Shown here one piece after another: positions 1-64,000 of a stretch of 64,000 nucleotides of DNA. Source of the stretch: a phage. Positions within the stretch are counted from its first letter, which is position 1; each line of letters begins with the position of its first letter. The stretch lies in sequence record NC_100327.1, one strand, 5' to 3'. The position numbers were made by a program, and so were the translations under genes. The notes beneath the pieces were generated by a model that was not told the DNA's origin, did no database searches, and worked only from the letters and a program-made list of their open reading frames with translations.

Positions 1-127
1 GGCGGACGAAATGGGAATACTTCTCATTCTTATAACAATTCTCAAATATCAAGGCAGTGAGGCAAATTAATAGGCTAGGCCGTTCACACAGTGGCACAAC
101 ATTTGCAACCTATCTTGTGGGAGTGAA

Positions 128-161
128 TGAGAATACCTATCATTGTGAGAATAGTTATCAT
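128..161. repeat. Two tandem copies of a 16-bp motif GAGAAY-N3-TATCATT
   Basis: gagaatacctatcatt at 128-143 and gagaatagttatcatt at 146-161; the same motif recurs at 11440-11455 and 11576-11591. Confidence 0.5.
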
Positions 162-494
162 TACGGGCAATTTAACATAATACCCATTATGCGCACCACT
201 GGCGATACATACAGGGATTGATAACATGGGTTACTGTTTACGCACATAACAATTATATTTCTTATTATTTGTGGGGGATATAGTTAGCAGCCAATAGATT
301 AGATATTGACCTGCAGACTTCTGACCGTCCAGACGTCTAAACGCCCACACAACAAGGATTATACATACAACACTGAATGTAAACAGGACCGCAAAAATGC
401 TACCATACAAGCTTGTAAATTTTTCATGCAGCACTTGACAAAGAGGAGAAAAACTTGTCTGACATAATGTGACCTAACTGACACAACATGACAC

Positions 495-590
495 TTTTAC
501 ACACCTATTAGTTTACACACTGGATTGTTTACATTCCTGATTGTTCACATGCTAACCATTTACATGATTGACTGTTTACACACCGATAAT
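495..590. repeat. Array of six direct repeats, core TTTACA(C/T)A, about 16-bp period (iteron-like; resembles DnaA-box 9-mer TTWTNCACA)
   Basis: Cores read at about 495, 512, 528, 544, 559 and 575; lies in a non-coding region. Confidence 0.5.
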
Positions 591-591
591 C

Positions 592-845
592 AGCCATGCC
601 ATTCGTTTGCATGACAATAATTATACATGACAATAATCGCACTGATTATAATTAGCATGACATAATATAAAAGCAGGGCAACTATTAGCAGATCTATAGT
701 TGCCTTGCTTGTTATGTCATAATTAACTAAATACAAGGCAACTATGATCTGATTAATAGTTTGCAGACAAACTATCACGGGGGTGATGGTTACTGCTTTT
801 ATATTATGTCGCGACTCCGTCGCGCCATGCCATTCGTTTGCATAG
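592..845. repeat. Pair of 20-bp direct repeats flanking a palindrome-rich segment
   Basis: gccatgccattcgtttgcat at 592-611 and 826-845; between them ggcaactat...atagttgcc palindromes and catgacaataat repeats. Confidence 0.5.
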
Positions 846-1449
846 TTGCCTTATTGTTACGAATAAAACAATTGCATTGTTAATGATTTCTTATCTTTCT
901 CTTAGTCATCTAATGATTCCAGTCAGTATAGTAATGTACAGTAAACATTAGACGACTAAAGATTTCTCTGTTTATTATAACTCACCGTTATAATTTCGAG
1001 CTGTTTACGAAAAATGTTGACATCCTAGCCGATTTATGTTATGCAGTTTACACGAATAATTATTTTATGCAGGTATTGACTATTCCGTTATTCTATGGTT
1101 GGAATAAATACTTAGCAGGCTATAGACTGGTGAGCGTACGTAAATTCTGAGATCTGGCGGCTATAGTTATACTCGATTTTTCACGTAGAACACGCTTTTG
1201 TGGTTATGTAAGTGCATGACTTATAAAGATTTTTAGTTGTTGACAAGATATTGGAGATGTGCATCAGGTTAAAATTTGTGCAATAGCGGCATTACGTGCA
1301 ATTTTGGAAGGTAAAACGGGTAAAAATGGCCTTGCTACCACACAATGAAAAATTATGCAATAGTTATTTTCCATGTATATTTGTACAGTGTGTGGGATTG
1401 ATGGCTCGTCAATTATTCCACTTGCCAGGTAGGGCCGTTTATGGTAGGA

Positions 1450-1486
1450 AAAGAGAAGACAAAAAGAAAGGGGCTTTAAGCCCCTG
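1450..1486 (-). terminator. Rho-independent terminator ending the early gene block
   Basis: Minus-strand hairpin aggggcttaaagcccct followed by TTTCTTTTTGTCTT, directly after the 1505-1768 stop. Confidence 0.6.
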
Positions 1487-1504
1487 ACCGTTCATCTTGT
1501 TGTA

Positions 1505-1768
1505 TTATTTGTTGCTCATCCAGTTTTCCCAAGCTGCCTGATAATCTGCCTCACTACGGCGGATCTCTTCTTGTTCTTCAAGTCGGATCTCTTCTTCCAG
1601 GTACCCCAAGATGTCAGCCTTTTTGGTCTGGCGTAGCATCCAGTCATCTTTTTTGCGGGTAAAGATCTTATAAGCTTTCTCGCAAACCTCTTTTTTGCTA
1701 CCTTTCTGGACTTCCAGAACACGATAAGCCATATATTGAACTAGTTTGAGCTGGTCAAGACGTTTCAT
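1505..1768 (-). CDS. hypothetical early protein (87 aa)
   Basis: ORF-track ORF; RBS AAGAGGAAAAACATC before the ATG; terminator downstream. Confidence 0.5.
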   Translation of the reverse strand: MKRLDQLKLVQYMAYRVLEVQKGSKKEVCEKAYKIFTRKKDDWMLRQTKKADILGYLEEEIRLEEQEEIRRSEADYQAAWENWMSNK

Positions 1769-1830
1769 GATGTTTTTCCTCTTTATGTGGTTTTTGTTTA
1801 GTGGGCCTTTTGGCCCGTGTCATTATCTTA

Positions 1831-2103
1831 TTACTTACGGCGGCAGAATTCAAGCGTTTTTAATTGATAATCTTCCTCAGCCTGGAGTACAACCGCCTCG
1901 ATCATTTCGTTGGCATTGTTGAAGCCATACCATTTAGCGAACTCATCCGCACCACCTTCGTGATCATGTTCTGCGTTCATCGCTTCCACGAAATGGAATT
2001 CAAGATTATTGAGATAAGGGCTTGATGTTCCGTCCTCTTTTTCGATGAGATCCCAAATAGCATTAAAACGTGATTCGACTTCTTGATTAATCCAGCTTGA
2101 CAT
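1831..2103 (-). CDS. hypothetical early protein (90 aa)
   Basis: ORF-track ORF; RBS AGAGAGGAAAACATT; promoter plus GC-rich leader element upstream. Confidence 0.5.
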   Translation of the reverse strand: MSSWINQEVESRFNAIWDLIEKEDGTSSPYLNNLEFHFVEAMNAEHDHEGGADEFAKWYGFNNANEMIEAVVLQAEEDYQLKTLEFCRRK

Positions 2104-2212
2104 AATGTTTTCCTCTCTTCTGGTTGTTGTGTGGGCACTTTTGCCCCTTCAAGATAAATGTTACCCCACCACCTGGCAGATGTCAACGGTTTTTATAGTT
2201 CTTATATGACAG

Positions 2213-2250
2213 GCAGGCCCGGTGATTGTCTCCCCCGTCGCCAGGTGCCT
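2213..2250 (-). promoter_or_regulatory. Conserved GC-rich promoter-proximal element, copy A (GGCAGGCACC..GACGGGGGAGACAATCACCGGGCCTGCC)
   Basis: Lies just downstream of the promoter at 2262-2289; near-identical copies at 11383-11420 and 11527-11568, each just downstream of a promoter. Confidence 0.5.
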
Positions 2251-2261
2251 GCCGTGTAATA

Positions 2262-2289
2262 AGTATAACAAAAAACAGGACCATTGCAA
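2262..2289 (-). promoter_or_regulatory. sigma70-type promoter (TTGCAA, 16 bp, TATACT)
   Basis: Hexamers read on the minus strand upstream of 1831-2103. Confidence 0.45.
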
Positions 2290-2313
2290 GCCCTGTTTTC
2301 TAGTTAATAAGGA

Positions 2314-2505
2314 TTATATTTTTTCGCCTATGTAGTCCGGTCGGTTTTTCTCTGTCATGCGCTTTAGCAATTCTTGCATGTTACTTATGGCTTGTAGTGT
2401 ATCCTCTTCCAGACTTGAATCAACATAATCAGGATCGTCTATGACCTTTCTATGATTATGATAACGCAGTACCGCCAATACCTTTCTAACTTGTTCAACA
2501 TTCAT
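2314..2505 (-). CDS. hypothetical protein (63 aa)
   Basis: ORF-track ORF tiling the minus-strand early block. Confidence 0.4.
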   Translation of the reverse strand: MNVEQVRKVLAVLRYHNHRKVIDDPDYVDSSLEEDTLQAISNMQELLKRMTEKNRPDYIGEKI

Positions 2506-2517
2506 TTTTATCGCTCT

Positions 2518-2652
2518 TTAAAACAAGGTGCCAACCGTTTCTAGTAGATCACTGACCACCAGGACAATACTGATCAGCACATATCTAACCATAAGGGGAA
2601 AGAGCGCCAGCGATCCCGCCACAATCCCCAAGGTAATGATTATCTTTTTCAC
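2518..2652 (-). CDS. small hydrophobic membrane peptide (44 aa, GTG start overlapping upstream stop as GTGA)
   Basis: Hand translation VKKIIITLGIVAGSLALFPLMVRYVLISIVLVVSDLLETVGTLF; two hydrophobic segments; fills the gap between 2505 and 2649; not in ORF track. Confidence 0.35.
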   Translation of the reverse strand: MKKIIITLGIVAGSLALFPLMVRYVLISIVLVVSDLLETVGTLF

Positions 2653-2939
2653 GGTTGACGGTTAACGTAAGCTTTACCGTTCACGGTTATGGGTAGATCC
2701 TCCAGGTCTGGATCTTCCTTAAGGTCGCGAGCAAGCTCACCGCACCGGATACCCTCGAATCCGTAGTACTCTGTTGTACCGTCATTAAAAGTTTTAGCGG
2801 CAAGGCATAAGCGATAAGTAACCCCGATTTGATTGACGGCATGGATATCCGTTAGATCAACCTCTTTTGCCAGCTCTTTAGCCATTACAGGCGCATTAAG
2901 TCCAACAACCAGGGCAACTACTGCGATCATCTTTTTCAT
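2649..2939 (-). CDS. small secreted/periplasmic protein with N-terminal signal peptide
   Basis: N-terminus MKKMIAVVALVVGLNAPVMA-KE is a typical Sec signal with an AxA cleavage site. Confidence 0.55.
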   Translation of the reverse strand: MKKMIAVVALVVGLNAPVMAKELAKEVDLTDIHAVNQIGVTYRLCLAAKTFNDGTTEYYGFEGIRCGELARDLKEDPDLEDLPITVNGKAYVNRQP

Positions 2940-3030
2940 TGTGTCTATCCTCTTTCTGCTACGTTTAAGGCGGCGGTAACCGCCTGTTTATGATTTATTG
3001 GTTAATTTTCAGGTATCGCTATAAATTAAA

Positions 3031-3255
3031 CTATGCTGTACGCTCAACTATAACAACGGTTTGAGGGATCTCACCTTCCACCACTATCAAGGCCTTTTTC
3101 TGCGTGATGGATATCTTTACCCGTTGCAGCGTGGCGGTGAAGTCTTTCATTTCGTCACGTGGTGTTTTAGTGCAATGCCAGATCTCAGGCTTACCTATTT
3201 GCAAGCCGCGTAAAAATTCTGTTTTACCTGTCTTATTCGTGATCATTTGATTCAC
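3031..3255 (-). CDS. hypothetical protein (74 aa)
   Basis: ORF-track ORF tiling the early block. Confidence 0.4.
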   Translation of the reverse strand: MNQMITNKTGKTEFLRGLQIGKPEIWHCTKTPRDEMKDFTATLQRVKISITQKKALIVVEGEIPQTVVIVERTA

Positions 3256-3256
3256 C

Positions 3257-3460
3257 TTAACCGATACCGTGGGAAGATAGGATCATGTTAGCCATAGTTG
3301 CAACCACTCCAACCGATAATGCCAGGCCAACTACTACAACCGTGAAAATTTTCTCTAACATGATTCTACCCTCATTAATGGGCGTTGCCTTATTGCCCCG
3401 CCCTACGAAATACAGTCTATCAAGTAATAAACTATTGTCAAGATTTATTTTACTTCCCAA
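3257..3460 (-). CDS. hypothetical small membrane protein; true start probably the internal ATG near 3361
   Basis: Track start is TTG; an ATG with RBS GAGGG (aatgagggtagaatcATG) would give a 34-aa hydrophobic peptide MLEKIFTVVVVGLALSVGVV... Confidence 0.35.
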   Translation of the reverse strand: MGSKINLDNSLLLDRLYFVGRGNKATPINEGRIMLEKIFTVVVVGLALSVGVVATMANMILSSHGIG

Positions 3461-3919
3461 ACGGAAAATTCACTACCTGGCGGAATCATCTTTTTAATCT
3501 TGTTTGCTGCTGCTACCAGATCCACGGCTTGTACTGTAATAATATAACCAATTGTCGAGGCTGTTGCGTTGAAAGTTTTCATTAAATTACCCTCATTAAT
3601 GGCGGGAAGTATTCCCGCGCTATGTAGTACACTTTACCAGATTGTTGACTGTTGTCAAACTATTTTAACGATAATCATCATATGCTTTATTGACCTGGCG
3701 AATATAACATTCAAAAGCTAGATCAATAGATTTATATTCACGGATATATTCACCATAGGAAACCACATACATTTCTATAGCTTCCTCATATGCGAGGAGA
3801 ATAGAATCTAAGCCTACGATCTCAGTCTTTGCAATAATAGCCATGATTTTTATCCTCTTTGTGGTTGGTGGGGCTTGTTGCCCCCTTTGATTTATATTCT
3901 ACAGTCTTATAAGGTCATG

Positions 3920-4153
3920 TCAACTATTTTCAAAAAATTTTTCTGCTGTAATATTTTTCCCGGTAGGGTTCGCTACTTTCAAAATTTTATCATGCACCGG
4001 ACGCCCGAAAGAATAAGATCCGTATACAGTAAACCAATAATTGCCGTCAGGCTGTACTATTACCGCCGCATGTGGTACGCCTTTTTCGTTTTTGCTGACA
4101 AAATAGATCACATTGCCATTAATAGCCTCGGCGCGTTTAATTTGTTCCATCAT
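3920..4153 (-). CDS. hypothetical protein (77 aa)
   Basis: ORF-track ORF; RBS TAGGTGA upstream; GC hairpin in 5' UTR. Confidence 0.45.
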   Translation of the reverse strand: MMEQIKRAEAINGNVIYFVSKNEKGVPHAAVIVQPDGNYWFTVYGSYSFGRPVHDKILKVANPTGKNITAEKFFENS

Positions 4154-4215
4154 GATGATTCACCTATCTTTATTTTTCATAGTTTCAGGAGGGGGCCTTT
4201 TCGGCCCCGCCAGGT

Positions 4216-4500
4216 TTATTTATTGATAGCGTGCAGCGGGAAAGGTACGCCAGGTTGATAGATAACCTTTACAACCTCATCAGGACAAAAGAAATTGCAG
4301 AACTCACCGCAATAGGCCTCATCCTCTTTCAACTCTTCATCAACATACTCAAAAAAGTAGTCGATGCTTGGATAATCTTGCCCTGGGTTATAGTCAACCA
4401 TTGTCAGGACTAGTTCAAGATCGTTGCGTAGGATATGCATACCCGCTTTTAAGTATTTTGCTTCCATTTTCACTACATCGCCAACGGTAACAATAGCCAT
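4216..4500 (-). CDS. hypothetical protein (94 aa)
   Basis: ORF-track ORF; RBS ATAGGAG before the ATG; promoter at 4561-4590. Confidence 0.5.
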   Translation of the reverse strand: MAIVTVGDVVKMEAKYLKAGMHILRNDLELVLTMVDYNPGQDYPSIDYFFEYVDEELKEDEAYCGEFCNFFCPDEVVKVIYQPGVPFPLHAINK

Positions 4501-4560
4501 GGTTTTAACTCCTATCTATCCGGTTAATGATTGGAGGCCTCGCCGCCCCCCCGACACCCT

Positions 4561-4590
4561 TTATTATCCATATTGTAGGACTTGATGCAA
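4561..4590 (-). promoter_or_regulatory. sigma70-type promoter (TTGCAT ... ATAATA) with AT-rich upstream region
   Basis: Read on the minus strand upstream of 4216-4500, downstream of the terminator at 4636-4673. Confidence 0.4.
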
Positions 4591-4635
4591 GTACTTCTTT
4601 AAAAATTTTTTAAGCGCCTTGGGGGCCGCTGTAAC

Positions 4636-4673
4636 GCCAAAATAATAAAGGCTATGCGGTTGCATAGCCTTTA
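4636..4673 (-). terminator. Rho-independent terminator
   Basis: Minus-strand hairpin aaaggctatgcaaccgcatagccttt followed by ATTATTTTGG, just after the 4708-5058 stop. Confidence 0.6.
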
Positions 4674-4707
4674 TGTGATTATATCGCTGCAGGCCCTGCC
4701 AGGGGCC

Positions 4708-5058
4708 TTATTTTGCATTCTTTCCTATATTGCCGCTACGGTACCAGCGTTTACGGTGAAAATGGTAATAATCACCATCGGCATTAAACATCAGATGATT
4801 TTCAATAACCAGCTTACGAAGGTGGGCCGGATCTTGTTCCATTCTTGCCAGATTCTGGCGGCTGTTACGTAAGCGGATAAATTCTATATTCAGGCCGTTG
4901 ATTGCAGCATGGATGTCAAAGTAACCACCTTTGAGACGTTCACGCATGGCGTTAAGCTCAACACAATATACAGATTTCTCACAAATCAAGGTATTAGCCA
5001 GGGCGCGGACCTGGGCAAGGGGGTTAAGCTCATTAAGGTAATATAGTTTTACTTTCAT
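4708..5058 (-). CDS. hypothetical protein (116 aa)
   Basis: ORF-track ORF; probably co-transcribed with 5076-5396. Confidence 0.5.
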   Translation of the reverse strand: MKVKLYYLNELNPLAQVRALANTLICEKSVYCVELNAMRERLKGGYFDIHAAINGLNIEFIRLRNSRQNLARMEQDPAHLRKLVIENHLMFNADGDYYHFHRKRWYRSGNIGKNAK

Positions 5059-5075
5059 AAAATCACCTGCTGAAA

Positions 5076-5396
5076 TTAGTTTGAGAAAACATCGTTCACA
5101 ATAGCGATCACAATGCCGCCCACCTTGTCACGGTCAACAATGCACAAATCACCATAGATCATGTGGTAGTCTGGATGATCTTTGACGGAATAGTCGATAA
5201 GTGTTTTCTTGTCATCCAGCTTACTAACTTCCATTCTCATAACGATATGAGAATCATCAAAGGCATTATTCCGAAAAGTCATAACCTGACCGCCAGGGCA
5301 CCCGGTGATTTCCACCTCCACGCCGTCTACGATCTGACCATCAAAGAAATAAAGATTATTAGCCTGGATAAACATGATCATTACTCCTTTTTGCAC
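5076..5396 (-). CDS. hypothetical protein; likely start is the ATG at 5375 (MFIQANN...)
   Basis: RBS AAGGAG lies 8 nt before the ATG at 5375; the track start is an upstream GTG. Confidence 0.5.
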   Translation of the reverse strand: MQKGVMIMFIQANNLYFFDGQIVDGVEVEITGCPGGQVMTFRNNAFDDSHIVMRMEVSKLDDKKTLIDYSVKDHPDYHMIYGDLCIVDRDKVGGIVIAIVNDVFSN

Positions 5397-5417
5397 TGAT
5401 TATTTTAACAGGGTTTA

Positions 5418-5447
5418 AATTTACTTTATTGATGGCCCTGGAGTCAA
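5418..5447 (-). promoter_or_regulatory. sigma70-type promoter (TTGACT ... TAAATT) inside a palindromic element
   Basis: -35 sits in the palindrome gatggccctggagtcaaggccatc; part of a repeated 45-bp element also at 9155-9200 and 9776-9820. Confidence 0.45.
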
Positions 5448-5466
5448 GGCCATCTAAAAATAAATT

Positions 5467-5667
5467 TTACAGGCCTACAATCTCTTTAATTCGTTTTACT
5501 GCTGCCTCAGCGCCTTGAGGGTAAAAATTATGGTAACCAATCACGCGAGTGATACTAATCGCCGTTTGATGATCTTCATAATCACCTTTAAAGATTTCTT
5601 GACCGTCAATCAGCACGGCAATTTTTTCTTCTTTTTTGAAGTTAATAACGCGGATATTGTTGCTCAT
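5467..5667 (-). CDS. hypothetical protein (66 aa)
   Basis: ORF-track ORF; RBS AAAGGAG; 5' hairpin ggggagacactcccc; promoter at 5727-5755. Confidence 0.45.
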   Translation of the reverse strand: MSNNIRVINFKKEEKIAVLIDGQEIFKGDYEDHQTAISITRVIGYHNFYPQGAEAAVKRIKEIVGL

Positions 5668-5726
5668 TTTGTTTCTCCTTTTGGAACTTTGTCTATGCGG
5701 TGGGGAGTGTCTCCCCGTTGATTGTT

Positions 5727-5755
5727 ATTATCCACATTCCGGGACCGGATTGCAA
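5727..5755 (-). promoter_or_regulatory. sigma70-type promoter (TTGCAA, 17 bp, GATAAT)
   Basis: Read on the minus strand; followed by a 5' hairpin and RBS of 5467-5667. Confidence 0.45.
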
Positions 5756-5954
5756 CACCCCGGAAGAATTTTTTTTTTTTTTAAAGATAGGCCCCCATGA
5801 TCGGGGGGCCGTTCTTAGTTACTTACAGCGATAAAGTACATCCCTACCCCTAACAATATTTCAAGGGCGATGATCTCAAGCCATACCATAACACGGCGCG
5901 CCTTATCGGTGCGGGGCTTATCCTTGGGTGTCATCGTCTCCCCCTTTCCCCCTG

Positions 5955-6194
5955 TTAGTAGTGACGTGGTTTACAATGGCCCCCAGGAGTACCATCACTA
6001 CGCACACCACAAGAAAAATTATCTCTGTCGTTGTTCGATCCATTGTTATAAAATTCCTCAAGATCAGGCTTGAAAATAAAGCGTTCGTTATTGAATCCAT
6101 CACGCCAGGCGGCTGGCTTCAAATCTTCACTAAAGGGATTAATTAACGTGGCATTATTTAAACGGTTGGCCCACATATTTTCTATTCCTCTCAA
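5955..6194 (-). CDS. hypothetical protein (79 aa)
   Basis: ORF-track ORF; same-strand tiling. Confidence 0.4.
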   Translation of the reverse strand: MRGIENMWANRLNNATLINPFSEDLKPAAWRDGFNNERFIFKPDLEEFYNNGSNNDRDNFSCGVRSDGTPGGHCKPRHY

Positions 6195-6525
6195 ATAGGC
6201 GATCCGCCTCAGTTAAACATATCTCATGGGCTTGATCTCTGGTTTTAGCCTCATCGAAAACTTGTTGTGCCAGGCTGCAGCGTAGGGAGACTGGAAGATC
6301 ACTATAATAGGCGTTGACAAACGTTTGAGCGTCGTACAGGTCTGAAAATACTTTACCCTTTCTATTATTCCCCTTGTCAACAATTGCAAGGATAACAAGT
6401 ACAATAGTTGCAACCACCCCCAGGAAAATAGATATAATAAACCATAAAAAGGCGGATCTACCCATCTTGCCAGCGATCCAGGCGTTGAACAAGGCAACTA
6501 CTACAGCCAAAATAATAAATTCCAT
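6154..6525 (-). CDS. membrane protein with two N-terminal transmembrane helices; start ATG at 6525 (MEFIILAVVV...)
   Basis: RBS AAAGAGG before the ATG at 6525; hydrophobic stretches EFIILAVVVALFNAWIA and FLWFIISIFLGVVATIVLVILAIV. Confidence 0.5.
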   Translation of the reverse strand: MEFIILAVVVALFNAWIAGKMGRSAFLWFIISIFLGVVATIVLVILAIVDKGNNRKGKVFSDLYDAQTFVNAYYSDLPVSLRCSLAQQVFDEAKTRDQAHEICLTEADRLFERNRKYVGQPFK

Positions 6526-6589
6526 TCTATGTACCTCTTTTGCAGTTCTGTTTAACAATAAGGCGGCAAATATGCCGCCTGTTACCTGA

Positions 6590-6970
6590 TTAAAAATTAT
6601 CGCCGTAAATCTTTCCGCTTTCTGCCCACACCACCACGCGGGGCATGTTATCCCATACGTCTTGTTTTAGATTGAGCGCGTGCAATTCTTCGGTGGTGCC
6701 CATACCGGGCACGGGCTGATTGTATACTGCAAAACGACCACCCGCATAGTCATAGGCCAGGGTTAAATCACACTGGATCATCTTTTTGATCATGGCGTTG
6801 AGCATAGCGTTAGCCGCATACTGGTCACGTTTTAGGGGCAACTCTTTGATTAGTTTGCGATAGTTTTCAATGTGATCGCACACTGTTTCACGTGGAAGAT
6901 CTTTCATATCTTCACGGAATGTAACCAGGTTAAACATAACGGTGTCAATAGCCTTGGTAGTGTTTTTCAT
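6590..6970 (-). CDS. hypothetical protein (126 aa)
   Basis: ORF-track ORF; promoter at 7024-7051 and 5' hairpin at 6995-7014. Confidence 0.5.
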   Translation of the reverse strand: MKNTTKAIDTVMFNLVTFREDMKDLPRETVCDHIENYRKLIKELPLKRDQYAANAMLNAMIKKMIQCDLTLAYDYAGGRFAVYNQPVPGMGTTEELHALNLKQDVWDNMPRVVVWAESGKIYGDNF

Positions 6971-7023
6971 AATGTTTTCCTCTTTGTTTTGTGTGGGGCA
7001 AACGTCTTGCCCCCTTGAGTTTT

Positions 7024-7051
7024 AATATAGCAGGTTTTTAGGTTATTGCAA
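7024..7051 (-). promoter_or_regulatory. sigma70-type promoter (TTGCAA, 16 bp, TATATT)
   Basis: Read on the minus strand; transcript would start just before the hairpin ggggcaaacgtcttgcccc. Confidence 0.4.
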
Positions 7052-7059
7052 CACTTTAT

Positions 7060-7683
7060 TTATGAAAAAGTCATCTCGCCATATTCATCCACATCAAACC
7101 GCCAATCATTGGCCTCAATAAGGCCGATCAGGTTTTCGGTAGTAAACTGTTCAAGATAGGCCTCCTCCAGGTCTACGTAAACCTTGCGGGATAGCTCCCG
7201 TACCGTCTCGGTGATCAGCTCTTCCAGGTCTTCCACTTTGTTTTCTTGTTTGGCGGTCAGATCTAGCCAGGCGGTATCAATGTATCCGCTTACAGTGTTT
7301 TCGTGACTATAGCGGCTATATGGATCACGCTCAACACTGGCTGATAACTCGCCATCGTGCATTGTGCCGAACAAGTGACGAATTGATCGGAACTTGGTCA
7401 GGGCCCTTACTTTACGCAAAAATTTTTCTAAATCCACGTTTTCAGCACTGATTGACGCGCCGTCACCCTGGCACCAAAAGCCTGACCAATGTACTTCGGT
7501 ATCTTCAAGGCCATACTCTGGAAAAACATATTCTTTATAGTATTCAATTACACTTTCTGCAAAAAAGTTATCCCCGCTGTGTTCTTCTCTTTCGCGGACC
7601 ATTTCAACGGCTTTTTCTTTTTGTTCGTCGGTCAGCACGTCGAAAGATAAATTGTAACCTGCGGTAATGTTAACGGTGGTCAT
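7060..7683 (-). CDS. hypothetical protein (207 aa)
   Basis: ORF-track ORF; RBS AGGAGAAAATATC before the ATG; promoter and 5' hairpin upstream. Confidence 0.55.
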   Translation of the reverse strand: MTTVNITAGYNLSFDVLTDEQKEKAVEMVREREEHSGDNFFAESVIEYYKEYVFPEYGLEDTEVHWSGFWCQGDGASISAENVDLEKFLRKVRALTKFRSIRHLFGTMHDGELSASVERDPYSRYSHENTVSGYIDTAWLDLTAKQENKVEDLEELITETVRELSRKVYVDLEEAYLEQFTTENLIGLIEANDWRFDVDEYGEMTFS

Positions 7684-7739
7684 GATATTTTCTCCTATTT
7701 TCTTTGTTAGTGGCGGGAAGTTTTCCCGCCTGTGTGTTT

Positions 7740-7767
7740 AAGTATACTTATTGAGGCTTACTTGTCA
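7740..7767 (-). promoter_or_regulatory. sigma70-type promoter (TTGACA, 16 bp, TATACT)
   Basis: Read on the minus strand; followed by 5' hairpin ggcgggaaaacttcccgcc (7712-7730) and RBS. Confidence 0.5.
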
Positions 7768-8018
7768 ACACTATTTTTTAAATTATTGTGGCGTAAAATG
7801 TTTAGAATCTCTTCAACGTCATCAACACGGCGGCAATTTTTAAACGCTACCAATTGCCCCCGGATCTTAATCACTGGGCGGCCTTGCCAGTGCCCCTGGA
7901 GAAAGCGCGCTTTAACTTTATCGGTGGAACTATCACGCCACCAAACGGCCTTATTATTGCAGTAGTAAAAATTATTCAGGACAACATCGACTTTATCAAA
8001 ATTTTTTAATTTACGCAT
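7758..8018 (-). CDS. hypothetical protein (86 aa)
   Basis: ORF-track ORF; RBS AAAGGGG; promoter at 8054-8082. Confidence 0.5.
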   Translation of the reverse strand: MRKLKNFDKVDVVLNNFYYCNNKAVWWRDSSTDKVKARFLQGHWQGRPVIKIRGQLVAFKNCRRVDDVEEILNILRHNNLKNSVDK

Positions 8019-8053
8019 GGCGTTTACCCCTTTCTTCTTGCTTTGATGTGGTT

Positions 8054-8082
8054 AGTATATCCAGGCGATTCCAAGGTGTCAA
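8054..8082 (-). promoter_or_regulatory. sigma70-type promoter (TTGACA, 17 bp, TATACT)
   Basis: Both hexamers read on the minus strand upstream of 7758-8018. Confidence 0.5.
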
Positions 8083-8252
8083 GCTTTAAATAAAAGATAT
8101 TTTTAACACCATAAAACGGTCCTGGGTGATGTTTTCAGGCTAAGAAAGGGGATTGCATAGGTAGGGGCTTTTGTGGCGTTTGTGGTGCCAACCAGGGGCG
8201 CTATTCGTAGGATAGAAATAAAAAGCCCCGCACAATGGCGGGGCGTTGGTTG

Positions 8253-8474
8253 TTATTTGCCTTTGTGGCGGTATCGTTCCGCCTGTCGTTCACGTTCCAA
8301 AAGCAGGCCCGGTAATTTGCGATCATAGTGATTCCTCCAGATCTTCCCGAACCTTTTCGGTTTATTCAGTTTATTGTTACGCTGGCGGCGTTCCGGCAGC
8401 TCTTCGGAATCGTGGGGGCGCTTTACAATTTTTTCGAAATTAATTTTCATAAATTTCCCCTTTACTAATTTCAA
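8253..8474 (-). CDS. hypothetical basic protein (73 aa)
   Basis: ORF-track ORF; Lys/Arg-rich. Confidence 0.4.
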   Translation of the reverse strand: MKLVKGKFMKINFEKIVKRPHDSEELPERRQRNNKLNKPKRFGKIWRNHYDRKLPGLLLERERQAERYRHKGK

Positions 8475-8793
8475 TATTTGCCTGAATCGCCCGGATACGA
8501 CGTTTTATGACCTCCTGATCCTTGCAATCATATCCCCAAAAGTCTACGATCTTTGCGCCTCCGGCCTTTAGGCGGTATAGTGTTTCCTGCATCTTGTAAG
8601 CTGGGATCGGTCGCGGTGTTACCTGGTCGCCTCTCTCATCTTTGTACTTGATTATGTAGTCTTCGTTGTCGTTGAATACCCAAAATGGGTATTCTGTGAG
8701 CGCGTTGCTATCTTTTTCGTTTTTAGATTGGATCTTGTTTACAATTAAAGCCGTAGCAATAGCGCCAATAATAAAACTAGCCCCGCTGATCAT
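8440..8793 (-). CDS. membrane-anchored protein; start ATG at 8793 (MISGASFIIGAIATALIV...)
   Basis: RBS AAAGGAGAAAG before the ATG at 8793; N-terminal transmembrane helix. Confidence 0.5.
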   Translation of the reverse strand: MISGASFIIGAIATALIVNKIQSKNEKDSNALTEYPFWVFNDNEDYIIKYKDERGDQVTPRPIPAYKMQETLYRLKAGGAKIVDFWGYDCKDQEVIKRRIRAIQANIEISKGEIYEN

Positions 8794-8867
8794 GTACTTT
8801 CTCCTTTCATGGTGTTGATAAATTATCTTTATAGATGGCCCTGCAGCCAGGACCACCGAAAAAATAA

Positions 8868-9113
8868 CTATTTCACAATGCCTACAAAACAGATCCCGCC
8901 TTCACCTATATAAGCAATATCGGTCACTTTATAACTTGTCAAGATCTGCTTATTTAGTTCATTAATAAAATCGGTCATTGCGTTGGTGTAGTTGTCTTCC
9001 GTGTCTAAGGCATAATCCCAGGTGTACACCTTTTTACGTCCGAAGCCTTTTACCATGATACGGGCGCTTTTGGTGTTGGTAGGGGCATAATATTTGGTGA
9101 TTAGTGCTGCCAT
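8868..9113 (-). CDS. hypothetical protein (81 aa)
   Basis: ORF-track ORF; RBS TAGGAG; promoter at 9155-9184. Confidence 0.45.
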   Translation of the reverse strand: MAALITKYYAPTNTKSARIMVKGFGRKKVYTWDYALDTEDNYTNAMTDFINELNKQILTSYKVTDIAYIGEGGICFVGIVK

Positions 9114-9154
9114 GGTTTTAACTCCTATGCATTAGTTCAGTGTTAACAGTATAA

Positions 9155-9184
9155 AGTTTACTTTATTGATGGCCCTGGTGTCAA
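9155..9184 (-). promoter_or_regulatory. sigma70-type promoter (TTGACA ... TAAACT) inside palindrome gatggccctggtgtcaaggccatc
   Basis: Second copy of the 45-bp palindromic promoter element. Confidence 0.45.
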
Positions 9185-9202
9185 GGCCATCTAAAAATAA
9201 GC

Positions 9203-9544
9203 TTACTCGTTTTCTTCCAGCTCCGCAAGCTCTTCTTTTGCTTCTTCTAACTCTGTCTGTAATTCCTGGTATTCTTCATCGTCCTCAATATCCAGGCTGT
9301 CGATGTAGTCGCTAAATCCGCAGCGGTAAGCGATAGGATCTAGCTCCTTGAGGATACGCGACGGAAGAAAAGAAATGTTTCCGATCATAATTTCGCCGTA
9401 GATCTCGTCTAACCATTCATCATAGTTTTCGTCGTACTTGTCCTCGTCGATTTCAAAGTTATCGATCTTATTCTCAAGGTCTGCGATCTGTTTTTTCAGT
9501 TCAGCGATCTGCATAGCTTTTTCTGAGGCGGTCATAGTAGTCAT
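9203..9544 (-). CDS. highly acidic coiled-coil protein (113 aa)
   Basis: ORF-track ORF; very Asp/Glu-rich; RBS AAAAGGAGAAAAAC; promoter at 9596-9623. Confidence 0.5.
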   Translation of the reverse strand: MTTMTASEKAMQIAELKKQIADLENKIDNFEIDEDKYDENYDEWLDEIYGEIMIGNISFLPSRILKELDPIAYRCGFSDYIDSLDIEDDEEYQELQTELEEAKEELAELEENE

Positions 9545-9595
9545 GGTGTTTTTCTCCTTTTGTGTGTTCTGGGAAGTTTTCCCGTTTATGTGCTT

Positions 9596-9623
9596 ATTAT
9601 ATCGATTTAAGTTAGCTTGTCAA
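9596..9623 (-). promoter_or_regulatory. sigma70-type promoter (TTGACA, 16 bp, TATAAT)
   Basis: Consensus hexamers on the minus strand; 5' hairpin then RBS of 9203-9544. Confidence 0.55.
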
Positions 9624-9626
9624 TTA

Positions 9627-9743
9627 AAAGTTTAAGAAAAATTTTGCGACACCGTTGGCGCTACCCATCAACATTTGCGCCAGGATGTACCCAATGATGC
9701 AAACGATGATGGTTACCTTTGTGTGCTGGCGTGTAGTGCTCAT
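9627..9743 (-). CDS. small hydrophobic membrane peptide (39 aa)
   Basis: Hand translation MSTTRQHTKVTIIVCIIGYILAQMLMGSANGVAKFFLNF; RBS GGAGG; own promoter at 9776-9805; not in ORF track. Confidence 0.35.
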
Positions 9744-9775
9744 CTTTAAGCCTCCTTTTCCGCTCAACTGTGGTT

Positions 9776-9805
9776 AGTTTACTTTATTGATGGCCCTGGT
9801 GTCAA
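9776..9805 (-). promoter_or_regulatory. sigma70-type promoter (TTGACA ... TAAACT) inside palindrome gatggccctggtgtcaaggccatc
   Basis: Third copy of the 45-bp palindromic promoter element. Confidence 0.45.
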
Positions 9806-9823
9806 GGCCATCTAAAAATAAAC

Positions 9824-10219
9824 TCAATAAGTTTTTAGTACTTTCCCGTCCAATCTGTCAAGCTGGATCTCGATAGCTGCAGAAAACCTATTGTAAACCA
9901 CATCGCCCAGGGAGTCCAGCCAATCTATGACGTTATATACCTGCTCTTTATTCTTGCAAGTCCGGATCCGTTTCATTACGTAAGACGGATCAATATTAGC
10001 GCTCTCGTTGTTGTGGTCCTGCGCCTGGCCTGCTGCGCTAGTTATAGATTTTACAACCACCTGAAAGGGCTTTAAGGTGCCTTTTGCGTTCATCTCACGC
10101 GCTTTTGCGGCGCGGTTGTTATATGTTACACAACGGCGGCAAATGTTGACCAAATGCATATCAATAATTTTTTCATCGTTTGCCAGTTCGTTCATGATGC
10201 GGCGTACGTTCTTATTCAT
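9824..10219 (-). CDS. hypothetical protein (131 aa)
   Basis: ORF-track ORF; promoter at 10268-10297 and 5' hairpin gcgggaaacattcccgcc. Confidence 0.5.
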   Translation of the reverse strand: MNKNVRRIMNELANDEKIIDMHLVNICRRCVTYNNRAAKAREMNAKGTLKPFQVVVKSITSAAGQAQDHNNESANIDPSYVMKRIRTCKNKEQVYNVIDWLDSLGDVVYNRFSAAIEIQLDRLDGKVLKTY

Positions 10220-10267
10220 GATCTTTTTCCTTTGTGCTGGCGGGAAACATTCCCGCCTTTTGTGTCT

Positions 10268-10297
10268 AGTTTACTTAAATTTTGCAGCGTGTCAATG
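10268..10297 (-). promoter_or_regulatory. sigma70-type promoter (TTGACA ... TAAACT)
   Basis: Read on the minus strand upstream of 9824-10219. Confidence 0.45.
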
Positions 10298-10301
10298 ATT
10301 T

Positions 10302-10700
10302 TTATTCGTGGGCGCATGTTACAATGTGTTTTTTATAGCCCAGGTGGTCAGCAAGTGCCGACAAAAACTTTTCTTCGTAGATCCAGCCGTCGGCAGTGAT
10401 CCCCATAGCATTTAATGCGCTCTCAAGTGCTGCGTTAGCTTTATCGTAACCGTGACCGCTCGCCTTGCCGCCAGTATAACCGTACTTATTGTTCTTGTTG
10501 TCGTGAATCCAAAACACGCAGTAGTGAGTGTTCCCGCTGGCGGCGGCATAATACCGGATCTCAGCTACTTCGTGCAAATTATTGTCATCGTCCAGGCCCA
10601 CCAGATTATAAGCCTTGTAAAATCCACGATCACGGCGGCAGTTCTTGACATCAGAAAAAGAAAAGTCCGCATTATCAAAATTAAAGGTAGTGGTTTTCAT
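10302..10700 (-). CDS. hypothetical protein (132 aa)
   Basis: ORF-track ORF; RBS AAGAGGATAAAATC; promoter at 10733-10761. Confidence 0.5.
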   Translation of the reverse strand: MKTTTFNFDNADFSFSDVKNCRRDRGFYKAYNLVGLDDDNNLHEVAEIRYYAAASGNTHYCVFWIHDNKNNKYGYTGGKASGHGYDKANAALESALNAMGITADGWIYEEKFLSALADHLGYKKHIVTCAHE

Positions 10701-10732
10701 GATTTTATCCTCTTAGTGTCTTTTGTGCTTTT

Positions 10733-10761
10733 AGTGTATTTGGTGTCGGACTATATGTCAA
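10733..10761 (-). promoter_or_regulatory. sigma70-type promoter (TTGACA, 17 bp, TACACT)
   Basis: Read on the minus strand upstream of 10302-10700. Confidence 0.45.
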
Positions 10762-10764
10762 TAC

Positions 10765-10962
10765 TTATTTTTTATTAAACCAGTGGTTGATCTGTCCTTT
10801 TGTCAGGGCGCAACGATTAAGCTGTTGCCGGGTATAGCTCTGACCGCGACGGAATTTATAAAGGCCTTGCCCGTTGTTGATGGTTACGTCCACCTGGCAA
10901 ACCATTTGATCGGTGACCACCTGGCGAGTGTTGCGACGTACTTTGATCCCGTATGCGTTCAT
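10765..10962 (-). CDS. hypothetical basic protein; start ATG at 10962 (MNAYGIKVRR...)
   Basis: RBS AAAGAGGA before the ATG; the track start lies inside promoter 11013-11040, so the true start is downstream. Confidence 0.45.
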   Translation of the reverse strand: MNAYGIKVRRNTRQVVTDQMVCQVDVTINNGQGLYKFRRGQSYTRQQLNRCALTKGQINHWFNKK

Positions 10963-11012
10963 AAATTTATCCTCTTTACTGGTTAGTGCGGTGTTGTTCA
11001 CCTTGTAGGGTA

Positions 11013-11040
11013 ATAATACCATGATTAACCTTGTTGTCAA
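11013..11040 (-). promoter_or_regulatory. sigma70-type promoter (TTGACA, 16 bp, TATTAT)
   Basis: Read on the minus strand upstream of 10765-10962. Confidence 0.5.
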
Positions 11041-11339
11041 CGATTATTTTAAATTATTTTTATGATAGAATCCACCTGCCGCCCCCGCCAGGTTAACCAC
11101 CATTTTTTCGTACTCTTCTTTATGTTCCCGCGCTTCTGTATCATTAATCACTACATTTCCAGGTGAGTAGCATTACCTTTCATTTTTGTACCTCCTCTTC
11201 AATTGTTTACCCTACAGCATGGGCCTACCAGGTTTGCAAGATTTCACCCTCTCCCACCTGGTCAGTTAGGTCCTGCCAGGCTGGCCCCGCCAGGTTGCAG
11301 CGGTTAGCGCATCAGGTTAGAAAAATTTTTTGAAAAGTG

Positions 11340-11368
11340 TTGACAGCGGCCCCGACAGGTGGCACAAT
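11340..11368 (+). promoter_or_regulatory. sigma70-type promoter (TTGACA, 17 bp, CACAAT) reading into the non-coding region
   Basis: Plus-strand hexamers; GC-rich element copy B begins about 15 nt downstream. Confidence 0.4.
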
Positions 11369-11382
11369 ATACCTATCGAAAG

Positions 11383-11420
11383 GACGGCAGGCACCGGTGA
11401 CGGGGGAGACAACCACCAGG
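11383..11420 (+). promoter_or_regulatory. Conserved GC-rich promoter-proximal element, copy B
   Basis: ggacggcaggcaccggtgacgggggagacaaccaccagg; followed at 11440-11455 by GAGAACGGTTATCATT. Confidence 0.5.
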
Positions 11421-11483
11421 GATGAGCGCTGCATAAAATGAGAACGGTTATCATTATCATTTAAAAATTTATGCAAAAAATCC

Positions 11484-11511
11484 TTGCTTTCTTTGTCCTG
11501 TGTGATACTAT
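11484..11511 (+). promoter_or_regulatory. candidate sigma70-type promoter (TTGCTT, 16 bp, TACTAT; overlapping TATAAT)
   Basis: Plus-strand hexamers just upstream of GC-rich element copy C. Confidence 0.35.
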
Positions 11512-11526
11512 AATAACAAGCCGGGG

Positions 11527-11568
11527 CAACAGGGGCCGGGAGACAATCACCGGGCCTGCCCGTTATTC
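11527..11568 (+). promoter_or_regulatory. Conserved GC-rich promoter-proximal element, copy C
   Basis: caacaggggccgggagacaatcaccgggcctgcc; followed at 11576-11591 by GAGAATGATTATCATT. Confidence 0.5.
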
Positions 11569-11707
11569 TGCAAACGAGAATGATTATCATTCAAGATTCT
11601 AAATGAGAACTCCTCGCATTTAATAAATTTAATTAGCACGCTAATTACCCTCCGTAACAATTTACTATAAAATAGTATCCACTAAAATATTCCCATATAG
11701 AAATTTT

Positions 11708-11884
11708 AAAAATCCATTTCTGAAAACGAAAAATCGATTTCGTCCCCAAAAATTTCAGGTTGAGAGCCGGAACGATTTCCAGAAAATCCGATTCAGAAAA
11801 CGAAAAACAGATCGAGTACTGAGAAATTTATCGAGAAAAATTTTCAGAAAATCCAAGCCCTGAAATGAAAAGTAGATCGAGTAC
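11708..11884. repeat. Iteron-like array of three about 40-bp direct repeats (core GAAAATCC..GAAAACGAAAAA..GATCGAGTAC)
   Basis: Units at about 11708-11742, 11781-11819 and 11845-11884; related partial copies near 12059-12100 and 12140-12160. Confidence 0.5.
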
Positions 11885-12196
11885 CTGGAAAGCTGCACCG
11901 CAACTTCAAGATAGCGGTTAGATTGTTACCATAGAAGGTCAAGGGTAAGTGGAGGAAGTTCTAGTAGAGGGAGGTTAGCATGTGTGGGAAATCTATAATG
12001 GTGGCCTGGAATATGGTGCAAACGATAGAATGAGTTATTCAGCTTGTCGCGCCTACTCTGAAAAATCCATTTTAGTTTTCGATCCATTTTCTGATTTTCT
12101 AAGAATTTTAAAATATCCAGCCCGGTGAAATATCAAAAGGAGGAAATCCATTTTAGAAATCCCCCTTATACTTGATATGCCAGGAATTTTCAAGTA

Positions 12197-12526
12197 TCAG
12201 TTGTCTTTGTTTTTAGGTTTGTACATGCGCAGAGGTATGGTCTTTGTAACATTCCATTTCCTCAACCCTTCCCAGCTCCAGTTGTGGGCGTGGTATCCGG
12301 TTATGCATGCACTACTGGAGTGATCGTAAGCATAAGAGAACGCTAAGCGCACCAGGTGGGGCCAGTCCTTCCATGGTTGTGGACCGTAAGCTTTTCTCCA
12401 ACACCGACACAAACTAAATGTCTCAAGGATAGGAAGGATAACAAATCCATACACCGCCACCAGAATAGCCAGCGCAATGATTGTCAGGAATACATACCCT
12501 GCAGTTGAAATGATGATCTCTGTCAT
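12197..12526 (-). CDS. membrane protein (109 aa)
   Basis: ORF-track ORF; hydrophobic N-terminal segment. Confidence 0.45.
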   Translation of the reverse strand: MTEIIISTAGYVFLTIIALAILVAVYGFVILPILETFSLCRCWRKAYGPQPWKDWPHLVRLAFSYAYDHSSSACITGYHAHNWSWEGLRKWNVTKTIPLRMYKPKNKDN

Positions 12527-12720
12527 TTGTCCTCCCCTTTCTTACGAATATAGATGTGAGAGCCTGCCTGTATATAAATTTCTCGACCATCTTCTGCAAA
12601 GATATGAAATACACGATCACCTTCGTACTCGATACGAGATATTTTCATAATGGTCTTTCCACCTGGGATACGGATCTCGTCCCCCACAGCGATGTTCCAT
12701 GCAGATTTAAGCTTAAACAT
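12523..12720 (-). CDS. hypothetical protein; likely start ATG at 12720 (MFKLKSAW...)
   Basis: RBS AAGGAAGG before the internal ATG; the track start would overlap the upstream gene by 74 nt. Confidence 0.4.
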   Translation of the reverse strand: MFKLKSAWNIAVGDEIRIPGGKTIMKISRIEYEGDRVFHIFAEDGREIYIQAGSHIYIRKKGEDK

Positions 12721-12958
12721 CTGCACCTTCCTTTGGGAGCTCGAACTCTGGCATAGCCATATACGCCACAACAGGGTTGTAATCAAAGTAGAAATGACCG
12801 TTAATTATCCCAGTTTTGTGAGCATAGTCACCAGATCCTGCAAGAACAACCTCGCAAACTCCGAAATCAACCTTGCCATTCTCATCTGCCATGGCTACAA
12901 TATACTTTCCTAGAGGCATGTTTTTAACGCCGTCTACAAATGTCCACCCTTTGTTCAT
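12713..12958 (-). CDS. hypothetical protein (81 aa)
   Basis: ORF-track ORF. Confidence 0.45.
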   Translation of the reverse strand: MNKGWTFVDGVKNMPLGKYIVAMADENGKVDFGVCEVVLAGSGDYAHKTGIINGHFYFDYNPVVAYMAMPEFELPKEGADV

Positions 12959-12979
12959 AACTTTATCTCCTGGACTTTC

Positions 12980-13312
12980 TTAAGGTAACCAGTAAACAAT
13001 TTCGCCTTTCAGTTCCATGTCGTTACCGACATAGATTTTCCAGCCATCCATTTTAGCCACTGCAGGAGTGAAGTCCGAAGAACCACTAACCTCTTTCCAA
13101 GTCCCGTAGTCAGGTTGCCAGATATAGAATCCACCTTCCTTGTCCCATGCTCCATATACCACATCGAGCAGGTTGCCCATTGCAACAATAGTAGGCCGTG
13201 GGAATAATACATCTACAGATGCACCACAATTTCGGGTAGATTTTAAATTACAATCCCAAAAGATGTCTGCCAGTGTGGCGGCAATAGCTTTACGTCTTTC
13301 CAATGTTACCAT
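12980..13312 (-). CDS. hypothetical protein (110 aa)
   Basis: ORF-track ORF. Confidence 0.45.
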   Translation of the reverse strand: MVTLERRKAIAATLADIFWDCNLKSTRNCGASVDVLFPRPTIVAMGNLLDVVYGAWDKEGGFYIWQPDYGTWKEVSGSSDFTPAVAKMDGWKIYVGNDMELKGEIVYWLP

Positions 13313-13322
13313 GGCACGATAC

Positions 13323-13514
13323 TCACTTGTTGTTAAGAAGTTCTAAAACTTTCTGTTTTACTTTGTCAAGGTCTGTGGATTCAAAAACTGTACGATATCC
13401 CCAACTTTGCCCATAGGAGTGACTGCAATCCCCGTAGCACCATTGCTCAATTTGATAGTATTCAAGGAACGGGTGCTGTCTAACTATGATACCATCCCGG
13501 TTAAAAATTACCAT
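13323..13514 (-). CDS. hypothetical protein (63 aa)
   Basis: ORF-track ORF. Confidence 0.4.
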   Translation of the reverse strand: MVIFNRDGIIVRQHPFLEYYQIEQWCYGDCSHSYGQSWGYRTVFESTDLDKVKQKVLELLNNK

Positions 13515-13577
13515 AATACATCACCCTCTGTTAGTTTATGCGTATATTATACACTGCAGTTTTCAGATGTCAACCTC

Positions 13578-13829
13578 TTACAGATTGCTCCAGTACAATC
13601 GGCATTTACATTTTGGGCAATGAGGTTCTTTTATGTAGTAACCGTCAGTCTTTGGAACACTTTTTGGTGCAGTTTTAAGATTGTACCTGGTAAAACATCG
13701 GAAGCAGGTTACCTCTCCCACCTGTTGATCGTTGATCCACTCACCGGAGTAAAGTTCTTTCTTGTTTCTCATAATTCTCTCCCAAATCCTCTGCAATCTT
13801 ATACCAAAATCTCCAGCCAGAAAGCACAA
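13578..13829 (-). CDS. small zinc-ribbon-like protein (CxxC ... CxxC)
   Basis: Two Cys pairs (CFRC and CPKC); true start may be the internal ATG (MRNKKELYSGEW...). Confidence 0.45.
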   Translation of the reverse strand: MCFLAGDFGIRLQRIWERIMRNKKELYSGEWINDQQVGEVTCFRCFTRYNLKTAPKSVPKTDGYYIKEPHCPKCKCRLYWSNL

Positions 13830-14023
13830 GGGAACACTTTGAGGATTGAATCTTTACTTGGCTCGGAAGTTCTTTTTCCGTATGGTAGGTAGAAATACCC
13901 TCCTGCAGATTCGAATATAGCTCCTTCGGTTGTATCTACCACAGCAAGAATTAAGATTTTAGTCTCCACAGTGCTCTCCTCTCTTAGTTGTCGTGGAAAC
14001 TATATCACCTCAGAAGATGGTCG

Positions 14024-14482
14024 TCAACACTTTTTGTACTCCACCACGACAATATCTATGTCGAAAGTGGCAAGGTTAATAACGTCCTCTACGTGTTCCC
14101 ACTTCAAACCGCCTATGCCGCACCCGATCTTAGGGATGTAGAATGGTAAAGTCGATCCGCTGAATACTTCATTGACTAGCTCAAAGCCTTTCAGGATTGA
14201 GAAATACTCAGCATTAGGTCCTGGGTAGAACTGGGTATATAGATTGATTCCGTAGACAATACCTATCGGAGATAAGTGCTCCCATCGGGAGAACGCACCC
14301 AGTTTACTTAGGCAACCGTATCTAGTCTCTTTGTCGGCTGACAGTGCTTGAGGAAACTCACGGGCAATCTGTTTTGCTATACCCTTGCCCATTGTGTGGA
14401 AGCAGTTACAACCGTGGATCAGGTGACCAGCACCGCTCTTAAAAAGGGAGATTAAATCTCCCTCTACAGTATCAATAATCAC
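14024..14482 (-). CDS. macro-domain protein (ADP-ribose binding/processing); probable GTG start at 14482
   Basis: N-terminal block GDLISLF...HLIHGCNCFHTMGKGIAKQI and C-terminal IPKIGCGIGGL match the macro-domain pattern; RBS GAGGAG lies 10 nt before the GTG; the track start at 14563 would overlap the upstream gene. Confidence 0.55.
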   Translation of the reverse strand: MIIDTVEGDLISLFKSGAGHLIHGCNCFHTMGKGIAKQIAREFPQALSADKETRYGCLSKLGAFSRWEHLSPIGIVYGINLYTQFYPGPNAEYFSILKGFELVNEVFSGSTLPFYIPKIGCGIGGLKWEHVEDVINLATFDIDIVVVEYKKC

Positions 14483-14897
14483 GGTAAGCCAGCTCCTCTT
14501 CCGCAATTTCAAAAAACTCAGTCCAGCACTGTGGCATATTGGAGTTACCGAAGTGGCTTTCATAGTAAAGGTTCTTACCGCTAGGAAGGTAGAAATCTGT
14601 TACCTCATAAAATCCACAATCGTCGCACTCACCTTCTTCAAACTTGGCCTTAACCTTAATACCGAGGAAGGTGAAAAGTTTATGGACATCTTCAGTTTCG
14701 AACTCCCAGGGAATGTTGTTTTCCGCATCGGTGTAGAACTGGATCAGCAGACCATTGTCCAGTTTACCAAAATACTCTGTGAAGTAACTTCCTTCCCAGA
14801 AATCTTTATGACAAATAATATCCATGCGTTTGCCCATAATAATGGTGTGAGCGTTTTGGGCATCGTCACGAATCAGTTTTGGCATTTCATAGATCAT
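14472..14897 (-). CDS. hypothetical protein (141 aa)
   Basis: ORF-track ORF. Confidence 0.5.
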   Translation of the reverse strand: MIYEMPKLIRDDAQNAHTIIMGKRMDIICHKDFWEGSYFTEYFGKLDNGLLIQFYTDAENNIPWEFETEDVHKLFTFLGIKVKAKFEEGECDDCGFYEVTDFYLPSGKNLYYESHFGNSNMPQCWTEFFEIAEEELAYRDY

Positions 14898-14965
14898 CTT
14901 AGTTCTCCTGGTTCAACAGGTGGTGGCGCTACAGGAAGATCATAAAACATAGCTATCACAGTCTC

Positions 14966-15163
14966 TTACACAGGAATTGCTTCAAACAGGCCGTTATCTA
15001 TACCGTCCTTCAGATAGAGATTATATTCTATGTCGGTATCTGTGTAAAGGGCAGCATCCAGCATTCTATCTGTGAGTCCATCCATTGGGTGGATAAACCA
15101 CCACCCACGCCAGTCAAAGTAACAGCCTGGTGCATCTTCTCTTACACGGATTCGATAAATCAT
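14966..15163 (-). CDS. hypothetical protein (65 aa)
   Basis: ORF-track ORF. Confidence 0.4.
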   Translation of the reverse strand: MIYRIRVREDAPGCYFDWRGWWFIHPMDGLTDRMLDAALYTDTDIEYNLYLKDGIDNGLFEAIPV

Positions 15164-15259
15164 GGGCAGTGGCCTCCTGTTAGTTATACATCCCAGTTTT
15201 CTTCGTTCATCACGTCCTCCCGTTCTATGAAGTTATAATTGCACACCTTTCAATCTGTG

Positions 15260-15676
15260 TCAACAGAAAACTTCAACAAACTCTTCCACAGTTTTAATGT
15301 CGTGGGAAAAAGGTTTACGGCTATAACGGGCAATAGCACTATCAACCACCGCCCGGTACTCTAAATCTTCAGAGTATTTCATGAAGCATTGTAGCGTCTC
15401 TGGACAGATAGCTAAATAGCTCCACCACCCTTCTTCAGATTGGTAGTCGAATCCCATACTCTCCAACCATGAAGCATATACTCCTGCACCCTCAAGCCAG
15501 TGAGTATTTTCATCCAGAAACTTGTTAATAGACATGTGAGCTTCTAAGCATTTATCTAGCTCTTTTCCGTTAACCAGCCACGCACTGACCGTGGCGCATC
15601 CAAGGTCTACAGATTGAGTTGACAGGTTGTATTGGTCATAGTTCTCAGGTTTAACAATGATATCTTCTAATGTCAT
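15260..15676 (-). CDS. hypothetical protein (138 aa)
   Basis: ORF-track ORF; RBS AAGGAG after the terminator at 15690-15725. Confidence 0.5.
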   Translation of the reverse strand: MTLEDIIVKPENYDQYNLSTQSVDLGCATVSAWLVNGKELDKCLEAHMSINKFLDENTHWLEGAGVYASWLESMGFDYQSEEGWWSYLAICPETLQCFMKYSEDLEYRAVVDSAIARYSRKPFSHDIKTVEEFVEVFC

Positions 15677-15689
15677 TTTTCAGATCTCC

Positions 15690-15725
15690 TTATACAAAAA
15701 TGCCCCACCCTTTCGGGCAGGGGCT
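15690..15725 (-). terminator. Rho-independent terminator after the SSB-like gene
   Basis: GC-rich hairpin (plus-strand tgccccaccctttcgggcagggg) followed by a U-run on the minus strand; near-identical copy at 26570-26602. Confidence 0.5.
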
Positions 15726-15739
15726 ATGTTAACTAATTG

Positions 15740-16966
15740 TTAAAAAGGGATGTCATCATCAAAGGAGTACTGTGCTGGATTCTGATCCATTGGGTCATCT
15801 TCCTCATCATTTACAGGAGGAGCGTCTACAGTGTTTTGCTGTGGAGCTGCTTCCTGTTTGGTAGCCTGAGGTTCTTGATGGTCAGTTGACCCAGCACCGT
15901 TCTTGATCCAATCGTACAACGGCTCAGCCAGATTAGTCAAGACATCTTTTGCTTCTGCAGTAATTGCCGCTGCAAAATCATCAACTTTCGTTTTCTTGTC
16001 AATACGGCGACAAGCGTTCAACACCGCATTACCGACACTGGCACCTACTTCATCTTCAGTTCGGTTGGTGGCCTGAGCATACTCTTTCTTAAGCTCAATG
16101 GTGACTACGTGCAGTGTTTTAGCCACGCCCAGTGGGTCGTCTACCTTAAACCCGCGATCCAGGATGATCTGCAACGCATTGATGCTATGCCCCGTTTCCA
16201 CACCGATAGGGTCGTAAGAGGATTTACGCTTGCCACCGGAGCCTTGAGTGCCGTTCTCTGCCTTAGGGGGGTAGGCTTTGAAACCACTGATAATGTTTCC
16301 GGTGTCTTTGTCAACAATGGCTGCAACACGACCACCTACCACCAGATCTTTAAGCTGCTCATCGGTGACAACCATAGCACCTTCGCCAATCTTGTGGTCA
16401 TTGACAGTAACCACGTTGCCAACAATCTGAGTCACATCGCCATAGATGCGTAAAACGTCCTGATTGGCATTCTGCTGAGGTTTCTGCTTCTGGCCTTGTG
16501 ATTGTGCACCTTGTTGCTGTTTTTGCTGCTGAGTCGCTGCTGGAGCCTCTCCTGCACCCAGCTTGACCATCTTAGCCAGTGAGCCTTTGTAATAGGTCTT
16601 ACCGTTATGCTCGTTTGCCTTCAAAGGGATATTTACGATCCATCCCGGCGTTACGGTTTCCCACTTGTCATCAATTTTAACAGAGACAGAGTCTTGATGA
16701 CCAGGTTTAAGCAGCTTATCACCCATGCTGATCCAAACTTCTTCACCACCTTGAAGCAGGTTATCAGAGGAATCCAGTTCAGAAATCAGTAAAGAGATGG
16801 TGTGGCTGGATTCAATTTTCTTACCTTGCCACACAGTGGTTTTAATACCTGTTGTAGGATCAGCACCTTTGATAGGCTTGATGCTGACACGTTTAATCAT
16901 GCCGTGAGCCAGTAAAACAGTTTCACGCGGATTCATCGGGTTAGCGAATTGTTGAATAACGCTCAT
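15740..16966 (-). CDS. putative ssDNA-binding/recombination protein with SSB-type acidic C-terminal tail
   Basis: Ends in DDDIPF, matching the E. coli SSB C-terminal tip; Gln-rich linker; sits next to the replication module. Confidence 0.5.
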   Translation of the reverse strand: MSVIQQFANPMNPRETVLLAHGMIKRVSIKPIKGADPTTGIKTTVWQGKKIESSHTISLLISELDSSDNLLQGGEEVWISMGDKLLKPGHQDSVSVKIDDKWETVTPGWIVNIPLKANEHNGKTYYKGSLAKMVKLGAGEAPAATQQQKQQQGAQSQGQKQKPQQNANQDVLRIYGDVTQIVGNVVTVNDHKIGEGAMVVTDEQLKDLVVGGRVAAIVDKDTGNIISGFKAYPPKAENGTQGSGGKRKSSYDPIGVETGHSINALQIILDRGFKVDDPLGVAKTLHVVTIELKKEYAQATNRTEDEVGASVGNAVLNACRRIDKKTKVDDFAAAITAEAKDVLTNLAEPLYDWIKNGAGSTDHQEPQATKQEAAPQQNTVDAPPVNDEEDDPMDQNPAQYSFDDDIPF

Positions 16967-17331
16967 TATTTGTCTCCTTGTTCTTCGTTAGTGTTTGCCG
17001 TGTGTGCAAACCCTGCTTGAATTAATTTGTCCTGAACTTGAGCCAACAGCCCCATTGCAAAACTTGTGGTCCCAGAGAGGGCCATCAGCATATCTCGTTG
17101 TTGAGCTACCCAACCTAAGGCATAGTCCAAACGACGATATTTTTCTTCTTCACGCAGAGCTTGAAATAATTGTTCAGCCTCTGGTTGTTGTGTTAGCTCC
17201 TGAAGTCTTCCCATGAAAGAAGAAAGCACTAGCAAAAGAGACACTTGATCTTTACTTAACCCTAAGAAAAATTCTTGAGGTTGTTCTTGCTCGTTCATCG
17301 CAACCGACTCTTGATCGTTCATTTGTTCCAT
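16966..17331 (-). CDS. hypothetical acidic protein (121 aa)
   Basis: ORF-track ORF; start overlaps the upstream stop. Confidence 0.45.
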   Translation of the reverse strand: MEQMNDQESVAMNEQEQPQEFFLGLSKDQVSLLLVLSSFMGRLQELTQQPEAEQLFQALREEEKYRRLDYALGWVAQQRDMLMALSGTTSFAMGLLAQVQDKLIQAGFAHTANTNEEQGDK

Positions 17332-17414
17332 TATGGAATCTCCGATTTTATTTGAACAACATAGAAGGAGACACTATTTTAGCATCCCCTTCTGTAAATT
17401 ACAATAGGTATTTG

Positions 17415-17660
17415 TTAGCCAATCACTTCGAAAGTTCCCCAATTCCCGTCCAGCAGGCAGGTGATCGGATCCCCATCGTCGTCAAAGATTTCAAAGTTTT
17501 CAGCATCCAGGATGTGGCCCTCGAACACAATACTTTCGTCGCCACCACCAGAGATAACAGCGTATTCCTTACCTTGAGTCAAGTTTTGACACCCTTTGCC
17601 ACCAAAACCTACTTCAACACAACGTACTTTCTGTCCTGCGCGAGCAACTACTTCAGTCAT
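17415..17660 (-). CDS. hypothetical protein (81 aa)
   Basis: ORF-track ORF. Confidence 0.45.
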   Translation of the reverse strand: MTEVVARAGQKVRCVEVGFGGKGCQNLTQGKEYAVISGGGDESIVFEGHILDAENFEIFDDDGDPITCLLDGNWGTFEVIG

Positions 17661-17677
17661 CTTAAGGTCTCCTGATA

Positions 17678-17998
17678 TTAATCGTCAAGTTCAAAATAGA
17701 TTTTAACAGCTTCATCGAAGATTGGAATCCCGATGTTGTTGATAAGCTGCCAAACTACCATATCTTTACCTGGATCTGGGAGAATGTCAACCTTTCTCCA
17801 TGCGCTGTATACCCAGTTCGGACCGCCTTCTGCACTAACTGGCAGATTTTCACCAGCCTCCTGTAGATACTTATACAGCAAAAGATATTCTGGATACTCC
17901 AGAACACTGTCCTCTGTAGTATATAGCAGTTCACGGTATACTTTTAAGAACCCTGCTGGGGTGATGTTTTCAGTCTTCATTTGCTGCTTCTCCTGCAT
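17678..17998 (-). CDS. hypothetical protein (106 aa)
   Basis: ORF-track ORF. Confidence 0.45.
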   Translation of the reverse strand: MQEKQQMKTENITPAGFLKVYRELLYTTEDSVLEYPEYLLLYKYLQEAGENLPVSAEGGPNWVYSAWRKVDILPDPGKDMVVWQLINNIGIPIFDEAVKIYFELDD

Positions 17999-18359
17999 TC
18001 ATCAGATCTGCCATAGCGTCACCCACGAAGAGAACAACCACATCGTTTACCGCGTCAGCATCATCTTTGTTGACGTTGCTGAATTTAGGACACACAGCAA
18101 TAATCATATAGACACCGTTACCCACCTGAACTGTCCGTGTGGTGCACATCATGGCGGTATTTGTGCCTTCTTTGAAGGCGAAGCCTTGAAGACGCTCCTC
18201 TAGAGTGTTACCGGTAGACTTCAGAAGCGCCAGCTCGTCCAAGGCATAGATGATATCTCCGGAAGTTAGTGTTGCCTTGCCATCAGACACCATAATCACT
18301 CCATCAGCACCGTCAAGCTTAGAGGCTTCAAAGATATCAATATCCCAAATATTTTTCAT
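17970..18359 (-). CDS. hypothetical protein (129 aa)
   Basis: ORF-track ORF. Confidence 0.45.
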   Translation of the reverse strand: MKNIWDIDIFEASKLDGADGVIMVSDGKATLTSGDIIYALDELALLKSTGNTLEERLQGFAFKEGTNTAMMCTTRTVQVGNGVYMIIAVCPKFSNVNKDDADAVNDVVVLFVGDAMADLMNAGEAANED

Positions 18360-18691
18360 TACGCTTCCTCGTCATCTAAGTAATCATCAAGAGAGGTGAA
18401 GATTTCACCGAAGTATTCTAAGATTTCTAGCTCCCGTGTGGTGCAGCAAACATAATCGCCTTGGTCGTCCTTAATAGTGGCCTCTTTACCAAGAATATCT
18501 ACTTCAAGTTCATCGTTCAGCAGGACGGCCCCTGTGTAAACTTTGTCAGCTGTGCAGTCCCGAAAAGCAGAGTCCTTCTCCAGATAGTCTGGCTTAACCT
18601 TGGCTTTAATTCGTTGGTATTGTTTGGTCATTGTTGTGGTCCCCTTTCGTTTTGATAGGACCATTGTATTAGGTCCTATCGCTGTTGTCAA
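18359..18691 (-). CDS. hypothetical protein, paralog of 18695-18949
   Basis: Shares DSAFRDCT...GD.V.CT..E pattern with the neighbouring gene. Confidence 0.5.
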   Translation of the reverse strand: MTTAIGPNTMVLSKRKGTTTMTKQYQRIKAKVKPDYLEKDSAFRDCTADKVYTGAVLLNDELEVDILGKEATIKDDQGDYVCCTTRELEILEYFGEIFTSLDDYLDDEEA

Positions 18692-18694
18692 GTA

Positions 18695-18949
18695 TTAATG
18701 TTCAGGTTTTACAAAAACGACTTCATTAACAGTGCACCAGACAGAGTCTCCTTCATCATCTTTAAAGGTAAGGCACTGTGCTGAGTTTTCCAGCTCATCG
18801 ATCTCTTCTTGTGATAAAGGGGCCCCTTCTTCCAGAAGGGCTTTTACCAGAGGGTTCTCACAAAACTCTGCTTCATAAATTGCACCGACTGTGCAATCTT
18901 TAAAAGCTCGGTCATTTGCAACGCATTCTGGCTTCAAAGTAATTTTCAT
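18695..18949 (-). CDS. hypothetical protein, paralog of 18359-18691
   Basis: DRAFKDCT ... EGDSVWCTVNE aligns with the neighbour. Confidence 0.5.
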   Translation of the reverse strand: MKITLKPECVANDRAFKDCTVGAIYEAEFCENPLVKALLEEGAPLSQEEIDELENSAQCLTFKDDEGDSVWCTVNEVVFVKPEH

Positions 18950-19025
18950 CTTGGCAGTCTCCTTAGTTATTTAAAAATCAACGCTCTGTTTGTGTGAAGC
19001 ATCTTATATCTAATCTTACTTCTTG

Positions 19026-19424
19026 TCAATGGCTATTTTCAATCAGCCACACAGGGTCGAGGTAAATTTGTTGGCGTGTTGCCCAATGACAAACTTCATT
19101 GTACATCTGAATCTCTTTGTCTGTCAATTCACGAATAGGCTCATCTATACCCTCATTTTTGTGGTAATCCCAGTCGGCATCGATTTCCCACAGCCATGAC
19201 TTGTTGTCACCACGCTTACGCACACAAAAGTCACCTGGACGGCCTGCCAATGCATTTAAGAACTCGTTCTCCGCTCGCTCTTGGAGAATACTAAGGAGCA
19301 AAACGTTAGAACATGACCGTAGAATATGCTTCAGCTCACAATCATCAATCTCAACTTCAATACGTTGTTTGACTGTGTGGGTACCTTTTACTAACATCCT
19401 ACCTCCTCTAAACGAACTCTGCAA
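19026..19424 (-). CDS. hypothetical protein (132 aa; start uncertain)
   Basis: ORF-track ORF. Confidence 0.45.
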   Translation of the reverse strand: MQSSFRGGRMLVKGTHTVKQRIEVEIDDCELKHILRSCSNVLLLSILQERAENEFLNALAGRPGDFCVRKRGDNKSWLWEIDADWDYHKNEGIDEPIRELTDKEIQMYNEVCHWATRQQIYLDPVWLIENSH

Positions 19425-19602
19425 GAGTTGTGTTGTTCACTGCACCGCAGTAAATGGAGTATCCCAGCCCATTAGAGTGCAGAAACCACGGCGTTCCGAA
19501 ATTATCTTTCACGTAGACATCGCCGTTGCTTGTAAAGGGCCAATATTCTTCGCCAAGGGTAAAATACCTACTCATACCTTCAGCAAGATACTTTACTTTC
19601 AT
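19408..19602 (-). CDS. small protein, member of a three-gene tandem paralog family
   Basis: Shares F..G..Y.V....D..G..WF pattern with 19599-19826 and 19823-20197. Confidence 0.45.
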   Translation of the reverse strand: MKVKYLAEGMSRYFTLGEEYWPFTSNGDVYVKDNFGTPWFLHSNGLGYSIYCGAVNNTTLAEFV

Positions 19603-19826
19603 AGGTCCTCTTCTACAGCTACAAACTTGGCAAGCAGGGTGGTTCCGTAGATATGATACTCACCGTTTGCCAGATGGGAGATAAACCAGGCAATCCCTTC
19701 CTCGTCTTTAATCATCTTGTTTGCACGATTTTTATCGTAATAAACCTCGTAGGTCTTTCCTTCTTTAAAGAATGACAGGTCTGTCATCTTTTCTTCTACA
19801 AAGGTAGCTTTAACCAAAGTCGTCAT
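19599..19826 (-). CDS. small protein, tandem paralog family member
   Basis: FFKEGKTYEVYYD...IKDEEGIAWF pattern; start/stop overlap with neighbours. Confidence 0.45.
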   Translation of the reverse strand: MTTLVKATFVEEKMTDLSFFKEGKTYEVYYDKNRANKMIKDEEGIAWFISHLANGEYHIYGTTLLAKFVAVEEDL

Positions 19827-20197
19827 TGATCGGTCTCCTTCTTGTTAAGTCTGAATACTGCAATAATAGCATTCCCAAGGTGCAGTGTCAAGTCATTTCC
19901 AAGATACCACAGCATCCCACGGTCATCTTTAATGAAAGGGTAACAATCTGGTGCCTTCCAGACATTGTACACTTTCCCAACCTGAAAGAAATCAGGCCCT
20001 GTTGGGATTTTGGTGCCAGGCCACACTTGAGATACCTGAACACACTCCACCTGCATAATAACAGGAATGGTCATGGATGTAAATGTTTTTGTTGGCTCTA
20101 CTACCATAAAAGTCTCCTCTTTGCTCAACAACACTTCCATGTGTTGATAGTTTACATTAGTGACAATCACCCCAATTACGACCACACAAGTATTCAC
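19823..20197 (-). CDS. small protein, tandem paralog family member (start probably downstream of the track start)
   Basis: FFQVGKVYNVWK...IKDDRGMLWY pattern; the track start overlaps the polymerase 3' end. Confidence 0.45.
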   Translation of the reverse strand: MNTCVVVIGVIVTNVNYQHMEVLLSKEETFMVVEPTKTFTSMTIPVIMQVECVQVSQVWPGTKIPTGPDFFQVGKVYNVWKAPDCYPFIKDDRGMLWYLGNDLTLHLGNAIIAVFRLNKKETDQ

Positions 20198-22934
20198 CTG
20201 TGATCTGGAACGGGACTCCCATCATTTTAGAAGCTTGCCAGAAGCAATGTACCACCATTTCGCCCACAGGACTCCAGATAAGTTCAAGCTTTCCGTCATC
20301 GTTCAAGATAGGATCGTACACCGTGTTTCCGTCTCTGTCAACCACTTCGTTTCCGTTTTCATCCTTGCGTGCCTTTTTGTACTTATGACCGTCGAACACA
20401 TGAAGTTTGGCCTCCTGCTCTGCCTTAAATGCTTCCAATTCTTCAATTGTGTCGAAGGTGTACACAGTCTTATACTTCGGTGTGTCAGGTACTTGAAGCT
20501 GATATTCGTCATGGTAATAGATAATACGACGAACACCTTCATCGTACCACCCACGCTTCACCATTTGGTGGTGCATAAGTATCCCAACCAAGTCACACAG
20601 CGATGCACCACCATTCTGTTGGTATGCATTAAGTAAAGAGTGTTTAGATCGGGTCCAGATGGCATGACCATCAAAAGAGTAGATAAACTTCTTACCCGTT
20701 GCTTCCCAGAATTTCTCCAGATCCTCTTTGCGCCCCTTAAGACCGGGGTTGGCATCCCAAAGTGCATCGATCACCCTTTGCCCCAACTCTGGGGAGATAT
20801 CCAGCATATCTGCAACTTTATCTTTTTGTGCCCCGTACATAACCCCATACGTGATAGGTTTACCGTCGTTACGAGACACCTCTCTGCCTGCTACTTTTGT
20901 ATATGCCTCAGCATTGTTTTGGTGTGCGTCCCCGTTACTTACAACATCATAGTACAAGCCGTTGTCGAACTCAAAGGCACCCCAAGCCCCGATAAGCTGC
21001 TCTAAGTTGGACCCGTCAATACCGATCTCAAAGTATCCAGGAGGAACACCCCACAAGCTACGCATCTCTTTACCCATAACCACTTTAGGAGATGGTTTAG
21101 GCATGTTTGCACAAATACTGTGTTTCTGTCGGGAAGTGTTTGTTAATCCAGAGCTTTTAGCAGGAAGCTTATGGTCAATCTTCAAACGTGGGTGATTAAG
21201 AAGACCAGTATCAACCTTATCCTCCTTGATTGGATCAAGGACCGATCTGCGGTTTCGCAATGATAACCACAAGACGATATCTTTAGCCATCTCTCCGTTC
21301 AATTTTTCAAGATTCGGACATAGGTGTCCAAACGTATCTTTCAGTTGCGGAGAAGTAATAAGTGCCCTGGCTTTTCTGCGTATTTTCCCGAACACTTCCT
21401 TTTTAATCCTTTCGGAGTTAGGAAAGCTTCGGAACTTGTGCACTGTTGTCTGAAACTTAGCATCAGTTTTGTTCCAGAAGTTGATAATTAGGTCACAATA
21501 CTCTGACTCTAAAAGCTCGTCCATGTATGCATATACTCGTGCATCAACATCTGCATCAGGTAGAGCTTTCTTCTTGCTGTCCTTAGTTACATCCTTAGTT
21601 CTCCACATTGTCGGAAGCCAACCAGCACTGATCAGGTATCGCTTAATGTCGTCCTGATTGCTGATTTTCATAGGTATCTTGCAATCAGGCATTCGCTTCT
21701 GCTGCAGATCACTTATTGCCTGATCCATCAGCTCTTTAGGTAAAGGTTGTGGTGTGGAGGTGCCCTTAATATAACCTCTCAAGAAATCAGCCATCTTGTC
21801 GGGGTCTTTGCAGCCCATCTCTTCGCACCATTTTATCCCCATCTTGCTGACATCTCCTGTGGAGGTAAATGCTCGCTTAGGCGGGGCTTTGAATTCTAAA
21901 GCGCTCATGTCTACAGGATAGCCAAGCTTATCTTTTAACCATTTCCAACCATTATTGGAGATTGTCCCATCTTGGTTAAACGGCTTTTCAGGGAACTTGG
22001 GCCGCTGAGACATTGACAACTCTTTTAAAGGAAGTTGTGGTTCAACACGATCAGCGATCTCTTTCATCCACGCATCGCAGCGGTCACGTAAAGCAATAGC
22101 CCCATCTATGTCGAAATACACACCCTGTCGAGCCTGCAGCTCCATCAGGAAATGCTGCAGCATGCCTCGGCGTAATGCATTCTTCCAGGTAATCTTCTTG
22201 AATCCTTTAGGCTTCTCTTTGGCAGGGTCATACATAAAGTTCTGCATGTCAGATTTGCCGTAGAATACACCTTTTGATTCCGCTACCAACTCTTTCCAGA
22301 GCAACTCCTGGATGATAACGTCCTCGAACACACGATCCACATATTTCCACAGCGGAAGATCGCGCCAGTCATCAATTTGAACTTTCTGGTTACCAAGGGC
22401 GTAGCCCCATGCCATAAGGCCGTGAGGACCAACAGGTTGCATTTTCTTAGTAACCGGGTTGAATACAGCGTCCGGACAACCTTTTGGTAAAGGGCGATCA
22501 GGCCACAAGATTCGGCTCATAGCCAACGTATCAAACAGGTTAACCTGGTGGTCGTTGATAGTCCCCATGCATTTAGGATCACGGAACATATCAAAATGAA
22601 TACCGGATAATCTTTCCATTAGCATAAAGTCATAACTGTAGCAGTTATGGCAGTTCAAAGCTGTTGGTGACCAGTCAGAATTGCCTGTAAGCCAACCTTC
22701 CAACTCCGAAAAATCTGCTATGCGAACTTCAAAATCTTTATAAAGAGTTTTCTTTGCCAGAATGAAGTTCTTAGCCTTTTCTATATCCTCCTCGGAGTAG
22801 TGTGTGCGGTCATTTAGAGGAAGGAACAGCATAAAACGGTTCTTATTCAGCTCTTTAAACAGACCGCAGTGATAATAAAGATCTGGGTCTTCCAAAAGCC
22901 CTGAGGCCTCCAGATCGAAGCACCAATTACTCAT
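20157..22934 (-). CDS. DNA polymerase, family A (T7-like), with N-terminal 3'-5' exonuclease
   Basis: Exo I motif FDLEASG at residues 6-12; motif A GIDGSNLEQL; motif B RNDGKPITYGVMYGA; motif C YYHDEYQLQV. Confidence 0.85.
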   Translation of the reverse strand: MSNWCFDLEASGLLEDPDLYYHCGLFKELNKNRFMLFLPLNDRTHYSEEDIEKAKNFILAKKTLYKDFEVRIADFSELEGWLTGNSDWSPTALNCHNCYSYDFMLMERLSGIHFDMFRDPKCMGTINDHQVNLFDTLAMSRILWPDRPLPKGCPDAVFNPVTKKMQPVGPHGLMAWGYALGNQKVQIDDWRDLPLWKYVDRVFEDVIIQELLWKELVAESKGVFYGKSDMQNFMYDPAKEKPKGFKKITWKNALRRGMLQHFLMELQARQGVYFDIDGAIALRDRCDAWMKEIADRVEPQLPLKELSMSQRPKFPEKPFNQDGTISNNGWKWLKDKLGYPVDMSALEFKAPPKRAFTSTGDVSKMGIKWCEEMGCKDPDKMADFLRGYIKGTSTPQPLPKELMDQAISDLQQKRMPDCKIPMKISNQDDIKRYLISAGWLPTMWRTKDVTKDSKKKALPDADVDARVYAYMDELLESEYCDLIINFWNKTDAKFQTTVHKFRSFPNSERIKKEVFGKIRRKARALITSPQLKDTFGHLCPNLEKLNGEMAKDIVLWLSLRNRRSVLDPIKEDKVDTGLLNHPRLKIDHKLPAKSSGLTNTSRQKHSICANMPKPSPKVVMGKEMRSLWGVPPGYFEIGIDGSNLEQLIGAWGAFEFDNGLYYDVVSNGDAHQNNAEAYTKVAGREVSRNDGKPITYGVMYGAQKDKVADMLDISPELGQRVIDALWDANPGLKGRKEDLEKFWEATGKKFIYSFDGHAIWTRSKHSLLNAYQQNGGASLCDLVGILMHHQMVKRGWYDEGVRRIIYYHDEYQLQVPDTPKYKTVYTFDTIEELEAFKAEQEAKLHVFDGHKYKKARKDENGNEVVDRDGNTVYDPILNDDGKLELIWSPVGEMVVHCFWQASKMMGVPFQITGEYLCGRNWGDCH

Positions 22935-23203
22935 ACTGTCTCCTCCTGTGTCTTCTCAGCATTCTTTCTTGCAGCTATTGCATCGTCCCTGTTCTTGAAG
23001 TATCCAAGGCATTTCCTTTTACCATCTACATAAATTCTGGCTACCCATCTTTCATGGGTTTTATCCCAATTCACCCCTGAGCAACCGCTGGTGTTATTAT
23101 ACTGCACGGCTCTTCCACTCTTGTGCGAAAAACCATTATCTTCGAAGAACTTTCTTGCCCACTCTGCCTCTTCAAAAGTTCTGTACTGGCCTAGCCAGAC
23201 CTT
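22931..23203 (-). pseudogene. Out-of-frame C-terminal AP2-domain extension of the HNH endonuclease gene
   Basis: The -1 frame after the HNH stop translates as KVWLGQYRTFEEAEWARKFFEDNGF ... GVNWDKTHERWVARIYVDGKRKCLGYFKNRDDAIAARKNAE, two AP2-type segments; its TGA overlaps the polymerase ATG as ATGA. Confidence 0.55.
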
Positions 23204-23664
23204 TCACCTACAGAGTCTGTGCCTTGAGCTACCCATGCCTCTCTTTCTTCAGAATAGTGCACCCCGACCCTGCCAGATTTGTTGTTGCTACGAGGTATCT
23301 TGCAACTTTTCTTTTTGTTATCTGTAGGTTCGAGTAGTTGCAAATTTTGAATACTGTTGTCAGCCACACCACCTGTTTCCCTTATCTCCTTGATGTGGTC
23401 AACCTCATACCCTTCCGGTACAGGACCGTTAAACATTTCCCAGATTATAACGTGGGCACCTTTAGTGCAATGCTTTCCTAGACTAACCACAGGCCTGCCA
23501 TCAGCATCTTGCCCCTTGTCAGCTCTGGAGCCTGCTGAAGTTTTAACATATCCTACACCGCTGCCTGCCAGAATGTCTATCTTCCAAAAAAGATTTTGAC
23601 CGTCATACTCCAATATTTCTGACCACAAGTGATTAGCTACACAGTGATCTCTGAACTCGTTCAT
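23191..23664 (-). CDS. HNH homing endonuclease with AP2-type DNA-binding domain start
   Basis: HNH-like block EVDHIKEIRETGGVADNSIQNLQLL; C-terminal SGRVGVHYSEEREAWVAQ begins an AP2 domain that continues out of frame. Confidence 0.7.
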   Translation of the reverse strand: MNEFRDHCVANHLWSEILEYDGQNLFWKIDILAGSGVGYVKTSAGSRADKGQDADGRPVVSLGKHCTKGAHVIIWEMFNGPVPEGYEVDHIKEIRETGGVADNSIQNLQLLEPTDNKKKSCKIPRSNNKSGRVGVHYSEEREAWVAQGTDSVGERSG

Positions 23665-23722
23665 AAAGTGTTCTCCTTAAAGGGGAGGCGGTTGTACTAC
23701 CCCTCCCACTCTTGGTTAAACA

Positions 23723-24838
23723 TTAAAAAGGCGTTTCATCATCCTCAAAACCAGGGACCTGGTCAGAGGATGGATCATCGTACTGGAGGTCTTCCTGCGT
23801 GTCAACAGGCTTAACAGTAGGAGTTACAACCTTATCAGCCACAACCTTGCCCATAGGTGTTTCTACAACTGCATGCTCCTGATCCTCAAACATAGCCTGA
23901 GGTCTCCAAACAACCTCCCCACCTTCTCCGTCTGTAAACATTTGCATTTCTTTGTCCCAGTACCAATTACTGGCATCATGGAACTTACCTGTGTGCGGGT
24001 CCATAACCAAAGTGTCAGCAATACCTAGAGTTTTTGCTGGACGGTTTTTAAGACCTACCAGACGGACACGTCCACGAGAACGATCCACCATTTCTTCGGC
24101 CTCGACACCTATGACTACCCAACTCAACTGTTCAAGCCCAGCCGATCCTCGCAAATTCTCTTTTCGCACAGGATACCAGAAAGGTAATGGGTTACCATCC
24201 TTGTCCTTAGGGGGCACAATCTCTGTACGTTTGAGGTGAGCGATCACCAAGATAAACACGTTAAACTGCTTACAAAACGCAGCCAGTTGGGTCATAGCCA
24301 TGTCCAGTTCTTTTCGCTCATCCTTAACATTAAGCCCTGAAATTACCATGGACAGGTGATCCAGCACAATATAACGACAATGGTACAGGCAAACCATTTG
24401 CTTAAGCTTGGTAATCAACTCGTCCACTGGAATAGACCCGAAATGTTTGAACACTTTGATTTTTCCAGCTTTTGCCCATGATTGGTGAATCTCTGCGTGT
24501 TCTTGATCAGTTAAAAACTGGCTAGGATCTTCAACAAACTCTTTAACATCAAACCCTAACTGGTTTGCATACAAGGAGTTAATTGCTTCCTCTGGGCCCT
24601 CCTCAAGATGAATCATGCATAGACGATCATCCTCTTCGTAATCATCAGCCTTTGGACATGTCGGGTCCATTAGGTATCTTGCAATACAGTGTTCCAGTTT
24701 TTTAGCTACAGTTGTTTTACCGCCTCCTGATGGACCTGTAAGCATTACGAGTGTCCCTTTGTGCAAGCCTTTTAGCATTTTTTGCAGTTTTGGGAACTCT
24801 GCGCTGATATCTACCCCGTTGGAAGTCTTTTTCCGCAA
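23723..24838 (-). CDS. replicative DNA helicase (DnaB/T7 gp4 helicase-domain type) with acidic C-terminal tail
   Basis: Walker A LTGPSGGGKTT; YIVLDHLSMV block; ends DDETPF. Confidence 0.8.
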   Translation of the reverse strand: MRKKTSNGVDISAEFPKLQKMLKGLHKGTLVMLTGPSGGGKTTVAKKLEHCIARYLMDPTCPKADDYEEDDRLCMIHLEEGPEEAINSLYANQLGFDVKEFVEDPSQFLTDQEHAEIHQSWAKAGKIKVFKHFGSIPVDELITKLKQMVCLYHCRYIVLDHLSMVISGLNVKDERKELDMAMTQLAAFCKQFNVFILVIAHLKRTEIVPPKDKDGNPLPFWYPVRKENLRGSAGLEQLSWVVIGVEAEEMVDRSRGRVRLVGLKNRPAKTLGIADTLVMDPHTGKFHDASNWYWDKEMQMFTDGEGGEVVWRPQAMFEDQEHAVVETPMGKVVADKVVTPTVKPVDTQEDLQYDDPSSDQVPGFEDDETPF

Positions 24839-24858
24839 AGATTCGATAGAGAAGTCTT

Positions 24859-25701
24859 CTAAATCCGATACAGCATCCGGTACATACTTACAGGATGCCG
24901 GAACATGTTTACAATATCTTCCAGCTTTTTAGCCTTCAGCATGTCACGGATATCTTTTACACCGTCAGGATCGTTTACTTCACCAGGGTACTCTACGTGG
25001 TAAACGTTATCAGCCATCAAAAATGCTGCGATATTGTGCGTAGCCTCAACACCTTTAATGACGTGTTTTTGCTTCTCTACCTCGTTAGCTGCATCGTTAT
25101 CCATTGCCAGCACAACTGTTCCATAGCTACGGATAAACTTCTCATTGTTTGCAAAAGTATCTACTGCGTTTGCACATCCGCAGTTAATTCCAACAAAAGG
25201 TAGGCAGGGTTTTCCTGCCAGATCACCACCGTTGATAACTGCATCGATCCCGTCCTGTACCTCTTTAGCCCACTGCTTCACCTTTGCCGGGGCTTTAGCG
25301 TTGGTGAGAATCCCTTTTACTTGTATCTGATATGCAGCCTGCCATGCTGCAATAACATCACCTTCTCCCTCGCAAACGTTAATCTGCTTACGGTTGTTGG
25401 AAGATGCACACAGCTTTTGACCAAACATCTGGGAGTTAGCCTTTACGATGCCAACAACGGAGAAATGGCCCCTTTGCTCTTTAGGAATCGTCCAGTCGCG
25501 CTTTTTGAAACCGGACAGATTTCCGTAGCGGTCGTAATATGGGAAATATGTTGCAGTGACTGTCACACCGTCTTCTTGGGACAATGCTGATCGCACACCA
25601 AAATATTGTGCAGCCATCAGACCGATATTTTGTTGTGGGACAGGGACAATTTTAGTATTTTCTAAAACAGTCTCTACAGTTTCAAACTTCTTTTTCATCA
25701 C
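24859..25701 (-). CDS. DNA primase (TOPRIM domain, T7 gp4 primase-like)
   Basis: TOPRIM motifs NVCEGEGD and VLAMDNDAAN; directly upstream of the helicase; no zinc-binding domain seen. Confidence 0.75.
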   Translation of the reverse strand: MMKKKFETVETVLENTKIVPVPQQNIGLMAAQYFGVRSALSQEDGVTVTATYFPYYDRYGNLSGFKKRDWTIPKEQRGHFSVVGIVKANSQMFGQKLCASSNNRKQINVCEGEGDVIAAWQAAYQIQVKGILTNAKAPAKVKQWAKEVQDGIDAVINGGDLAGKPCLPFVGINCGCANAVDTFANNEKFIRSYGTVVLAMDNDAANEVEKQKHVIKGVEATHNIAAFLMADNVYHVEYPGEVNDPDGVKDIRDMLKAKKLEDIVNMFRHPVSMYRMLYRI

Positions 25702-25790
25702 GATAGTCTCGTTTCACACTTCCCCCACTTTTATACTTAGTTGCTTTCGGGTTTGGCTCACCGAAACGGTTGTATGCAGATGCCATAAAT

Positions 25791-26585
25791 TTACTTCCCA
25801 TTAATTCTGCTCCTTACTACAGGCTCGTTTGCTAAGAATACAGCTTTTGCCCAGCCACGTGGTGTGAGGCTTCGGATCATCTTCGTTCTTGCACTCTTCC
25901 CACCCAGCTTGGCGTGTTGCATGGAATACCCGCTAACCGCGTCAACTATTTGCGGGACAGGTTTTGTGGCCGGGATTATAAATCCATTACCTATCCAGCC
26001 GCAAGTTATTTTTGGATAGGCATCACGTGGAGCTATAAATTCAGGAAACCAGGGGTTTACATCATCCTCCGGTAAATACCCGCCATAGTCAGAAGGATGA
26101 AAACGGTAATCAGGTTTGCGCCACAGTGTGGACATAACACCAACAGGATTCTCTACATGCCACGGGCAATCGTAAATCTCTCCCAGCTCTTCCGCAACCC
26201 GAGCATCCTTTACAGCATTAATTTGGATCAAAGGATCCTTAGCCAGCTTTTTCTTAAAATGTGCAGCACCTGATACCGCTAAATGCGTGCACGGAGGAAA
26301 TGCAAGAATAAAGTCTGGAGCTGGATACATGCAAAAAGTTTCCTGAGGGAACCATGGGTCAATCCAATAATCCACATAGTGAATGTTAGGATGATCGGTT
26401 ATCACCTCTGCATAACTGCCGTGGTCAGCACCTTCTGCATTAAAGCACAGGCACAGGTACCCAGCTTTTGCCCAGTCAATAACTGCACCACCAGACCCGT
26501 CAAATAGACTCCACACAACACCTTTGTGGTAGTGTTCTTTGTAGATGAATTTCAATTTGCTGTCTCCTAATGCAAAAAGCCCCAC
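25791..26585 (-). CDS. DNA cytosine-C5 methyltransferase-like protein (short, non-canonical; start uncertain)
   Basis: Motif I LFDGSGG, motif IV FPPCT (PCQ-like), motif VI HVENPVG; only about 264 aa; an RBS AGGAGA plus TTG at about 26557 is an alternative start. Confidence 0.55.
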   Translation of the reverse strand: MGLFALGDSKLKFIYKEHYHKGVVWSLFDGSGGAVIDWAKAGYLCLCFNAEGADHGSYAEVITDHPNIHYVDYWIDPWFPQETFCMYPAPDFILAFPPCTHLAVSGAAHFKKKLAKDPLIQINAVKDARVAEELGEIYDCPWHVENPVGVMSTLWRKPDYRFHPSDYGGYLPEDDVNPWFPEFIAPRDAYPKITCGWIGNGFIIPATKPVPQIVDAVSGYSMQHAKLGGKSARTKMIRSLTPRGWAKAVFLANEPVVRSRINGK

Positions 26586-27090
26586 CCTTTCGGGCAGGGC
26601 CTAGTGTTAAACCCGGATACCTATTGTTATACTCGGTGGATACCAATGTCAAATCTAAATTTAAAATTTCTTGCATCTCATAATATGCGTCCAGGGTTAG
26701 ATACATTTCCCCATCCTTTTCTACATACTTGTCCAAGTGCTTGAGGCATTTCGGATAACTATCAAGTGCAGCTTTCAGGCACTCAAACTCTGTGCTGTTG
26801 ATGAATCCTTCCATCTTGGCTACCCGTTCTGGGGTAATGATAGCACTGTAGTGAGATTTAGCTTCCTGAATGCAATGGGTCCAAGCATCAACCTTCTCTT
26901 CGAAAAGTCCAAAGAACTTCTTTTTGGTGAGCTTCAGATTCTTTAAGTGCTTAAGCACTCGGTTGCCGATTACAGCCACATCACGAAACTTAAGAATCAC
27001 TTTGTCGATATCCTCGCGACCTATTTTCACAAAACAGGCCTTACACATTTCAGGGGAGGAATAACCAACTTTCCACATAAAATCTGACAT
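26500..27090 (-). CDS. hypothetical protein (196 aa; 3' end overlaps the terminator hairpin)
   Basis: ORF-track ORF; the C-terminal tail looks low-quality, so the true stop may differ. Confidence 0.45.
   Translation of the reverse strand: MSDFMWKVGYSSPEMCKACFVKIGREDIDKVILKFRDVAVIGNRVLKHLKNLKLTKKKFFGLFEEKVDAWTHCIQEAKSHYSAIITPERVAKMEGFINSTEFECLKAALDSYPKCLKHLDKYVEKDGEMYLTLDAYYEMQEILNLDLTLVSTEYNNRYPGLTLGPARKGGAFCIRRQQIEIHLQRTLPQRCCVESI
26570..26602 (-). terminator. Terminator-like hairpin, near-identical copy of 15690-15725
   Basis: Plus-strand gccccaccctttcgggcaggg; U-run then RBS AGGAGA on the minus strand. Confidence 0.4.
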
Positions 27091-27102
27091 ACCACCTTCT
27101 CC

Positions 27103-27498
27103 TTATTCCTTAAAAGCTATGATATCATAGGAACTTGCAGATGATTCTGGTGAAGAATGACTCCAGTCCAGGTCATCAGAATAGTCAGCGTACTGTGCGC
27201 CACTACGCAGTTTGTATTTTACCCACTTACCTGGTGCAGGGTTTTCACCACCTTCCCATACTTCCCAGCCTTCTGGCAGGCCGTCCTGAGCGTAGTCATC
27301 CACCTCACTAATGATCTTAGGGTTTGGCACCAAGATCCCCGCAGGCTCTTCCTTCCGGATAAGTGTCCACACAGCGTATGTGTCTGAGCAGGCGCATGAT
27401 AGCAAAGTATATCCACTATTCAGAACTTCTGCAAGCTCTTTTTCAGCATCTTCCAATTTGGTTAAGTGGTATTGGATAATCTTCACACCTGTAATCAT
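27103..27498 (-). CDS. hypothetical protein (131 aa)
   Basis: ORF-track ORF. Confidence 0.45.
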   Translation of the reverse strand: MITGVKIIQYHLTKLEDAEKELAEVLNSGYTLLSCACSDTYAVWTLIRKEEPAGILVPNPKIISEVDDYAQDGLPEGWEVWEGGENPAPGKWVKYKLRSGAQYADYSDDLDWSHSSPESSASSYDIIAFKE

Positions 27499-27803
27499 CA
27501 GAAACCTCCCACTTCTTCAGCAAATGCAGCTGCTGTCGTCGCTGCATCCAGATAGGACTCTAGTTCACGGGCTGCACGTTTGTAAATTGAGTGGCGCATA
27601 TCGTTTGGCAGTTGGTGGGAGTCCACCTCTTCACCGTTGTGGTAAACATGCACATCGGTGATTTGTCTAAATCCGTAACAGTCAACATCAGAATCCCGGC
27701 ACTCCGGATCTGGCAACTGAACAACTGCCTGAGCTTCCACAGTAAACATATCGTCAAGTTCGAAATCGATTTCAAAAGTGTATGGTTTATAACGTTTCAT
27801 CAT
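27498..27803 (-). CDS. hypothetical protein (101 aa)
   Basis: ORF-track ORF. Confidence 0.45.
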   Translation of the reverse strand: MMKRYKPYTFEIDFELDDMFTVEAQAVVQLPDPECRDSDVDCYGFRQITDVHVYHNGEEVDSHQLPNDMRHSIYKRAARELESYLDAATTAAAFAEEVGGF

Positions 27804-27816
27804 TTGATTGTACTCT

Positions 27817-29142
27817 TTATTGATCAGAATTATCTTTCGTAATTAAGGTCTGGGTAAGTTTGTAATAGCGGAAGCCACCGCCACCTTGCCAGCTTGCAGA
27901 CTTAGAAATACCACCTTGATCTTCACCATCAATCACTTTTTGCAAGCGAGGGATAATATGGGTATGACAATGATCACCCAGTTCGATCAAGATCCAACGT
28001 CTTTTCATCTTGTGGGCTACAGCAGCAGTAGTTCCCGAACCGCCGAATGAATCCAATACCAAATCACCTTCTCGCGTACACATTTCGAGAATCCGCTTCA
28101 AAAGCGCTTCTGGTTTTTTTCCATTTTTGAAACTAACGCCGCCTTCATTTGCTATCCCATTCCAACTAATGTCTGTCCAAACATCAGTTATTAGTTCCGC
28201 AGGTTGCATCTCACCGTCAATTTCCAAAAGCCTGTTGGAGTAAAAGACCATTTGCCTACCATTTGCGATATAAAATCCTTCAACATCCTCATTCGGATGT
28301 ACATAAACCTTATCCCTATCTTTCTTTGACTTCTCGATAGTTTCTTTTCTCTTTATTTTAGCGCCACCACCAATTGCAACAGATTGAAATACACGTTCTG
28401 CATTATCAATTGCGAATTGTGCTAATTCATCATCGAATGTGTCAGGCAGTTTTTTCTTAGCTTCTTTTGCATCTTTATAGCCATTGGCCTTTGCAAACGC
28501 ATCGGCAATACCGCACCACGTCCAATTTTTATAATGGTCATCCGGGTTTAATAGGTATTTGTTATATCCTGTATCATACCCTTTAGTTATATAGATTTTG
28601 TTAAGCGGTTTCTGGTTGCGATCTTTTGCATATACAAGCAAAAAGTTTGCTGTGGAGAAAACTGTGGCTCCTGTTGCCTTAAATCCCGAAGGGGAATTTG
28701 TGGTCATCGATATGGTATTTAACTGATTTGCACGACCAAAAATCTCGTCCATCAAAACTTTTAAATACGCCATTTCGCAACCATCTAAGTGAACGAATAT
28801 TACCCCATCATCACTCAGAAGATTACGAATTATTTCTAACCTATCCCTCATTAAGCCCAGCCAAATGGAATGCTCCAGACTATCATCGTAGTGCTCAAAA
28901 GCCCTTCCGGTATTGAATGGTGGGTCTATGTAAACACACTTCACTTTGCCTGCATACTCTTGCTCTAGCGCCTTCAATGCTAATAAGTTATCTCCAAAAA
29001 TCAGCTTATTATCAAAAATATCGTTTTCGGTAACTTTCTGGCTGTGGTAAGACTTGCTCGAATCTTCTAACAAAGTGTGCGGCTCTAGCTTTTTGCGCTC
29101 GTTTTTACCTATCCAGGTGAGTTCTAATTTGGTTTTGCTCAT
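27817..29142 (-). CDS. DNA methyltransferase, beta-class amino-MTase (probably N6-adenine; type III Mod-like)
   Basis: Motif IV VYIDPPFNTG near the N-terminus and motif I VLDSFGGSGTT near the C-terminus; no restriction partner seen. Confidence 0.8.
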   Translation of the reverse strand: MSKTKLELTWIGKNERKKLEPHTLLEDSSKSYHSQKVTENDIFDNKLIFGDNLLALKALEQEYAGKVKCVYIDPPFNTGRAFEHYDDSLEHSIWLGLMRDRLEIIRNLLSDDGVIFVHLDGCEMAYLKVLMDEIFGRANQLNTISMTTNSPSGFKATGATVFSTANFLLVYAKDRNQKPLNKIYITKGYDTGYNKYLLNPDDHYKNWTWCGIADAFAKANGYKDAKEAKKKLPDTFDDELAQFAIDNAERVFQSVAIGGGAKIKRKETIEKSKKDRDKVYVHPNEDVEGFYIANGRQMVFYSNRLLEIDGEMQPAELITDVWTDISWNGIANEGGVSFKNGKKPEALLKRILEMCTREGDLVLDSFGGSGTTAAVAHKMKRRWILIELGDHCHTHIIPRLQKVIDGEDQGGISKSASWQGGGGFRYYKLTQTLITKDNSDQ

Positions 29143-29203
29143 AGTTTGGTGCTCTCCTTAGTTTTTGTGGGGAGGAGTGCCTCCCCTTTAGACTCACATC
29201 TTA

Positions 29204-29545
29204 CTACTGAAGGTCTTCACAGTCAAGCTCAAAAAGAATCAAACTGTGCATGCCTGCAGAGAGATCGACACACCCTGCAACAATAAGGGTCTGATAGTAA
29301 GGTTCAGCACCCTCGATGTCTTCGTTAAAATCCACAACAAGATAGTCACCTTTGTTAAAGGTGTATTTGTCCGATGTAAACGCAAAACCTGCCCAGTCCC
29401 CTACTGCAGGATCTTTATCAGTCACCTTTGTCAGCAGTAGATCTTTTTCACGAGATCTTTTAGTAAAATCGTGAATCACAACATCCTTCTCTTCAGGAGT
29501 TGGATTGCCACACACGTAGTTAACTATATTTCTCCACAAACTCAT
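29204..29545 (-). CDS. hypothetical protein (113 aa)
   Basis: ORF-track ORF. Confidence 0.45.
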   Translation of the reverse strand: MSLWRNIVNYVCGNPTPEEKDVVIHDFTKRSREKDLLLTKVTDKDPAVGDWAGFAFTSDKYTFNKGDYLVVDFNEDIEGAEPYYQTLIVAGCVDLSAGMHSLILFELDCEDLQ

Positions 29546-30912
29546 ACGTCCCCCTCTTCTGCTCTGGTTTCAAAATCTTTCCTGACAATTTTGTCTAAGT
29601 CAGGAAAGGTTGTATTGTAAAACTCTACTACTCGCGGGTCAACAATAATGTCAACTTCTCTTAGTGGACGCAACAAGTTTATTCCTTGTATTGTCTTAAC
29701 TCGACTCAAAGCAACATACGTCATCCCAGGAGAGAAAGCTCCGTTCTTTCCAAGGTCCAGGTTGTAACAATCTAGCGTAAGTCCTTGACTTTTATGAGAT
29801 GTTACGGCGTACCCAGATTTCAGAGGGAGTTGCTTGTATGATCCAATCACTACCCTCTCTATAAACTTCTCCATCTTCCTTTCTGCAATGTTGTATCTTT
29901 GAGATGGCTTATACTCGTTATTCTCCCACAACCTTTGTTCTATGTCAACCTGTGTTCCATCTTCAAGCTCCACCACCACCGCCTTGTTCTTAAATTTAAC
30001 AATTGTGGCACGTGTTCCGTTAACATAATAAGGTACTTTGTGCGTCGGGTCAACATCGTTGGCGGTTATCATAACTTTCATGCCAATTTTCAACTTCATC
30101 TCCTGCTCAACTGGCAAGGTGGAGGGAAACTTACCCTTCATTTCACCAGTGTATACCTTCTCTGGGGCGTTGATGGCATCATAGAACCTTCTGTTTACTT
30201 CCTCTGCTTGTTTGTTGGTGGCGCAAATTGTGAGAGCATCTGTTGGTACACCACCTTTGTAACAGCGAGCATTAAGTTCTGCTACAACCTCTTTTATGCG
30301 ACGACCCTCACGAACACAGTTGAGCATTGTGGCAAATCGAATAGACTCCTGTCGGAACTGATCTATTAGGGCTATGTTGTGGAGGTCAAGCTCTTTCCAA
30401 GATTCGGTGTAGCAACACAGGTCCGTATGGTAGAAGTTGAAGTAGGCTTCCTTCTCCATAGAAGAGACAACAGGAGGTGCCTGGTAAAAATCGCCAAACA
30501 ATATGACCTGTATGCCTCCGAAAGGTTTGTCATTTTTTCGAAGGAAGCGGAGTTTCCTATCCATCTCTATAAACTTATCAGCACGGATCATAGAGATTTC
30601 ATCGATAATTAGGATGGTAAATGCCTTGCTTTTCAAAGGCTTTGCTGTTTTTGCCCTTATTGCGGTCCAGTCCGACTCCATGCTCACACCTGCTGCAAGA
30701 TCGAATGTTCGGTGTGCTGTTGCTCCATTAACGTTTAAAGCGGCTACCCCTGTCGGGGCAACCGTTATGCAAGAGTCTCCATACATTGACTGGATCATGT
30801 TGATGAGATACGTCTTCCCACAACCTGCAGGTCCTGAAACGAAGACATTCTCACCACTCATGATTGCAATGAGGGCAGCATCTGTGCCTACGTCATACTG
30901 CCCTTTTTCCAT
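29542..30912 (-). CDS. SF1B DNA helicase (Dda/RecD/Pif1-like)
   Basis: Walker A VFVSGPAGCGKTY; Walker B ILIIDEISM; C-terminal YVALSRVK block. Confidence 0.75.
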   Translation of the reverse strand: MEKGQYDVGTDAALIAIMSGENVFVSGPAGCGKTYLINMIQSMYGDSCITVAPTGVAALNVNGATAHRTFDLAAGVSMESDWTAIRAKTAKPLKSKAFTILIIDEISMIRADKFIEMDRKLRFLRKNDKPFGGIQVILFGDFYQAPPVVSSMEKEAYFNFYHTDLCCYTESWKELDLHNIALIDQFRQESIRFATMLNCVREGRRIKEVVAELNARCYKGGVPTDALTICATNKQAEEVNRRFYDAINAPEKVYTGEMKGKFPSTLPVEQEMKLKIGMKVMITANDVDPTHKVPYYVNGTRATIVKFKNKAVVVELEDGTQVDIEQRLWENNEYKPSQRYNIAERKMEKFIERVVIGSYKQLPLKSGYAVTSHKSQGLTLDCYNLDLGKNGAFSPGMTYVALSRVKTIQGINLLRPLREVDIIVDPRVVEFYNTTFPDLDKIVRKDFETRAEEGDV

Positions 30913-32117
30913 TACGCCTCCTCGTAGATAATGTCGATGATGTTACCATCACGGTCAACTACGTATTCAATCGGATCGCCATCTTTGCGTGATTCCGGTG
31001 CTGCTACGATTTCGTAGCGGCATGCACGGCACTTAGCACTGTTGTGTTGGTATGGCACACTAACCACATCCGCAGGGTCAACCATAACCATCATTACAGT
31101 GCCATAGCCCGCTGCATACTCTTTGCTGGCGCAGTGCAGGCCATAAGAACACGCAGCTTCCGGATCATCTTCTACAAAGTTACGAGGCATGGACACAAAA
31201 GCACCCTGGTATTGTGGAACTTTACCGCTGTGCCAATCCACCCACCTGCTCCCGTTAAACTGAACCCCCTTATAGCAAATGATTCGACCATCTTCTGCAA
31301 CCTGGATGTCATTAGCCTGCATGAAATCGTAGAGCATGTTCACAGATTTTGCAGACGGGTTGCGTAGCAGACGGACAAGGAATTTAACATATCGGTCGTC
31401 CAGTGTTCCATCTACATAATCTTCCTCAATTTTCTTTGCAATGGTGGATCGCATCTCTACACCGTAGTAGTAGAGCTTACCATCTTTCATGATCAGGTTG
31501 TCTGCAAGTGTGGTGAACTCATTCTTGCGTTCCAGCCAGACAAGGATTTCACCAATTGCCTCATCATATTCCTGAACAGAAATATGGTCGAAGACTTTCT
31601 GGTAAACTTCCTCACTTTCGCTGCGGCGAATTTCAAAAATGCCTTCGTTGCAGGTGATCTGGAGGAGTTCCCCGCAAATAACTACCAAAGGCTCGATGCT
31701 TCGAGACTGTTGCTGAGACACACTGCTCACCACTTCCAGCACCGGATCTTTGACTTCTACTAAAGGTTCTTCTGACTTGATTGCTACCCCAGTGACCCCC
31801 ACACCGTGAACAACACACAGTGGGTATACCACGCCCCAACGTTTAACGGAACCTTCACCTGAATCTAAGATCATGGCGTACTTACCGTTGTCTTCCAGTC
31901 CGTAGCGGAATAAACGGGCCTCTTCGCGGGTTTCAAAATCCTCACGGGTATAGCAGACACTGTCTCGGTCAGGATCAAACAGCTCTGGGGCACCTACTGC
32001 CAGTGTCCATGTTGTAGTACCTTTCTCAATAGCACATGTGAAACCCTTCTTCTCAAGTTCTGCACGGCGGTCGCGTGCTTCTTTACGAGTTTTGAAATGT
32101 TCGTAGATGAAAATCAT
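30912..32117 (-). CDS. rIIB: rIIB-like protein (assigned by position after rIIA-like gene)
   Basis: 401-aa ORF immediately downstream of, and coupled to, the rIIA-like gene; no motif read independently. Confidence 0.4.
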   Translation of the reverse strand: MIFIYEHFKTRKEARDRRAELEKKGFTCAIEKGTTTWTLAVGAPELFDPDRDSVCYTREDFETREEARLFRYGLEDNGKYAMILDSGEGSVKRWGVVYPLCVVHGVGVTGVAIKSEEPLVEVKDPVLEVVSSVSQQQSRSIEPLVVICGELLQITCNEGIFEIRRSESEEVYQKVFDHISVQEYDEAIGEILVWLERKNEFTTLADNLIMKDGKLYYYGVEMRSTIAKKIEEDYVDGTLDDRYVKFLVRLLRNPSAKSVNMLYDFMQANDIQVAEDGRIICYKGVQFNGSRWVDWHSGKVPQYQGAFVSMPRNFVEDDPEAACSYGLHCASKEYAAGYGTVMMVMVDPADVVSVPYQHNSAKCRACRYEIVAAPESRKDGDPIEYVVDRDGNIIDIIYEEA

Positions 32118-32127
32118 AGCTGTCTCC

Positions 32128-34110
32128 TTATTTGGTGTTATTCTTTGCGTCGATCAGTTCACGGTATTCAATCATAGCAGGAGTGTCCCAATATTTCAAG
32201 CCCACATGCTTCAAAAGTGGATATTTCTTTTCCAATCTTGCAATATAGGCCTTCCCGCACTTGACTCGGTTGGCGATTAAGATTTTGGCACGATGATTTA
32301 GCTCACTGTGCTTCCACGCGGTGTTACCTTCCCACTTGTGGAAATGTGGCCGATAATTTCCAAAATCTTGCATGGGGATAATTTTCCCTAATTGTCTATA
32401 CAGGCTGTCATATGAAGTTTCATTTGCTGCGCGAGTCAGTAAGAATTTCCAGGCGTCCTCTTTCAACAAATGTTCCACATTTTTCTCTGTAACATACTGG
32501 CAATCAGGATCAGTCCAAAGCAGACGAGATTCTGATACCAGGTACAGATCTTCCCCTTCAGGAATCTGGAGTGCCGCACGCACACGGTCATAATTTTGCT
32601 GGTAGATGTTACTTAGCTGTCCCAGCCAACAACTTCCACGTTGGATATCACCCTCATAAGGAATGCAGTGCTTAATCTTCTTGAACTCTGCCTTAGTAAT
32701 ACGCTCACGACGGAAGTAACCATCTTTCTCAAGTTTTTTAACCCAATACCCTGGCTCATAGTGAGTTTTTGTTTCACCTTTCTTTACAGGACGGCGAGGG
32801 AGCTCTGATAACAATTTGACCGTATCTGCAAAGAACGGGTGGTGTGCCGCTTCTTTAAACTCTTCCATCAGATCCGTGTTACGGCAATAGAAAACGTTGC
32901 GTCCGGTGATCTCGCTTAAGTAGTTACACTTATTTCGGTTATATTTGCCGTCTCCGTCGTTAAATACAAGGTATACACCTCGTAAGAACTCCGACTTTCC
33001 GTAACGAGCATAGCCTATGCGGCCTTTATTTAAGCCGCCAGCGAAAATTTCACAATCGCCTAAGTCGCCAAGCCCTGTTTCTTCCCAACGGTTCCACATA
33101 AAGTTTTTGCCGAAGATGTGTCCGAACACTCCACTGTTCTTCATCATCTCACGTGCTTCTGAGGATGTTTTTGCTGTCTCCAATTCCGCAACAACTTCTG
33201 CCCCACGAAGACGTATACCTTCTTTGACAAAGGCCTCCAGGCGATCCTGGAATCCACCATCGTCGTGCCCCTCTATGGTCCATTCGCGCCCAGGGTTAAT
33301 ATTGCAATCCCCGATAGGGATCTCTACACAGATTGCAGGGTAGTCTGTCAATGTTTCCAGAAACTTAGAGCGGTAAGGTTGGTGTCCCATCACCACACGG
33401 CTCTCATCAGAGCTGGTATAACCTTTCAGGATAGTCATTTTCCAACCATCTTTCTCGTAGCGATACTGCGCCTCAACCTTGTCACCTTCCAGCATCTTAC
33501 TGGTCATAGGGTCGGTAACGGTAAACGGAAACTTTGCATAGCGTAGGCATGACGCAATAGCAGTGCGATATTTCAGAACATGCTCTTTCTTAACATGGAA
33601 CTGAACTTTTACCCCGTTGTGCTCTTCAGTCTTTCGCTCGCGGATCTTGGTAACGTTTGGGATACCCTGATCCAAGAACAATAGATATGTGCTTTCAACA
33701 CCATTGTGCACACTGATAACATCGAAAGTGTCCACCATACTGAACGGAGCCTTTGAACCAACACCTTTATTACCTACCAGAGCGTTGCTGTTGCGCTTGG
33801 TTGACTCCCCGAGATTCATGAAAGTGTTGCGGACCATCTCTTCTGACATGCCCAATCCAACGTCCTGCACAAAGAAGTATGGTTCAAGGTCTGTAGGAGA
33901 GTGAATGATGATCGGTACATCACCCCGTCCAGACTCAACATGGGAGTCCACAGCATTGAAGATTGGTTCACGGCAGCTTGCCAGCACCTTATCTTCGTAA
34001 ATCCCTTTAATGATTAGCCCAAAAGTCTCTTTGTTCAGAGAAATTGAGCCCCTGGTGACCTCCATATTTCCGGTTAGTACTGCTTTAGTTTCATTACTGT
34101 TTACAATCAT
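32128..34110 (-). CDS. rIIA: rIIA-like protein with N-terminal GHKL/HATPase domain
   Basis: N box FNAVDSH, G1 box VQDVGLGM, G2 box GNKGVGSKA; 660 aa. Confidence 0.65.
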   Translation of the reverse strand: MIVNSNETKAVLTGNMEVTRGSISLNKETFGLIIKGIYEDKVLASCREPIFNAVDSHVESGRGDVPIIIHSPTDLEPYFFVQDVGLGMSEEMVRNTFMNLGESTKRNSNALVGNKGVGSKAPFSMVDTFDVISVHNGVESTYLLFLDQGIPNVTKIRERKTEEHNGVKVQFHVKKEHVLKYRTAIASCLRYAKFPFTVTDPMTSKMLEGDKVEAQYRYEKDGWKMTILKGYTSSDESRVVMGHQPYRSKFLETLTDYPAICVEIPIGDCNINPGREWTIEGHDDGGFQDRLEAFVKEGIRLRGAEVVAELETAKTSSEAREMMKNSGVFGHIFGKNFMWNRWEETGLGDLGDCEIFAGGLNKGRIGYARYGKSEFLRGVYLVFNDGDGKYNRNKCNYLSEITGRNVFYCRNTDLMEEFKEAAHHPFFADTVKLLSELPRRPVKKGETKTHYEPGYWVKKLEKDGYFRRERITKAEFKKIKHCIPYEGDIQRGSCWLGQLSNIYQQNYDRVRAALQIPEGEDLYLVSESRLLWTDPDCQYVTEKNVEHLLKEDAWKFLLTRAANETSYDSLYRQLGKIIPMQDFGNYRPHFHKWEGNTAWKHSELNHRAKILIANRVKCGKAYIARLEKKYPLLKHVGLKYWDTPAMIEYRELIDAKNNTK

Positions 34111-34607
34111 TTATTGCGCTCCTTGTAGTAGATATGACTCCCGAATTGAGCTGTCCTCTGCATCTTTTTTGCCCATTTCGGTCGTACTTTGGTTGTATGG
34201 TAGTGTGTTGCTCCACCTGTTATGTCCATAGCCATGTATGCAACATGGTTGTTATTATAGACCTTTAGAAGCATCTTTGCAAGACTTTTAGCGTGATCCC
34301 ATGAATCTTTTTCTGTCACCTTAAAAGTTTTGCCGTGGTTTGTCCACGAAAACTGGTTAGGTTGGTAGACAATCTTTCTTATAGTGTCTGGGTATTTGGG
34401 GTGAGATTTCCTGTTTAGTGTGGCAAACCCTGATGCCAGCATACCCATCGTGCCATCCCCTCTAGCCTCCCTGTAGATATTGCATGCCAGAATGTTTTCC
34501 TTAGTATCTGAGGGCTTGCAAGTATGATATACTTTTTGTTTTGGTGCTGCAACAACAGGCAGCGATAAAAGTGCGCTCAAAATAATAGCAAAGATCTTAA
34601 TTTTCAC
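34107..34607 (-). CDS. cell wall hydrolase, SleB family, with N-terminal signal peptide
   Basis: Signal MKIKIFAIILSALLSLPVVAA; NIYREARGD, ATLNRK and VYQPNQFSW blocks; GTG start overlapping the rIIA start region. Confidence 0.7.
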   Translation of the reverse strand: MKIKIFAIILSALLSLPVVAAPKQKVYHTCKPSDTKENILACNIYREARGDGTMGMLASGFATLNRKSHPKYPDTIRKIVYQPNQFSWTNHGKTFKVTEKDSWDHAKSLAKMLLKVYNNNHVAYMAMDITGGATHYHTTKVRPKWAKKMQRTAQFGSHIYYKERNK

Positions 34608-34614
34608 AATGACT

Positions 34615-34645
34615 CCAAATAGAAAATCCCCGCCGAAGCGGGGGA
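34615..34645 (-). terminator. Rho-independent terminator
   Basis: Hairpin ccccgccgaagcggggg followed by ATTTTCTATTT on the minus strand; same hairpin core as 61045-61076. Confidence 0.5.
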
Positions 34646-34656
34646 GGTCTTAGAAA

Positions 34657-35037
34657 TTAATCGTAGTGTGCCAAAATCTCTCCATCGTTGCAAGTTCCCT
34701 CTACAAAGTTATGAAGATTCATGCACTCATCTTGATAGAAGAATTTACCGCTTTTCAGCCGTAGGCCAAACAACTCCGCATCTCCACGATGGCAAGCCTC
34801 TACAAGTTCATAGATTTCATACGGCAACTCTCCGTCGTCATGGAAGAATCCAGCCTTATCGTTGACATAAATGAAGAAATAATCACTGCTATCGCAAGCG
34901 TCCAATATTTTAAACCAGATTTCATCTACATCTTTTTCTCGGATATCGATCACGCAAGTGGAGCTGCATTCGTACTCCTTCTCCGGCTCCTCGGTCAATA
35001 CCACCAGGTAGTTTCCCCGCTTACCTACTTTAGCCAT
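34657..35037 (-). CDS. hypothetical protein; start ATG at 35037 (MAKVGKRGNYLVV...)
   Basis: RBS AAGGGGGG before the ATG; this start avoids overlap with the AAA ATPase gene. Confidence 0.5.
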   Translation of the reverse strand: MAKVGKRGNYLVVLTEEPEKEYECSSTCVIDIREKDVDEIWFKILDACDSSDYFFIYVNDKAGFFHDDGELPYEIYELVEACHRGDAELFGLRLKSGKFFYQDECMNLHNFVEGTCNDGEILAHYD

Positions 35038-35047
35038 ACAACCCCCC

Positions 35048-36232
35048 TTAAGCTTTAGCCAAAATGGCGCTAAACTCTTCACCAAACTCTTTTACAATCT
35101 TCATCAGGTTTGGGTATGCTTTGATCAGCTGAGCAACAATCTTGTCACGCCCTTTACCGATAAGCAAGGCATTTCCTAAGGCATTAGGTTTCATCATCGC
35201 CATAAAGACTGAGAATACAAAATCTCGGTTCTCGTCCTTGAAGTTTTCCCAAAGGAAATCGAGGAAGTTTGCCACACAGCTGACAAGATCTTCGTCTGAG
35301 ATACTTGCATTTTCCATCATATTACGAATAGCGATACAACCTTCAGATCCAAGAATCCACAAAATGTCTGGCTGCTTAGGACCTACGTATTCTTTGCAGC
35401 CACCTGCCATAATCCGACCGATTTCCGGTAAATTGCGTTTCTTGGTGTGGTATGTCCAGATCTCTACCGCTGCAGTGTGACCAATAGCACCTTGCAGAAG
35501 AACACGGGCCATAGCGTCAGAAATAATACCGCTGTCAAAATCGTGCAAGATGTCAGATGCAGCAACCCAAGATCGTGGTGTGGCAAAAGATGGACAATTA
35601 ATCTCAGCCATAGCCTCATAATTATCAATAGCTGATGGAACTCTTTTCAGATACCCAATTACAGAGGAGTGAACCCCGTTGAGGAATGCGTAGTCCTCAA
35701 TAAACACCTCTGCATTGCTTGTAACCTCTACAATGATAAAACGGTTAGCCAGAGGGGCTTCGAGCGCCGAAAGAACCGCACCATCTGTAGAACGGTTACC
35801 CGCAGCCACAAAAACAGAACCCTTAGGGAATGCATAGGTGCCGCACTTGTGGTCAAGCATAATTTGCATTGCAACCTTTTGCAGGTAGTTATCTGCATGA
35901 GTGAGCTCATCCAGAAAGATAATTCCGCTCCAGTCAGGATCCGCAGGCCAAAATTCTGGAATTGCAAACACTGTACGTGTAGTTCCATCCGCTTCTACAG
36001 GGATAGGTAGCCCAGATAAGTCGGCAGGATCTTTATCTGACAGTCGCACGTCAACAAGGTTGTCATCTCGCTCACCGAACATATTATCAGCGATCTGCTT
36101 CATCACCTGGCTTTTACCCACACCCATTGGTCCCAAAATTAGGACAGATCGGCTATGACGTTGGGCAAACTGAATAATAGCTGGCAACTCACGGACAGTG
36201 ATTTGACCACTTTCGAATACGTTTCTTGACAT
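35048..36232 (-). CDS. AAA+ ATPase, MoxR/CbbQ-like
   Basis: Walker A VLILGPMGVGKSQ; Walker B IIFLDELTHA. Confidence 0.7.
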   Translation of the reverse strand: MSRNVFESGQITVRELPAIIQFAQRHSRSVLILGPMGVGKSQVMKQIADNMFGERDDNLVDVRLSDKDPADLSGLPIPVEADGTTRTVFAIPEFWPADPDWSGIIFLDELTHADNYLQKVAMQIMLDHKCGTYAFPKGSVFVAAGNRSTDGAVLSALEAPLANRFIIVEVTSNAEVFIEDYAFLNGVHSSVIGYLKRVPSAIDNYEAMAEINCPSFATPRSWVAASDILHDFDSGIISDAMARVLLQGAIGHTAAVEIWTYHTKKRNLPEIGRIMAGGCKEYVGPKQPDILWILGSEGCIAIRNMMENASISDEDLVSCVANFLDFLWENFKDENRDFVFSVFMAMMKPNALGNALLIGKGRDKIVAQLIKAYPNLMKIVKEFGEEFSAILAKA

Positions 36233-36501
36233 TAGTAAAAGTCCTCTACTTGTGTGTAAGTGTTTTCAAAGTTTTCCAAAACAGATATCACATCGAATCT
36301 GTCAATATCATACGTGACTCTCCAGTTGTACGCAACCCTTTCTGCTGTTGCCTCTTCTGGCGCTAGTCGTCTGCTGGCATAAAAGAGTGTTGGAGTACAC
36401 TTTCTTGCTTGCCCTCTAACTTTCCCATAATAATATCTGTGAATATCTTTGTCAAAATTTAACTCTTTTTCTGCACGAAGTTCATATTGCTGGTATAACA
36501 T
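36232..36501 (-). CDS. hypothetical protein (89 aa)
   Basis: ORF-track ORF. Confidence 0.45.
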   Translation of the reverse strand: MLYQQYELRAEKELNFDKDIHRYYYGKVRGQARKCTPTLFYASRRLAPEEATAERVAYNWRVTYDIDRFDVISVLENFENTYTQVEDFY

Positions 36502-36545
36502 CTCTACTACTCCTTAAGCAGCATCCTTGCCGCCATTCCTGCCCA

Positions 36546-36926
36546 CTAAAATGCAGTCCGAATCCAGACAAGGTTCTTATCTGCCCAATCATAGAGGCAA
36601 GTCATTGCACTATTGAATTGCTCACACGGAGGATAATCTTCTTCCATCTGGCGCATAGCAGAGCCTTGTGGGTAAAGCTCCCGTGCTGCAAACCACGCGT
36701 CGTAGTCATCAACGGTGTCGAAGTAGTATACAACATCCTCTAACTCAGGATCGAACTTTGAACTATCAGGATCCAGTTGTTCAGGGAACTTGGAGCGTAA
36801 CTTGCCAGCCACAATACTTGCCAACTCGCTAACATGCTTATTGTCCCACTCCACTAGCTTCCCATCTTCAGTGATGCGTCCTAACCACTGATCATGAAGG
36901 TCAACTGTTGTCTTCCACTGAGCCAT
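36546..36926 (-). CDS. hypothetical protein (126 aa)
   Basis: ORF-track ORF. Confidence 0.45.
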   Translation of the reverse strand: MAQWKTTVDLHDQWLGRITEDGKLVEWDNKHVSELASIVAGKLRSKFPEQLDPDSSKFDPELEDVVYYFDTVDDYDAWFAARELYPQGSAMRQMEEDYPPCEQFNSAMTCLYDWADKNLVWIRTAF

Positions 36927-36928
36927 TA

Positions 36929-37186
36929 TCAGTCCACCTCTTCTTCTCGTTGTAGTTCAAGATACCCGTAGGTCTGGACATCTTGAAGGGTGTGGAACTC
37001 CCCCTCTGCCGCTAAGGCACGAACAACTTGGCACAAAACCTTATGAGGAACTTCATCCAAACCTAGATTCAGTGCAGGAAACACCTTATCTAAGTCAACA
37101 AAATAAACGAACTGTAGCTCACCAGCTTCAAAAGGTGTATCTTCAATAAACATCTTCTCGGCATTAGTCAAGATCTGCACTTTCAT
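36929..37186 (-). CDS. hypothetical protein (85 aa)
   Basis: ORF-track ORF. Confidence 0.45.
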   Translation of the reverse strand: MKVQILTNAEKMFIEDTPFEAGELQFVYFVDLDKVFPALNLGLDEVPHKVLCQVVRALAAEGEFHTLQDVQTYGYLELQREEEVD

Positions 37187-37542
37187 TATTCTACCTCCTC
37201 TTCTTTTTCTTCGGCATTAGTTTCATGGCTACCCCACTCGGGAGTTTCCACCTCGATAGTAAACTCACGCACTACACGGTAATTGCCCATGAAGCGCTCT
37301 ACTTCGTCAAGGCTTATGGAGAGGCCATTGGCAACCAGGTCTGCAGCACCCTCTTCTACCAGGTAGTCCAGATTGGCTTCCAGAGCCTCAGGTTCAAACC
37401 CTGTCAATGCAATCAGATAACCTTCCCCTTCATCAGGGAGGACAATACAGCCCAATTGATTTTCTTTAAAAAGGCAGTGACCATCATTATTGATTGGGTG
37501 TTCATTGCAGTAAATAGCTGCACGATAAGTAACTTTAGACAT
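37186..37542 (-). CDS. hypothetical acidic protein; start ATG at 37542 (MSKVTYRA...) inside a 29-bp inverted repeat
   Basis: RBS TAAGGAG lies 9 nt before the ATG; the first 8 codons sit within repeat 37519-37547. Confidence 0.45.
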   Translation of the reverse strand: MSKVTYRAAIYCNEHPINNDGHCLFKENQLGCIVLPDEGEGYLIALTGFEPEALEANLDYLVEEGAADLVANGLSISLDEVERFMGNYRVVREFTIEVETPEWGSHETNAEEKEEEVE

Positions 37543-37547
37543 CGGTA
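37519..37547. repeat. 29-bp perfect inverted repeat, left copy
   Basis: Reverse complement of 39381-39409 (taccgatgtctaaagttacttatcgtgca); flanking bases differ. Confidence 0.7.
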
Positions 37548-37555
37548 AGGTCTCC

Positions 37556-37834
37556 TTAGGCAATTGTCATTTTACATTCTTGAAATTTTAACACAAGACG
37601 GTGATTGTGTCTAGTGTCTAAAAAGATTTTTTCAACCATCAGGCACACGGTATAACCGTCCATCTTGTTGACAACAAAATCTCCAGGATGAGGGAGGATG
37701 TCTCCCGGATTGGGGAAACATAGTCCACTCAGAAAGGCATCGTCAGTGGTGGACTTAATAGATTTCCACACACTGTCTGCCTGAACATGTTCACCGACGT
37801 AATATACATTACCACATGCCTTCATCATAGTCAA
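37556..37834 (-). CDS. hypothetical protein (92 aa)
   Basis: ORF-track ORF. Confidence 0.4.
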   Translation of the reverse strand: MTMMKACGNVYYVGEHVQADSVWKSIKSTTDDAFLSGLCFPNPGDILPHPGDFVVNKMDGYTVCLMVEKIFLDTRHNHRLVLKFQECKMTIA

Positions 37835-38730
37835 ACCCTCGCATAAATTAAACTTGTATCAGTATACTTCTTTAATGGGTAAATATCCTGTCCATAGATG
37901 CAATCATTAAACACCTCATCTACCCAAAGGCTACACTTATATCCCATCATTTCTAAAACACCCATCTCTTCTTCGGTAAACTTATCACCGCTCTTGCAAG
38001 ATGTCAATACCTCATTCTGAACTCTTGCTACCTCGAAGCGGTTATTGGCAATATCGCTATTGGCGATCAAATACTCACCTAGAGGGTGTGCGGCATTAAA
38101 GATGCACAGTGGACGGCTGACGTAATAGTCTCCAGGTGTATAAAAATTGTTGAGGTCTTTCACTAGAACATTCTTATCAGTCACTTCATTTATAACATCA
38201 TGCATATCGCACATCTTTATATGTTTGAGGATTCCATCCCCCATCACAAAATAAAAACTTGCTGAAACACTTTCGGCATAGATCTTACTAGATCCGTTGT
38301 AGTTGTATTTTACTCGGATGCTAACGGGGGTTTTTCCTGTCGCGTTAGCCATCATCCAAAGAAATGGCAGCTCATACTTCTCCTCTGAGGAAACAAAAGG
38401 TGAGGTAGCCAGAGATCGAAAACCTCCAGAGAAGTTGAAAGTTACAGAACCGCTCCGGCGGTATGATACCGCGTATTCTACTTTTATATCGACATACCCA
38501 TTGGAATAGGTGTGTCCTTCATTATCTAAATATGTCCACTTATCAGACCCAGATACCAATCTACGCTCAATAACCTTCATCACTATAGGAATTAATGGGT
38601 TGGTACAAACCGCTTTTGAAGTAGCTTTATCATCTAAAGCCTCGTAAATTGCAGAAAGGATGTCCCCAGCTGAAAGATTGGTTGTTATGTCCTGTTTCCA
38701 CCGCGTACTAAAACTGTTAAGATTTGCCAT
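37831..38730 (-). CDS. hypothetical protein (299 aa) in an AT-rich segment
   Basis: ORF-track ORF; RBS AGGAG; own promoter at 38771-38799. Confidence 0.5.
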   Translation of the reverse strand: MANLNSFSTRWKQDITTNLSAGDILSAIYEALDDKATSKAVCTNPLIPIVMKVIERRLVSGSDKWTYLDNEGHTYSNGYVDIKVEYAVSYRRSGSVTFNFSGGFRSLATSPFVSSEEKYELPFLWMMANATGKTPVSIRVKYNYNGSSKIYAESVSASFYFVMGDGILKHIKMCDMHDVINEVTDKNVLVKDLNNFYTPGDYYVSRPLCIFNAAHPLGEYLIANSDIANNRFEVARVQNEVLTSCKSGDKFTEEEMGVLEMMGYKCSLWVDEVFNDCIYGQDIYPLKKYTDTSLIYARV

Positions 38731-38770
38731 AAGTAAGTGCTCCTATGTTAGTTTTCTTTCGAATGGGTGC

Positions 38771-38799
38771 ACTATATTGTGGAGTTAGAGTAAAGTCAA
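38771..38799 (-). promoter_or_regulatory. sigma70-type promoter (TTGACT, 17 bp, TATAGT), divergent partner
   Basis: Read on the minus strand upstream of 37831-38730. Confidence 0.5.
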
Positions 38800-38812
38800 C
38801 ACGTTTTTGATG

Positions 38813-38841
38813 TTGACATCTGTTGAGACAATTGATAAGAT
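38813..38841 (+). promoter_or_regulatory. sigma70-type promoter (TTGACA, 17 bp, TAAGAT) for the plus-strand accessory block
   Basis: Plus-strand hexamers back-to-back with the minus-strand promoter. Confidence 0.45.
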
Positions 38842-38872
38842 TTCTTCACTTACAGAGCACGAGAGACGACTC

Positions 38873-39850
38873 ATGAATCTTGAAAAATATTATACACCAG
38901 AAGAGTTAGAGCGCTTGCTCAAAAAATATAGACGCAAACAGAATAACGCACGGAAACGAGATATAGAGTTCGACCTGTCATGGGAAGAATACCTCCTATT
39001 TGGTAAAAAACTTTTAGGAGATGGAGTATGCGACTATACCCTTATACCTTTTGACATGCACACAGATGAAAACGGGCTGGGGAATCCTTTCTACCCATCC
39101 CTGGAGCGGATAGATGATGAAGGTCCTTATGCGGTTGATAACTGTTGTGTGGTGGGATTGAGATGCAACTCTCTAAAGGACTGTCTGGTAGATAAAAAGA
39201 CTGCAGTCTTGATTAAAGACGAAACTGATCGAAAAATTGTCCAGCAGATGATGCTCCACCTGAGCGAAGAGCGTATGGAGAAATTGAAAGGTGATTATAC
39301 TTTTGAAGATTTCATCTTGCAATATGGAACGGAAGAGGATAAACTAGCACTCTTTGACGAAGAAGAGGAGGAAGATATGCTACCGATGTCTAAAGTTACT
39401 TATCGTGCACCCAAGAAGCACATTTCCGACATTGTAAACGAGCCTATCACAGAAGAGATTGAAGAAATGACGCAACAGGTGCATGAAGAGGAAAAAGAGA
39501 CTCAGGAGGTCGAAGAGGAGCTTACAGAAGAGGTTCCTGCACTACCTGATGATGTTGAGATTGCCAAAGCTTACACTTTCTATTGTCAAACGTTCTACGA
39601 TGTAGGTATGAAAGTTGATCTGTCGTTCAGCCAATTTAAGAGTTCGTATATTCGCAAATGCTGTGCTTTAACTGGTGAACGTCTTGGAGCTGGACTTAAA
39701 CCCCTGTTGGTGACCGACTGGAATAAAGGTTTCACTAAAGGAAACTTTATGGTAGTATCTCCGATTATGGAGAAAGCTATGACAGATCTTATGAAGACCA
39801 CCCGCATGACAATGACCGAGTTGGCAGGTATTTTCAAACACGTTAAATAA
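38873..39850 (+). CDS. hypothetical protein; the track ORF starts at 38807 but the ATG at 38873 is more likely
   Basis: The track N-terminus overlaps promoter hexamers; Cys cluster C..CC..C in the N-terminal half; internal MSKVTYRA coincides with the inverted repeat. Confidence 0.45.
   Translation: MNLEKYYTPEELERLLKKYRRKQNNARKRDIEFDLSWEEYLLFGKKLLGDGVCDYTLIPFDMHTDENGLGNPFYPSLERIDDEGPYAVDNCCVVGLRCNSLKDCLVDKKTAVLIKDETDRKIVQQMMLHLSEERMEKLKGDYTFEDFILQYGTEEDKLALFDEEEEEDMLPMSKVTYRAPKKHISDIVNEPITEEIEEMTQQVHEEEKETQEVEEELTEEVPALPDDVEIAKAYTFYCQTFYDVGMKVDLSFSQFKSSYIRKCCALTGERLGAGLKPLLVTDWNKGFTKGNFMVVSPIMEKAMTDLMKTTRMTMTELAGIFKHVK
39381..39409. repeat. 29-bp perfect inverted repeat, right copy
   Basis: Exact reverse complement of 37519-37547. 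Confidence 0.7.
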
Positions 39851-39862
39851 TGACAGGGGCCA

Positions 39863-41344
39863 ATGGCCCCTTCTGGAGTTTTAATGGATAGCAGAAGTTC
39901 AGAAATCATTGCCTCGCAGAAAGATGATGCCCTGAGAATGTTGCAGGCTGCACGTATGTATCTCCTTGAAAAGCTGCCGTTTTATGGCACACTACTGTCA
40001 GGGTTGCAGTTCGTAGAAAACCACACATGGTGCTCCACCATGGCAACCGACCATAAACGCATCTATTACAGTCCTGAGTTCATTATGGGATTGGCTGATG
40101 AACGCAAGGCTATTCTTAAGGCTTCTCTAACTGACGAGCAGTTTGAGATGGCTGAAGTTTTCTATTCCCCAAAATCTGTGAAAGAGGTGGCCTTCCTTCT
40201 GTCACATGAGGTGGGGCATATTATCTGTGATCACCTAGTCCGTGGTAAAAGCTTTGAGCCGGAACTGTTCAATATTGCTTGTGATCACGTTATCAACACA
40301 GGCCTTGTGGTTGACTTTAGCAAACCTCCTTGTGTTTTCTTCCCGAAGGGGAAAAGCACTACGTTCCTGAAAGGTAAGCCTTTTGGCTTCTTAGCCAGCT
40401 GCTACTGCGACATGAAGTTTCATGGATGGATTGCTGAGAACGTTTATGCAGTTCTTGATAAGCAAAGAGATCAGAATAACGGTAAAAGTAAGAACGGTAA
40501 AGGTGAGAACTCTCAAAGTGATAAGCGACAAACCGATGATCGCATGAGTGGGAACGGTGGCACCAGTGATAATCTTGGAAAGGCTATGGGGTATGATCAG
40601 CCACAACCTGTAATCAGCCAATCTGATAAAGATCAGGCCATGCAGGACTCTGGTGATATGCTGGAGGCAGCAATGCAAGCGTCCGGAGGCCGTTGCCCTG
40701 AGGCGGTGCGTGAGTTTGTCAAGAACAGAGGTAAGCCTGTAATCAACTATATAGACATCATTAAGCAACGTATGTTGTCTAAAAGAAAGGCCGAACTGAC
40801 CTACAGAAAACCTGGTCGCCGATCTGGGTCTTTGACCAGCACAATGCGAAAAGTTGGGGCTATAAACAAGAACCAGCACGTTATTGTTCCTGGTCGTAAT
40901 CCGGAAAACACTATAGATATTGTGGTGGCTTTAGACGTTTCTGGCTCGATCTCTCAAAGAACTTTAAAGAAAATGTTCAATGAAATCACCGGATTGTGCA
41001 ATCTGTATAAAGAGTTTAAGGTTACAATGTTCTGTTGGTCAACTGAGGTTGGAGAGGTTAAAGTATACACTCGCGGCAACATAGACGAGATGGTCAACTA
41101 TGAGGTCCACTCAACATGGGGCACAACAGCTGCTTGCGTGTTCGAGTATCTGGATGCCAACATACCTAATGCAAAAGATGTCATCGTCCTGACCGACCTA
41201 TACTTTGAGCATAACTTTGAACAAAAGGTTGTTGACAACAAGTGGAAAAAGTACGATACTCTATGGGTCCTCACTGAGGGGTATAATAAAAATTATATCC
41301 CGAGCTTTGGGAAAACTGTGGAATTAATCGAGTACGCTAAGTAA
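39863..41344 (+). CDS. putative zinc metallopeptidase (HExxH) with C-terminal von Willebrand factor A domain
   Basis: HEVGH in the N-terminal half; MIDAS-like DVSGSIS in the C-terminal half. Confidence 0.6.
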   Translation: MAPSGVLMDSRSSEIIASQKDDALRMLQAARMYLLEKLPFYGTLLSGLQFVENHTWCSTMATDHKRIYYSPEFIMGLADERKAILKASLTDEQFEMAEVFYSPKSVKEVAFLLSHEVGHIICDHLVRGKSFEPELFNIACDHVINTGLVVDFSKPPCVFFPKGKSTTFLKGKPFGFLASCYCDMKFHGWIAENVYAVLDKQRDQNNGKSKNGKGENSQSDKRQTDDRMSGNGGTSDNLGKAMGYDQPQPVISQSDKDQAMQDSGDMLEAAMQASGGRCPEAVREFVKNRGKPVINYIDIIKQRMLSKRKAELTYRKPGRRSGSLTSTMRKVGAINKNQHVIVPGRNPENTIDIVVALDVSGSISQRTLKKMFNEITGLCNLYKEFKVTMFCWSTEVGEVKVYTRGNIDEMVNYEVHSTWGTTAACVFEYLDANIPNAKDVIVLTDLYFEHNFEQKVVDNKWKKYDTLWVLTEGYNKNYIPSFGKTVELIEYAK

Positions 41345-41359
41345 GAGAGGAGGTTATTT

Positions 41360-41623
41360 ATGGCAACAGAGTTAAAATTTGCATCAAACCGTAAAACTAA
41401 GAAGTATCTGTCCTCAGTAGCTCCAGGCACTGTGGTGATGTTTGTTGATGAACTTGGGGATGTGAATACAGCACTTGTTGTAAAATCACATCCTGCAAAC
41501 ATATATGTTGGGGTATTTGACCTGTTCAGAAAGGTGTTTGTAGAACTGCCTCACAGTTTGGTTGTTACAGAAATGGATGCCTGCATAGAAATTCTTGGCG
41601 AAGTTATGGTGGAGGAACAATAA
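41360..41623 (+). CDS. small protein (87 aa), tandem paralog 1 of 4
   Basis: Aligns with the next gene (MAT..F.S..K.KK....GTVV....FDL....VTE.D..I.ILGE); stop/start overlap TAATG. Confidence 0.5.
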   Translation: MATELKFASNRKTKKYLSSVAPGTVVMFVDELGDVNTALVVKSHPANIYVGVFDLFRKVFVELPHSLVVTEMDACIEILGEVMVEEQ

Positions 41624-41886
41624 TGGCTACCAGCATTGTATTCAATTCTAAGGTGAAGAACAAAAAGCGTGCAGACAGTTTTCCGTGTGGGACCGTGGTA
41701 AGTTGCGACGGAGACGGCATTCAAAACATAGTTATGATTGTCAAAACAGGAGAACATTGTGTGTGGGGGTTCGATTTAGAAAATAATGAGTTGTACGATC
41801 TGCCGCCAAACATGAAAGTTACAGAGCTTGACACCAAAATTACCATCCTTGGAGAGACAAGCTATTCAAAAGAAGGAGGAGAATAA
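41623..41886 (+). CDS. small protein (87 aa), tandem paralog 2 of 4
   Basis: Same length and conserved blocks as paralog 1; translationally coupled. Confidence 0.5.
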   Translation: MATSIVFNSKVKNKKRADSFPCGTVVSCDGDGIQNIVMIVKTGEHCVWGFDLENNELYDLPPNMKVTELDTKITILGETSYSKEGGE

Positions 41887-42149
41887 TGACCACAAAAATC
41901 ACTATCGCAGAACCGAAAGCTAACACTCAGCCTATCGAAAAGTTTAAGTGCGGTGAGGTGGTAACATTCACACCAGATAATGAAGATGCTAAGATTTTCG
42001 CAATGGTCACAGCTGAGTGGATGTGTGACAACACCACACAGGTTCTGCGTTTTGACACCTATCTTACCGATGAAATCAGGAACGACAAGATTGTGACTGG
42101 TGTGGATACTGAGATTGTTTTCTACAAGAGCTTTTTAGAGGGTTTCTGA
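41886..42149 (+). CDS. small protein (87 aa), tandem paralog 3 of 4 (more divergent)
   Basis: Same length; CGEVV block; coupled start. Confidence 0.45.
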   Translation: MTTKITIAEPKANTQPIEKFKCGEVVTFTPDNEDAKIFAMVTAEWMCDNTTQVLRFDTYLTDEIRNDKIVTGVDTEIVFYKSFLEGF

Positions 42150-42150
42150 T

Positions 42151-42384
42151 ATGGCAAAAATTAGAAAATTATCTAGCAATCAGGTTGTGAAAGACTTCGA
42201 ATCTGGAGAGATTCTTTATGTTCGTGATGCAGATGACGAAGGTGAAGATCTCGTTATGTTGGTGGGGCACGCTGAGGACGGATGCATCCAAGCTGTTTTT
42301 CTTGAAACAGCTATGGTGCACTGGATAGAGCTGGACCTGAAAGCACGAAAACCTAAAGCAGAAATCCTGATTTACGAAGATTAA
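42151..42384 (+). CDS. small acidic protein (77 aa), probable divergent paralog 4
   Basis: Similar size and GEIL/LVMLV blocks; adjacent. Confidence 0.4.
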   Translation: MAKIRKLSSNQVVKDFESGEILYVRDADDEGEDLVMLVGHAEDGCIQAVFLETAMVHWIELDLKARKPKAEILIYED

Positions 42385-42400
42385 CAAAAAGGAGATAGCC

Positions 42401-42850
42401 GTGTTGAGCAAACGTGAATGCGACAGCATTAGCCTGAATTCTTATAAGAAACAATGGTTTGGGGTGGAAGTTTGCCGACTGCGGCTAGGCTCCTACCTGA
42501 ACTTCGTTTATTATGAGAGTGACAGTCGTATCGTTTCTTATGAAGTGTTCTACACTAAGAACACATTCGAACTGCGCCGTAAAGTAGATGGCGGGAGAAC
42601 TACCACCCAGAATAATTGGGAAACTATTCTGCCTCCAGATGTTATAGGAAGTCCCCTGAATGTATCTGAAGATGAAAATCTTATGGTTCATGCTATGATG
42701 GGACTTGACAGCTTAGAGCTGGCAATCTATGATATGTCCATCGAAGCAGTTAAGCTGGACTACATCGAAAACACTTTAGAGGAAGGTATCAAGAAGTTTC
42801 TCAGTGAGAAATTAAAAGACCACTTTCATAAGGAGCTATATCTGTTATGA
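42401..42850 (+). CDS. hypothetical protein (149 aa)
   Basis: ORF-track ORF. Confidence 0.45.
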   Translation: MLSKRECDSISLNSYKKQWFGVEVCRLRLGSYLNFVYYESDSRIVSYEVFYTKNTFELRRKVDGGRTTTQNNWETILPPDVIGSPLNVSEDENLMVHAMMGLDSLELAIYDMSIEAVKLDYIENTLEEGIKKFLSEKLKDHFHKELYLL

Positions 42851-43092
42851 AGACCCGTAAAGAACGTAACAAAATTTTACCTGGAGCTCTCGAACACCTG
42901 ATGAAGTGCAGATCTATTTGGCACTCTGCCAAGGAAGGGCAGAAGGTGGTTGTGGTTAGTGACAATACCAACCCGTTTGGAGATTATACCACCATGATGG
43001 CCCCATATGTCCGTGATGGCGTTGTAGAAGTGGTCCCTTACAACGGTTTGCATGAACGGCACTTTGAAAGCGCTTTGCTAGTGGAGCTATAG
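42847..43092 (+). CDS. hypothetical protein (81 aa)
   Basis: ORF-track ORF. Confidence 0.45.
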   Translation: MKTRKERNKILPGALEHLMKCRSIWHSAKEGQKVVVVSDNTNPFGDYTTMMAPYVRDGVVEVVPYNGLHERHFESALLVEL

Positions 43093-43094
43093 TC

Positions 43095-43661
43095 ATGGCG
43101 GTCAATGTGGCTTACAACACAGGAAAGCTTGACAGAGACATTGGGTGTCTTGTCCTTTCAGATACAGAAGAGTATTGGGGTTATGGGTTGCTGTCAGACC
43201 CACACCCGAGCAACCTTGTATCAACAGTGCTATACCGCTACGACCCTGTGCCAACGGTACACGACAAAGACATTCACGACCTTCGGATCAAGTGTCTGGA
43301 AGATCTGCTGAACAATGGTTGCAACGATCTGCGGGTAGCCAAGGAGAAGCTTACAAACATTCACAAAGAGGAAGTGATGAGTACCCTCAGTAAAAGATCA
43401 GTGCACAAAAAGATGATGCTGAACTTTGCAATGGGTATCTACATGGATGGGTATAAGGGAGGGGATCCGATCCTCAAGCTTCGCTGCCCGACACTGTGGG
43501 AAAGAGTGGTTGACAGTAAGGACGGTACTGCCCTGCTCGAACTCCACACTGCAGGTTGGATTTGGCGGTATGTAGACGGATACCCTCTGTGGGCATGTGG
43601 ACCTGGGGAATTTGTTGACAGACCTAGCGCGGTGGTGGACTTACTATTGCAGTTTGAATAA
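43095..43661 (+). CDS. hypothetical protein (188 aa)
   Basis: ORF-track ORF. Confidence 0.45.
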   Translation: MAVNVAYNTGKLDRDIGCLVLSDTEEYWGYGLLSDPHPSNLVSTVLYRYDPVPTVHDKDIHDLRIKCLEDLLNNGCNDLRVAKEKLTNIHKEEVMSTLSKRSVHKKMMLNFAMGIYMDGYKGGDPILKLRCPTLWERVVDSKDGTALLELHTAGWIWRYVDGYPLWACGPGEFVDRPSAVVDLLLQFE

Positions 43662-43718
43662 AAAGGTGAGTTATAAGGTATTCATACACCTACCAACAAT
43701 ACAACAGGAGAGACTAAG

Positions 43719-43994
43719 ATGACGAAAGAAGAGGCCGACGTATTAGATTTTGCACTAGAGGCTACGCAGGAGGCTTTGGTGTTAGCTTGGAAAATGAACC
43801 AGCGTGCTGCAGAATGCAACCGCCGCATCAATGAGATCTTGGGCATGTCTATGTATGATTTCACCATGTATGCCGGAGAGATTCCTGAATTAACTGCCGA
43901 GATGAATGATCTTGACGATAAAATTAATATCATTCTGAAGACAGCAGAAACAACTCACCAAACCGCCCGTAAATTTATCAACGAGAAGGTGTGA
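43719..43994 (+). CDS. hypothetical coiled-coil protein (91 aa)
   Basis: ORF-track ORF; RBS AGGAGAGA. Confidence 0.45.
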   Translation: MTKEEADVLDFALEATQEALVLAWKMNQRAAECNRRINEILGMSMYDFTMYAGEIPELTAEMNDLDDKINIILKTAETTHQTARKFINEKV

Positions 43995-44461
43995 ATATGG
44001 ACTACAGCTACTGCGGGGAAGAAGTCCCTTTTAATTACAGCAATCTTACCACGAGCAATCCATATGAGACTCGCCACGGCACGCACATCATTGCCATCGA
44101 CTTTGATGGAACGTTTAATGCGAGCCCTTTCATCTTCTCCAGCCTGATCAGGGATCTGAAGAAGGAGGGGTGGACAGTCTACCTTGTGACTTTCCGATTC
44201 ATTACTCAAGACAATGTAGACATTGAGTATTGGCGCAAGGAGCTCGATGTTGGTGTGTTCTACACAGGTGGTGTTCAGAAGGCAGCCTACCTGGCGCAGT
44301 TTGATATCTACCCAGATATCTGGATTGATGATTCTCCGGCATGTATTCCGGCTAAGAATCAGTTAGAGTTTGCAATGAAGGAGATTGAGTATAAGTCTGA
44401 GGCTAAGCGGAACGGATGGCCCTTTATTATTGAAGATTACCCAGATCCTGAACCGGAGTAA
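43991..44461 (+). CDS. HAD-superfamily phosphatase (putative nucleotidase)
   Basis: Motif I IIAIDFDGTF; later DIWIDDSP block. Confidence 0.55.
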   Translation: MNMDYSYCGEEVPFNYSNLTTSNPYETRHGTHIIAIDFDGTFNASPFIFSSLIRDLKKEGWTVYLVTFRFITQDNVDIEYWRKELDVGVFYTGGVQKAAYLAQFDIYPDIWIDDSPACIPAKNQLEFAMKEIEYKSEAKRNGWPFIIEDYPDPEPE

Positions 44462-44687
44462 GAGCCATGAGGCGAAGATATCATTACCTGATGTGGAAGT
44501 TATATCAAAATGCTGCCAAAGCCTATCATATCATGTTTGGCAATGACGATCACTACATCATGTTACATCTCACCGCTATTGAGCATCACAATGAGTGGAT
44601 TCATGCAATCGTGGCAGGTGATAAAGACTTTAAGTAAAGTATACCTCAAAAACGTATAGTGCGGCTTTCTAGACGGAGACTGATTAA

Positions 44688-45068
44688 ATGTGCAAGTGTA
44701 AATCCTATAATTGGAAAGTGAAAGGTGCCAAGCATCCAAATGTTATCGTTGATGTGCCTAAAAATCTTCGTGACGGCAAAAAACGTGTGTGCCTTGATAA
44801 GTGTATGGCTAAGCCTATCATGAGTTTGTGGGCAGCAGGTTTGAAAACGCTAAACTGCTGCTGTGGTCATAACAAAGATATTCCAAGCATCATTATCCCA
44901 GAAGATGCAGATCCTAAAGCTTATGCCAAAATACTGACCCGCTATCCCAGCACCTTCCTGATCGGAAAATGGTGTCACGATGAACTCCAATGGTGGATAG
45001 CCTATGGTAGTATAGGCACTACTTTTGGCTTCCCAGCTTTGTCAGAGCGCTATGTCAAAGTGTCATAA
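44688..45068 (+). CDS. Cys-rich hypothetical protein (126 aa)
   Basis: ORF-track ORF; CKCK and NCCCGH clusters suggest metal binding. Confidence 0.45.
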   Translation: MCKCKSYNWKVKGAKHPNVIVDVPKNLRDGKKRVCLDKCMAKPIMSLWAAGLKTLNCCCGHNKDIPSIIIPEDADPKAYAKILTRYPSTFLIGKWCHDELQWWIAYGSIGTTFGFPALSERYVKVS

Positions 45069-45172
45069 TAGAATTTAAGGCCTCAAACGAGGCCTGTGCC
45101 TTCATAAATTTCTCCACCCTGTGCGATTGCCTTCCTGAATAAAATACCCTCTCAGATCTCTTAAAATTAAGC

Positions 45173-45637
45173 TTGACACCACCACCAGATCTATATATAA
45201 TTCTCACCAACCAAACAGAGGAGATCGTCATGGATAATCTTGCAGATGTAAATGTCGAAATTGTTAAACTAAAGTTCTTGGGCTTTCGAGACCCTTATTC
45301 TTTAACAGCCATACTAATGGATACTCACTTCACACCAGGTAAAGAGTACACTGCCTTCCGTTATATTTGCGGAGATCACGAATCAGCTTACAGTGTGAAT
45401 ACAAACCTCGGAGAGGGATATTTCATCAGAGATATCACAGATCACTTGTGGGGTATGTGGGAGTTGGTGGAGGAAGAGAATAAATCCCTTCCTAAAGAGA
45501 TTTGGGTGCACACCTTCCACACAGGTAAGTTTGGAGGTACGGAACATAAGTCTATCCACTATGATGAAGAAAGTGCCATCAAACAACAAGCTGTGCTTGG
45601 TGGATCTATAGAAAAATTTGTTAAATGCGAGGACTGA
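45173..45637 (+). CDS. hypothetical protein (154 aa; start possibly the ATG at 45231)
   Basis: ORF-track ORF. Confidence 0.45.
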   Translation: MTPPPDLYIILTNQTEEIVMDNLADVNVEIVKLKFLGFRDPYSLTAILMDTHFTPGKEYTAFRYICGDHESAYSVNTNLGEGYFIRDITDHLWGMWELVEEENKSLPKEIWVHTFHTGKFGGTEHKSIHYDEESAIKQQAVLGGSIEKFVKCED

Positions 45638-45640
45638 GAA

Positions 45641-45841
45641 ATGGCTGATTTTTGTAAAGATTGCTCTGAAGAGTTGTTTGGCTTTGACTGCAAAGATTTG
45701 GAAGGTCTGATCACTGAGGATCAGTGGAAGGAAGGCTATGCAGCACCTGTTATTTGTGAAGGTTGTGGCTATACCTATGTTGACCATAAAGGTAAGCGCG
45801 TCAAGCCGTCTGAAGATGGGGCATGTTGGGAGTATTACTAA
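45641..45841 (+). CDS. small zinc-ribbon protein (66 aa)
   Basis: CKDC ... CEGC Cys pairs. Confidence 0.45.
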   Translation: MADFCKDCSEELFGFDCKDLEGLITEDQWKEGYAAPVICEGCGYTYVDHKGKRVKPSEDGACWEYY

Positions 45842-45846
45842 CTATA

Positions 45847-45880
45847 AAAAGAAAGGGGCCGTTTGGCCCCTTTTTATTTA
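45847..45880. terminator. Bidirectional rho-independent terminator between convergent blocks
   Basis: Hairpin aaaggggccgtttggcccctttttattt with U-runs on both strands. Confidence 0.7.
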
Positions 45881-45888
45881 CCCCCTTG

Positions 45889-48800
45889 TTAACGAGAAAA
45901 GGTTGCGTAGGCTTCTAGACGATACTGCTGGTCACCAGGGAACATAACACCTATAGAGGCTGTCCCTAGAATCCTGCCTTCCTTTCCAGACTCCATTCTG
46001 AACCCTACCCATCCTGAACTCCTTGCAGCCTCGATGTTGTCGCTATACCCGAAAGTGGCAAGATCGTCAACACCAGCCCCAAACAGCAACTGAAGCTGAC
46101 TTCTCGGAAGCCCTATAATTTCAGGAATATACGCACCAAAGTACACCATCTGCCCTACCTTAGGACCGCTGCCGTACTCCATCGGTTTGCTTGTAGAGAA
46201 AGTCTTCATACCAGAAGTACCTGCCGGATTAGGGTATGCCCCATTTGTTGCTGTACCTATCCACATTCTCCACTGTGGTGCCATCTGTTTGACAGTAAAA
46301 GATGTTGAAGACGTTTTGCGCCCTGCATCATCAGTAACTACAAACTTTATGGTGACATTCCCAGTAGCTTTAAATGTTACCAGCCCTGTGGCAGCATCCA
46401 CTGTTGCAATGTTGGTATTACTACTTTCCCAAGTCTTTCTAATACCGGATACGTTGGAAGGGGTAATAGAAGGTTCCTGCATCTGCAGTTTACCACCCAC
46501 AATCCCTATGCCGTTACCTGGATTATACAGCACACCAACCTCGTCTACAATGTTCCCTGCTTTGAGACTATACTTCCTTGAGAAGTTGTAGGTTCCGTTA
46601 TAAGTGTGTGTCCCTGAGAAGGTGACATCTGCCTTCCCGTAAGAGATGCAAACCAAAGCATACTTCCTGTCAGGCAACGTTTCTCCAGTCTCTGGGTGAG
46701 TTTTACCCACCTGGAACACGCTCGGGTCAGTAGAGTCGTGACTATCGCTAATGGAGCTTGGACCTCCCATCAACTGTGACAAACAATTCCTTACCCATGT
46801 CCAGTTATTATCACTGGAGAAGTCCACAGTCAAATCAAACACAACCCACTCATTCGGCTTCCACACAGGTGTTGCAATGGACTTGCCTACACCACCTCCT
46901 TGGAGTGTTGCCGACTGTTCGGTGATCAGGGCCGCATAGGCCAGAGTCCCTAAACTCAGAGTCTGGCTTGCTGTCCTCACTACCTTAGAATCAGCATCTG
47001 TGAAGTTGTTGATGATTTGGAATGTGCCATAAGTGTTTTTACAGGTAATTCTGGCGTTCAGCGTGTCAATCTTCCTCACATCTGCCATAGCAGTGTTAGA
47101 CACAGAGAAGTCAGAAGCTTTAGCTGAGTTTGCCGCAACAGCAGGATCAACGTTAAGAGTTGCGTTGAACTGACAGGCAGGGGTAACCAGCAGCTTGTTA
47201 TCACCTATTTGCTTCCATGAAATACTTTGGACAGGTAGATTCCATTTAATACCTGAGAAAACTTTAGCAACCCTTGGCCCCAAAGCTCCAGTCCTGTTGT
47301 CTTTACAGCACATAGACATGGTGATCGTTGACGGAGTTGCCTGACCGAACAATTCCTGTGCTTTTGCAGAGGACATAGTGTAGAAATTGTCCTTAACAAA
47401 CTCATCAGCGGCTAAAGATCCGTCAGCCCTCCACCACTGCACCTGGTACCCGGTCTTATCCCAGCCACCGACCTGCTTCAGGTCTTCCCAGGAGATTTCC
47501 AGATCCCCAGTGGTAGGGTTGATTGCAGCAGCCCCTGGTGTTCCAGAGGACCATAATGGGATATCGAACCACGCTGGTTTAGCAGACTGCACTGCGCTGG
47601 GACCTATTGCGGCAGCAAGTTGCTGGCCCATCAATACGCGAGCATCTTTCACCAGACCCCACTCGATCATAGACCCAGAGTAACCTTCTTTCTTGTAGGC
47701 TGAGGATCCGTTCAAATGGATGAGTCGGCTTGTGCCAAAGTTATGTGCTCCACCACCGTTGTCGTCTGCAAAATTGGTTATGATTCTATCCCTGATATTT
47801 TTCCATGCCCTGCCCCCAATCTCATAGTCATGGTCATAACATCTTTGCAGTGTTGTCCAGCAAATGATCGCCATCCTTCTACCATCGCTGAATCCAAAGG
47901 CCTGATCGTTAAGCTCTCTCCACAAGTAGCAGTTAGTGGTCCACATGGCCCTATGAATGTTAAACCAGTTTATAGATTTGGCTGAGTTGTCCCACTGAGT
48001 CCCAGGTAATTCAGGCCATACTGCATTAACCAGCATGTCTTCTGTTCCTGCATCAACCAAGAACCCTCTTACCTTCTTACCCATGCCTACCCTATCTTTT
48101 GCAATCCAACTGCCAAACAATCTCAGTTTTGGACCATAGACAACATCTTCCGGATGCTCAAAAGAAATATATTTTAGGTATATTGTAGGGTCACCATAGG
48201 TGCCATCACAAACAGCTTTGTGCATGTTCTCGCCAAGGTCTAGACGAAGTCCTGTTACAACTTTAGATGTGTCGGTGAATTTGTCTGTTAAATCAAACTC
48301 ATACCACCACCAACCTGCACCCAACAATACTTTCTTACAACGCTGTGCATCTGTATCAGATATTCTCTTATCACCTGCAAAAGGCGAGTCAGCAAACTGA
48401 TAGTGCAGAGCAATCTCAAAAGGATGTGTGGATGTCCCGTTTTCTGCAAGAACTTGTTTACCTATTAAGTCGCACTTAATGATCATCACAACACGTTTGT
48501 ACCCGTTTGTTACCGGAATTTGCATAGACATGGATGTCCCGTCCATGTTTGATCTCAGTGCAGTCATGATGATATAAGGGTCAACGGCATTGCCCAGAGT
48601 CTCAGGACCGGGGATTATCTTATACTTCTTGACCTGCCCCATGATGTAGTCACTTGCGTAAGTTGCCGCATTCAAGCAAGATCCCCCACCAGGTAACTCA
48701 CCAGGTCCCCAGAAAAATGCGCCGTAACAGTTGTAGAACCACTTGTTAGGATCGTATTTATTCTTGAAGGTCTGAACCTCGTTGGCCTGTTTTGTCAAGA

Positions 48801-51525
48801 AAACCTGCGTGTCTGTGAAGATTGCAGGGTTTACTCTCGCCTGTCTTGGAGGGTAACCTGTAGTTTGGTTAAACCACAAATTACAAGAGTAATCCCTCAT
48901 ATAGTCATAATCAGAGTATTTGTTTACATCTTCGTTCCAACACATGTTTAGGTTGGTACCGCCCATGCATACAATATATTCTGCGACATACTTATCACTT
49001 CTGGTAGGAATACCTATGAACCATCTGTTAACAGGCTCATCCCAAGCTGTGCGCTCATCTTTAACGCAGATAGCAATCCAGTCATGTGTTCCTGTTTTCT
49101 TGCACACATCTCGCTTCATACCATAGTAGAACTCTTTAGTATCCGGCTCAGGTGCATTTATCAGGTAACTCCATGCCTGATTTGCATAAGTTCCATTGGT
49201 GCGTGGATCATGATCAAAGGCATACATGATGATCCTTTCCCCACCAAGATGTTCGCCAAGAGTAACTTTGACATTCACATCGCCGTAACCGTTGCGAACA
49301 ACATCCATATTATCAATAGAGATACCTCTGGGCGTGTAGGCAATTTTCAGCGAGTTATCTTCACTAGTGCCGCCAAGTGTAATCCCTATGTTGTTTGTTG
49401 TCCCGTCGACATATCTTACTGTAGCTTCCCAGCGTATTCCGAAATATCCTGCATCATGGCTGACAATTTTCAGTGTACGAGCCCCAGAGCTAGGTTTTCC
49501 AGGATCAGGCCAAGGATCTGGATGTTCATGGACAGTCAACGATGTTCCGTTTTGCTCGTTGACCTGCAACATTTTACCGCCTCTGCCGTTAGGGTTGAAC
49601 TCCCACAAGGCTTGTGTTTTCACAACATTGTCATACGTGGTACGTCTCTGATCGTAGATCTCTTGAGTCACATCGTAGGTTACAGACCCGGCATCCATTC
49701 TATGGAGTCGTACCATATACGATGTATCGCCTTCTACAACAGGTTGAGCTGCGTTAAGCCCGAAGTATACAGTATCGTTGACATGGAACTGTTTGTTTCT
49801 ACCGACAGTATGCCACTTGCCGTTGGACGGATACGCAGGAACTATGGTGTTCCAGTTCAAAGTTCTTGTCGTATGGGTTCTGCCTGTGCCATGCTTGTCA
49901 TGATAGGTTATTTTTACAGAGTACAGGCCACGTCTGTTAACATTTCTGTTATACTGGGTAACAACAACTTCGTTGGCCCCACCGTGGTTCCAGTTGGTGG
50001 AGAATTGGTAATTTGCATCTGTAACAACCGTACCTGCAGCATTTACCAACTCAATCTTGTCAATAATGAACGTAGCCCCCTCTGGCTGAGGCTTCAATTT
50101 CATCTTGACCGTGTCACCAATGTAGATATTGCTAACACTACTAACACCATTAACGTCGAAAATATCATCAACGCCCCAACTGTCTACTGGGACATTTTTA
50201 TACCAATTCTCAGGAACCTCTGTGAACCCCTGACTATTAAGTCTGCCGCCAAACAGGTTATTAGAGCCTGCAAAACTTCCCCTTGGGATGCCTGACCACC
50301 AAAGTTTGCCATTAACAACAGTAAAGGTCCCTAAGAAACCTTCTCTGTGGATACCCTGGAAATAAACACTTTCTGTCCAGCTTACTGGCATCCGTTGCTC
50401 GACGTATTTAGCCGTAGCCAGAGCCTGATAGTGAATAAAATTAGCCCTAGGACTGTTGTTTGCAGATTGTGCACCAATATCATTGCACAGATTGCGAGAG
50501 AAGCCACGATACTGTTTGGTGCCATTATTGAAGAAAATGCCACTTGTGCCGTATCCACGAGCCATTATCACCTCATGGGTGTAGGTGATATTTAAGGAAC
50601 GCCATGTGTCATCTCCCCAGACGTCTTGCCCGTAGAATACGTTAACAAGCTGTTGGTCATCAGGTTTGTGCATCCTTTCTGTGGCTATAATTGCACCATT
50701 AGGTCCACACATGAACCCTTTCCATGTCTCGCCCACCGGGATGCCTTTAAACTGGTCAAGAGTCACATGCTCGGCTGGATAAACTAGTGTGTTTTTGCTG
50801 TTATTTCTTAAGAAATCGTAACCTGCAATCCAGAATCCGTTAGGACCACCAAAAATAACCGAGTTGTCATGAACTTCACAATTAATTCTTGGATTTTTCC
50901 AAGGACCTGTCTCTGGACTTTCAGATGTTTCACCGATCTTAACTGGAGTAGCGTGTTGACTTTTGTCAACATGAAGAGAGCCGTAAGTATTATTGCCAGA
51001 GCCGTACAGGTGAAGCATACCATCAGCCTCTGGTGCAGCAATTACCCACACTGTATTGTTTACGCCACCCATTACTTCAACAAGTCTCTCAGGATGGGTG
51101 TCCAAATGCAACCCTGTTACGATCTGTTCCGGCAAAGGTGTCCACTCTCTGACACAAACATCGTTTCCACCTGCTGCCTCCGATCCGATAAGACCAGCTG
51201 TGCAACCAATATAGAAAAATTTATTATCGAATGTGCGGATTACAAATGCACGGTCAGCTCTCCAAACATGGTCTACGTTCCAAGCTGCCTCATTAGGATA
51301 GTTTATTGTATCAAGATCTCCAGTCCGACACTCTCCGAACCTATTATAGCCAGTAATATTAAGCTGACCATCATCAAAAAGTATAGCTAAGCTATTTACA
51401 TAGGATACTGTGTTGCTTGTACCATCACTGTTGTCTATTGGGTATGACAGAACAGCAAGTTCCTTAATTCCACCCCTCTTATCGAGGAAATGACGACCAA
51501 GTTTTAGCAAAGGGATTGGAAGCAT
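45889..51525 (-). CDS. very large virion protein (1878 aa), putative tail fibre/host-specificity protein with Ig-like domain
   Basis: Single long ORF; Big_2-like segment near the C-terminus (ATVDAATGLVTFKATGNVTIKFVVTDDAGR); in the structural block. Confidence 0.55.
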   Translation of the reverse strand: MLPIPLLKLGRHFLDKRGGIKELAVLSYPIDNSDGTSNTVSYVNSLAILFDDGQLNITGYNRFGECRTGDLDTINYPNEAAWNVDHVWRADRAFVIRTFDNKFFYIGCTAGLIGSEAAGGNDVCVREWTPLPEQIVTGLHLDTHPERLVEVMGGVNNTVWVIAAPEADGMLHLYGSGNNTYGSLHVDKSQHATPVKIGETSESPETGPWKNPRINCEVHDNSVIFGGPNGFWIAGYDFLRNNSKNTLVYPAEHVTLDQFKGIPVGETWKGFMCGPNGAIIATERMHKPDDQQLVNVFYGQDVWGDDTWRSLNITYTHEVIMARGYGTSGIFFNNGTKQYRGFSRNLCNDIGAQSANNSPRANFIHYQALATAKYVEQRMPVSWTESVYFQGIHREGFLGTFTVVNGKLWWSGIPRGSFAGSNNLFGGRLNSQGFTEVPENWYKNVPVDSWGVDDIFDVNGVSSVSNIYIGDTVKMKLKPQPEGATFIIDKIELVNAAGTVVTDANYQFSTNWNHGGANEVVVTQYNRNVNRRGLYSVKITYHDKHGTGRTHTTRTLNWNTIVPAYPSNGKWHTVGRNKQFHVNDTVYFGLNAAQPVVEGDTSYMVRLHRMDAGSVTYDVTQEIYDQRRTTYDNVVKTQALWEFNPNGRGGKMLQVNEQNGTSLTVHEHPDPWPDPGKPSSGARTLKIVSHDAGYFGIRWEATVRYVDGTTNNIGITLGGTSEDNSLKIAYTPRGISIDNMDVVRNGYGDVNVKVTLGEHLGGERIIMYAFDHDPRTNGTYANQAWSYLINAPEPDTKEFYYGMKRDVCKKTGTHDWIAICVKDERTAWDEPVNRWFIGIPTRSDKYVAEYIVCMGGTNLNMCWNEDVNKYSDYDYMRDYSCNLWFNQTTGYPPRQARVNPAIFTDTQVFLTKQANEVQTFKNKYDPNKWFYNCYGAFFWGPGELPGGGSCLNAATYASDYIMGQVKKYKIIPGPETLGNAVDPYIIMTALRSNMDGTSMSMQIPVTNGYKRVVMIIKCDLIGKQVLAENGTSTHPFEIALHYQFADSPFAGDKRISDTDAQRCKKVLLGAGWWWYEFDLTDKFTDTSKVVTGLRLDLGENMHKAVCDGTYGDPTIYLKYISFEHPEDVVYGPKLRLFGSWIAKDRVGMGKKVRGFLVDAGTEDMLVNAVWPELPGTQWDNSAKSINWFNIHRAMWTTNCYLWRELNDQAFGFSDGRRMAIICWTTLQRCYDHDYEIGGRAWKNIRDRIITNFADDNGGGAHNFGTSRLIHLNGSSAYKKEGYSGSMIEWGLVKDARVLMGQQLAAAIGPSAVQSAKPAWFDIPLWSSGTPGAAAINPTTGDLEISWEDLKQVGGWDKTGYQVQWWRADGSLAADEFVKDNFYTMSSAKAQELFGQATPSTITMSMCCKDNRTGALGPRVAKVFSGIKWNLPVQSISWKQIGDNKLLVTPACQFNATLNVDPAVAANSAKASDFSVSNTAMADVRKIDTLNARITCKNTYGTFQIINNFTDADSKVVRTASQTLSLGTLAYAALITEQSATLQGGGVGKSIATPVWKPNEWVVFDLTVDFSSDNNWTWVRNCLSQLMGGPSSISDSHDSTDPSVFQVGKTHPETGETLPDRKYALVCISYGKADVTFSGTHTYNGTYNFSRKYSLKAGNIVDEVGVLYNPGNGIGIVGGKLQMQEPSITPSNVSGIRKTWESSNTNIATVDAATGLVTFKATGNVTIKFVVTDDAGRKTSSTSFTVKQMAPQWRMWIGTATNGAYPNPAGTSGMKTFSTSKPMEYGSGPKVGQMVYFGAYIPEIIGLPRSQLQLLFGAGVDDLATFGYSDNIEAARSSGWVGFRMESGKEGRILGTASIGVMFPGDQQYRLEAYATFSR

Positions 51526-51537
51526 TGTGTTCTCCAG

Positions 51538-51566
51538 ATAAGAAAACCGCCCCGTCAGGAGCGGTT
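51538..51566 (-). terminator. Terminator-like hairpin
   Basis: Minus-strand hairpin ccgctcctgacggggcgg followed by TTTTCTTAT. Confidence 0.4.
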
Positions 51567-51573
51567 AGATATA

Positions 51574-53319
51574 TTAACGTTGTGCAATTACTACGTCTAC
51601 AATATCACCAACACCACAATACGTTAATTGCAGCAAGGTAACACTGTTAGCCTTGTTGTTAATAACAGGTGTTGCCGACAGGATAGCATACTTATCGTGC
51701 AAAGTCACGTTGTGACCTACAGCATCCTGAATGACATAGATAACTGCAGTGAATGGATAAGGTTTATCTTCCGCTGATGTCCCAGGCCACTGTCCTATTG
51801 TAAAATCCCCTTTCGCGTGGACAACATACATGCTGGCCTGCCCGTTAGGTGTCCATGTCCCACTGGACGCGTCAACCTCCTCTAAGTCAAAATCTACCTT
51901 TCCTGCGTGGAAAGTAGGGGCAGTAATGGTTTTACCCGCCTCAATTTCTTGAGAGGTGGTTATCTTACCACTGGAGTTAATGCCATTACAGACAAAGTTG
52001 ACATTAGAGAAGTCTGGCAGCCACCCGGTCACTGTGCCGGATATTTCAAGGTTGTGAAGGTAGGTGGTGCCAGTCCCTGCGGCGTTTAAACTAACATCTC
52101 CATTTACCTGCAAGTTTCTGGTAATGTTGCAGTTTTCAGAGTTTGCAGTTGTTGCAGTTAAAGTGGTGGTGGTTAGCTCGGTAATTGTACCTTTATTGGC
52201 TGTAAGCCCTTCTCCTTCAAAAGTTGCACGCTCATTGACTCTTAGAGTATTCAGAGCTATATTTTGGATAGAGGCTGTACCTCGAATAACTACAGACCCG
52301 CCAACCTCCAAATCGCCATTTATCAATGCATCACCCGTGCTTTCAATATAGCTAGGGTAGATCATGGTGCCATCGACAGAGTATGTTATCCCTGTAACGG
52401 TACCTGTCACCTCAAGGTTCTTAACCCTGGTGGTCCCATCGACCTGCAATGTCGGTTCGGTTGCTGCCTTCATGGCATTACCACGAATGTACACGTAGTC
52501 AAAAAAGTTATTACCCAGACCATCAAAATGCACATCGTTATTATTGGCCACTGGTTTCCCAGAAGTTATAGTGTCAGCTATAACCCTGTGGGTGGACACT
52601 TCATGAGGTTGCAGCTCTGTACTTCTCCAGTCTGCATGCTTAGGATCGCTCCACGCAAAAGTAAGTGTAGAAGTATTTGCCGTGAGGATTAGATTCCTAA
52701 AGCGTGCAGTAGAATCTGCCCCATTAACAGGTCCATGTAAGGTAAGGGTGCCACCAACTATAGTGTTAGCGAGTTCTGTAAGACCTTTTACCACCAAAGA
52801 CCCTACAGTAACTTTCATCCCCTCCATGGCTTTAAATATGCTATCAACATAGTCAACAACAAACTCTGTGTTTGCTATGGACTCTGACTTATCGTCCATT
52901 GGAGGTGTAGGTACTCGTGGGTCACCTTCGAACCTCGGGCTGTTAAGTTTTGCGTAGTATTTTGCCATTACTGCAGAGTCGGTATATAATCTCCAGTTTG
53001 GAGATTGTGAAGGATCTGCTGGCATTCTAACCGGGTTAGATTTTGATGCTGCGGGAGCGTACCACCACTGAGGGCCTGTGTCCCCTTTAAACTCGTACAG
53101 CTGGTTAAAAACTGTTGTGGATGCACCATACGCCCAAGGGATCGGTGGCGTTTTAAAATAAAGGTTGTCAAGCATGGCTTTTCGTACCGTAGGGATGGTG
53201 GTCCCATCCTCTACGACAACTTCATCCACAGCGTTACCGTTGACAACCAAGTGCAAACGTTCAGAATCAACAATTACTTGATCTACCGCCTGCTCAAAGC
53301 TTGTCATGTCTTGCGCCAT
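51574..53319 (-). CDS. putative tail fibre/tailspike protein (581 aa)
   Basis: Repetitive beta-rich segments (LEVTGTVTG, LQVNGDVSL, LEISGTVTG); structural-block context. Confidence 0.45.
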   Translation of the reverse strand: MAQDMTSFEQAVDQVIVDSERLHLVVNGNAVDEVVVEDGTTIPTVRKAMLDNLYFKTPPIPWAYGASTTVFNQLYEFKGDTGPQWWYAPAASKSNPVRMPADPSQSPNWRLYTDSAVMAKYYAKLNSPRFEGDPRVPTPPMDDKSESIANTEFVVDYVDSIFKAMEGMKVTVGSLVVKGLTELANTIVGGTLTLHGPVNGADSTARFRNLILTANTSTLTFAWSDPKHADWRSTELQPHEVSTHRVIADTITSGKPVANNNDVHFDGLGNNFFDYVYIRGNAMKAATEPTLQVDGTTRVKNLEVTGTVTGITYSVDGTMIYPSYIESTGDALINGDLEVGGSVVIRGTASIQNIALNTLRVNERATFEGEGLTANKGTITELTTTTLTATTANSENCNITRNLQVNGDVSLNAAGTGTTYLHNLEISGTVTGWLPDFSNVNFVCNGINSSGKITTSQEIEAGKTITAPTFHAGKVDFDLEEVDASSGTWTPNGQASMYVVHAKGDFTIGQWPGTSAEDKPYPFTAVIYVIQDAVGHNVTLHDKYAILSATPVINNKANSVTLLQLTYCGVGDIVDVVIAQR

Positions 53320-53328
53320 GATTTCTCC

Positions 53329-53595
53329 TTAAGCTTTTTGCTCTTCGTTTTTAACGTGGTCAGGGTGCTGGCAACCCCACCGGAGCGAGATGAATTTGCT
53401 AATAAGCTGGGGGCAAGCTACTGAAGGCGCGTATATCCACGCATACCATTCAGGAAGCGTATCATTATACCCCATATGAATAAACACCCCAGTCATCACC
53501 GCCATGCCTATGTTCGACCATAGCTTAGTTTGGGACACTTTCGTAGGGTCATCAGATGCCGCAACCAGTCCCCATAAAAACTGAGTTAGTTTCAT
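53329..53595 (-). CDS. small membrane protein (88 aa)
   Basis: Hydrophobic segment NIGMAVMTGVFIHMGY; follows the fibre paralog. Confidence 0.35.
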   Translation of the reverse strand: MKLTQFLWGLVAASDDPTKVSQTKLWSNIGMAVMTGVFIHMGYNDTLPEWYAWIYAPSVACPQLISKFISLRWGCQHPDHVKNEEQKA

Positions 53596-53606
53596 TTACC
53601 CTCTTT

Positions 53607-54650
53607 TTAAGCATAAGATATAGTGATCCATTGACCATTTACAAGTTTTTGGATAGCACCTGTCCAGTAGTCACCTTGATAAGGGTGTTTATAAGCGTAG
53701 TTACCAGAGCACATCACATGCCCAGGGTAGACTCTTGACTCTCTGTAGGTGGTTTTGAAACGGTTTGCTATCCTTACATCATCAACCCCTCTGCTAGGCA
53801 TAGGAATAGTAAGGTTACCACTACTGTCTGCGCCGTTACCATTTACCCTGCGGACCACGTTTCTTCCACCAACTGTTGCGTATTGGCCCCTGACGGTTTC
53901 ATCGTTACAATCAACTCTTCCACCTATTTGAGCGCTTCCGCAGGATTGTTGTCCATTAATAGTGGCTCTTGGTATCGTGACCGCATTGGCATTTGCAGAG
54001 GAACTTTTTGCATCGTTGCATTCAAGATTCCCTTGGATAGCCAGTCTTGCACGGTTGGCAGTTATAGCATTGAGCTTCATAGCCGAAAACACAGGCTGCC
54101 CACCAGAAGGTTGAAATCTCCAACGGAACCCGTCTATTTGGTGAGAAGGATCATCAAGGTCTGTGCCGTCAGCACCACCGATGTTGTCCATAATCCAGAA
54201 ATCCATCGTCGTCTTGTCTGGAGTTATGGTGGTATATATTGCCGCATTGTCTGTTGACGCAGATGCAAACTCGATTCTTTGAAGACCTAAAGTTTGAGTC
54301 TGAGTCATTATGTCTCCAGACTTGTCAATATATAGATCGTCCATTTCTTCAGGCGAGTATACATTGAGAACTTGACGTGCAGCAGCTTTGTCTGGAACGT
54401 CTGCTAGATTATTAGTGACCCTTAAGAATCTATTATCCCATCCTGGGACAACATCTTCTGTTAGATGCTTTAACCACGCAGAAAGCATGTGAAGTTCAAA
54501 GTTAACAACTTCACATGCCACTCTTTGTGTCATATCCCAACCTTTCAATCTCTCTTCTTTTTTTGGTTGAGACTTATTCAACTCTCCCGTATTTTCAAGC
54601 ACAACATCCTGATTGGCCCAAATATCAAGAGGGATAACTGGTTTAGTCAT
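53607..54650 (-). CDS. tail fibre protein, paralog of 55665-56705
   Basis: Shared N-terminus (IPLDIWA) and C-terminus (QKLVNGQWITISYA) with a divergent middle. Confidence 0.5.
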   Translation of the reverse strand: MTKPVIPLDIWANQDVVLENTGELNKSQPKKEERLKGWDMTQRVACEVVNFELHMLSAWLKHLTEDVVPGWDNRFLRVTNNLADVPDKAAARQVLNVYSPEEMDDLYIDKSGDIMTQTQTLGLQRIEFASASTDNAAIYTTITPDKTTMDFWIMDNIGGADGTDLDDPSHQIDGFRWRFQPSGGQPVFSAMKLNAITANRARLAIQGNLECNDAKSSSANANAVTIPRATINGQQSCGSAQIGGRVDCNDETVRGQYATVGGRNVVRRVNGNGADSSGNLTIPMPSRGVDDVRIANRFKTTYRESRVYPGHVMCSGNYAYKHPYQGDYWTGAIQKLVNGQWITISYA

Positions 54651-54739
54651 CGCGTTCTCCTGAGAAAATTCCTTAGGACTATTTTAACACTTTAGAGAAC
54701 AAAATGCAAGAACGGAGTCCTTTCCGTTCTGACCTTTGT

Positions 54740-55054
54740 TTACCTTTTACTATGCTCTACGAGCATGTGCAAAATCTTTTGTACATCAGCTCGGATACCG
54801 GAGACATCTGTCCTGACATCCTGCTTAAGGTCGTTAATATCGGCCTCTAGCTTGCTTAACCGGGTCTCGATAACGGAATCAAGTTTATCTTTTGTAACCA
54901 TACTGTTTTTCACTAAGATGAGGTCTTTCTCCAGTTCATCCAACCTCTTGGAAATGCCTTTCCATTTGGTGTGCCACTGGTTGAAAGCCCATACACAGAT
55001 CGGGACAACGGTACCCATGCAGATACCGTACAATGCCGCCAAATCCAACTCCAC
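54740..55054 (-). CDS. small membrane/coiled-coil protein (104 aa)
   Basis: N-terminal transmembrane segment ALYGICMGTVVPICVWAF, then a coiled-coil. Confidence 0.35.
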   Translation of the reverse strand: MELDLAALYGICMGTVVPICVWAFNQWHTKWKGISKRLDELEKDLILVKNSMVTKDKLDSVIETRLSKLEADINDLKQDVRTDVSGIRADVQKILHMLVEHSKR

Positions 55055-55065
55055 AACACCTCCTC

Positions 55066-55650
55066 TTAGAGGGTAGGTCGCTCCGGGAAGAAAATGTCAG
55101 GGGCTTTAGATGTATCTATTTCAAGAAGTTTTACCCTGTACATTTTCAAATCTCTGATGTTACGTTTCTGGTCATCAGTAAGATCATATTCAAGGTCAAT
55201 CATGTCTTGATAGGCACCAATTCTAGCAGTAGCCCAAGCAAGTTCTGTCTCTATGACACCCTCTGCCTGTTGAACAAAGAATTCATTGTCTGTGACAAAT
55301 TCATCACCAACTAAACGCAAAGCGTCGTGGTGAAGCATAATGTTTTCTGGTACCTCTTCTTTTTTGGCGATAACCACACGAAGACCTGGAGCAGGCCATA
55401 AGGCATCAGGTTCTTCTGTAGATGTCTTAAGAATTCCCTTTTCGTCAACAAGTAGGAAGATACAACCCGGATTTTCTTGTCGTAATGTTCTTGACTGCAC
55501 ATACCAATCGCCATCATCATTACGTAAAAAATACCCAGTGTATGCGGTGTAGTCCTCAACCTCTTGAGGGGTCAGCTCTTTGGTTTCCTTGTTGGCGTGG
55601 TATTCGCCAGATCCCGGTTGGTAAAGTTTAAACTCTTGGAGTATTTTCAT
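55066..55650 (-). CDS. tail fibre assembly protein (Tfa-type chaperone)
   Basis: C-terminus LKMYRVKLLEIDTSKAPDIFFPERP matches the Tfa family signature; directly downstream of a fibre gene. Confidence 0.7.
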   Translation of the reverse strand: MKILQEFKLYQPGSGEYHANKETKELTPQEVEDYTAYTGYFLRNDDGDWYVQSRTLRQENPGCIFLLVDEKGILKTSTEEPDALWPAPGLRVVIAKKEEVPENIMLHHDALRLVGDEFVTDNEFFVQQAEGVIETELAWATARIGAYQDMIDLEYDLTDDQKRNIRDLKMYRVKLLEIDTSKAPDIFFPERPTL

Positions 55651-55664
55651 GCTAGTCCTCCGAT

Positions 55665-56705
55665 CTATGCATAATTAACAGTGATCCATTGACCATTTAC
55701 AAGTTTTTGTAAAGGTCCTGCCCAGTAAGTTGAACCACGCATCTCTTTTTTGTCACCGAAATGCCAGCCTGTGACAACGTAGCCATTGCGGATTGGAGAC
55801 TCAGAAACGCCGTCCACAAGTCTTGCACCGATTCTGATGTCTTGCACACCTGTCTGCGGGATAGTGATCGTTACATCACCGTTACCGTTAGCCGTCACCC
55901 CGTTCACAGAGCGCACCACATTTCTGTTACCGACAACACAGTGCTGGCTTCTTACAACCATACTGTCACAACTTGCACCACCATTAACATATACTGACCC
56001 AGCCGTCAACTGACTAGCCACATTACAGTTGGTGAATGTTGCGGTATTGCTGATAGTAAGGTTATTGCACCTCATGTTATCGACAACTTCAACATTGCCT
56101 ACCACTTTCAACAGCGCACGGTTAGCCGTGATCGCGTTAAGGTACATCAAAGTGAACTCCGGATTAATATCCGGTTGAGTTGGCTGGAATCTCCAACGAA
56201 ACGCATCTATTGTAGATGTGCCACCATCATCAAACGCCCCAGTATTATCACTTAACCCAAAGTCGAGAGTTGTCTTATCTGGGCCAATAGTTGTCTCTAT
56301 CCAAGCCTTATCTGTCTCGGCAGCTTTAAAGTTGATACGTTGCAAACCCAATGGGCCTGTCATTGTATCACCTGTAACTTTTACATACCTGGCGTCTGCC
56401 TCTTCCTTAGTAATAATCCCAAGGTTTCTACGGGCAACAGGAATGTTCAAAAGATCACTCAAGTTATTATCACGTACCAGATAACGGCCTTCTTGAGCGG
56501 GGATCTGCTCGTCAGCAATGTATTTTGCCCAAGTTCCGAGCATATTGAAAATATAGTTAAGTTCTTCACATGAGGGCTTTTGACCAAGATCCCAACCTTT
56601 TCTCCACAAATCATCAATCGGGCGTAGCCTGTTCTGTCTGTGGGTGTTAGGCAGAACCTGATCCTCCTCTGCCCAAATCTCTAATGGAAAACTAGGTTTT
56701 GACAT
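55665..56705 (-). CDS. tail fibre protein (346 aa)
   Basis: N-terminus FPLEIWAEED, C-terminus QKLVNGQWITVNYA; followed by the Tfa gene. Confidence 0.55.
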   Translation of the reverse strand: MSKPSFPLEIWAEEDQVLPNTHRQNRLRPIDDLWRKGWDLGQKPSCEELNYIFNMLGTWAKYIADEQIPAQEGRYLVRDNNLSDLLNIPVARRNLGIITKEEADARYVKVTGDTMTGPLGLQRINFKAAETDKAWIETTIGPDKTTLDFGLSDNTGAFDDGGTSTIDAFRWRFQPTQPDINPEFTLMYLNAITANRALLKVVGNVEVVDNMRCNNLTISNTATFTNCNVASQLTAGSVYVNGGASCDSMVVRSQHCVVGNRNVVRSVNGVTANGNGDVTITIPQTGVQDIRIGARLVDGVSESPIRNGYVVTGWHFGDKKEMRGSTYWAGPLQKLVNGQWITVNYA

Positions 56706-56717
56706 TTTATCTCCTGA

Positions 56718-58790
56718 TTATGAGAAGTCTGGCGGGACAACATCTTCTACATACCCTTTCAGAGCAACCTGCCCCATATGAAGCACGGTAGAATCTCTAG
56801 CGGTAACAGTGATGCTGTCAGACATTACTTGCGGGTATGCCCACACATACTGTTTTACCTCAGGGTATCTATACTCTATAGTTGCCATGTTTCCGCAAAT
56901 ACATCTCCATAAAAATTCTTGGTAATTCCTAGTTGGGTCGTAACCATATACCGGAGCAAGCTCTTTACTAGGAACGAACCCTGTAAGGTATTGTATTTCA
57001 GACGGTTGCCAACCTAACTTAACGATAGGTATGTTTACAGACTCTTTTGCCTTTTCAATACCTCCCTGCATCACCCAATCGTAGCACTCGGTGCAGAAGA
57101 AATCAAGAGCACCTGCTTCCTTTTTATATTGGTCAGCAAGGTTAAGCTTTTGCGTAAGCTCGGTTTCCATAATGGTTGGGAAAAACAGCAGAGCTGTCAT
57201 CTGAGCTGATGCAGCGTGTGCCTTTATTGCCTTTGAAATAGCAGCAATACGAGCGCCAAGCTTACCACGACAAAATGCTACATACTTATCGTAAACACCG
57301 CCAGTTTTAGGATCGTCAATAGTCCCAATATCTAATGCATACTCGCCTGTCTCATCATAAAACGCCTGTTTTGTAGGGTAATCATAAATACAAGGTCTAC
57401 GAGTATCGGTATTGTACCACCACCACGGTTCACCAACCTGCATAATCACTGGCAGGTTGTTTCTCATAGCGGCTGATGCAAAATTCTTAAATACTGCAGT
57501 AAGGAAATTCATACCCTCTTCAATGGTTGGAGACAGGAGGTAGCTACAAGGTGTATACCCTGTTTTAGCGTAGTTATCGTTCCAGTCTCTTTGGGTCCAT
57601 TCCAACGGGCAGGCATCGCTGAAAAGCTCAAAACTTACAGATTGCATAACGTCGAAGTTATGTCGTTTGGCATTGTACATAAAATCATCATGCCATTTAT
57701 AAGCTGCAGCGTTTAGCGCTCCTGTTCTGTTTATAGACCATTGGGTTCCTGACCATGTGTAGTCATAATAATGACTCATACCAACATAATGGTTTATGGT
57801 TCCGGTATAGCCCAGACGCTTGATATTGTTCAACACCCTTAAAGGGGACACGTTCCACATATCGTCATATGCGGTGCAGATCCCAACGTCGTGCTCTCTC
57901 ACCTGGATATTATTAAGTTGCATCATTTTCCAGCCTGTGTCTGGCTGAAGCAGATCTAGGCGCAACTCACACTCTACATTTTCCGTTCTTGGATCTGTGC
58001 TATTACTTACCCAGTCTTTAGGCATAAGTGGTATTAAAATCCTTCTCACCTGCCGAGGATCAACACCCATCATGTTGTTGTTCTGGTCCATCCCGACGCA
58101 GTCCTCAAAATCAATATGAATTTCTGCAACATTTTTATCCTCTGAGATGCTGACAGCATATTGAGCTAAAGGAACATAGATGATTGTGCCATCAACAAGG
58201 TCTACAGTCATAATCATCTTTTCAGGAGTGGAGAAGTTGCTGGCGTTGGTTATTGACATTCTGAACCAAAGCTTGGTGTTTCTCATCTCATAGTGATCAT
58301 CAAACCCAATACCGAAATGGTCATACTTGTCAACTGTTTCCCAAATGCACCCAGCCATACCTCCATATGTTCTTGACACTAAACGGTTAATACAACAGTT
58401 GTTATCTGCAACAATACAGGTACTTTCAGTCTGCTGAGTGGTTGTAACCCAATATCTTGGGTGAAACATTCTCTCCTCAACAGTATCCCAAGATATCCTG
58501 TCAAGATTCTCATCTGAAACTATTGTACATTTCGCCCTTTGTGTTCCAATCATCACTCCTTGAGATTTTGATGAAAACTCCATAAAGAAGCTTCTTGGCA
58601 ACCTGTTGGGTAATTTGTCAACAATTTCCACTGGGATCTCAATACTGGTTGCCCCAACTGGGATAGTTACATCGCCCTCAACATGATCATAATCTCTACC
58701 AGGAACGGCAGTATCCTGAACTGTGCGGTAATGAAACTGTGCAGCCATTGTAGAGTAATCACGGTAAGGTTTAAAAACAGCTGTTGCCAT
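56718..58790 (-). CDS. putative tail/baseplate-associated structural protein (690 aa)
   Basis: Long ORF in the structural operon; aromatic-rich. Confidence 0.4.
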   Translation of the reverse strand: MATAVFKPYRDYSTMAAQFHYRTVQDTAVPGRDYDHVEGDVTIPVGATSIEIPVEIVDKLPNRLPRSFFMEFSSKSQGVMIGTQRAKCTIVSDENLDRISWDTVEERMFHPRYWVTTTQQTESTCIVADNNCCINRLVSRTYGGMAGCIWETVDKYDHFGIGFDDHYEMRNTKLWFRMSITNASNFSTPEKMIMTVDLVDGTIIYVPLAQYAVSISEDKNVAEIHIDFEDCVGMDQNNNMMGVDPRQVRRILIPLMPKDWVSNSTDPRTENVECELRLDLLQPDTGWKMMQLNNIQVREHDVGICTAYDDMWNVSPLRVLNNIKRLGYTGTINHYVGMSHYYDYTWSGTQWSINRTGALNAAAYKWHDDFMYNAKRHNFDVMQSVSFELFSDACPLEWTQRDWNDNYAKTGYTPCSYLLSPTIEEGMNFLTAVFKNFASAAMRNNLPVIMQVGEPWWWYNTDTRRPCIYDYPTKQAFYDETGEYALDIGTIDDPKTGGVYDKYVAFCRGKLGARIAAISKAIKAHAASAQMTALLFFPTIMETELTQKLNLADQYKKEAGALDFFCTECYDWVMQGGIEKAKESVNIPIVKLGWQPSEIQYLTGFVPSKELAPVYGYDPTRNYQEFLWRCICGNMATIEYRYPEVKQYVWAYPQVMSDSITVTARDSTVLHMGQVALKGYVEDVVPPDFS

Positions 58791-59476
58791 TAACCCTCCT
58801 GTCTAGTTGCGTTTACTGTAATACTTTCACAATAAATGGTTGTGGTGTCCCAATCAGGTCTTACGTCAGGAACATATAGCAAAGTAGCCAGCCCACCAAC
58901 TCCGAATTGGTTTTCTTCCCACACTGATCCGAAGCCCAGAGCTGTAGAGTCCCCTTCAAAACCAAAAGCTTGCCCTTGCGATTCTGTAAGACGCAAATGA
59001 CAAGGCAATGGTAGCATATCTAAGATCTGATCGATAGACTGCAATATGTCAAAGCAAGTTTTTCTAATATTTATGTCAAACCTGAAGTTGTCTCCTTTCC
59101 ACGTATCGAAATTGTCTCTTCCGAACAATTGTCGCAAGGTGGAGATGACATCTTCGCGAGTCCCGCCCCTTGATGCTGCGGCCTGCTGAATAATTAGTGT
59201 GGCACGAAAATCAGCATCTGAAAGTCCATTCCTAAGAATACCAAGTTGATTACCAACTTCGTCAAGGTATCTTCCGCTGGCATTGTTAAGCAATCTTCCT
59301 TCAGCCAAACCTACCAGCATCTTATCAACATCCTCCAACCTTTTAAGGTATACGGTTAAGAATGTGACTAAATTAACCTTCTCAGCCAGAAAATCTCCAG
59401 GTAGGTAGTCAAGACCTCCCTGAACAAAATCTGGCAGAGTGTGGATGTGGTTAACATCCGACTTAATCTCTGCCAT
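58790..59476 (-). CDS. putative baseplate protein (228 aa)
   Basis: Coupled to flanking structural genes. Confidence 0.4.
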   Translation of the reverse strand: MAEIKSDVNHIHTLPDFVQGGLDYLPGDFLAEKVNLVTFLTVYLKRLEDVDKMLVGLAEGRLLNNASGRYLDEVGNQLGILRNGLSDADFRATLIIQQAAASRGGTREDVISTLRQLFGRDNFDTWKGDNFRFDINIRKTCFDILQSIDQILDMLPLPCHLRLTESQGQAFGFEGDSTALGFGSVWEENQFGVGGLATLLYVPDVRPDWDTTTIYCESITVNATRQEG

Positions 59477-59487
59477 ATCTCGACGCC

Positions 59488-60978
59488 TTAAATAGTTTGT
59501 TGGAAAGTTATATTACTTTCGTCGAGGTCAAACACCTCGGTCATGTTCGCAACAATATCGTTTGTAGTGTAAGCTTCATCAGAAGCTCCTACGGATTTAA
59601 CTTGAATTACCAGTCTATTAAATCTGCCTATTGACACAGCAGCGGATGCAGCACCGACCAATTGGATATTGTATAACGTATCTGCAACATCCAGTCCGTT
59701 AACAACCTGCAAAAGAGCCTCTACAATGGCATCTTTTTCGGTTGTGGAAAGCGCAGCACCGGAGTAGGTAATTCTTACATCCAAGCGGTAGGTATTTGCC
59801 TTGGAGTAATAAATTCTTTCAGTTTGACCGTCAGATGTAGTGACATCGTAGAAAATATTACCATAAGTCCTGTTCGTACAGGCTATAGTTTGGTAAAGTG
59901 CTTGGCAAATGTCCTCCGTTGCACCACCAAACACAACCACTTGGAACTTGTAAGGAGGTATACCTTTAGCATCAGTTTTATCAGTGTTGTTGGAGAACAC
60001 TCTCACTTTCTCAACACCTTTCACCTCGCTTACAGCGCTAAGGATTGCAGGACGGGTAGCCTTCGATGTTAACTGTTTTGTGCTGGAAGCTCTTAAGCGA
60101 TACTCTGAGTCTTTCTCAACATCCCTGCCCTCATTGAATCTTTCTCTGTTGGTAAGCTTGATAAATCCACTGGGAGTAGGTGACATTGTTGTCACGGTTT
60201 CTGCCTCTCTTGACAGCTCACCAGCCTCGTTAGCGATAACATCTAGGGTGATAGTTCTTTCCCCTACAATCGGAGATACTCTGAAATCTACCCTACTATT
60301 AAGTCCAACTTGATCAAGATTCGAATTGTACCCTATCCACAACGTTCCTGTCAACATATCGATCTGAATCAAATCGTCGTTCAACAGGGTTGTATTATCG
60401 ACAATGAACTGCTTAATCTCTCCGTAAAAGCTTGGCAGATCAGAGGAGTCCAGAGACTTATCTGTTAAAACCAGACTTTTTGTTTTGATACTTCCATCTG
60501 TCTGGTTGGTGATTTGAAAGTTGTATTTACCAATCCTTAGGTCTGGAGCATTTATTCTGTGGGCAATAAGATTCCCTGCCACCTGCACATCATTGCTAAG
60601 AACAAAGTTGCCACTATCCAGCGTATAAGTTTTGGAATCATAAATCATATTGTACGGCACAGTTGTGTTGATTGTCAACTGGCAGGTACCTGATGATTTA
60701 GAACGGCCTCTTCGGTAAATACCCTGTCTTCCAAGAAGCTCATCCAGGTAAATACCTTCTGCCCCATACAGCGTCTGTGATGCGTATACAGATGCTGCCA
60801 TAAGAATAAGTTGATACTCTCGCTCGTTGAAGATAGTGGTCAGCTTATCTGCAACGGAGTTACTCTGTACGTTGAAGTTTTCGCCAAAAGCACGGATCAG
60901 GCTTTGCTTAGTTTCAACGATTAGGTCATTTAGGGTTGGTATAACGAAACCAGCCTCTGTCAATCCATACTTAGCCAC
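59488..60978 (-). CDS. putative baseplate protein (496 aa, J-like by position)
   Basis: Lies between the hub/central-fibre gene and the fibre genes. Confidence 0.4.
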   Translation of the reverse strand: MAKYGLTEAGFVIPTLNDLIVETKQSLIRAFGENFNVQSNSVADKLTTIFNEREYQLILMAASVYASQTLYGAEGIYLDELLGRQGIYRRGRSKSSGTCQLTINTTVPYNMIYDSKTYTLDSGNFVLSNDVQVAGNLIAHRINAPDLRIGKYNFQITNQTDGSIKTKSLVLTDKSLDSSDLPSFYGEIKQFIVDNTTLLNDDLIQIDMLTGTLWIGYNSNLDQVGLNSRVDFRVSPIVGERTITLDVIANEAGELSREAETVTTMSPTPSGFIKLTNRERFNEGRDVEKDSEYRLRASSTKQLTSKATRPAILSAVSEVKGVEKVRVFSNNTDKTDAKGIPPYKFQVVVFGGATEDICQALYQTIACTNRTYGNIFYDVTTSDGQTERIYYSKANTYRLDVRITYSGAALSTTEKDAIVEALLQVVNGLDVADTLYNIQLVGAASAAVSIGRFNRLVIQVKSVGASDEAYTTNDIVANMTEVFDLDESNITFQQTI

Positions 60979-61044
60979 GTCACTCCTCCGGTATGAAAAT
61001 CTCTACAAGGTATTTTACCAAATTTTGTAACAATAGTCAATCTG

Positions 61045-61076
61045 AGCATAAAAATAAACCCCGCCGAAGCGGGGCT
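61045..61076 (-). terminator. Rho-independent terminator-like hairpin
   Basis: Hairpin ccccgccgaagcgggg followed by TTTATTTTTATG on the minus strand. Confidence 0.45.
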
Positions 61077-61083
61077 TTAAAGG

Positions 61084-64000
61084 TTAGTCGTGAGACTCGT
61101 TCCAAGGTCCCTGGAAGCTAGAGTTTGAACGACTTACTATCACAGTAGGACAGGAAATTGTGACACCTGTCACGCTCGACGTTGACCACGGTGTGTAAAT
61201 CTCGATAACAATGTCTATAGTTTGTTCACCAAGACCTGTTATCCCTACCGCACACATGCCGTTGTTGTCGTTAAAATACTTCTTGCCAGCAAGGATCTGA
61301 TGACCAGCTATCCATGCATTCAGTTGGGAGCTGGCAAGAGTACCATTCAGTTTAAAGAAGAATGTTACGTTCTTACCCTGACCTGAAACGTTATCTACGT
61401 ATCTCCACCTCCAACGGCAAACCCTTTGCTGGGAGTTATATACTGGAGCACAATCCCCGTAAGTCCTGTGTGCAACAATTGCACCTTCGAACTGGTTAGC
61501 ACGGATAACAGAAGCTTCTACACGACCACGGAAGGTACCTCCGGTTGCATCTATGGTGCCCCTAAAGCTACCATTATTGGCATAAACATCCCCACGGAAG
61601 GTACCACTAGTGGCGTTAACTGCCCCTGTGAAGTTACCAGAACTAGCGTTGATGTTGCCTTTCACCCACACATCCATAAATTGGGCGTGCCCGTTCTTGT
61701 TAATATACCAACCGTATTTATGGTACCCGTTGCCATCGTAGTTGTTTGACGAAATTTCTTGTGCAATCTTAGCAGAGGAGATCGTGCCATTCTCTATAAA
61801 AGCGTCTTTCAAGAACGCTTGGTTGTTCTTGATTGCGAAAGCAAGGGTTGCTGTTCCATTGCCAGGGTTGTATACCGCAAAATTGTTTGCGCTAACCATG
61901 AAGTAGGATTGAACTTGGCCTCCAGACCCTTCCATCCCCAACTGAATACCTGCAACATATTTATTCCCTGCGGAGTCTACCTGTATTTTTGTGCCCCATT
62001 GAGCATTTACTTTACCCTCTAAGTCGGTTACAGCCTTAGATGTTGTAGCTACTGCAGCCCTGATCTCAGACACATCCCCAACATCATCAATGATCTCCTG
62101 CTTAGCAACAGCAAGTTCTTGACGAATAGCTGACGCTGTGCCGTTGATAAGGTCCACAGTGGCTTTATTGGTATCGGAAATTGTAGCATCCAGCGCTGTT
62201 TTTGTGGAGGTCAGTTTTCCATCCAAAGCATCAATCGCTTGCTTGTTGGTAGAAATCTCCCCACGTGCAGAAGTTATCTGCTCTGACAGTGCAGATGTTT
62301 TCTGATTCAACAAGTCAGTGGTGGCCTTGTTGGTATTGGCAATCAAGGTGTTGAGGTCAGTTTTTGCGGTAGTTATCTTGCCGTCAAGGGTGGTATAGTT
62401 TTTAGATACCGTCGCGTTTGTCTGACTAATCTTTTGATCCAGAGTTTCAGATGTCCTGTTCAAAAGATCCACAGTGGCCTGGTTAGTGCTCAAGATGCTT
62501 GCGTCAAGTTCTGTTCTCTGAGTATTGATCTTACCATCCAGAGTTTTATCTCCGGCTAAATACCCGCTCTCAACTCCCTCTATCTGCTCTACCAGCTCAC
62601 CTTTGGCGGCAACCAATTTCTCATCTAAAGCCTCTGTCTTTTTGTTCAGAAGATCAGTAGTTGCTTTATTGGTTGTCTCAATCAGGGATGCCAATCTTCC
62701 ACTTTCAGTGTTCAGATCGTTGGTGAACTTGTTCTGTGCAGCAACAAGTTTCCTATCCAGCGCTGTGATATTGCCATTGACATCCTCAAACTTCTGAGTT
62801 GTCTCTGTAACTACCGCACCTATTCTGTCTCCAAGTTGCTGGAATGCCTCATCTACCCTACCATCCATGTACCTGTTAAGTTCTGTGACACGATTTTCAA
62901 CCTCTTCAATAGAGGAATCCAAAGTGCTCATCAACTCTTTATAAGTTTCTGTCTTTTTGAATTCAGCATCTATCTGAGGCATCAAATCCTCAATAGAGGT
63001 GTAGCAGCGTGCAGCGCATTCTACAAACTGAGAACTACCAAAAGCGTTTGTGGTTCGAATATACCAATAATAAACCTTATCGTTCTGCAGACCTTCAGAT
63101 GTCCAAGTTGAACCAACACCCATACGGGTGGCGTTTGAAGTAACGGTTGCATCACTGGTGTCGGGCAACCTTGTCATACCGGATGTCCAAAAGTCATACT
63201 GGGTGCTAACACTTGCTAAATCCCTACTATGCGGAATCAAGGTGATAGCAAAGTATCCTTGCTTAACCTCTACAGAAACCGGAGCTTCAGGTGCCTGAAT
63301 GTTAAACTCACAATACGCTTCTGGAGATACACCACCTTTATAAGATGTTGCAACAACAGTGGCTGTGTAGGAACCTTTAGTCAGACCTTCAACACGGACA
63401 AACTGCTCAACTGTCTGTGCTGTCCAAACAATCTCTCCGTTCTTTCTTACCTGCACAATATTTTGAGCGTAAGTCCCAACGTTGTCCCAGGCCAAAACAC
63501 CGTGAGTTACTTCCCCAGCTTGGAGAACGGAGTATCTGAAGTTTTGCGGCTGAGCTACACCGGACGGGGATATCGGAATATCTACATCGCCGGAATCCGG
63601 AAGTTGCCCTGTGGCATCATTCCACTCTTTAGCATCTTGACGAAGTTTTACCTTGACACCGCCCTTTTTGGTGAACTCCCATTCAAGAACCCTCATTTCT
63701 TGGCCCACGATACCAATACTTGGGAGGTCCATTGTAACATAACGGCCAGGCTTAAATTTAAAACCTCGCATATTGCAGGTGACTTCAATAATCCTGCCAG
63801 CTCTAGCACGTCTTAGGAAGATTGCAGAAACACGCTGAGCTTGATAAGGACTGGTAACAAAGCGATAATCTATATCGATTATCTTTCTTTCTCCATCCTT
63901 CTCTACCCACTCTGGGACAAATACTGATGGAAAATCTGTTTCAGAATACCCTTTAGTCGGACTGGTGAATCTGCCAGTTATTGTGTTGGATCTTTTGTCA
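61084..64000 (-). CDS. central tail fibre/host-specificity (J-like) protein, 5' end beyond the window
   Basis: The frame stays open upstream of the track ATG at 63771 to the window edge; FN3-like segment (YYWYIRTTNAFGSSQF) then coiled-coil repeats with recurring TDLLN. Confidence 0.55.
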   Translation of the reverse strand, partial: DKRSNTITGRFTSPTKGYSETDFPSVFVPEWVEKDGERKIIDIDYRFVTSPYQAQRVSAIFLRRARAGRIIEVTCNMRGFKFKPGRYVTMDLPSIGIVGQEMRVLEWEFTKKGGVKVKLRQDAKEWNDATGQLPDSGDVDIPISPSGVAQPQNFRYSVLQAGEVTHGVLAWDNVGTYAQNIVQVRKNGEIVWTAQTVEQFVRVEGLTKGSYTATVVATSYKGGVSPEAYCEFNIQAPEAPVSVEVKQGYFAITLIPHSRDLASVSTQYDFWTSGMTRLPDTSDATVTSNATRMGVGSTWTSEGLQNDKVYYWYIRTTNAFGSSQFVECAARCYTSIEDLMPQIDAEFKKTETYKELMSTLDSSIEEVENRVTELNRYMDGRVDEAFQQLGDRIGAVVTETTQKFEDVNGNITALDRKLVAAQNKFTNDLNTESGRLASLIETTNKATTDLLNKKTEALDEKLVAAKGELVEQIEGVESGYLAGDKTLDGKINTQRTELDASILSTNQATVDLLNRTSETLDQKISQTNATVSKNYTTLDGKITTAKTDLNTLIANTNKATTDLLNQKTSALSEQITSARGEISTNKQAIDALDGKLTSTKTALDATISDTNKATVDLINGTASAIRQELAVAKQEIIDDVGDVSEIRAAVATTSKAVTDLEGKVNAQWGTKIQVDSAGNKYVAGIQLGMEGSGGQVQSYFMVSANNFAVYNPGNGTATLAFAIKNNQAFLKDAFIENGTISSAKIAQEISSNNYDGNGYHKYGWYINKNGHAQFMDVWVKGNINASSGNFTGAVNATSGTFRGDVYANNGSFRGTIDATGGTFRGRVEASVIRANQFEGAIVAHRTYGDCAPVYNSQQRVCRWRWRYVDNVSGQGKNVTFFFKLNGTLASSQLNAWIAGHQILAGKKYFNDNNGMCAVGITGLGEQTIDIVIEIYTPWSTSSVTGVTISCPTVIVSRSNSSFQGPWNESHD

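Follow-up and report, generated by a model that had tools for sequence, protein, structure and literature searches.

A row of small genes beside a phage DNA polymerase gene raises two questions: whether the genes are copies of one another and, if so, whether such copying reflects a set still evolving against the host or something older and more stable. Clusters of small paralogous genes without assigned function are common in large lytic phages, and the locus studied here is a tidy example. It lies in a stretch of 64,000 nucleotides of phage DNA (sequence record NC_100327.1), hereafter the window, of which positions 17300-20300 are 100% identical to Escherichia phage nimi (MN850626), an rV5-like Vequintavirus of E. 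coli. The minus strand carries all genes of the locus, which is bounded by the DNA polymerase gene and by a protein with an SSB-type DDDIPF tail (Table 1). A preliminary description had proposed two tandem paralog families here, one of two genes and one of three, and had read them as an evolving host-takeover or anti-defence set. Neither family matches anything with an assigned function in Pfam, PHROGs, or NCBIfam; searches of Pfam, NCBIfam, and PDB sequences returned nothing above threshold, with sub-threshold matches to DUF7127, DUF7244, and PRC_RimM. We found no functional data in the literature on Vequintavirus anti-defence, the Vequintavirus transcriptome, or rV5 genes.

Table 1. Features of the small-gene locus beside the DNA polymerase gene, with positions in the window
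Feature	Position	Strand	Basis and remarks
nimi_119, 94 aa	19823..20107	-	phrog_12922; homology of nimi_118 and nimi_119; dN/dS about 0.01
ATGA overlap, nimi_119 stop/nimi_118 start	19823..19826	-	sequence gatcaATGAcg
nimi_118, 75 aa	19599..19826	-	central member of family B; phrog_12623
ATGA overlap, nimi_118 stop/nimi_117 start	19599..19602	-	sequence gacctATGAaag
nimi_117, 64 aa	19408..19602	-	most diverged member of family B; phrog_12802
nimi_116, 123 aa	19026..19397	-	phrog_6273 only; between the families, member of neither
Sigma-70-like promoter TTGACA-17-TAAGAT, upstream of nimi_115	19001..19029	-	predicted; conserved in four relatives
nimi_115, 84 aa	18695..18949	-	family A; homology to nimi_114 and AlphaFold model
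Sigma-70-like promoter TTGACA-17-TACAAT, upstream of nimi_114	18654..18691	-	sequence; predicted
nimi_114, 90 aa from ATG at 18631	18359..18631	-	family A; annotated as 101 aa from 18664
nimi_111, 81 aa	17415..17660	-	fourth local member of the beta-domain superfamily; outside the stretch covered by the preliminary description

Pairwise alignment gives significant similarity within both families. In family A, nimi_114 and nimi_115 are 32% identical over 77 columns, with a BLASTP E value of 3e-10 pairwise and 1e-7 against all 532 open reading frames (ORFs) of the window, an hhalign P value of 2.9e-9, and a profile score reached by none of 5000 shuffles. In family B, nimi_118 and nimi_119 match with an E value of 1e-6 pairwise and 5e-4 in the database of 532 window ORFs (hhalign, 2.6e-5), and again the observed score was reached by 0/5000 shuffles. 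The third gene of this family, nimi_117, is a weaker member: its E value is 1e-4 pairwise with nimi_118 and 0.08 in the window ORF database, its profile E value is 0.014-0.016, one or two of 5000 shuffles reach its score, and its pairwise comparison with nimi_119 is not significant taken alone. Its membership is nevertheless supported, because relatives from outside the genus match the families of all three genes; phrog_12802, to which it belongs, is also matched by the distant multi-repeat proteins P0068 (3.6e-6) and P0069 (2.5e-4). That similarities of this kind arise by chance, or that the ORFs are not genes at all, might be argued from the shortness of the proteins and from the pair 117 and 119. 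This alternative is refuted by the shuffles (scores reached in 0-2 of 5000), by the ranking of window ORFs, in which paralogs are each other's top non-self match among the 532, and by dN/dS values well under 1, with synonymous changes running to dozens; the database copies, which number in the hundreds, tell against it as well. The genes nimi_119, nimi_118, and nimi_117 are real, conserved protein-coding genes, and the product of each contains a single beta-rich domain of ~65 aa.

The sequence blocks by which the families had been recognised fared differently. The DCT...GD.V.CT blocks of family A are literally present (FRDCT...GDYVCCT and FKDCT...GDSVWCT). The pattern F..G..Y.V....D..G..WF that had been given for the trio is approximate: nimi_117 has YWP instead of Y.V, nimi_119 has WY instead of WF, and the distance between the two halves is not constant. 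Eight positions (F20, G23, Y26, D41, G44, W47, A66, and F68), spread over the whole domain, are invariant across the trio. The overlapping stops and starts described for these genes are found at both junctions as ATGA. Two of the limits given for the genes, 20197 and 18691, are the ends of over-extended maximal ORFs. That of nimi_119 reaches a GTG at 20197, overlapping the polymerase stop; from the sequence, the start is most likely the ATG at 20107, with the ribosome-binding site AGAGGAG. Similarly, nimi_114 most likely begins at 18631 or at 18664 and not at the TTG at 18691, which forms part of a conserved predicted promoter as its -35 hexamer; other phages have this gene annotated in 90-aa versions. 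Beyond the shared parts, nimi_119 is extended by 12 aa at its N terminus and has a long loop between beta1 and beta2, and nimi_114 ends in an acidic tail (...DDYLDDEEA). The intervening nimi_116 matches none of the domain profiles.

What kind of domain the trio carries can be read from its alignments and from structure models, which cover nimi_118 and nimi_115 only. Its hallmarks, present in the alignments, are a first strand with the pattern hydrophobic-x-Cys, the motifs [FW][FW]TxGKxYxV and (I/V)xDDxGxxW, and, at the C-terminal end, a hydrophobic strand. The AlphaFold model of nimi_118 (pLDDT 88.6, pTM 0.75) shows six strands and a single short helix, in the order beta1, short helix, beta2 to beta6. 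Its neighbours in BFVD, at TM scores of about 0.7-0.8 (0.73-0.81), are without exception uncharacterised small proteins of phages, several per genome (three in NBD2); a protein of Cronobacter CR9 and a DUF3310 protein of an Enterococcus phage are among them. Against the PDB, Foldseek gave no meaningful neighbour for this model (best E 0.47, TM at most 0.48), a result that should be taken as provisional because Foldseek can miss small-barrel similarities, and no PDB chain matched by sequence (best E 0.13). By sequence and Foldseek, the domain is phage-specific and is represented neither in Pfam nor among solved structures. Small beta-barrels such as the SH3-like and PRC barrels resemble it in size and all-beta character, and some family members have sub-threshold matches to PRC_RimM (E 0.0015-0.004) and hSH3 (E 0.01), although Foldseek against the PDB gave no structural match to a solved representative.

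A wider family emerges when profiles are used. Word-indexed searches with nimi_118, nimi_115, and the trio alignment recovered Vequintavirus sequences of at least 77% identity and paralogs only, and gave no depth for structure prediction. An HMMER profile search of 1.84 billion representative proteins, in contrast, matched P0068 (four repeats, E 2.8e-9), P0069 (five repeats), P0072-75 (two to four repeats), and the single-domain P0076. Two further candidates, P0070 (STAND-ankyrin, 2562 aa) and P0071 (beta-helix, 1743 aa), are probably spurious, the match falling in unrelated repeats, and the N-terminal region of the PSK8 "nucleotide kinase" looks alike by eye and has no profile score. P0075 combines two repeats with DUF3310 and is a fusion of tandem gene copies, since its second repeat retains an initiator Met. 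The domain is thus found elsewhere alone, as two to five in-chain repeats, in gene clusters (EF24C ORF186-188 forms an independent tandem cluster), and fused to DUF3310 nucleotide kinases, in phages of both Gram-negative and Gram-positive hosts; among the local window proteins scanned, immediate neighbours included, Pfam found no DUF3310, the fusion being confined to distant relatives. The Enterococcus-phage relatives (EF24C ORF186-188, SAP6-like, and DELF1-like, the last with two repeats and DUF3310, a T7 gp1.7-type nucleotide kinase) share with nimi the ~65-aa domain, the GKEY...DDxG motif, and adjacent multiple copies. They differ in that copies are fused in-chain or to the kinase, whereas nimi has one gene per copy, and identity to the nimi domain is only 15-25%.

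In the PHROGs library, the window proteins are full-length members (E 1e-28 to 1e-67) of 12623, 12802, and 12922 for the trio, 11936 and 12544 for the 114/115 pair, and 4927 for nimi_111. The library keeps these as separate families of "unknown function"; the present analysis adds the superfamily link, with 3523 as the linked multi-repeat family, as well as a fold model and the relationship between separate genes and repeats. Cross-matches join 12623, 12802, 12922, 4927, 3523, 10169, 16833, and 17459 into one network. About a dozen separate phage protein families are linked in this way, with the evidence pointing to one domain that recurs in coliphages and Enterococcus phages as single genes, clusters, in-chain repeats, and kinase fusions. 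This is the useful result, as it singles out a concrete domain whose structure could be determined and for which a new family could be defined, and it suggests that tandem genes and tandem repeats may be interchangeable forms of one multivalent module.

The two families at the locus are probably not independent of each other: the trio, nimi_111, and likely 114/115 belong to one wider superfamily. The position of nimi_111 is clear. With a profile built without it, it scores E 3e-4 among the 532 ORFs (hhalign P 1.1e-6, 0/5000 shuffles reaching the score), and its PHROG is matched by P0069 (2e-18) and P0073 (6e-10). Its match to Pfam DUF7244 (PF23896; 14.5 bits, E 0.038) falls below the 27-bit gathering threshold, and only one of 26 domain units has such a match.

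The position of family A is harder to fix. On sequence and model evidence, nimi_114 and nimi_115 are somewhat likelier than otherwise to be a branch of the 117-119 domain family that carries a helical insert. The nimi_115 model (pLDDT 73.7), which retrieves an orthologue of nimi_114 in BFVD (E 6.5e-5), has a beta core with a two-helix insert of ~25 aa between strands 2 and 3; strands and helix follow the same order as in the nimi_118 model, and the insert of nimi_111 falls at the same position. With hhalign, family A matches the superfamily at P 7.9e-5 over 18 columns. Both halves of the family A motif are colinear with the domain profile, on which 114 and 115 rank sixth and seventh among the 532 window ORFs, and the score between family A and the superfamily is reached by 5-18 of 2000 shuffles (p 0.0025-0.009). 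A bridge is provided by phrog_17459, which is matched by nimi_115 (9e-5), nimi_114 (0.006), and the multi-repeat P0074 (2.4e-4). The competing view, which we would entertain only tentatively, is that A is a separate small alpha/beta protein unrelated to 117-119 and 111, that it shares a DDxG beta-hairpin with them by chance, and that two independent duplications took place in this region. It can draw on the whole-sequence profile scores (E 0.3-2.3, below conventional significance), on a best profile-profile match (hhalign P 7.9e-5) of just 18 columns, on comparisons of A with each B subfamily by family-level hhalign that are not significant (P 0.07-0.5), and on the moderate confidence of the family A model, as well as on BFVD lists that barely overlap, the two models having one weak target in common. 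Set against these are the colinear motif halves, the shuffle statistics, the bridging PHROG, the profile ranks, the common order of secondary structure, and the shared position of the insert.

That small genes have been duplicated and have diverged beside the polymerase, as had been proposed, agrees with the alignment statistics, a predicted fold that appears to be shared, and their adjacency; the notion of a host-takeover or anti-defence set that is still evolving is not supported. Paralogs are 29-32% identical at the protein level, and recent duplication is ruled out, there being no DNA-level repeat between them. Four diverged relatives were examined; all of them keep the order and number of the genes, and dN/dS is 0.00-0.26 for every gene, indicating strong purifying selection (for nimi_119, 24-28 synonymous differences vs 0-1 non-synonymous). 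A tblastn search of 50,697 phage records with nimi_118 and nimi_114 gave matches within the genus only, plus one weak match in CR9 (E 0.3) that profiles did not confirm; nimi_118 occurs in 117 phage records, 113 of which cover at least 80% of it. We infer that the copies go back to ancient tandem duplications that predate the Vequintavirus radiation and that purifying selection has kept them since. Since the nimi copies are old and strongly conserved, paralogy among small genes is poor evidence of an arms race. Frameshifted and truncated variants of nimi_115 and nimi_119 both occur in a single record (vB_Eco_Alma); they may for that reason be sequencing errors, and we do not accept them as pseudogenisation. 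In the sister genera Mydovirus, Seunavirus, and Certrevirus, domain profiles detected no member at the same locus, and in KB57, 4MG, and CR8 they found none downstream of the polymerase, which means that the cassette does not belong to the core replication set of the subfamily.

The best overall explanation, to which we assign a probability of roughly 0.55, is that these ancient tandem copies are modules for binding, without enzymatic activity, that are expressed together with replication genes; both the binding role and the link to replication are drawn only from the domain architecture and the gene neighbourhood. Conserved residues fall at turn and core positions, not at catalytic ones, and this, together with the two to five repeats and the DUF3310 fusions seen elsewhere, points to binding or adaptor modules that would act in multiple copies. 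The coupled 119-118-117 cassette would then correspond to a three-repeat protein split into three subunits made stoichiometrically, expressed with the replication genes from predicted host-type promoters, and its target may be a broadly conserved partner, either replication or nucleotide-metabolism machinery or nucleic acid, in preference to a host-specific one. Small genes without assigned function are common in phage replication modules generally, which counts against the link to replication. A bolder version, which we think unlikely, has nimi_119/118/117 as a hetero-trimeric "split repeat protein" with a new phage-only fold, working only in multiple copies and docking on a replication or nucleotide-metabolism component. 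It would account for the kinase fusions as well as for the location next to the polymerase and, if true, would add a new and widespread accessory module to what lytic phages use in replication.

Host-takeover and anti-defence roles are common among phage early ORFans, and the preliminary reading of these proteins as inhibitors, with paralogs diverged toward different host or defence proteins in an ongoing arms race, has several features in its favour, though we rate it as somewhat unlikely. All are small proteins, and most of them are acidic (pI 4.1-5.05 in five of six, including values from rV5 Table S3; 6.5 for nimi_119), the predicted host-type promoters suggest early expression, the locus is rich in paralogs, and its lack of detected members in sister genera implies turnover at the level of the subfamily. 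Purifying selection and the constant order and copy number in four relatives, however, differ from the patchy occurrence typical of anti-defence genes, no library match has a known function, and the occurrence of the domain in phages that infect Gram-negative and Gram-positive bacteria, together with its fusion to a nucleotide kinase, suggests a conserved partner. No homology to a characterised inhibitor was found in Pfam, PHROGs, NCBIfam, or the PDB (by sequence and fold). The acidic DNA mimics of the Ocr/ArdA type are likewise small, acidic, and early-expressed (early expression being a prediction here), but there is no sequence or fold similarity: the Ocr fold is helical and the fold predicted here is beta-rich. 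Moreover, Vequintavirinae are reported to be exceptionally susceptible to restriction-modification systems (PMC8594841), which argues against an Ocr-like anti-restriction role even though most of the proteins are acidic.

A role in the virion, as a decoration or minor structural module, is highly improbable. It is suggested by phrog_14592, which is labelled "virion structural protein" and is matched by P0069 and P0074, and by BFVD neighbours named "putative minor capsid protein" and "tailspike sialidase"; on proteins of ~70 aa such names look like transferred annotations. The genes also sit within the replication module behind predicted host-type promoters, and, as a weak indication, none of genes 216-224 turned up among the identified proteins when the mass-spectrometry table of the rV5 virion was searched by text.

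The predicted promoters have a structure of their own. Upstream of nimi_114, a perfect 9-bp inverted repeat (18680-18672/18662-18654) places the -10 hexamer in its loop and is conserved in FV3, S127 BCL3, and B9-1 with compensatory changes (GGACC/GGTCC to GGGCC/GGCCC); a short inverted repeat around the -10 of the nimi_115 promoter co-varies among four relatives. The arrangement upstream of nimi_114 fits the description given for the PeSL (promoter-early stem-loops) cassettes of T4-like phages (Arbiol et al. 2010, PMC2839356), in that a stop codon is followed by a consensus sigma-70 promoter with a stem-loop over the -10, a ribosome-binding site, and the start of a small ORFan. The likeness is strong upstream of nimi_114, with its 9-bp stem and compensatory changes, and weak for nimi_115, and the 117-119 trio differs in having no intergenic cassettes. 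As an architecture of the whole window it was rejected: stems of at least 5 bp occur at 6/36 minus-strand promoter-like sites vs 18% of random sites. By analogy, a cassette of the PeSL type would give a recombination route by which promoter and gene could be duplicated together.

One uncharacterised phage domain is present in at least four, and probably six, of the small genes next to the DNA polymerase gene. All genes between 17300 and 20300 lie on the minus strand. Over this region the window shares 100% identity with Escherichia phage nimi (MN850626; genus Vequintavirus, rV5-like), and 117 phage records match it at 85-100%. Annotation of the small genes reads "hypothetical protein" throughout, in nimi and in hundreds of database copies, and in the original rV5 paper they were numbered 216-224 and had no homologues at that time (PMC3606486). 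The sole small gene of the neighbourhood with a Pfam family is nimi_112 (17678-17980, -), which matches DUF7238 above threshold (30.6 bits, E 3.9e-7).

Genes and promoters of the small-gene region beside the DNA polymerase
Feature	Coordinates	Strand	Remarks
DNA polymerase	20157-22934	-	annotated
nimi_119, 94 aa	19823-20107	-	annotated
nimi_118, 75 aa	19599-19826	-	annotated
nimi_117, 64 aa	19408-19602	-	annotated
nimi_116, 123 aa	19026-19397	-	annotated
nimi_115, 84 aa	18695-18949	-	annotated
nimi_114, 101 aa as annotated	18359-18664	-	annotated
nimi_113, then nimi_112, nimi_111, nimi_110		-	after nimi_114 in annotated order
nimi_111, 81 aa	17415-17660	-	annotated
408-aa protein	15740-16966	-	last in annotated order, past nimi_110
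Sigma-70-like promoter upstream of nimi_115	19029-19001	-	kept in four relatives
Sigma-70-like promoter upstream of nimi_114, TTGACA-17-TACAAT	18691-18663	-	kept in four relatives

The preliminary description had proposed two tandem paralog families here, and formal statistics confirm that observation. In nimi_114 and nimi_115 (family A), the DCT and GD.V.CT blocks occur exactly as quoted. The two proteins share 32% identity over 77 columns (pairwise BLASTP, E 3e-10), and in a database of all window ORFs 35 aa or longer (n=532) each is the other's top non-self match (E 1e-7). Single-family HMMs (E 1.7e-7 and 7e-9) and hhalign (P 2.9e-9) agree, and none of 5000 shuffles equalled the observed score. 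Among the records listed, tblastn with nimi_114 hits two sites per Vequintavirus record, consistent with detection of its paralog as well.

In the second family (family B, nimi_117-119), the relationship of nimi_118 to nimi_119 is solid at the sequence level: E 1e-6 pairwise and 5e-4 among the 532 ORFs, HMM E 6e-5 to 5e-4, hhalign 2.6e-5, and 0 of 5000 shuffles at the observed score. Taken alone, membership of nimi_117 is marginal, with E 1e-4 against nimi_118 pairwise, 0.08 in the window database and 0.014-0.016 by HMM, a score equalled by 1-2 of 5000 shuffles, and no significance in direct comparison with nimi_119. The trio alignment conserves F20, G23, Y26, D41, G44, W47, A66 and F68, spread over the full chain, and the PHROG families of all three proteins are each matched by distant relatives. 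At both trio junctions the stop and start codons overlap as ATGA. The coordinates first assigned to two genes are those of maximal ORFs rather than of the likely genes: GTG 20197 overlaps the polymerase, and ATG 20107 (nimi_119) has a good ribosome-binding site; TTG 18691 belongs to a conserved promoter as its -35 hexamer, and thus the probable start of nimi_114 is 18631 (90 aa, the version annotated in some relatives) or 18664.

Word-indexed searches returned Vequintavirus sequences only, and the trio profile was therefore run by HMMER against 1.84 billion representative proteins. Outside the genus, this recovered single-domain proteins (P0066, P0067, P0076), proteins with two copies of the unit (P0072, P0073, P0075) and proteins with four (P0068, E 2.8e-9; P0074) or five (P0069); by tblastn, the multi-copy forms occur mainly in Enterococcus phages. 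In P0075 the two copies precede a DUF3310 domain, which PHROGs labels a T7 gp1.7-type nucleotide kinase, and this repeat protein looks like fused tandem gene copies because the second copy retains its starting methionine (EEKQ-MLKFKEGQTYIC, compared with N-terminal MLKFKDGQTYIC). Three neighbouring genes of Enterococcus phage EF24C all carry the domain (L006 2953-4713; order ORF188, 187, 186); EF24C is unrelated, and its tandem cluster is independent of the one here. EF24C ORF188 has two or three copies and a C-terminal tail of ~60 aa that is rich in charged residues and possibly helical. PHROG cross-matches join the trio's families 12623, 12802 and 12922 to 3523, 4927, 10169, 16833, 3249 and others, all of unknown function except one labelled "virion structural protein." The domain had no match among Pfam, NCBIfam or PDB sequences.

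A fourth local copy is nimi_111, which a profile of the distant repeats and the trio, built with nimi_111 left out, recovered among the 532 window ORFs (E 3e-4; hhalign P 1.1e-6; 0 of 5000 shuffles at the observed score); its PHROG, 4927, is matched by multi-repeat proteins at E 2e-18 to 3e-10. A weaker candidate is a 135-aa nimi_153-like gene at ~45230-45637 (+; E 0.0025 among 532 ORFs). That gene carries HFTPGKEYTAF..., and its maximal ORF opens at TTG 45173, the -35 hexamer of a perfect consensus promoter.

An AlphaFold2 model of nimi_118 from the trio alignment is confident (pLDDT 88.6, pTM 0.75), with six predicted strands and one short helix. Foldseek found it no neighbour in the PDB (best E 0.47, TM <=0.48); in BFVD it matched many small uncharacterised phage proteins (TM 0.7-0.8, rmsd 1.6-2.7 Å) from T1-like coliphages (NBD2 by itself has three) and Cronobacter CR9, Klebsiella, Pantoea and Enterococcus phages, including a DUF3310 protein. 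The nimi_115 model, of lower confidence (pLDDT 73.7), has the same predicted order of elements (strand, short helix, strand, three strands), with a two-helix insert between strands 2 and 3, and pulls the nimi_114 orthologue out of BFVD (E 6.5e-5).

Whether family A is the same domain bears on the count of six, and we put the odds somewhat better than even. In favour, the profile-profile match has P 7.9e-5, but over 18 columns only; TVGAIYE and LTFKDDEGDSVW, the two halves of the motif, follow the profile colinearly; the family A-to-profile score was reached by 5-18 of 2000 shuffles with or without the helical insert; nimi_114 and nimi_115 rank sixth and seventh among the 532 ORFs; and both, like the multi-repeat protein P0074, match phrog_17459. 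Against it, whole-sequence E-values are 0.3-2.3, hhalign of family A against each B subfamily was not significant, and the BFVD match lists of the nimi_118 and nimi_115 models share only one weak target. This evidence is suggestive and short of decisive.

Paralogs are ~30% identical and orthologues across the genus 84-100%; there are no DNA-level repeats between paralogs; the order 119-118-117-116-115-114-113-112-111-110 is identical in FV3, S127 BCL3, ECP2309 and B9-1, four of the most diverged relatives; and dN/dS (Nei-Gojobori) is 0.00-0.26 for every gene, with 24-28 synonymous and 0-1 non-synonymous differences in nimi_119. The duplications are therefore older than the genus and the copies selectively maintained. 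Downstream of the polymerase, sister genera have other small genes, with no domain members detected. Among orthologues of nimi_119 and nimi_115 in other phages (P0045/P0046, P0038-P0044, P0064/P0065), some of those of nimi_119 have an internal 11-aa tandem duplication (KAPDCHPFIKE-KAPNCYPFIKD), and several database copies of the two genes are frameshifted or truncated; the frameshifts may be sequencing errors, since two sit in one record, vB_Eco_Alma.

Duplication and divergence had earlier been read as an evolving host-takeover or anti-defence set. That reading is partly supported: duplication and divergence hold, and the functional part gains nothing from distribution, selection or homology. 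The proteins may yet have such a role, and most of them are acidic (pI 4.1-5.05; nimi_119, 6.5; rV5 genes 216-224, pI 3.9-6.3 in PMC3606486 Table S3), but Vequintavirinae are exceptionally RM-sensitive according to the BASEL study (PMC8594841). The conserved positions are turn glycines, aromatic core residues and the Asp of a DDxG hairpin, with no catalytic-looking constellation among them. The multi-copy habit, the very different hosts and the placement before a nucleotide kinase fit a binding module that is non-enzymatic and has a conserved partner. The small genes are flanked on one side by the polymerase and on the other by a protein whose tail, DDDIPF, is of SSB type; this neighbourhood is compatible with a link to replication or nucleotide metabolism, though neighbourhood is weak evidence in phages. 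That 408-aa protein ends in ...SFDDDIPF (the E. coli SSB C-terminal tip is DFDDDIPF), had no NCBIfam match and, judged from this tail, may be a phage SSB or an SSB-tail mimic. The feature is somewhat more structured than first noted; such paralog clusters are ordinary for a large lytic phage, and, short of a phenotype, the domain merits little more than being defined as a family and having its structure solved.

Within the trio there is no intergenic space, and no terminator is predicted after the polymerase, which suggests that the trio is probably transcribed together with the polymerase and coupled in translation. The nimi_114 promoter with its repeat spans 18654-18691 (-); its -10 is a perfect TATAAT in the four relatives, and it contains a perfect 9-bp inverted repeat (GATAGGACC / GGTCCTATC) with the -10 hexamer in the loop, whose pairing is kept in relatives via compensatory changes (GGACC/GGTCC to GGGCC/GGCCC). 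This element may serve as an operator or as a PeSL-like promoter/attenuator. Its arrangement agrees with what has been published on PeSL cassettes of T4-like phages (PMC2839356), but stems are not enriched at promoter-like sites window-wide. Around its -10, the nimi_115 promoter has a weaker repeat that co-varies. Strong sigma-70-like matches across the window number 36 on the minus and 14 on the plus strand and are dense ahead of the small genes at 2-15 kb. According to the conclusion of the rV5 authors, promoters of the consensus host type occur throughout the genome. The coordinate offset to nimi changes from +36233 at 17-20 kb to +35502 at 45 kb, so the window is ~731 bp longer somewhere within ~20300-45200 and may derive from a close relative of nimi instead of nimi. 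The polymerase gene is intact in the window; its match is split in two pieces in FV3, FFH2, rV5 and WalterGehring, with HNH homing-endonuclease genes annotated beneath the match.

Follow-up and report, generated by a model that had tools for sequence, protein, structure and literature searches.

A split HNH-AP2 homing endonuclease gene between primase/helicase and polA in a Vequintavirus record

HNH-AP2 homing endonucleases of phages and cyanobacteria consist of an HNH nuclease followed by AP2-type repeats, and the AP2 DNA-binding domain has reportedly been linked to HNH endonucleases. We know of no HNH-AP2 member this close to the gene described below that has been characterized biochemically. 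In T4-like phages, free-standing Seg and Mob endonucleases spread by "intronless homing," in which flanking DNA is co-converted. The gene considered here is itself already known and has been annotated in several genomes of the genus Vequintavirus, for example as FFH2 ORF207 (AHN83797.1), JES2013 Ec2_00211 (AGM12600.1), navn_182 (QHR75082.1), WalterGehring bas51_0076 (QXV85586.1), and O157 typing phage 4 ECTP4_00442, where it is labeled "AP2 domain protein."

The window analyzed here, a 64,000-nucleotide stretch of phage record NC_100327.1, comes from a Vequintavirus (rV5-like E. coli myophage) and holds a copy at the same site, with the same ATGA overlap with polA, the same HNH_3 domain, and the same two AP2 repeats. 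While the annotated Vequintavirus copies are single 735-nt ORFs encoding 244 amino acids, the window copy is in two pieces and is one G short. As with Seg and Mob of T4-like phages, the gene is intergenic between essential replication genes, shows presence/absence polymorphism among close relatives, has co-converted flanks around the insert, and adjoins diverged sequence, as a target or immunity patch would show. It differs from them in being HNH-AP2, rather than GIY-YIG or HNH with other binding domains.

Gene identity and the two pieces

Every gene in the region lies on the minus strand, in the order primase/helicase (23723 to 25801), endonuclease gene, and polA, with primase/helicase directly upstream and an intact 925-aa family A DNA polymerase (20157 to 22934) directly downstream. 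Judged from sequence, a free-standing HNH-AP2 homing endonuclease gene with predicted homing activity occupies the locus between primase/helicase and polA. The initial annotation had recognized an HNH-AP2 gene of the homing endonuclease type, and this identity, HNH plus two AP2 repeats, was correct. The HNH_3 domain (Pfam PF13392) was found by profile match at residues 68 to 116 with 46.7 bits against a cutoff of 24.8 (E = 2.4e-12), and the catalytic residues D89-H90, N103, and N107 could be read from the translation as EVDH(90)IKEIRETGGVADN(103)SIQN(107)LQLL. The HNH catalytic motif is intact because it lies upstream of the frameshift. Although the layout matches that of other HNH-AP2 homing endonucleases, the AP2 domain (Pfam PF00847) matched the repaired protein in two stretches with 27.8 bits, under Pfam's gathering cutoff of 33.3 bits (E = 3.2e-6). 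AP2 repeats 1 and 2 were 39% identical to each other (E = 6e-7), and PHROG 99, "HNH endonuclease," matched the protein at E = 2e-51. A sequence search of the PDB with the repaired protein gave chance-level matches only and no usable relative, with a weak match to ERF096 (5wx9) at E = 0.66.

The 5' piece of the gene (23664 to 23191, minus strand) is a 157-aa ORF that terminates at a TAG at 23193 to 23191, confirming the earlier call that the HNH ORF stops at 23191 inside its first AP2 domain. It comprises 155 native residues followed by Ser-Gly-stop, holds the HNH_3 domain, and reaches ~27 residues into AP2 repeat 1. Residues 1 to 155 match the intact 244-aa products of WalterGehring, navn, FFH2, JES2013, O157 typing phage 4, C2, and C5, with only a few substitutions. 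The 3' piece continues in the −1 frame (22931 to 23203, minus strand), which opens at 23203 immediately after a TGA at 23206 to 23204 and runs for 90 codons plus a TGA, encoding what is left of AP2 repeat 1 and the whole of repeat 2. Its terminal TGA (22933 to 22931) overlaps the polA ATG (22934 to 22932) as ATGA; the AP2 remainder, the −1 relationship of the two pieces, and the overlap with the polymerase start had likewise been described correctly.

Insert junctions and the homing footprint

Alignment with rV5_ev168, which lacks the gene, placed the inserted mobile segment at 22935 to 23669 on the minus strand (735 nt here, 736 nt if intact), where it takes the place of 5 nt, TGTAT, that separate the Shine-Dalgarno sequence of polA from its ATG in gene-free genomes. 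The Shine-Dalgarno sequence AAGGAG (23673 to 23678, minus strand, read from the alignment) serves polA in insert-free genomes and the endonuclease gene in carriers. Within the 3' end of the endonuclease gene, a strong Shine-Dalgarno sequence read directly from the minus strand, AGGAGGAG (22947 to 22940), stands 5 nt upstream of the polA ATG and travels with the insert as a substitute polA ribosome-binding site. Although the insert captures the ribosome-binding site that polA used originally, it also carries a replacement, so that polA stays expressed. The initial annotation had described the endonuclease gene as coupled to the polymerase start. The ATGA overlap stands, but coupling is not obligatory, because the strong Shine-Dalgarno sequence precedes the polA ATG.

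Nine records, representing seven distinct genomes, carry the gene. The other relatives examined, among them the gene-free genomes nimi, CarlMeissner, and rV5_ev168, match the query flanks alone, and the junctions are exact. No phage record was 100% identical to the query, and complete E. coli genomes gave no match. A plasmid-collection record, CP057073.1, the only one in that collection, also matches only the flanks of the gene. Outside a patch of ~2 kb centered on the endonuclease gene (22038 to 24028), the backbone of the window is ~99.9% identical to insert-free nimi and CarlMeissner. Within that patch, the window differs from nimi by 62 substitutions, compared with 0 to 3 in the flanking 2.5 kb and 4.3 kb, and from the carrier WalterGehring by only 11. 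Co-conversion tracts extend ~0.9 kb on the polA side and ~0.36 to 0.47 kb on the primase/helicase side. On these substitution counts, the donor-like patch reads as a clean homing and co-conversion footprint.

A mechanism can be proposed from knowledge of the family and from the footprint in this window. During mixed infection, the two AP2 repeats would bind the insert-free allele near the polA start, the HNH domain would cut that allele, and recombinational repair would copy the gene and its flanks from the carrier genome. The first 14 codons of polA (22893 to 22934, minus strand) are recoded in all carriers relative to insert-free genomes, with 15 of 42 nt different and 4 amino acid changes; the start of the nimi allele, without the insert, reads ATGAGTATGTGGTC..., and that of the carrier allele reads ATGAGTAATTGGTG.... 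The polA start of phage Murica is like that of genomes without the insert and has 77% identity to that of the window. We infer that these codons may serve the endonuclease as a target or immunity patch.

Origin of the split

The region from 22931 to 23664 measures 734 nt in the window and 735 nt in every relative. Alignment placed the missing base at 23200 to 23201, where the plus strand reads CC in the window and CCC in all eight intact relatives; on the minus strand, the relatives read GAAAGGGTCTGG and the window reads GAAAGGTCTGG, a change from GGG to GG. The lost base was therefore a G of the GGG run and not, as the initial annotation had proposed, part of the neighboring A-run (AAA), and the reading frames part after Arg155. 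The comparison with intact homologues that had been suggested as a check found one continuous ORF in eight of eight copies: seven phage records and one 137-kb human gut metagenome contig, all independent genomes, have this gene at this position as an intact 735-nt, 244-aa ORF with GGG. These eight retain the intact ORF of a homing endonuclease gene, and the window copy, frameshifted after codon 155, does not. At the nucleotide level the window copy is 99.0 to 99.5% identical to the intact copies, and it carries two private synonymous substitutions, at 23000 and 23003. The exact 157-aa truncated protein had no record among 153 billion gene positions. Scans of viral contigs and of genome contigs for both alleles of the shift site found none, and a metagenome scan for the two alleles found one contig, with the intact allele.

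The missing G belongs to a cluster of four private 1-nt indels that fall inside 3.4 kb of the window (23200, 24889, 25684, and 26627), and further private 1-nt indels occur at 11158 and 15720. Each of the indels besides 23200 is contradicted by up to nine relatives. All six are gains or losses of one base in runs of 1 to 3 identical bases, and inspection of the indel sites by eye showed no common sequence or methylation motif, such as CCWGG or GATC, that might account for systematic base-calling errors. Between 24029 and 27093, the window differs from nimi and CarlMeissner by one substitution (24597), yet by three 1-nt indels; as a baseline, nimi and CarlMeissner, two independent assemblies, differ from each other by 33 substitutions and 1 indel in 48 kb. 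Two of the private indels, at ~24889 (AA to A) and ~25684 (AA to AAA), split the primase/helicase gene, which all relatives have as one 693-aa ORF, and the indel at 26627 falls in the gene next to it. The helicase half that follows these breaks has no ATG or Shine-Dalgarno restart, and a phage with such breaks is therefore not expected to replicate. The affected runs are short (2 to 3 bases), unlike the long homopolymers where errors are commonest, an observation that counts against error.

Three explanations had been offered for the split: a decaying gene, a sequencing error, and a programmed frameshift. Error and decay both remain, with error favored by the nearby private indels, and the third does not. 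Programmed −1 ribosomal frameshifting, transcriptional slippage, or a functional two-protein split would yield either an HNH-only protein together with the full-length fusion or the nuclease and the AP2 DNA-binding part as separate proteins, and of all the readings considered we give this one the least credence. The two frames do overlap by 13 nt, a −1 shift would restore the protein, AGG, a rare codon in E. coli, lies in the overlap, and the stop codon lies within a 5-bp hairpin (CUGGC-UAG-GCCAG). However, none of the zero-frame heptamers from 23230 to 23188, which cover the overlap and its surroundings, fits X XXY YYZ, and the longest homopolymer in the overlap, A3, is far too short for transcriptional slippage. 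RNA structure around the shift site looked unremarkable (z = −2.06 for 126 nt, with 7 of 200 shuffles folding equally well), the same hairpin sequence occurs in intact genes, and an internal GTG at 23107, read directly, has no convincing Shine-Dalgarno sequence. With the split absent from all eight homologues, each a single ORF, nothing about it is conserved; on this ground, and for want of a slippery heptamer in the 13-nt overlap, programmed frameshifting was rejected as a conserved mechanism.

The window sequence and its relatives suggest that the split is most likely a base-calling, sequencing, or assembly error of the source record, in which case the real gene would equal the intact 244-aa ORF of all relatives. 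Error is favored over decay because the record has other private 1-nt indels nearby, two of them in the essential primase/helicase. A real deletion ranks second and is unlikely, though well short of implausible; it would mean that the endonuclease gene invaded a nimi-like lineage and has only very recently been inactivated there, as in the decay phase of the homing cycle. What it encodes would then be a 157-aa HNH domain without DNA-binding AP2 repeats, unlikely to home, while the downstream AP2 fragment would probably be untranslated and polA would keep its expression through its own Shine-Dalgarno sequence, whose strength (22940 to 22947) would make the truncation harmless to the phage. Decay is the expected fate of homing endonuclease genes once they have invaded a lineage, when selection on them is weak, and a real frameshift is therefore plausible in principle. 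An otherwise undamaged copy fits a very recent event, and the two private substitutions imply that some private change is real and that the copy came from an unsampled donor, which could carry a real deletion. Against this, two of the four clustered indels would destroy an essential gene, which points to data quality, not biology; none of the eight other copies is frameshifted, and the truncated protein is without a record elsewhere. It is very improbable that all four clustered indels are real, as scars of error-prone repair synthesis during the homing event. If they were, the sequenced molecule would be a freshly converted, damaged, possibly nonviable genome, and would document from nature that the repair of double-strand breaks during phage homing can be mutagenic.

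Value of the locus and its record

With the gene already annotated publicly and the split most likely a record error, the finding matters little in itself. Its practical value is a quality flag on the source record at 23200, 24889, 25684, and 26627, and a recheck of the record is advised because an uncorrected record would have primase/helicase annotated as a pseudogene. Of modest scientific interest besides, nimi/CarlMeissner without the gene and the window genome with it form a natural, near-isogenic pair, which sets the limits of a co-conversion tract of 2 kb and indicates polA codons 1 to 14 as the likely target or immunity site. With the tract bounded and a likely target in hand, the specificity of the enzyme is therefore directly testable.

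Two reading frames and eight intact homologs

The homing endonuclease gene (22931 to 23664) lies on the minus strand, as does every other gene in this stretch of the window, and is read in two pieces. The 5' piece is a 157-amino-acid open reading frame (ORF) from 23664 to a TAG at 23191, containing an HNH_3 nuclease domain at residues 68 to 116 (46.7 bits against a Pfam cutoff of 24.8), with the motif residues D89-H90, N103, and N107 readable directly in the translation. The 3' piece, in the −1 frame, opens directly past a TGA at 23206 to 23204 and runs from 23203 to a TGA at 22933 to 22931, which shares ATGA with the ATG of polA, the gene for a 925-amino-acid family A DNA polymerase (20157 to 22934, minus strand). 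Fusing both pieces in silico produced a protein with two AP2-like repeats, which the Pfam AP2 model matched in two stretches (E = 3.2e-6, below its gathering score) and which align with each other at 39% identity (E = 6e-7). With the HNH domain, both repeats, the −1 frame, and the ATGA overlap all found, the initial annotation accurately described an HNH ORF ending at 23191 inside its first AP2 domain, with the remainder in the −1 frame from about 23203 to a stop codon overlapping the polymerase start.

The surrounding region is 97 to 99% identical to rV5-like Escherichia coli myophages of the genus Vequintavirus, and the same gene occupies the same site in nine phage records that amount to seven distinct genomes (WalterGehring, navn, FFH2, JES2013, O157 typing phage 4, and “Campylobacter phage” C2 and C5). 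All five annotated carriers (the first five named) encode it as a single 735-nt coding sequence, called a putative HNH endonuclease, homing endonuclease, or AP2 domain protein; the unannotated C2 and C5 records each translate to one intact 244-amino-acid ORF, and a pattern scan revealed an eighth independent intact copy in a 137-kb human-gut metagenome contig. Comparison with intact homologs, the check proposed initially, therefore returned single ORFs in eight of eight copies. It is an already known gene, FFH2 ORF207, with counterparts in the other carriers. The exact 157-amino-acid truncated protein was not on record in an exact lookup across 153 billion gene positions. The GenBank records for “Campylobacter phage” C2/C5/C12... 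(loci L006, L007, and L015; MG065655 and MG065659) are flagged UNVERIFIED with C. jejuni as the stated host; these genomes are Vequintavirus and share about 98% identity with E. coli phages, and the host label is probably wrong.

A missing G within a cluster of private indels

The gene in the window is 734 nt long, compared to 735 nt in annotated carriers. Alignment with relatives contained one gap, with GAAAGGGTCTGG in relatives and GAAAGGTCTGG in the window on the minus strand (plus strand, CCC versus CC at 23200 to 23201). This single gap identifies the lost base as a G of the GGG run, not an A of the adjoining AAA run where the shift was originally placed.

Three readings had been offered: sequencing error, a decaying endonuclease, and a programmed frameshift. 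The last was rejected on slippery site, fold, and conservation. Only 13 nt, from the −1-frame TGA to the zero-frame TAG, are available for a shift, no X XXY YYZ heptamer occurs in this overlap or nearby (the longest run is A3), the RNA fold is unremarkable (z = −2.06), its small hairpin is found equally in intact genes, and the frameshift is not conserved because all eight homologs are single ORFs.

The choice between error and mutation was informed by one-nucleotide run-length changes private to the window, scored against nimi, CarlMeissner, and up to seven more distant relatives. The endonuclease gene is absent from nimi and CarlMeissner, which align to 97% of a 25-kb query with 99.8% identity. 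Including the change in that gene, 3.4 kb holds four private indels, the others being at about 24889 (AA to A) and 25684 (AA to AAA) in the primase/helicase gene and about 26627 (T to TT) toward the 3' end of the gene beyond it (all plus strand). From 24029 to 27093, these three indels accompany a single substitution (24597) relative to nimi and CarlMeissner; across 48 kb, those two genomes show 33 substitutions and one indel between them. There were no private indels from 26.6 to 44.6 kb (versus nimi) or from 46.3 to 64 kb (versus WalterGehring), and such clustering suggests a local data-quality problem. The primase/helicase gene (23723 to 25801, minus strand) is a single 693-amino-acid ORF in nimi, CarlMeissner, WalterGehring, navn, FFH2, JES2013, and rV5_ev168, and is cut in the window into ORFs of 39, 280, and 371 amino acids, with no ATG or Shine-Dalgarno restart for the helicase part. 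A phage with such lesions in an essential gene should not replicate, and the primase/helicase split is likely caused by sequence errors. The endonuclease split is accordingly most probably an artifact of the record. A genuine, very recent inactivation is a less probable but plausible alternative, as decay is the expected fate of such genes and the window copy carries two private synonymous substitutions (23000 and 23003), against which stands the local indel cluster, with two of its members breaking the primase/helicase. Anything more exotic is highly improbable.

Other length differences were also present. In a conserved hypothetical gene (26500 to 27090, minus strand), the indel near 26627 precedes the stop codon by about 20 nt and extends the ORF from 160 amino acids in relatives to 196, into the cytosine methyltransferase gene. 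In the early region, private indels occur at 11158 (CCC to CC, in a small hypothetical ORF of nimi) and 15720 (GGG to GGGG, between annotated nimi genes), both plus strand, and the recorded lengths of long runs differ from those in nimi and CarlMeissner at 3880 (C7 to C5), 4172 (T6 to T5), 4545 (C8 to C7), and 5769 (T8 to T14).

Insertion site and polA start

The insertion junction is exact. In genomes without the insert, the sequence is ...AAGGAGAAC-TGTAT-ATGAGT(polA), and in carriers a 736-nt segment stands in for TGTAT. The endonuclease gene begins behind the former polA Shine-Dalgarno sequence AAGGAG (23678 to 23673, minus strand), and the segment ends with a new AGGAGGAG at 22947 to 22940, 5 nt ahead of the polA ATG. 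Thus, polA retains a ribosome-binding site, and of the coupling first suggested, the ATGA overlap stands but obligatory coupling does not. Between the primase/helicase stop and the Shine-Dalgarno sequence (23679 to 23722, minus strand), a G+C-rich hairpin with TTT directly after it (GGGAGGGG...CCGCCTCCCC-TTT) is kept with or without the insert and may be a terminator or RNA-stabilizing element.

Codons 1 to 14 of polA distinguish all carriers from insert-free genomes, with differences at 15 of 42 nt and in four amino acids, and give way to several hundred bases of identical sequence. The first 75 nt (22860 to 22934) are hypervariable, most of 110 Vequintavirus records being 77 to 85% identical to the carrier allele, with a few intermediate alleles (e.g., phage PDX, 90.7%) outside the nine carrier records, compared to about 97 to 98% for the remainder of polA. 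This start may be a target-site escape hotspot. Separately, polA contains an insertion at about 20510 in WalterGehring, FFH2, navn, and C2 (loci L010, L012, L011, and L015), about 0.85 kb in the first two and shorter in the others, which is absent from the window, nimi, JES2013, and rV5_ev168. The WalterGehring insertion looks intron-like, with polA annotated as two joined pieces around a 507-nt putative homing endonuclease gene.

A putative homing footprint

Relative to nimi and CarlMeissner, 62 substitutions are confined to 22038 to 24028, where the window resembles WalterGehring-type carriers; flanks of 2.5 kb and 4.3 kb have almost none, and the backbone outside this 2-kb patch is about 99.9% identical to these insert-free genomes. 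The pattern suggests that a nimi-like genome received the gene by homing, and the patch would be a clean, natural record of co-conversion around it, extending about 0.9 kb in the polA direction and about 0.4 kb in that of the primase/helicase gene. The predicted AP2 repeats would bind the target, the HNH domain would cut it, and the gene would then be copied during recombinational repair, with the recoded polA start a likely recognition or immunity site. The tail-fiber region (46270 to 64000, 44600 to 52000) is mosaic, matching WalterGehring at 98.7% without gaps across 17.7 kb but carrying up to 127 mismatches per kb versus nimi.

The split gene is thus confirmed as an observation, and its original interpretation has partial support. 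The endonuclease belongs among the HNH-AP2 enzymes of phages and in its behavior resembles free-standing homing endonucleases from T4-like phages; nothing at this locus is new in kind. In practice, four positions of the source record are flagged for quality, and a natural near-isogenic pair of carrier and insert-free genomes makes the target of the enzyme testable.

Follow-up and report, generated by a model that had tools for sequence, protein, structure and literature searches.

Two orphan DNA methyltransferases in the replication module of an rV5-like phage: a probable captured Type III Mod and a compact C5 enzyme

Introduction

Stand-alone DNA methyltransferases occur in phages; those of T2 and T4 (Dam) and of the Bacillus phages SPR and phi3T (C5 methylases) are thought to pre-empt host restriction. 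When two such genes lie close together in one genome, three questions arise: what each enzyme is, where it came from and what it does for the phage. This is the case in the 64,000-nucleotide stretch of sequence record NC_100327.1 analysed here (the window), in which an original prediction had recognised a beta-class amino-methyltransferase (gene A) and a short C5-methyltransferase-like protein (gene B), proposing that they may be anti-restriction methylases or that another substrate, or another chemistry, may be that of the short enzyme. In this report, we address these questions for each gene and weigh the alternatives.

Results

Two orphan genes in a replication module

The source phage is, judging from its sequence, an rV5-like Vequintavirus infecting E. 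coli. Phages nimi and CarlMeissner (Bas48) show 99.9% nucleotide identity to this region, and both methyltransferase proteins are identical to their Bas48 counterparts. The two predicted open reading frames (ORFs) were found where they had been placed (Table 1), on the minus strand and within the replication module, flanked by genes for rIIA, rIIB, a Dda/Pif1-like helicase, small hypothetical proteins, a primase/helicase and DNA polymerase. As originally predicted, there is no restriction partner: no res gene (SF2 helicase-nuclease) adjoins gene A in the phage, no nuclease or Res is annotated across ~50 kb of Bas48, whose record is near-identical, and the three small ORFs between genes A and B, among which we sought partner subunits, gave only weak PHROG labels. 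Gene content thus identifies both as stand-alone (orphan) DNA methyltransferases. The observation is real and ordinary, since both genes are already annotated in nimi and CarlMeissner and in >100 Vequintavirus genomes. Neither methylation of rV5 nor truncated phage Mods turned up in a literature search. For 21 sites, CCWGG, GATC, CAGCAG and AGACC among them, observed counts in the window were compared with Markov expectation; none was informatively depleted, the observed-to-expected ratios lying at 0.75-1.05 except for GGATCC (7 observed vs 14.7 expected).

Table 1. Features of the two methyltransferase genes and the span between them (window coordinates; residue numbers refer to the encoded proteins).
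Feature	Coordinates	Strand	Basis
Gene A, 441-aa orphan beta-class DNA methyltransferase, Type III Mod without C-terminal domain	27817..29142	-	
Gene A motif IV DPPF, aa 73-76, catalytic motif	28915..28926	-	read from sequence
Gene A motif I FGGSGTT, aa 366-372, AdoMet binding	28027..28047	-	read from sequence
Gene A truncation point: last homologous residues TLITKD, then NSDQ-stop	27808..27849	-	nucleotide alignment with NZ_CP027591
Three small unrelated ORFs within the span	27498-27803, 27103-27498, 26500-27090		
Terminator-like hairpin (26602-26577), then AGGAGA ribosome-binding site (26567-26562), ahead of the gene B TTG	26556..26602	-	
Gene B, 254-aa compact C5 cytosine DNA methyltransferase (most likely), PHROG 757 family	25791..26555	-	
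Gene B motif I FDGSGG, aa 18-23	26487..26504	-	paired by hhalign with E. coli Dcm FAGIGG
Gene B motif IV FPPCT, aa 86-90, predicted catalytic Cys89	26286..26300	-	sequence
Gene B motif VI ENP, aa 135-137 (Glu135)	26145..26153	-	family alignment
Gene B C-terminal conserved block IRSLTPRGWAKAV, motif IX/X-like, opens last helix	25839..25877	-	conservation and model

Gene A is a Type III Mod cut short after its catalytic domain

In gene A, motif IV is N-terminal to motif I and the recognition domain sits between the two, an order typical of the beta class. D73, P74 and P75 in the former motif and F366, G368, S369, G370, T371 and T372 in the latter are invariant among 41 homologues. Pfam N6_N4_Mtase (PF01555) matches aa 67-393 at 1.5e-42 over profile positions 1-216 of 221, with a score of 146.5 bits (curated cut-off, 26.7), and the structural model matches beta-class enzymes, so the class originally assigned holds. 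PADLOC MTase_III (PDLC03636) matches at 2e-199, leaving model positions 444-575 unmatched. By both sequence and fold, the product is a Type III Mod.

The origin of this Mod can be traced closely. Over the N-terminal ~437 residues of a chromosomal E. coli Mod of 568 aa (WP_024226319), the protein shows 95% identity, and the genes share 93.5-94.5% nucleotide identity over a block (window 29155-27808) running from 13 nt upstream of the ATG to 9 nt past the stop. Over the approximate target-recognition region (residues ~180-330, by EcoP15I analogy), phage and E. coli proteins differ at 3 of ~150 residues. The E. coli homologue is followed by a 912-aa Type III Res (WP_024226320; PADLOC REase_III, 8.9e-191; Pfam ResIII), the cognate locus being C7A05_RS28560-28580 in strain 2014C-3011, and E. 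coli relatives of gene A are always accompanied by an SNF2 helicase. PADLOC labels the locus Type III MTase and REase with a DrmD-like SNF2; we name it here the SNF2-associated Type III system. It is present in ~0.5% of E. coli genomes, cattle and human-stool isolates among them, and the SNF2-Mod-Res arrangement recurs in Acinetobacter and Aeribacillus. Two existing names were considered for the locus and rejected: ARMADA II has a different gene set, and MANTIS/Gao_RL has an AAA+ ATPase instead of the SNF2 helicase.

The end of the phage protein arose from a frameshifting 11-bp deletion relative to E. coli mod. It aligns to residue ~D520 of EcoP15I Mod, between the catalytic domain (to 516) and the C-terminal domain (539-644). 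Gene A therefore keeps the N-terminal, catalytic and target-recognition domains and is without the C-terminal domain (~127 residues). In EcoP15I Mod, the N-terminal and catalytic domains serve dimerisation and the C-terminal domain of ModA binds Res (PMC4490356). Since the catalytic domain of ModA likewise contacts Res (PMC4490356), the loss of Res binding by gene A is not certain.

This truncated form is conserved. All 86 Vequintavirus copies found by tblastn (86/86) cover the full 441-aa query, the end point is the same in all six sequences compared directly, and a dN/dS of 0.10-0.16 indicates purifying selection. Values of dS between phage and E. coli (0.19-0.21) exceed those within phages (<=0.14), and the next phage relatives are at most 41% identical. 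A candidate second phage capture of a ~440-aa Mod homologue, in P0320, was rejected, as it is a decayed bacterial locus beside a TnsA-like gene.

Gene B belongs to a large family of compact C5 methyltransferases

Gene B had been given a length of about 264 aa, corresponding to the longer ORF (25791-26585) that opens at GTG 26585. This codon falls within a terminator-like hairpin, at a position matching that of a terminator annotated in phage EdH4, while TTG 26555 is the start in all annotated relatives and lies 6 nt after an AGGAGA ribosome-binding site. These signals make a 254-aa protein from TTG 26555 most likely, and we number residues on this form.

The three motifs that the original prediction had read in this protein, motif I, a PCT variant of motif IV and motif VI, are all present. 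Position 89 is Cys in 97 of 99 family representatives, and the E, N and P of the ENP motif occur in 98, 92 and 97 of them, respectively. Near the C terminus, R228, P232, G234 and A238 each show conservation of 85% or more in the same set, and the last helix spans residues 233-253 in the AlphaFold model; we take block IRSLTPRGWAKAV to be the candidate equivalent of GRSWSVPV in DNMT3A. At the putative motif VIII, K182-x-T184 stands instead of RxR, within the family block Y-x-K-K/I-T-C-x-W.

In sequence, the enzyme is as non-canonical as had been claimed. Searches of Pfam (E up to 0.1), NCBIfam and PADLOC returned no match, so that PF00145 misses gene B, and only 3 of its 120 closest relatives have a precomputed PF00145 match. 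The family profile has no significant match to solved or canonical C5 methyltransferases (E 0.2-1; 0.2-0.6 for solved ones); the comparison with PDB sequences and hhalign against E. coli Dcm align gene B over motifs I-VI only (E ~0.2). PHROG 757, 'DNA methyltransferase', matches at 5e-87. Because Pfam, NCBIfam and PADLOC miss it, the family is under-annotated, with many records reading 'hypothetical protein'. On sequence clustering, it is a very large phage and prophage family (3,546 clusters; 1,018 representatives at 50% identity; 1,503 phage records), with proteins mostly of 210-260 aa. Gene B shows a dN/dS of 0.00-0.03, indicating very strong purifying selection.

The AlphaFold model (pLDDT 94.1, pTM 0.92) has as its best structural matches C5 DNA methyltransferases, namely the catalytic domains of DNMT3A/B. 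It contains no separate recognition (small) domain of standard size between motifs VIII and IX; the stretch from the motif VIII strand to the C-terminal helices has ~38 residues (190-227), mostly loop, and the view that the protein is too short for a standard target-recognition domain stands on this model. Most likely, gene B encodes a genuine compact C5 methyltransferase of DNMT3-like fold. With 11-16% identity to the DNMT3A and DNMT3B catalytic domains, the likeness is one of fold, not of membership, and gene B differs from them in having no regulatory domains and a family-specific conserved insertion at residues 154-183. Compared with M.HhaI, M.HaeIII and E. coli Dcm (PF00145), it has PCT for PCQ and ENP for ENV, appears to be without QxRxR, and lacks the large recognition domain of canonical C5 methyltransferases. 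The 'Dcm-like' label notwithstanding, it is not derived from host dcm.

A characterised relative is the Dcm of phage K42. The 236-aa proteins of KarlJaspers (Bas06) and egaa have C82, E128, K175 and K176 exactly as stated for the K42 enzyme, and gene B is 54% identical to them (E 2e-86). Family, PHROG and length class (236 vs 254 aa) are shared, as is the location beside replication helicases. The FPPC Cys (C89, equivalent to C82), the ENP Glu (E135, equivalent to E128) and the first Lys (K182) match as well. There are also differences: K42/KarlJaspers is a Drexlerviridae siphovirus whereas gene B comes from a myovirus, and K176, one of four residues mutated in the K42 study, is Ile183 in gene B, at a position variable across the family. 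The loop at residues 196-216 is of GYSMQH type as opposed to the DNPGW type of K42, so the specificity of gene B may differ. The KarlJaspers-type enzyme is reported to raise 5-methylcytosine (5mC) in the msDNA of retron Ec86 and to trigger the retron; wild-type K42 Dcm raised msDNA 5mC and a catalytic mutant did not, and in LC-MS the product and a 5mC standard elute together (bioRxiv 10.1101/2023.08.16.553469). In the same work, K42 phages losing the gene B homologue were viable escapers, and the experiments used dcm+ MG1655, CCWGG specificity being inferred, not mapped (bioRxiv 10.1101/2023.08.16.553469).

Discussion

The reading that we consider likely is that genes A and B encode independent, functional stand-alone methyltransferases, one a captured host Mod and the other a compact C5 enzyme. 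Gene A would be a ~1.35-kb 5' fragment of an E. coli Type III mod, captured once by the ancestor of the genus. Its product would form a Mod2 dimer and methylate one adenine (N6) in the host system's own short asymmetric site, so that the replicating phage DNA would resist this one Type III system and, while methylating, no restriction-competent complex would be built. From its relationship to E. coli mod, gene A is most likely a Mod taken over from the host, which methylates the phage's DNA against a single Type III system. It differs from a Type III Mod such as EcoP15I Mod or WP_024226319 in having no Res gene and no C-terminal domain and in being carried by a virulent phage. It differs from the phage orphan methyltransferases mentioned at the outset in that it can be traced to a specific, near-identical host system and has itself lost the Res-docking domain. 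Methylation by the SNF2-associated system may, by analogy with MANTIS methylation, require partners.

How broad could this protection be? The proposal that the two genes are anti-restriction methylases survives for gene A in a narrow form, which is well supported by its being a fragment of a mod that has its Res in E. coli, and fails as general protection. The BASEL study describes Vequintavirinae as 'exceptionally susceptible' to the restriction systems that it tested, with high sensitivity to EcoRI, EcoRV, EcoKI, EcoP1-type systems and others in the panel (PMC8594841), so any protection by these methylases must be narrow. In gene B, Cys89 would attack C6 of a flipped cytosine, Glu135 would protonate N3, and the methyl group of AdoMet would pass to C5. 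The benefit is probably to shield the phage from some cytosine-sensitive restriction enzyme; CCWGG as the target is a mere guess carried over from the 54%-identical homologue.

A more far-reaching reading is possible, and we hold it tentatively. Gene A would be both a pre-methylator and a former of Res-blind heterodimers, that is, a dual 'stolen and disarmed' anti-restriction device aimed at one SNF2-associated Type III system and fixed throughout the genus Vequintavirus, which has shed the Res-docking domain and kept the recognition, catalytic and dimerisation domains. The gene B family, for its part, might recognise DNA without a recognition domain, possibly via DNMT3-like oligomerisation. 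That gene A is instead, or besides, mainly a decoy, poisoning Mod2Res assembly by heterodimerising with host Mod or by occupying recognition sites, is unlikely. Its near-identity to host Mod, the selective maintenance of the truncated form, the retention of the domains through which EcoP15I dimerises and the loss of the one binding Res would all suit a decoy. However, the AdoMet-binding and catalytic motifs, which would be superfluous in a pure decoy, are all intact and conserved.

We find it improbable that one or both enzymes act in the physiology of the phage itself (marking progeny DNA, or setting when replication, packaging or transcription takes place) and not in counter-defence. The location of both genes amid helicases, primase and polymerase, the very strong purifying selection on gene B and the general restriction sensitivity of these phages are consistent with such a role. 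Against it, the near-identity of gene A to a restriction Mod, recognition domain included, is hard to square with housekeeping, and K42 phages without the gene B homologue are viable as escapers.

It is more improbable still that gene B transfers a group other than methyl, such as the carboxymethyl of Cx-SAM in the manner of CmoX, or that it targets RNA or single-stranded DNA. CmoX has an SPPC motif and an Arg (R350) at the position of M.HhaI N304; gene B has FPPC, and its Arg233, at the start of the last helix, is a candidate equivalent of R350. DNMT3 enzymes, which use AdoMet and are the closest structures to gene B, also have an Arg in motif X. CmoX (a 372-residue chain) is matched by E. 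coli Dcm (phmmer E 1.5e-10) and is not matched by the profile of the short family. A CmoX-type gene would be expected to have cmoA and/or a cmoY-type ligase gene as neighbours; no cmoA or amide ligase is annotated in ~50 kb around gene B in Bas48. The absence of such neighbours there, the DNMT3-like fold, the conserved Cys and Glu and the homologue whose product co-elutes with 5mC argue against the different substrate or chemistry entertained in the original prediction. Finally, that gene A is an inactive remnant, as the frameshifting deletion might suggest, is scarcely credible for an ORF that is full-length in all 86 Vequintavirus records, with a shared end point in the six sequences compared directly, all motifs, a complete Pfam domain and a dN/dS well below 1.

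For the field, there is little new in the genes themselves, as both are already annotated and one member of the short family has been characterised. For the biology of rV5-like phages, two points emerge. First, these phages come equipped with a key that fits one specific Type III system of E. coli, of relevance to phage therapy and typing, and gene A may help account for host-range differences among E. coli strains with the SNF2-associated Type III system. Second, gene B-type enzymes have a known cost in that they can trigger retron Ec86, making gene B a candidate trigger of Ec86-type immunity in rV5-like phages, and its family shows that a working C5 methyltransferase is possible at ~230-250 residues.

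Results

Both methyltransferase ORFs lie on the minus strand exactly where the original prediction had placed them, with one change to the start of gene B (see table). The surrounding 5-kb region is 99.9% identical at the nucleotide level to Escherichia phages nimi and CarlMeissner (Bas48) and 96-98% identical to rV5 and ~100 other Vequintavirus genomes. The gene order in Bas48 is rIIA, rIIB, DNA helicase, hypothetical, "putative N6 adenine methyltransferase", three hypotheticals, "Dcm-like C5 cytosine methyltransferase", primase/helicase and DNA polymerase. Since genes A and B are identical to these annotated methyltransferases (dN = dS = 0), both were already public, under essentially the labels proposed originally. 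Their description as orphans is borne out, as neither profile searches nor the Bas48 annotation (~50 kb) revealed a nuclease or Res gene nearby.

Features of the methyltransferase region and other parts of the window
Feature	Position	Strand	Length	Details
Gene A	27817-29142	minus	441 aa	DPPF, aa 73-76; FGGSGTT, aa 366-372
Gene B	25791-26555	minus	254 aa (most likely)	FDGSGG, 18-23; FPPCT, 86-90; ENP, 135-137 (254-aa numbering)
Small conserved ORF flanking gene A	27498-27803	minus
Small conserved ORF flanking gene A	27103-27498	minus
Small conserved ORF flanking gene A	29204-29545	minus
Sigma-70-like promoter match	26652-26577 region	minus		TTGACA-18-AACAAT; corresponds to promoter P231 annotated in rV5
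Terminator-like hairpin	26602-26577
Single-base indels relative to Bas48	24890, 25684, 26627
Primase/helicase ORF	23723-24838
Primase/helicase ORF	24859-25701
Insertion	22896-23660		~765 bp	between DNA polymerase and primase/helicase
HNH homing-endonuclease ORF	23191-23664	minus
Dense SNP cluster	23666-24028
GC and AT skew sign switch	~38000-46000			coincides with a plus-strand gene block inside an otherwise minus-strand region

Gene A, which encodes a beta-class methyltransferase, gives a full-length Pfam N6_N4_Mtase match (1.5e-42) and is a Type III methyltransferase according to PADLOC (2e-199), although only positions 2-443 of the 575 in the model are covered. Relative to E. coli mod, an 11-bp deletion beyond codon ~437 creates its stop (TLITKD followed by NSDQ-stop), and its last homologous residue aligns with ~D520 of EcoP15I Mod. 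In EcoP15I Mod, the catalytic domain extends to residue 516 and the C-terminal domain occupies 539-644; dimerisation uses the N-terminal and catalytic domains, Mod2 can methylate on its own, and ModA contacts Res extensively through its C-terminal domain (PMC4490356). Gene A therefore keeps the parts for dimerisation, DNA recognition and methylation, without the Res-docking domain, and is most likely a host Type III Mod in disarmed form. By the same domain logic the truncated protein could act as a decoy or dominant negative, but conservation of the catalytic motifs speaks for activity and makes such a role rather improbable. In the recognition region (residues ~180-330, approximate, by analogy with EcoP15I), gene A and the E. 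coli protein differ at only 3 of ~150 positions, so the two would be expected to share a target site.

This E. coli protein, which a protein search retrieved as a 567-aa chromosomal "site-specific DNA-methyltransferase", is 95% identical across the entire gene A protein; hundreds of other bacterial relatives (560-600 aa) show 58-76% identity. At the DNA level, a homologue occurs in 29 of 5,426 complete E. coli genomes (80-95% identity overall, 94.5% in the best-matching records), and the homology is sharply bounded, from 13 nt upstream of the gene A ATG to 9 nt past its stop. In the phage collection, gene A was found at ≥92% identity in no genus but Vequintavirus, where 86 records each cover the whole 441-aa query; the next-nearest phage relatives show ≤41% identity. 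Among six phages its dN/dS is 0.10-0.16, and the E. coli copy falls outside the phage genes as an outgroup (dS 0.19-0.21 versus ≤0.14 within the phages). This distribution, selection and outgroup position fit a single capture, presumably maintained by selection thereafter. The 2006 rV5 record already notes similarity of the gene A homologue [quoted passage not shown]. In the searched literature we found no mention of its link to an E. coli Type III system that is nearly identical.

In strain 2014C-3011, the homologue lies in a defence island at tRNA-Sec (NZ_CP027591 5058170-5077485). The genes of this island encode a small HTH protein (mad1-like), an SNF2/DrmD-like helicase, AbiD and one hypothetical protein, together with Mod (568 aa) and a Type III Res of 912 aa (PADLOC REase_III, 8.9e-191; Pfam ResIII). 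The SNF2-Mod-Res core is also present in Acinetobacter, with other cargo (AAA_21 and DUF4276) between SNF2 and Mod, and in Aeribacillus, with none there; these three genes may form a system of their own, open to inserted cargo. A 442-aa Mod homologue (64% identity) on metagenome contigs belongs to a decayed bacterial locus, between a truncated SNF2 gene on its upstream side and a TnsA-like gene directly downstream; transposon disruption therefore also shortens Mod at the domain boundary seen in gene A.

Gene B was originally given 264 aa from GTG 26585. This codon falls within a terminator-like hairpin and all annotated relatives start at TTG 26555, which is preceded by an AGGAGA ribosome-binding site, so the shorter form is most likely. 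The P231-like promoter is just upstream of this strong hairpin and ribosome-binding site.

Gene B has no match in Pfam, NCBIfam or PADLOC, and it matches PHROG 757 "DNA methyltransferase" (5e-87). A 77-sequence family profile reaches DNMT2 and M.HaeIII only at E = 0.2-0.6, across motifs I-IV; hhalign with E. coli Dcm gives E = 0.21, with motifs I, IV and VI nonetheless correctly placed. Clustering at 90% identity divides the family into 3,546 clusters (1,018 representatives at 50%); almost all members have 210-260 aa, and the family occurs in 1,503 phage records from Escherichia, Klebsiella and Salmonella phages, many of them Drexlerviridae. Conserved across 99 diverse representatives are L17, D19, G22, W28, G32, D/N39, F86-P87-P88-C89-T90, G96, K103, E135-N136-P137, R146, F152, P154, D178, Y180, K182, T184, W187, P195, R228, P232, G234 and A238. 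The confident AlphaFold model (pLDDT 94.1, pTM 0.92) has the secondary-structure order of a C5 catalytic domain, with a conserved family-specific insertion (154-183) and, as anticipated, only ~38 residues (190-227) in the place of a recognition domain. Gene B is most likely a real though compact C5 methyltransferase. Among Vequintavirus genomes its dN/dS is 0.00-0.03 (0-3 non-synonymous versus 11-30 synonymous changes), clearly pointing to a functional protein.

Several side observations concern the region and its records. The 101-aa protein flanking gene A (PHROG 4240) weakly matches phrog_1573, labelled "DNA methyltransferase" (2.4e-6), and the 131-aa and 113-aa proteins weakly match PHROGs labelled "DNA ligase"; these labels are probably unreliable. 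Relative to Bas48, two indels break up the essential primase/helicase gene, which is one 692-aa CDS in relatives, leaving two ORFs plus a short N-terminal piece, while the third, an extra T in the -10 region of the P231-like promoter (26627), lengthens the ORF232 homologue from 160 to 196 aa, hence its overlap with gene B. Each indel falls in a run of 2-3 identical bases, so all three are probably sequencing or assembly errors. The HNH insertion, present in WalterGehring, FFH2 and JES2013 but not in Bas48, adjoins the SNP cluster and has 96.6% identity on its opposite side, which looks like a co-conversion tract. Records MG0656xx (Campylobacter phages C12, C2, A141, ...) name Campylobacter jejuni as the host but share 96-98% identity with Vequintavirus genomes from E. 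coli; their host labels are likely wrong, or the samples were contaminated.

Discussion

The closest experimental parallel for gene B is Dcm of K42, a KarlJaspers (Bas06) relative whose escapers of retron Ec86 have a disrupted 711-bp dcm gene. This protein is reported to carry C82, E128, K175 and K176, to be toxic only when Ec86 is present and, in wild-type but not mutant form, to yield high 5mC in msDNA by LC-MS; mutating the CCTGG site in msDNA reportedly abolishes defence. These experiments used a dcm+ host, and their target site is an inferred rather than a mapped one (bioRxiv 10.1101/2023.08.16.553469). The 711-bp genes of egaa and KarlJaspers encode 236-aa proteins with exactly these four residues, to which gene B is 54% identical (E = 4e-86 and 2e-86, respectively). 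Gene B shares the equivalents C89, E135 and K182, but has I183 at the K176 position. Its variable loop is of the GYSMQH rather than the DNPGW type, so its specificity may differ.

The original suggestion of a different chemistry for the short enzyme finds little favour here. Cx-SAM-dependent chemistry as in CmoX (PMC12783734) would be in line with the PPC motif of the family and a conserved Arg where the last helix starts, but it is very improbable because the K42 homologue reportedly makes 5mC, the Bas48 annotation (~50 kb) has no cmoA or ligase gene nearby, and the best structural matches of gene B are DNMT3 enzymes, which use AdoMet.

As for an anti-restriction role, the BASEL study described Vequintavirinae as "exceptionally susceptible" to its set of restriction systems and apparently without effective protection (PMC8594841). 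This fits narrow, sequence-specific protection rather than broad anti-restriction. No site avoidance is evident within the window. A purely physiological role and decay are both unlikely, being disfavoured by the identity with a host system and the selection data.

The original observation was thus correct and its interpretation partly right, and genes A and B are already annotated features of known kinds. The insight gained is incremental: the truncated Mod is given an exact host origin and a domain logic, and the "non-canonical" short enzyme is placed in a characterised DNMT3-like phage family.
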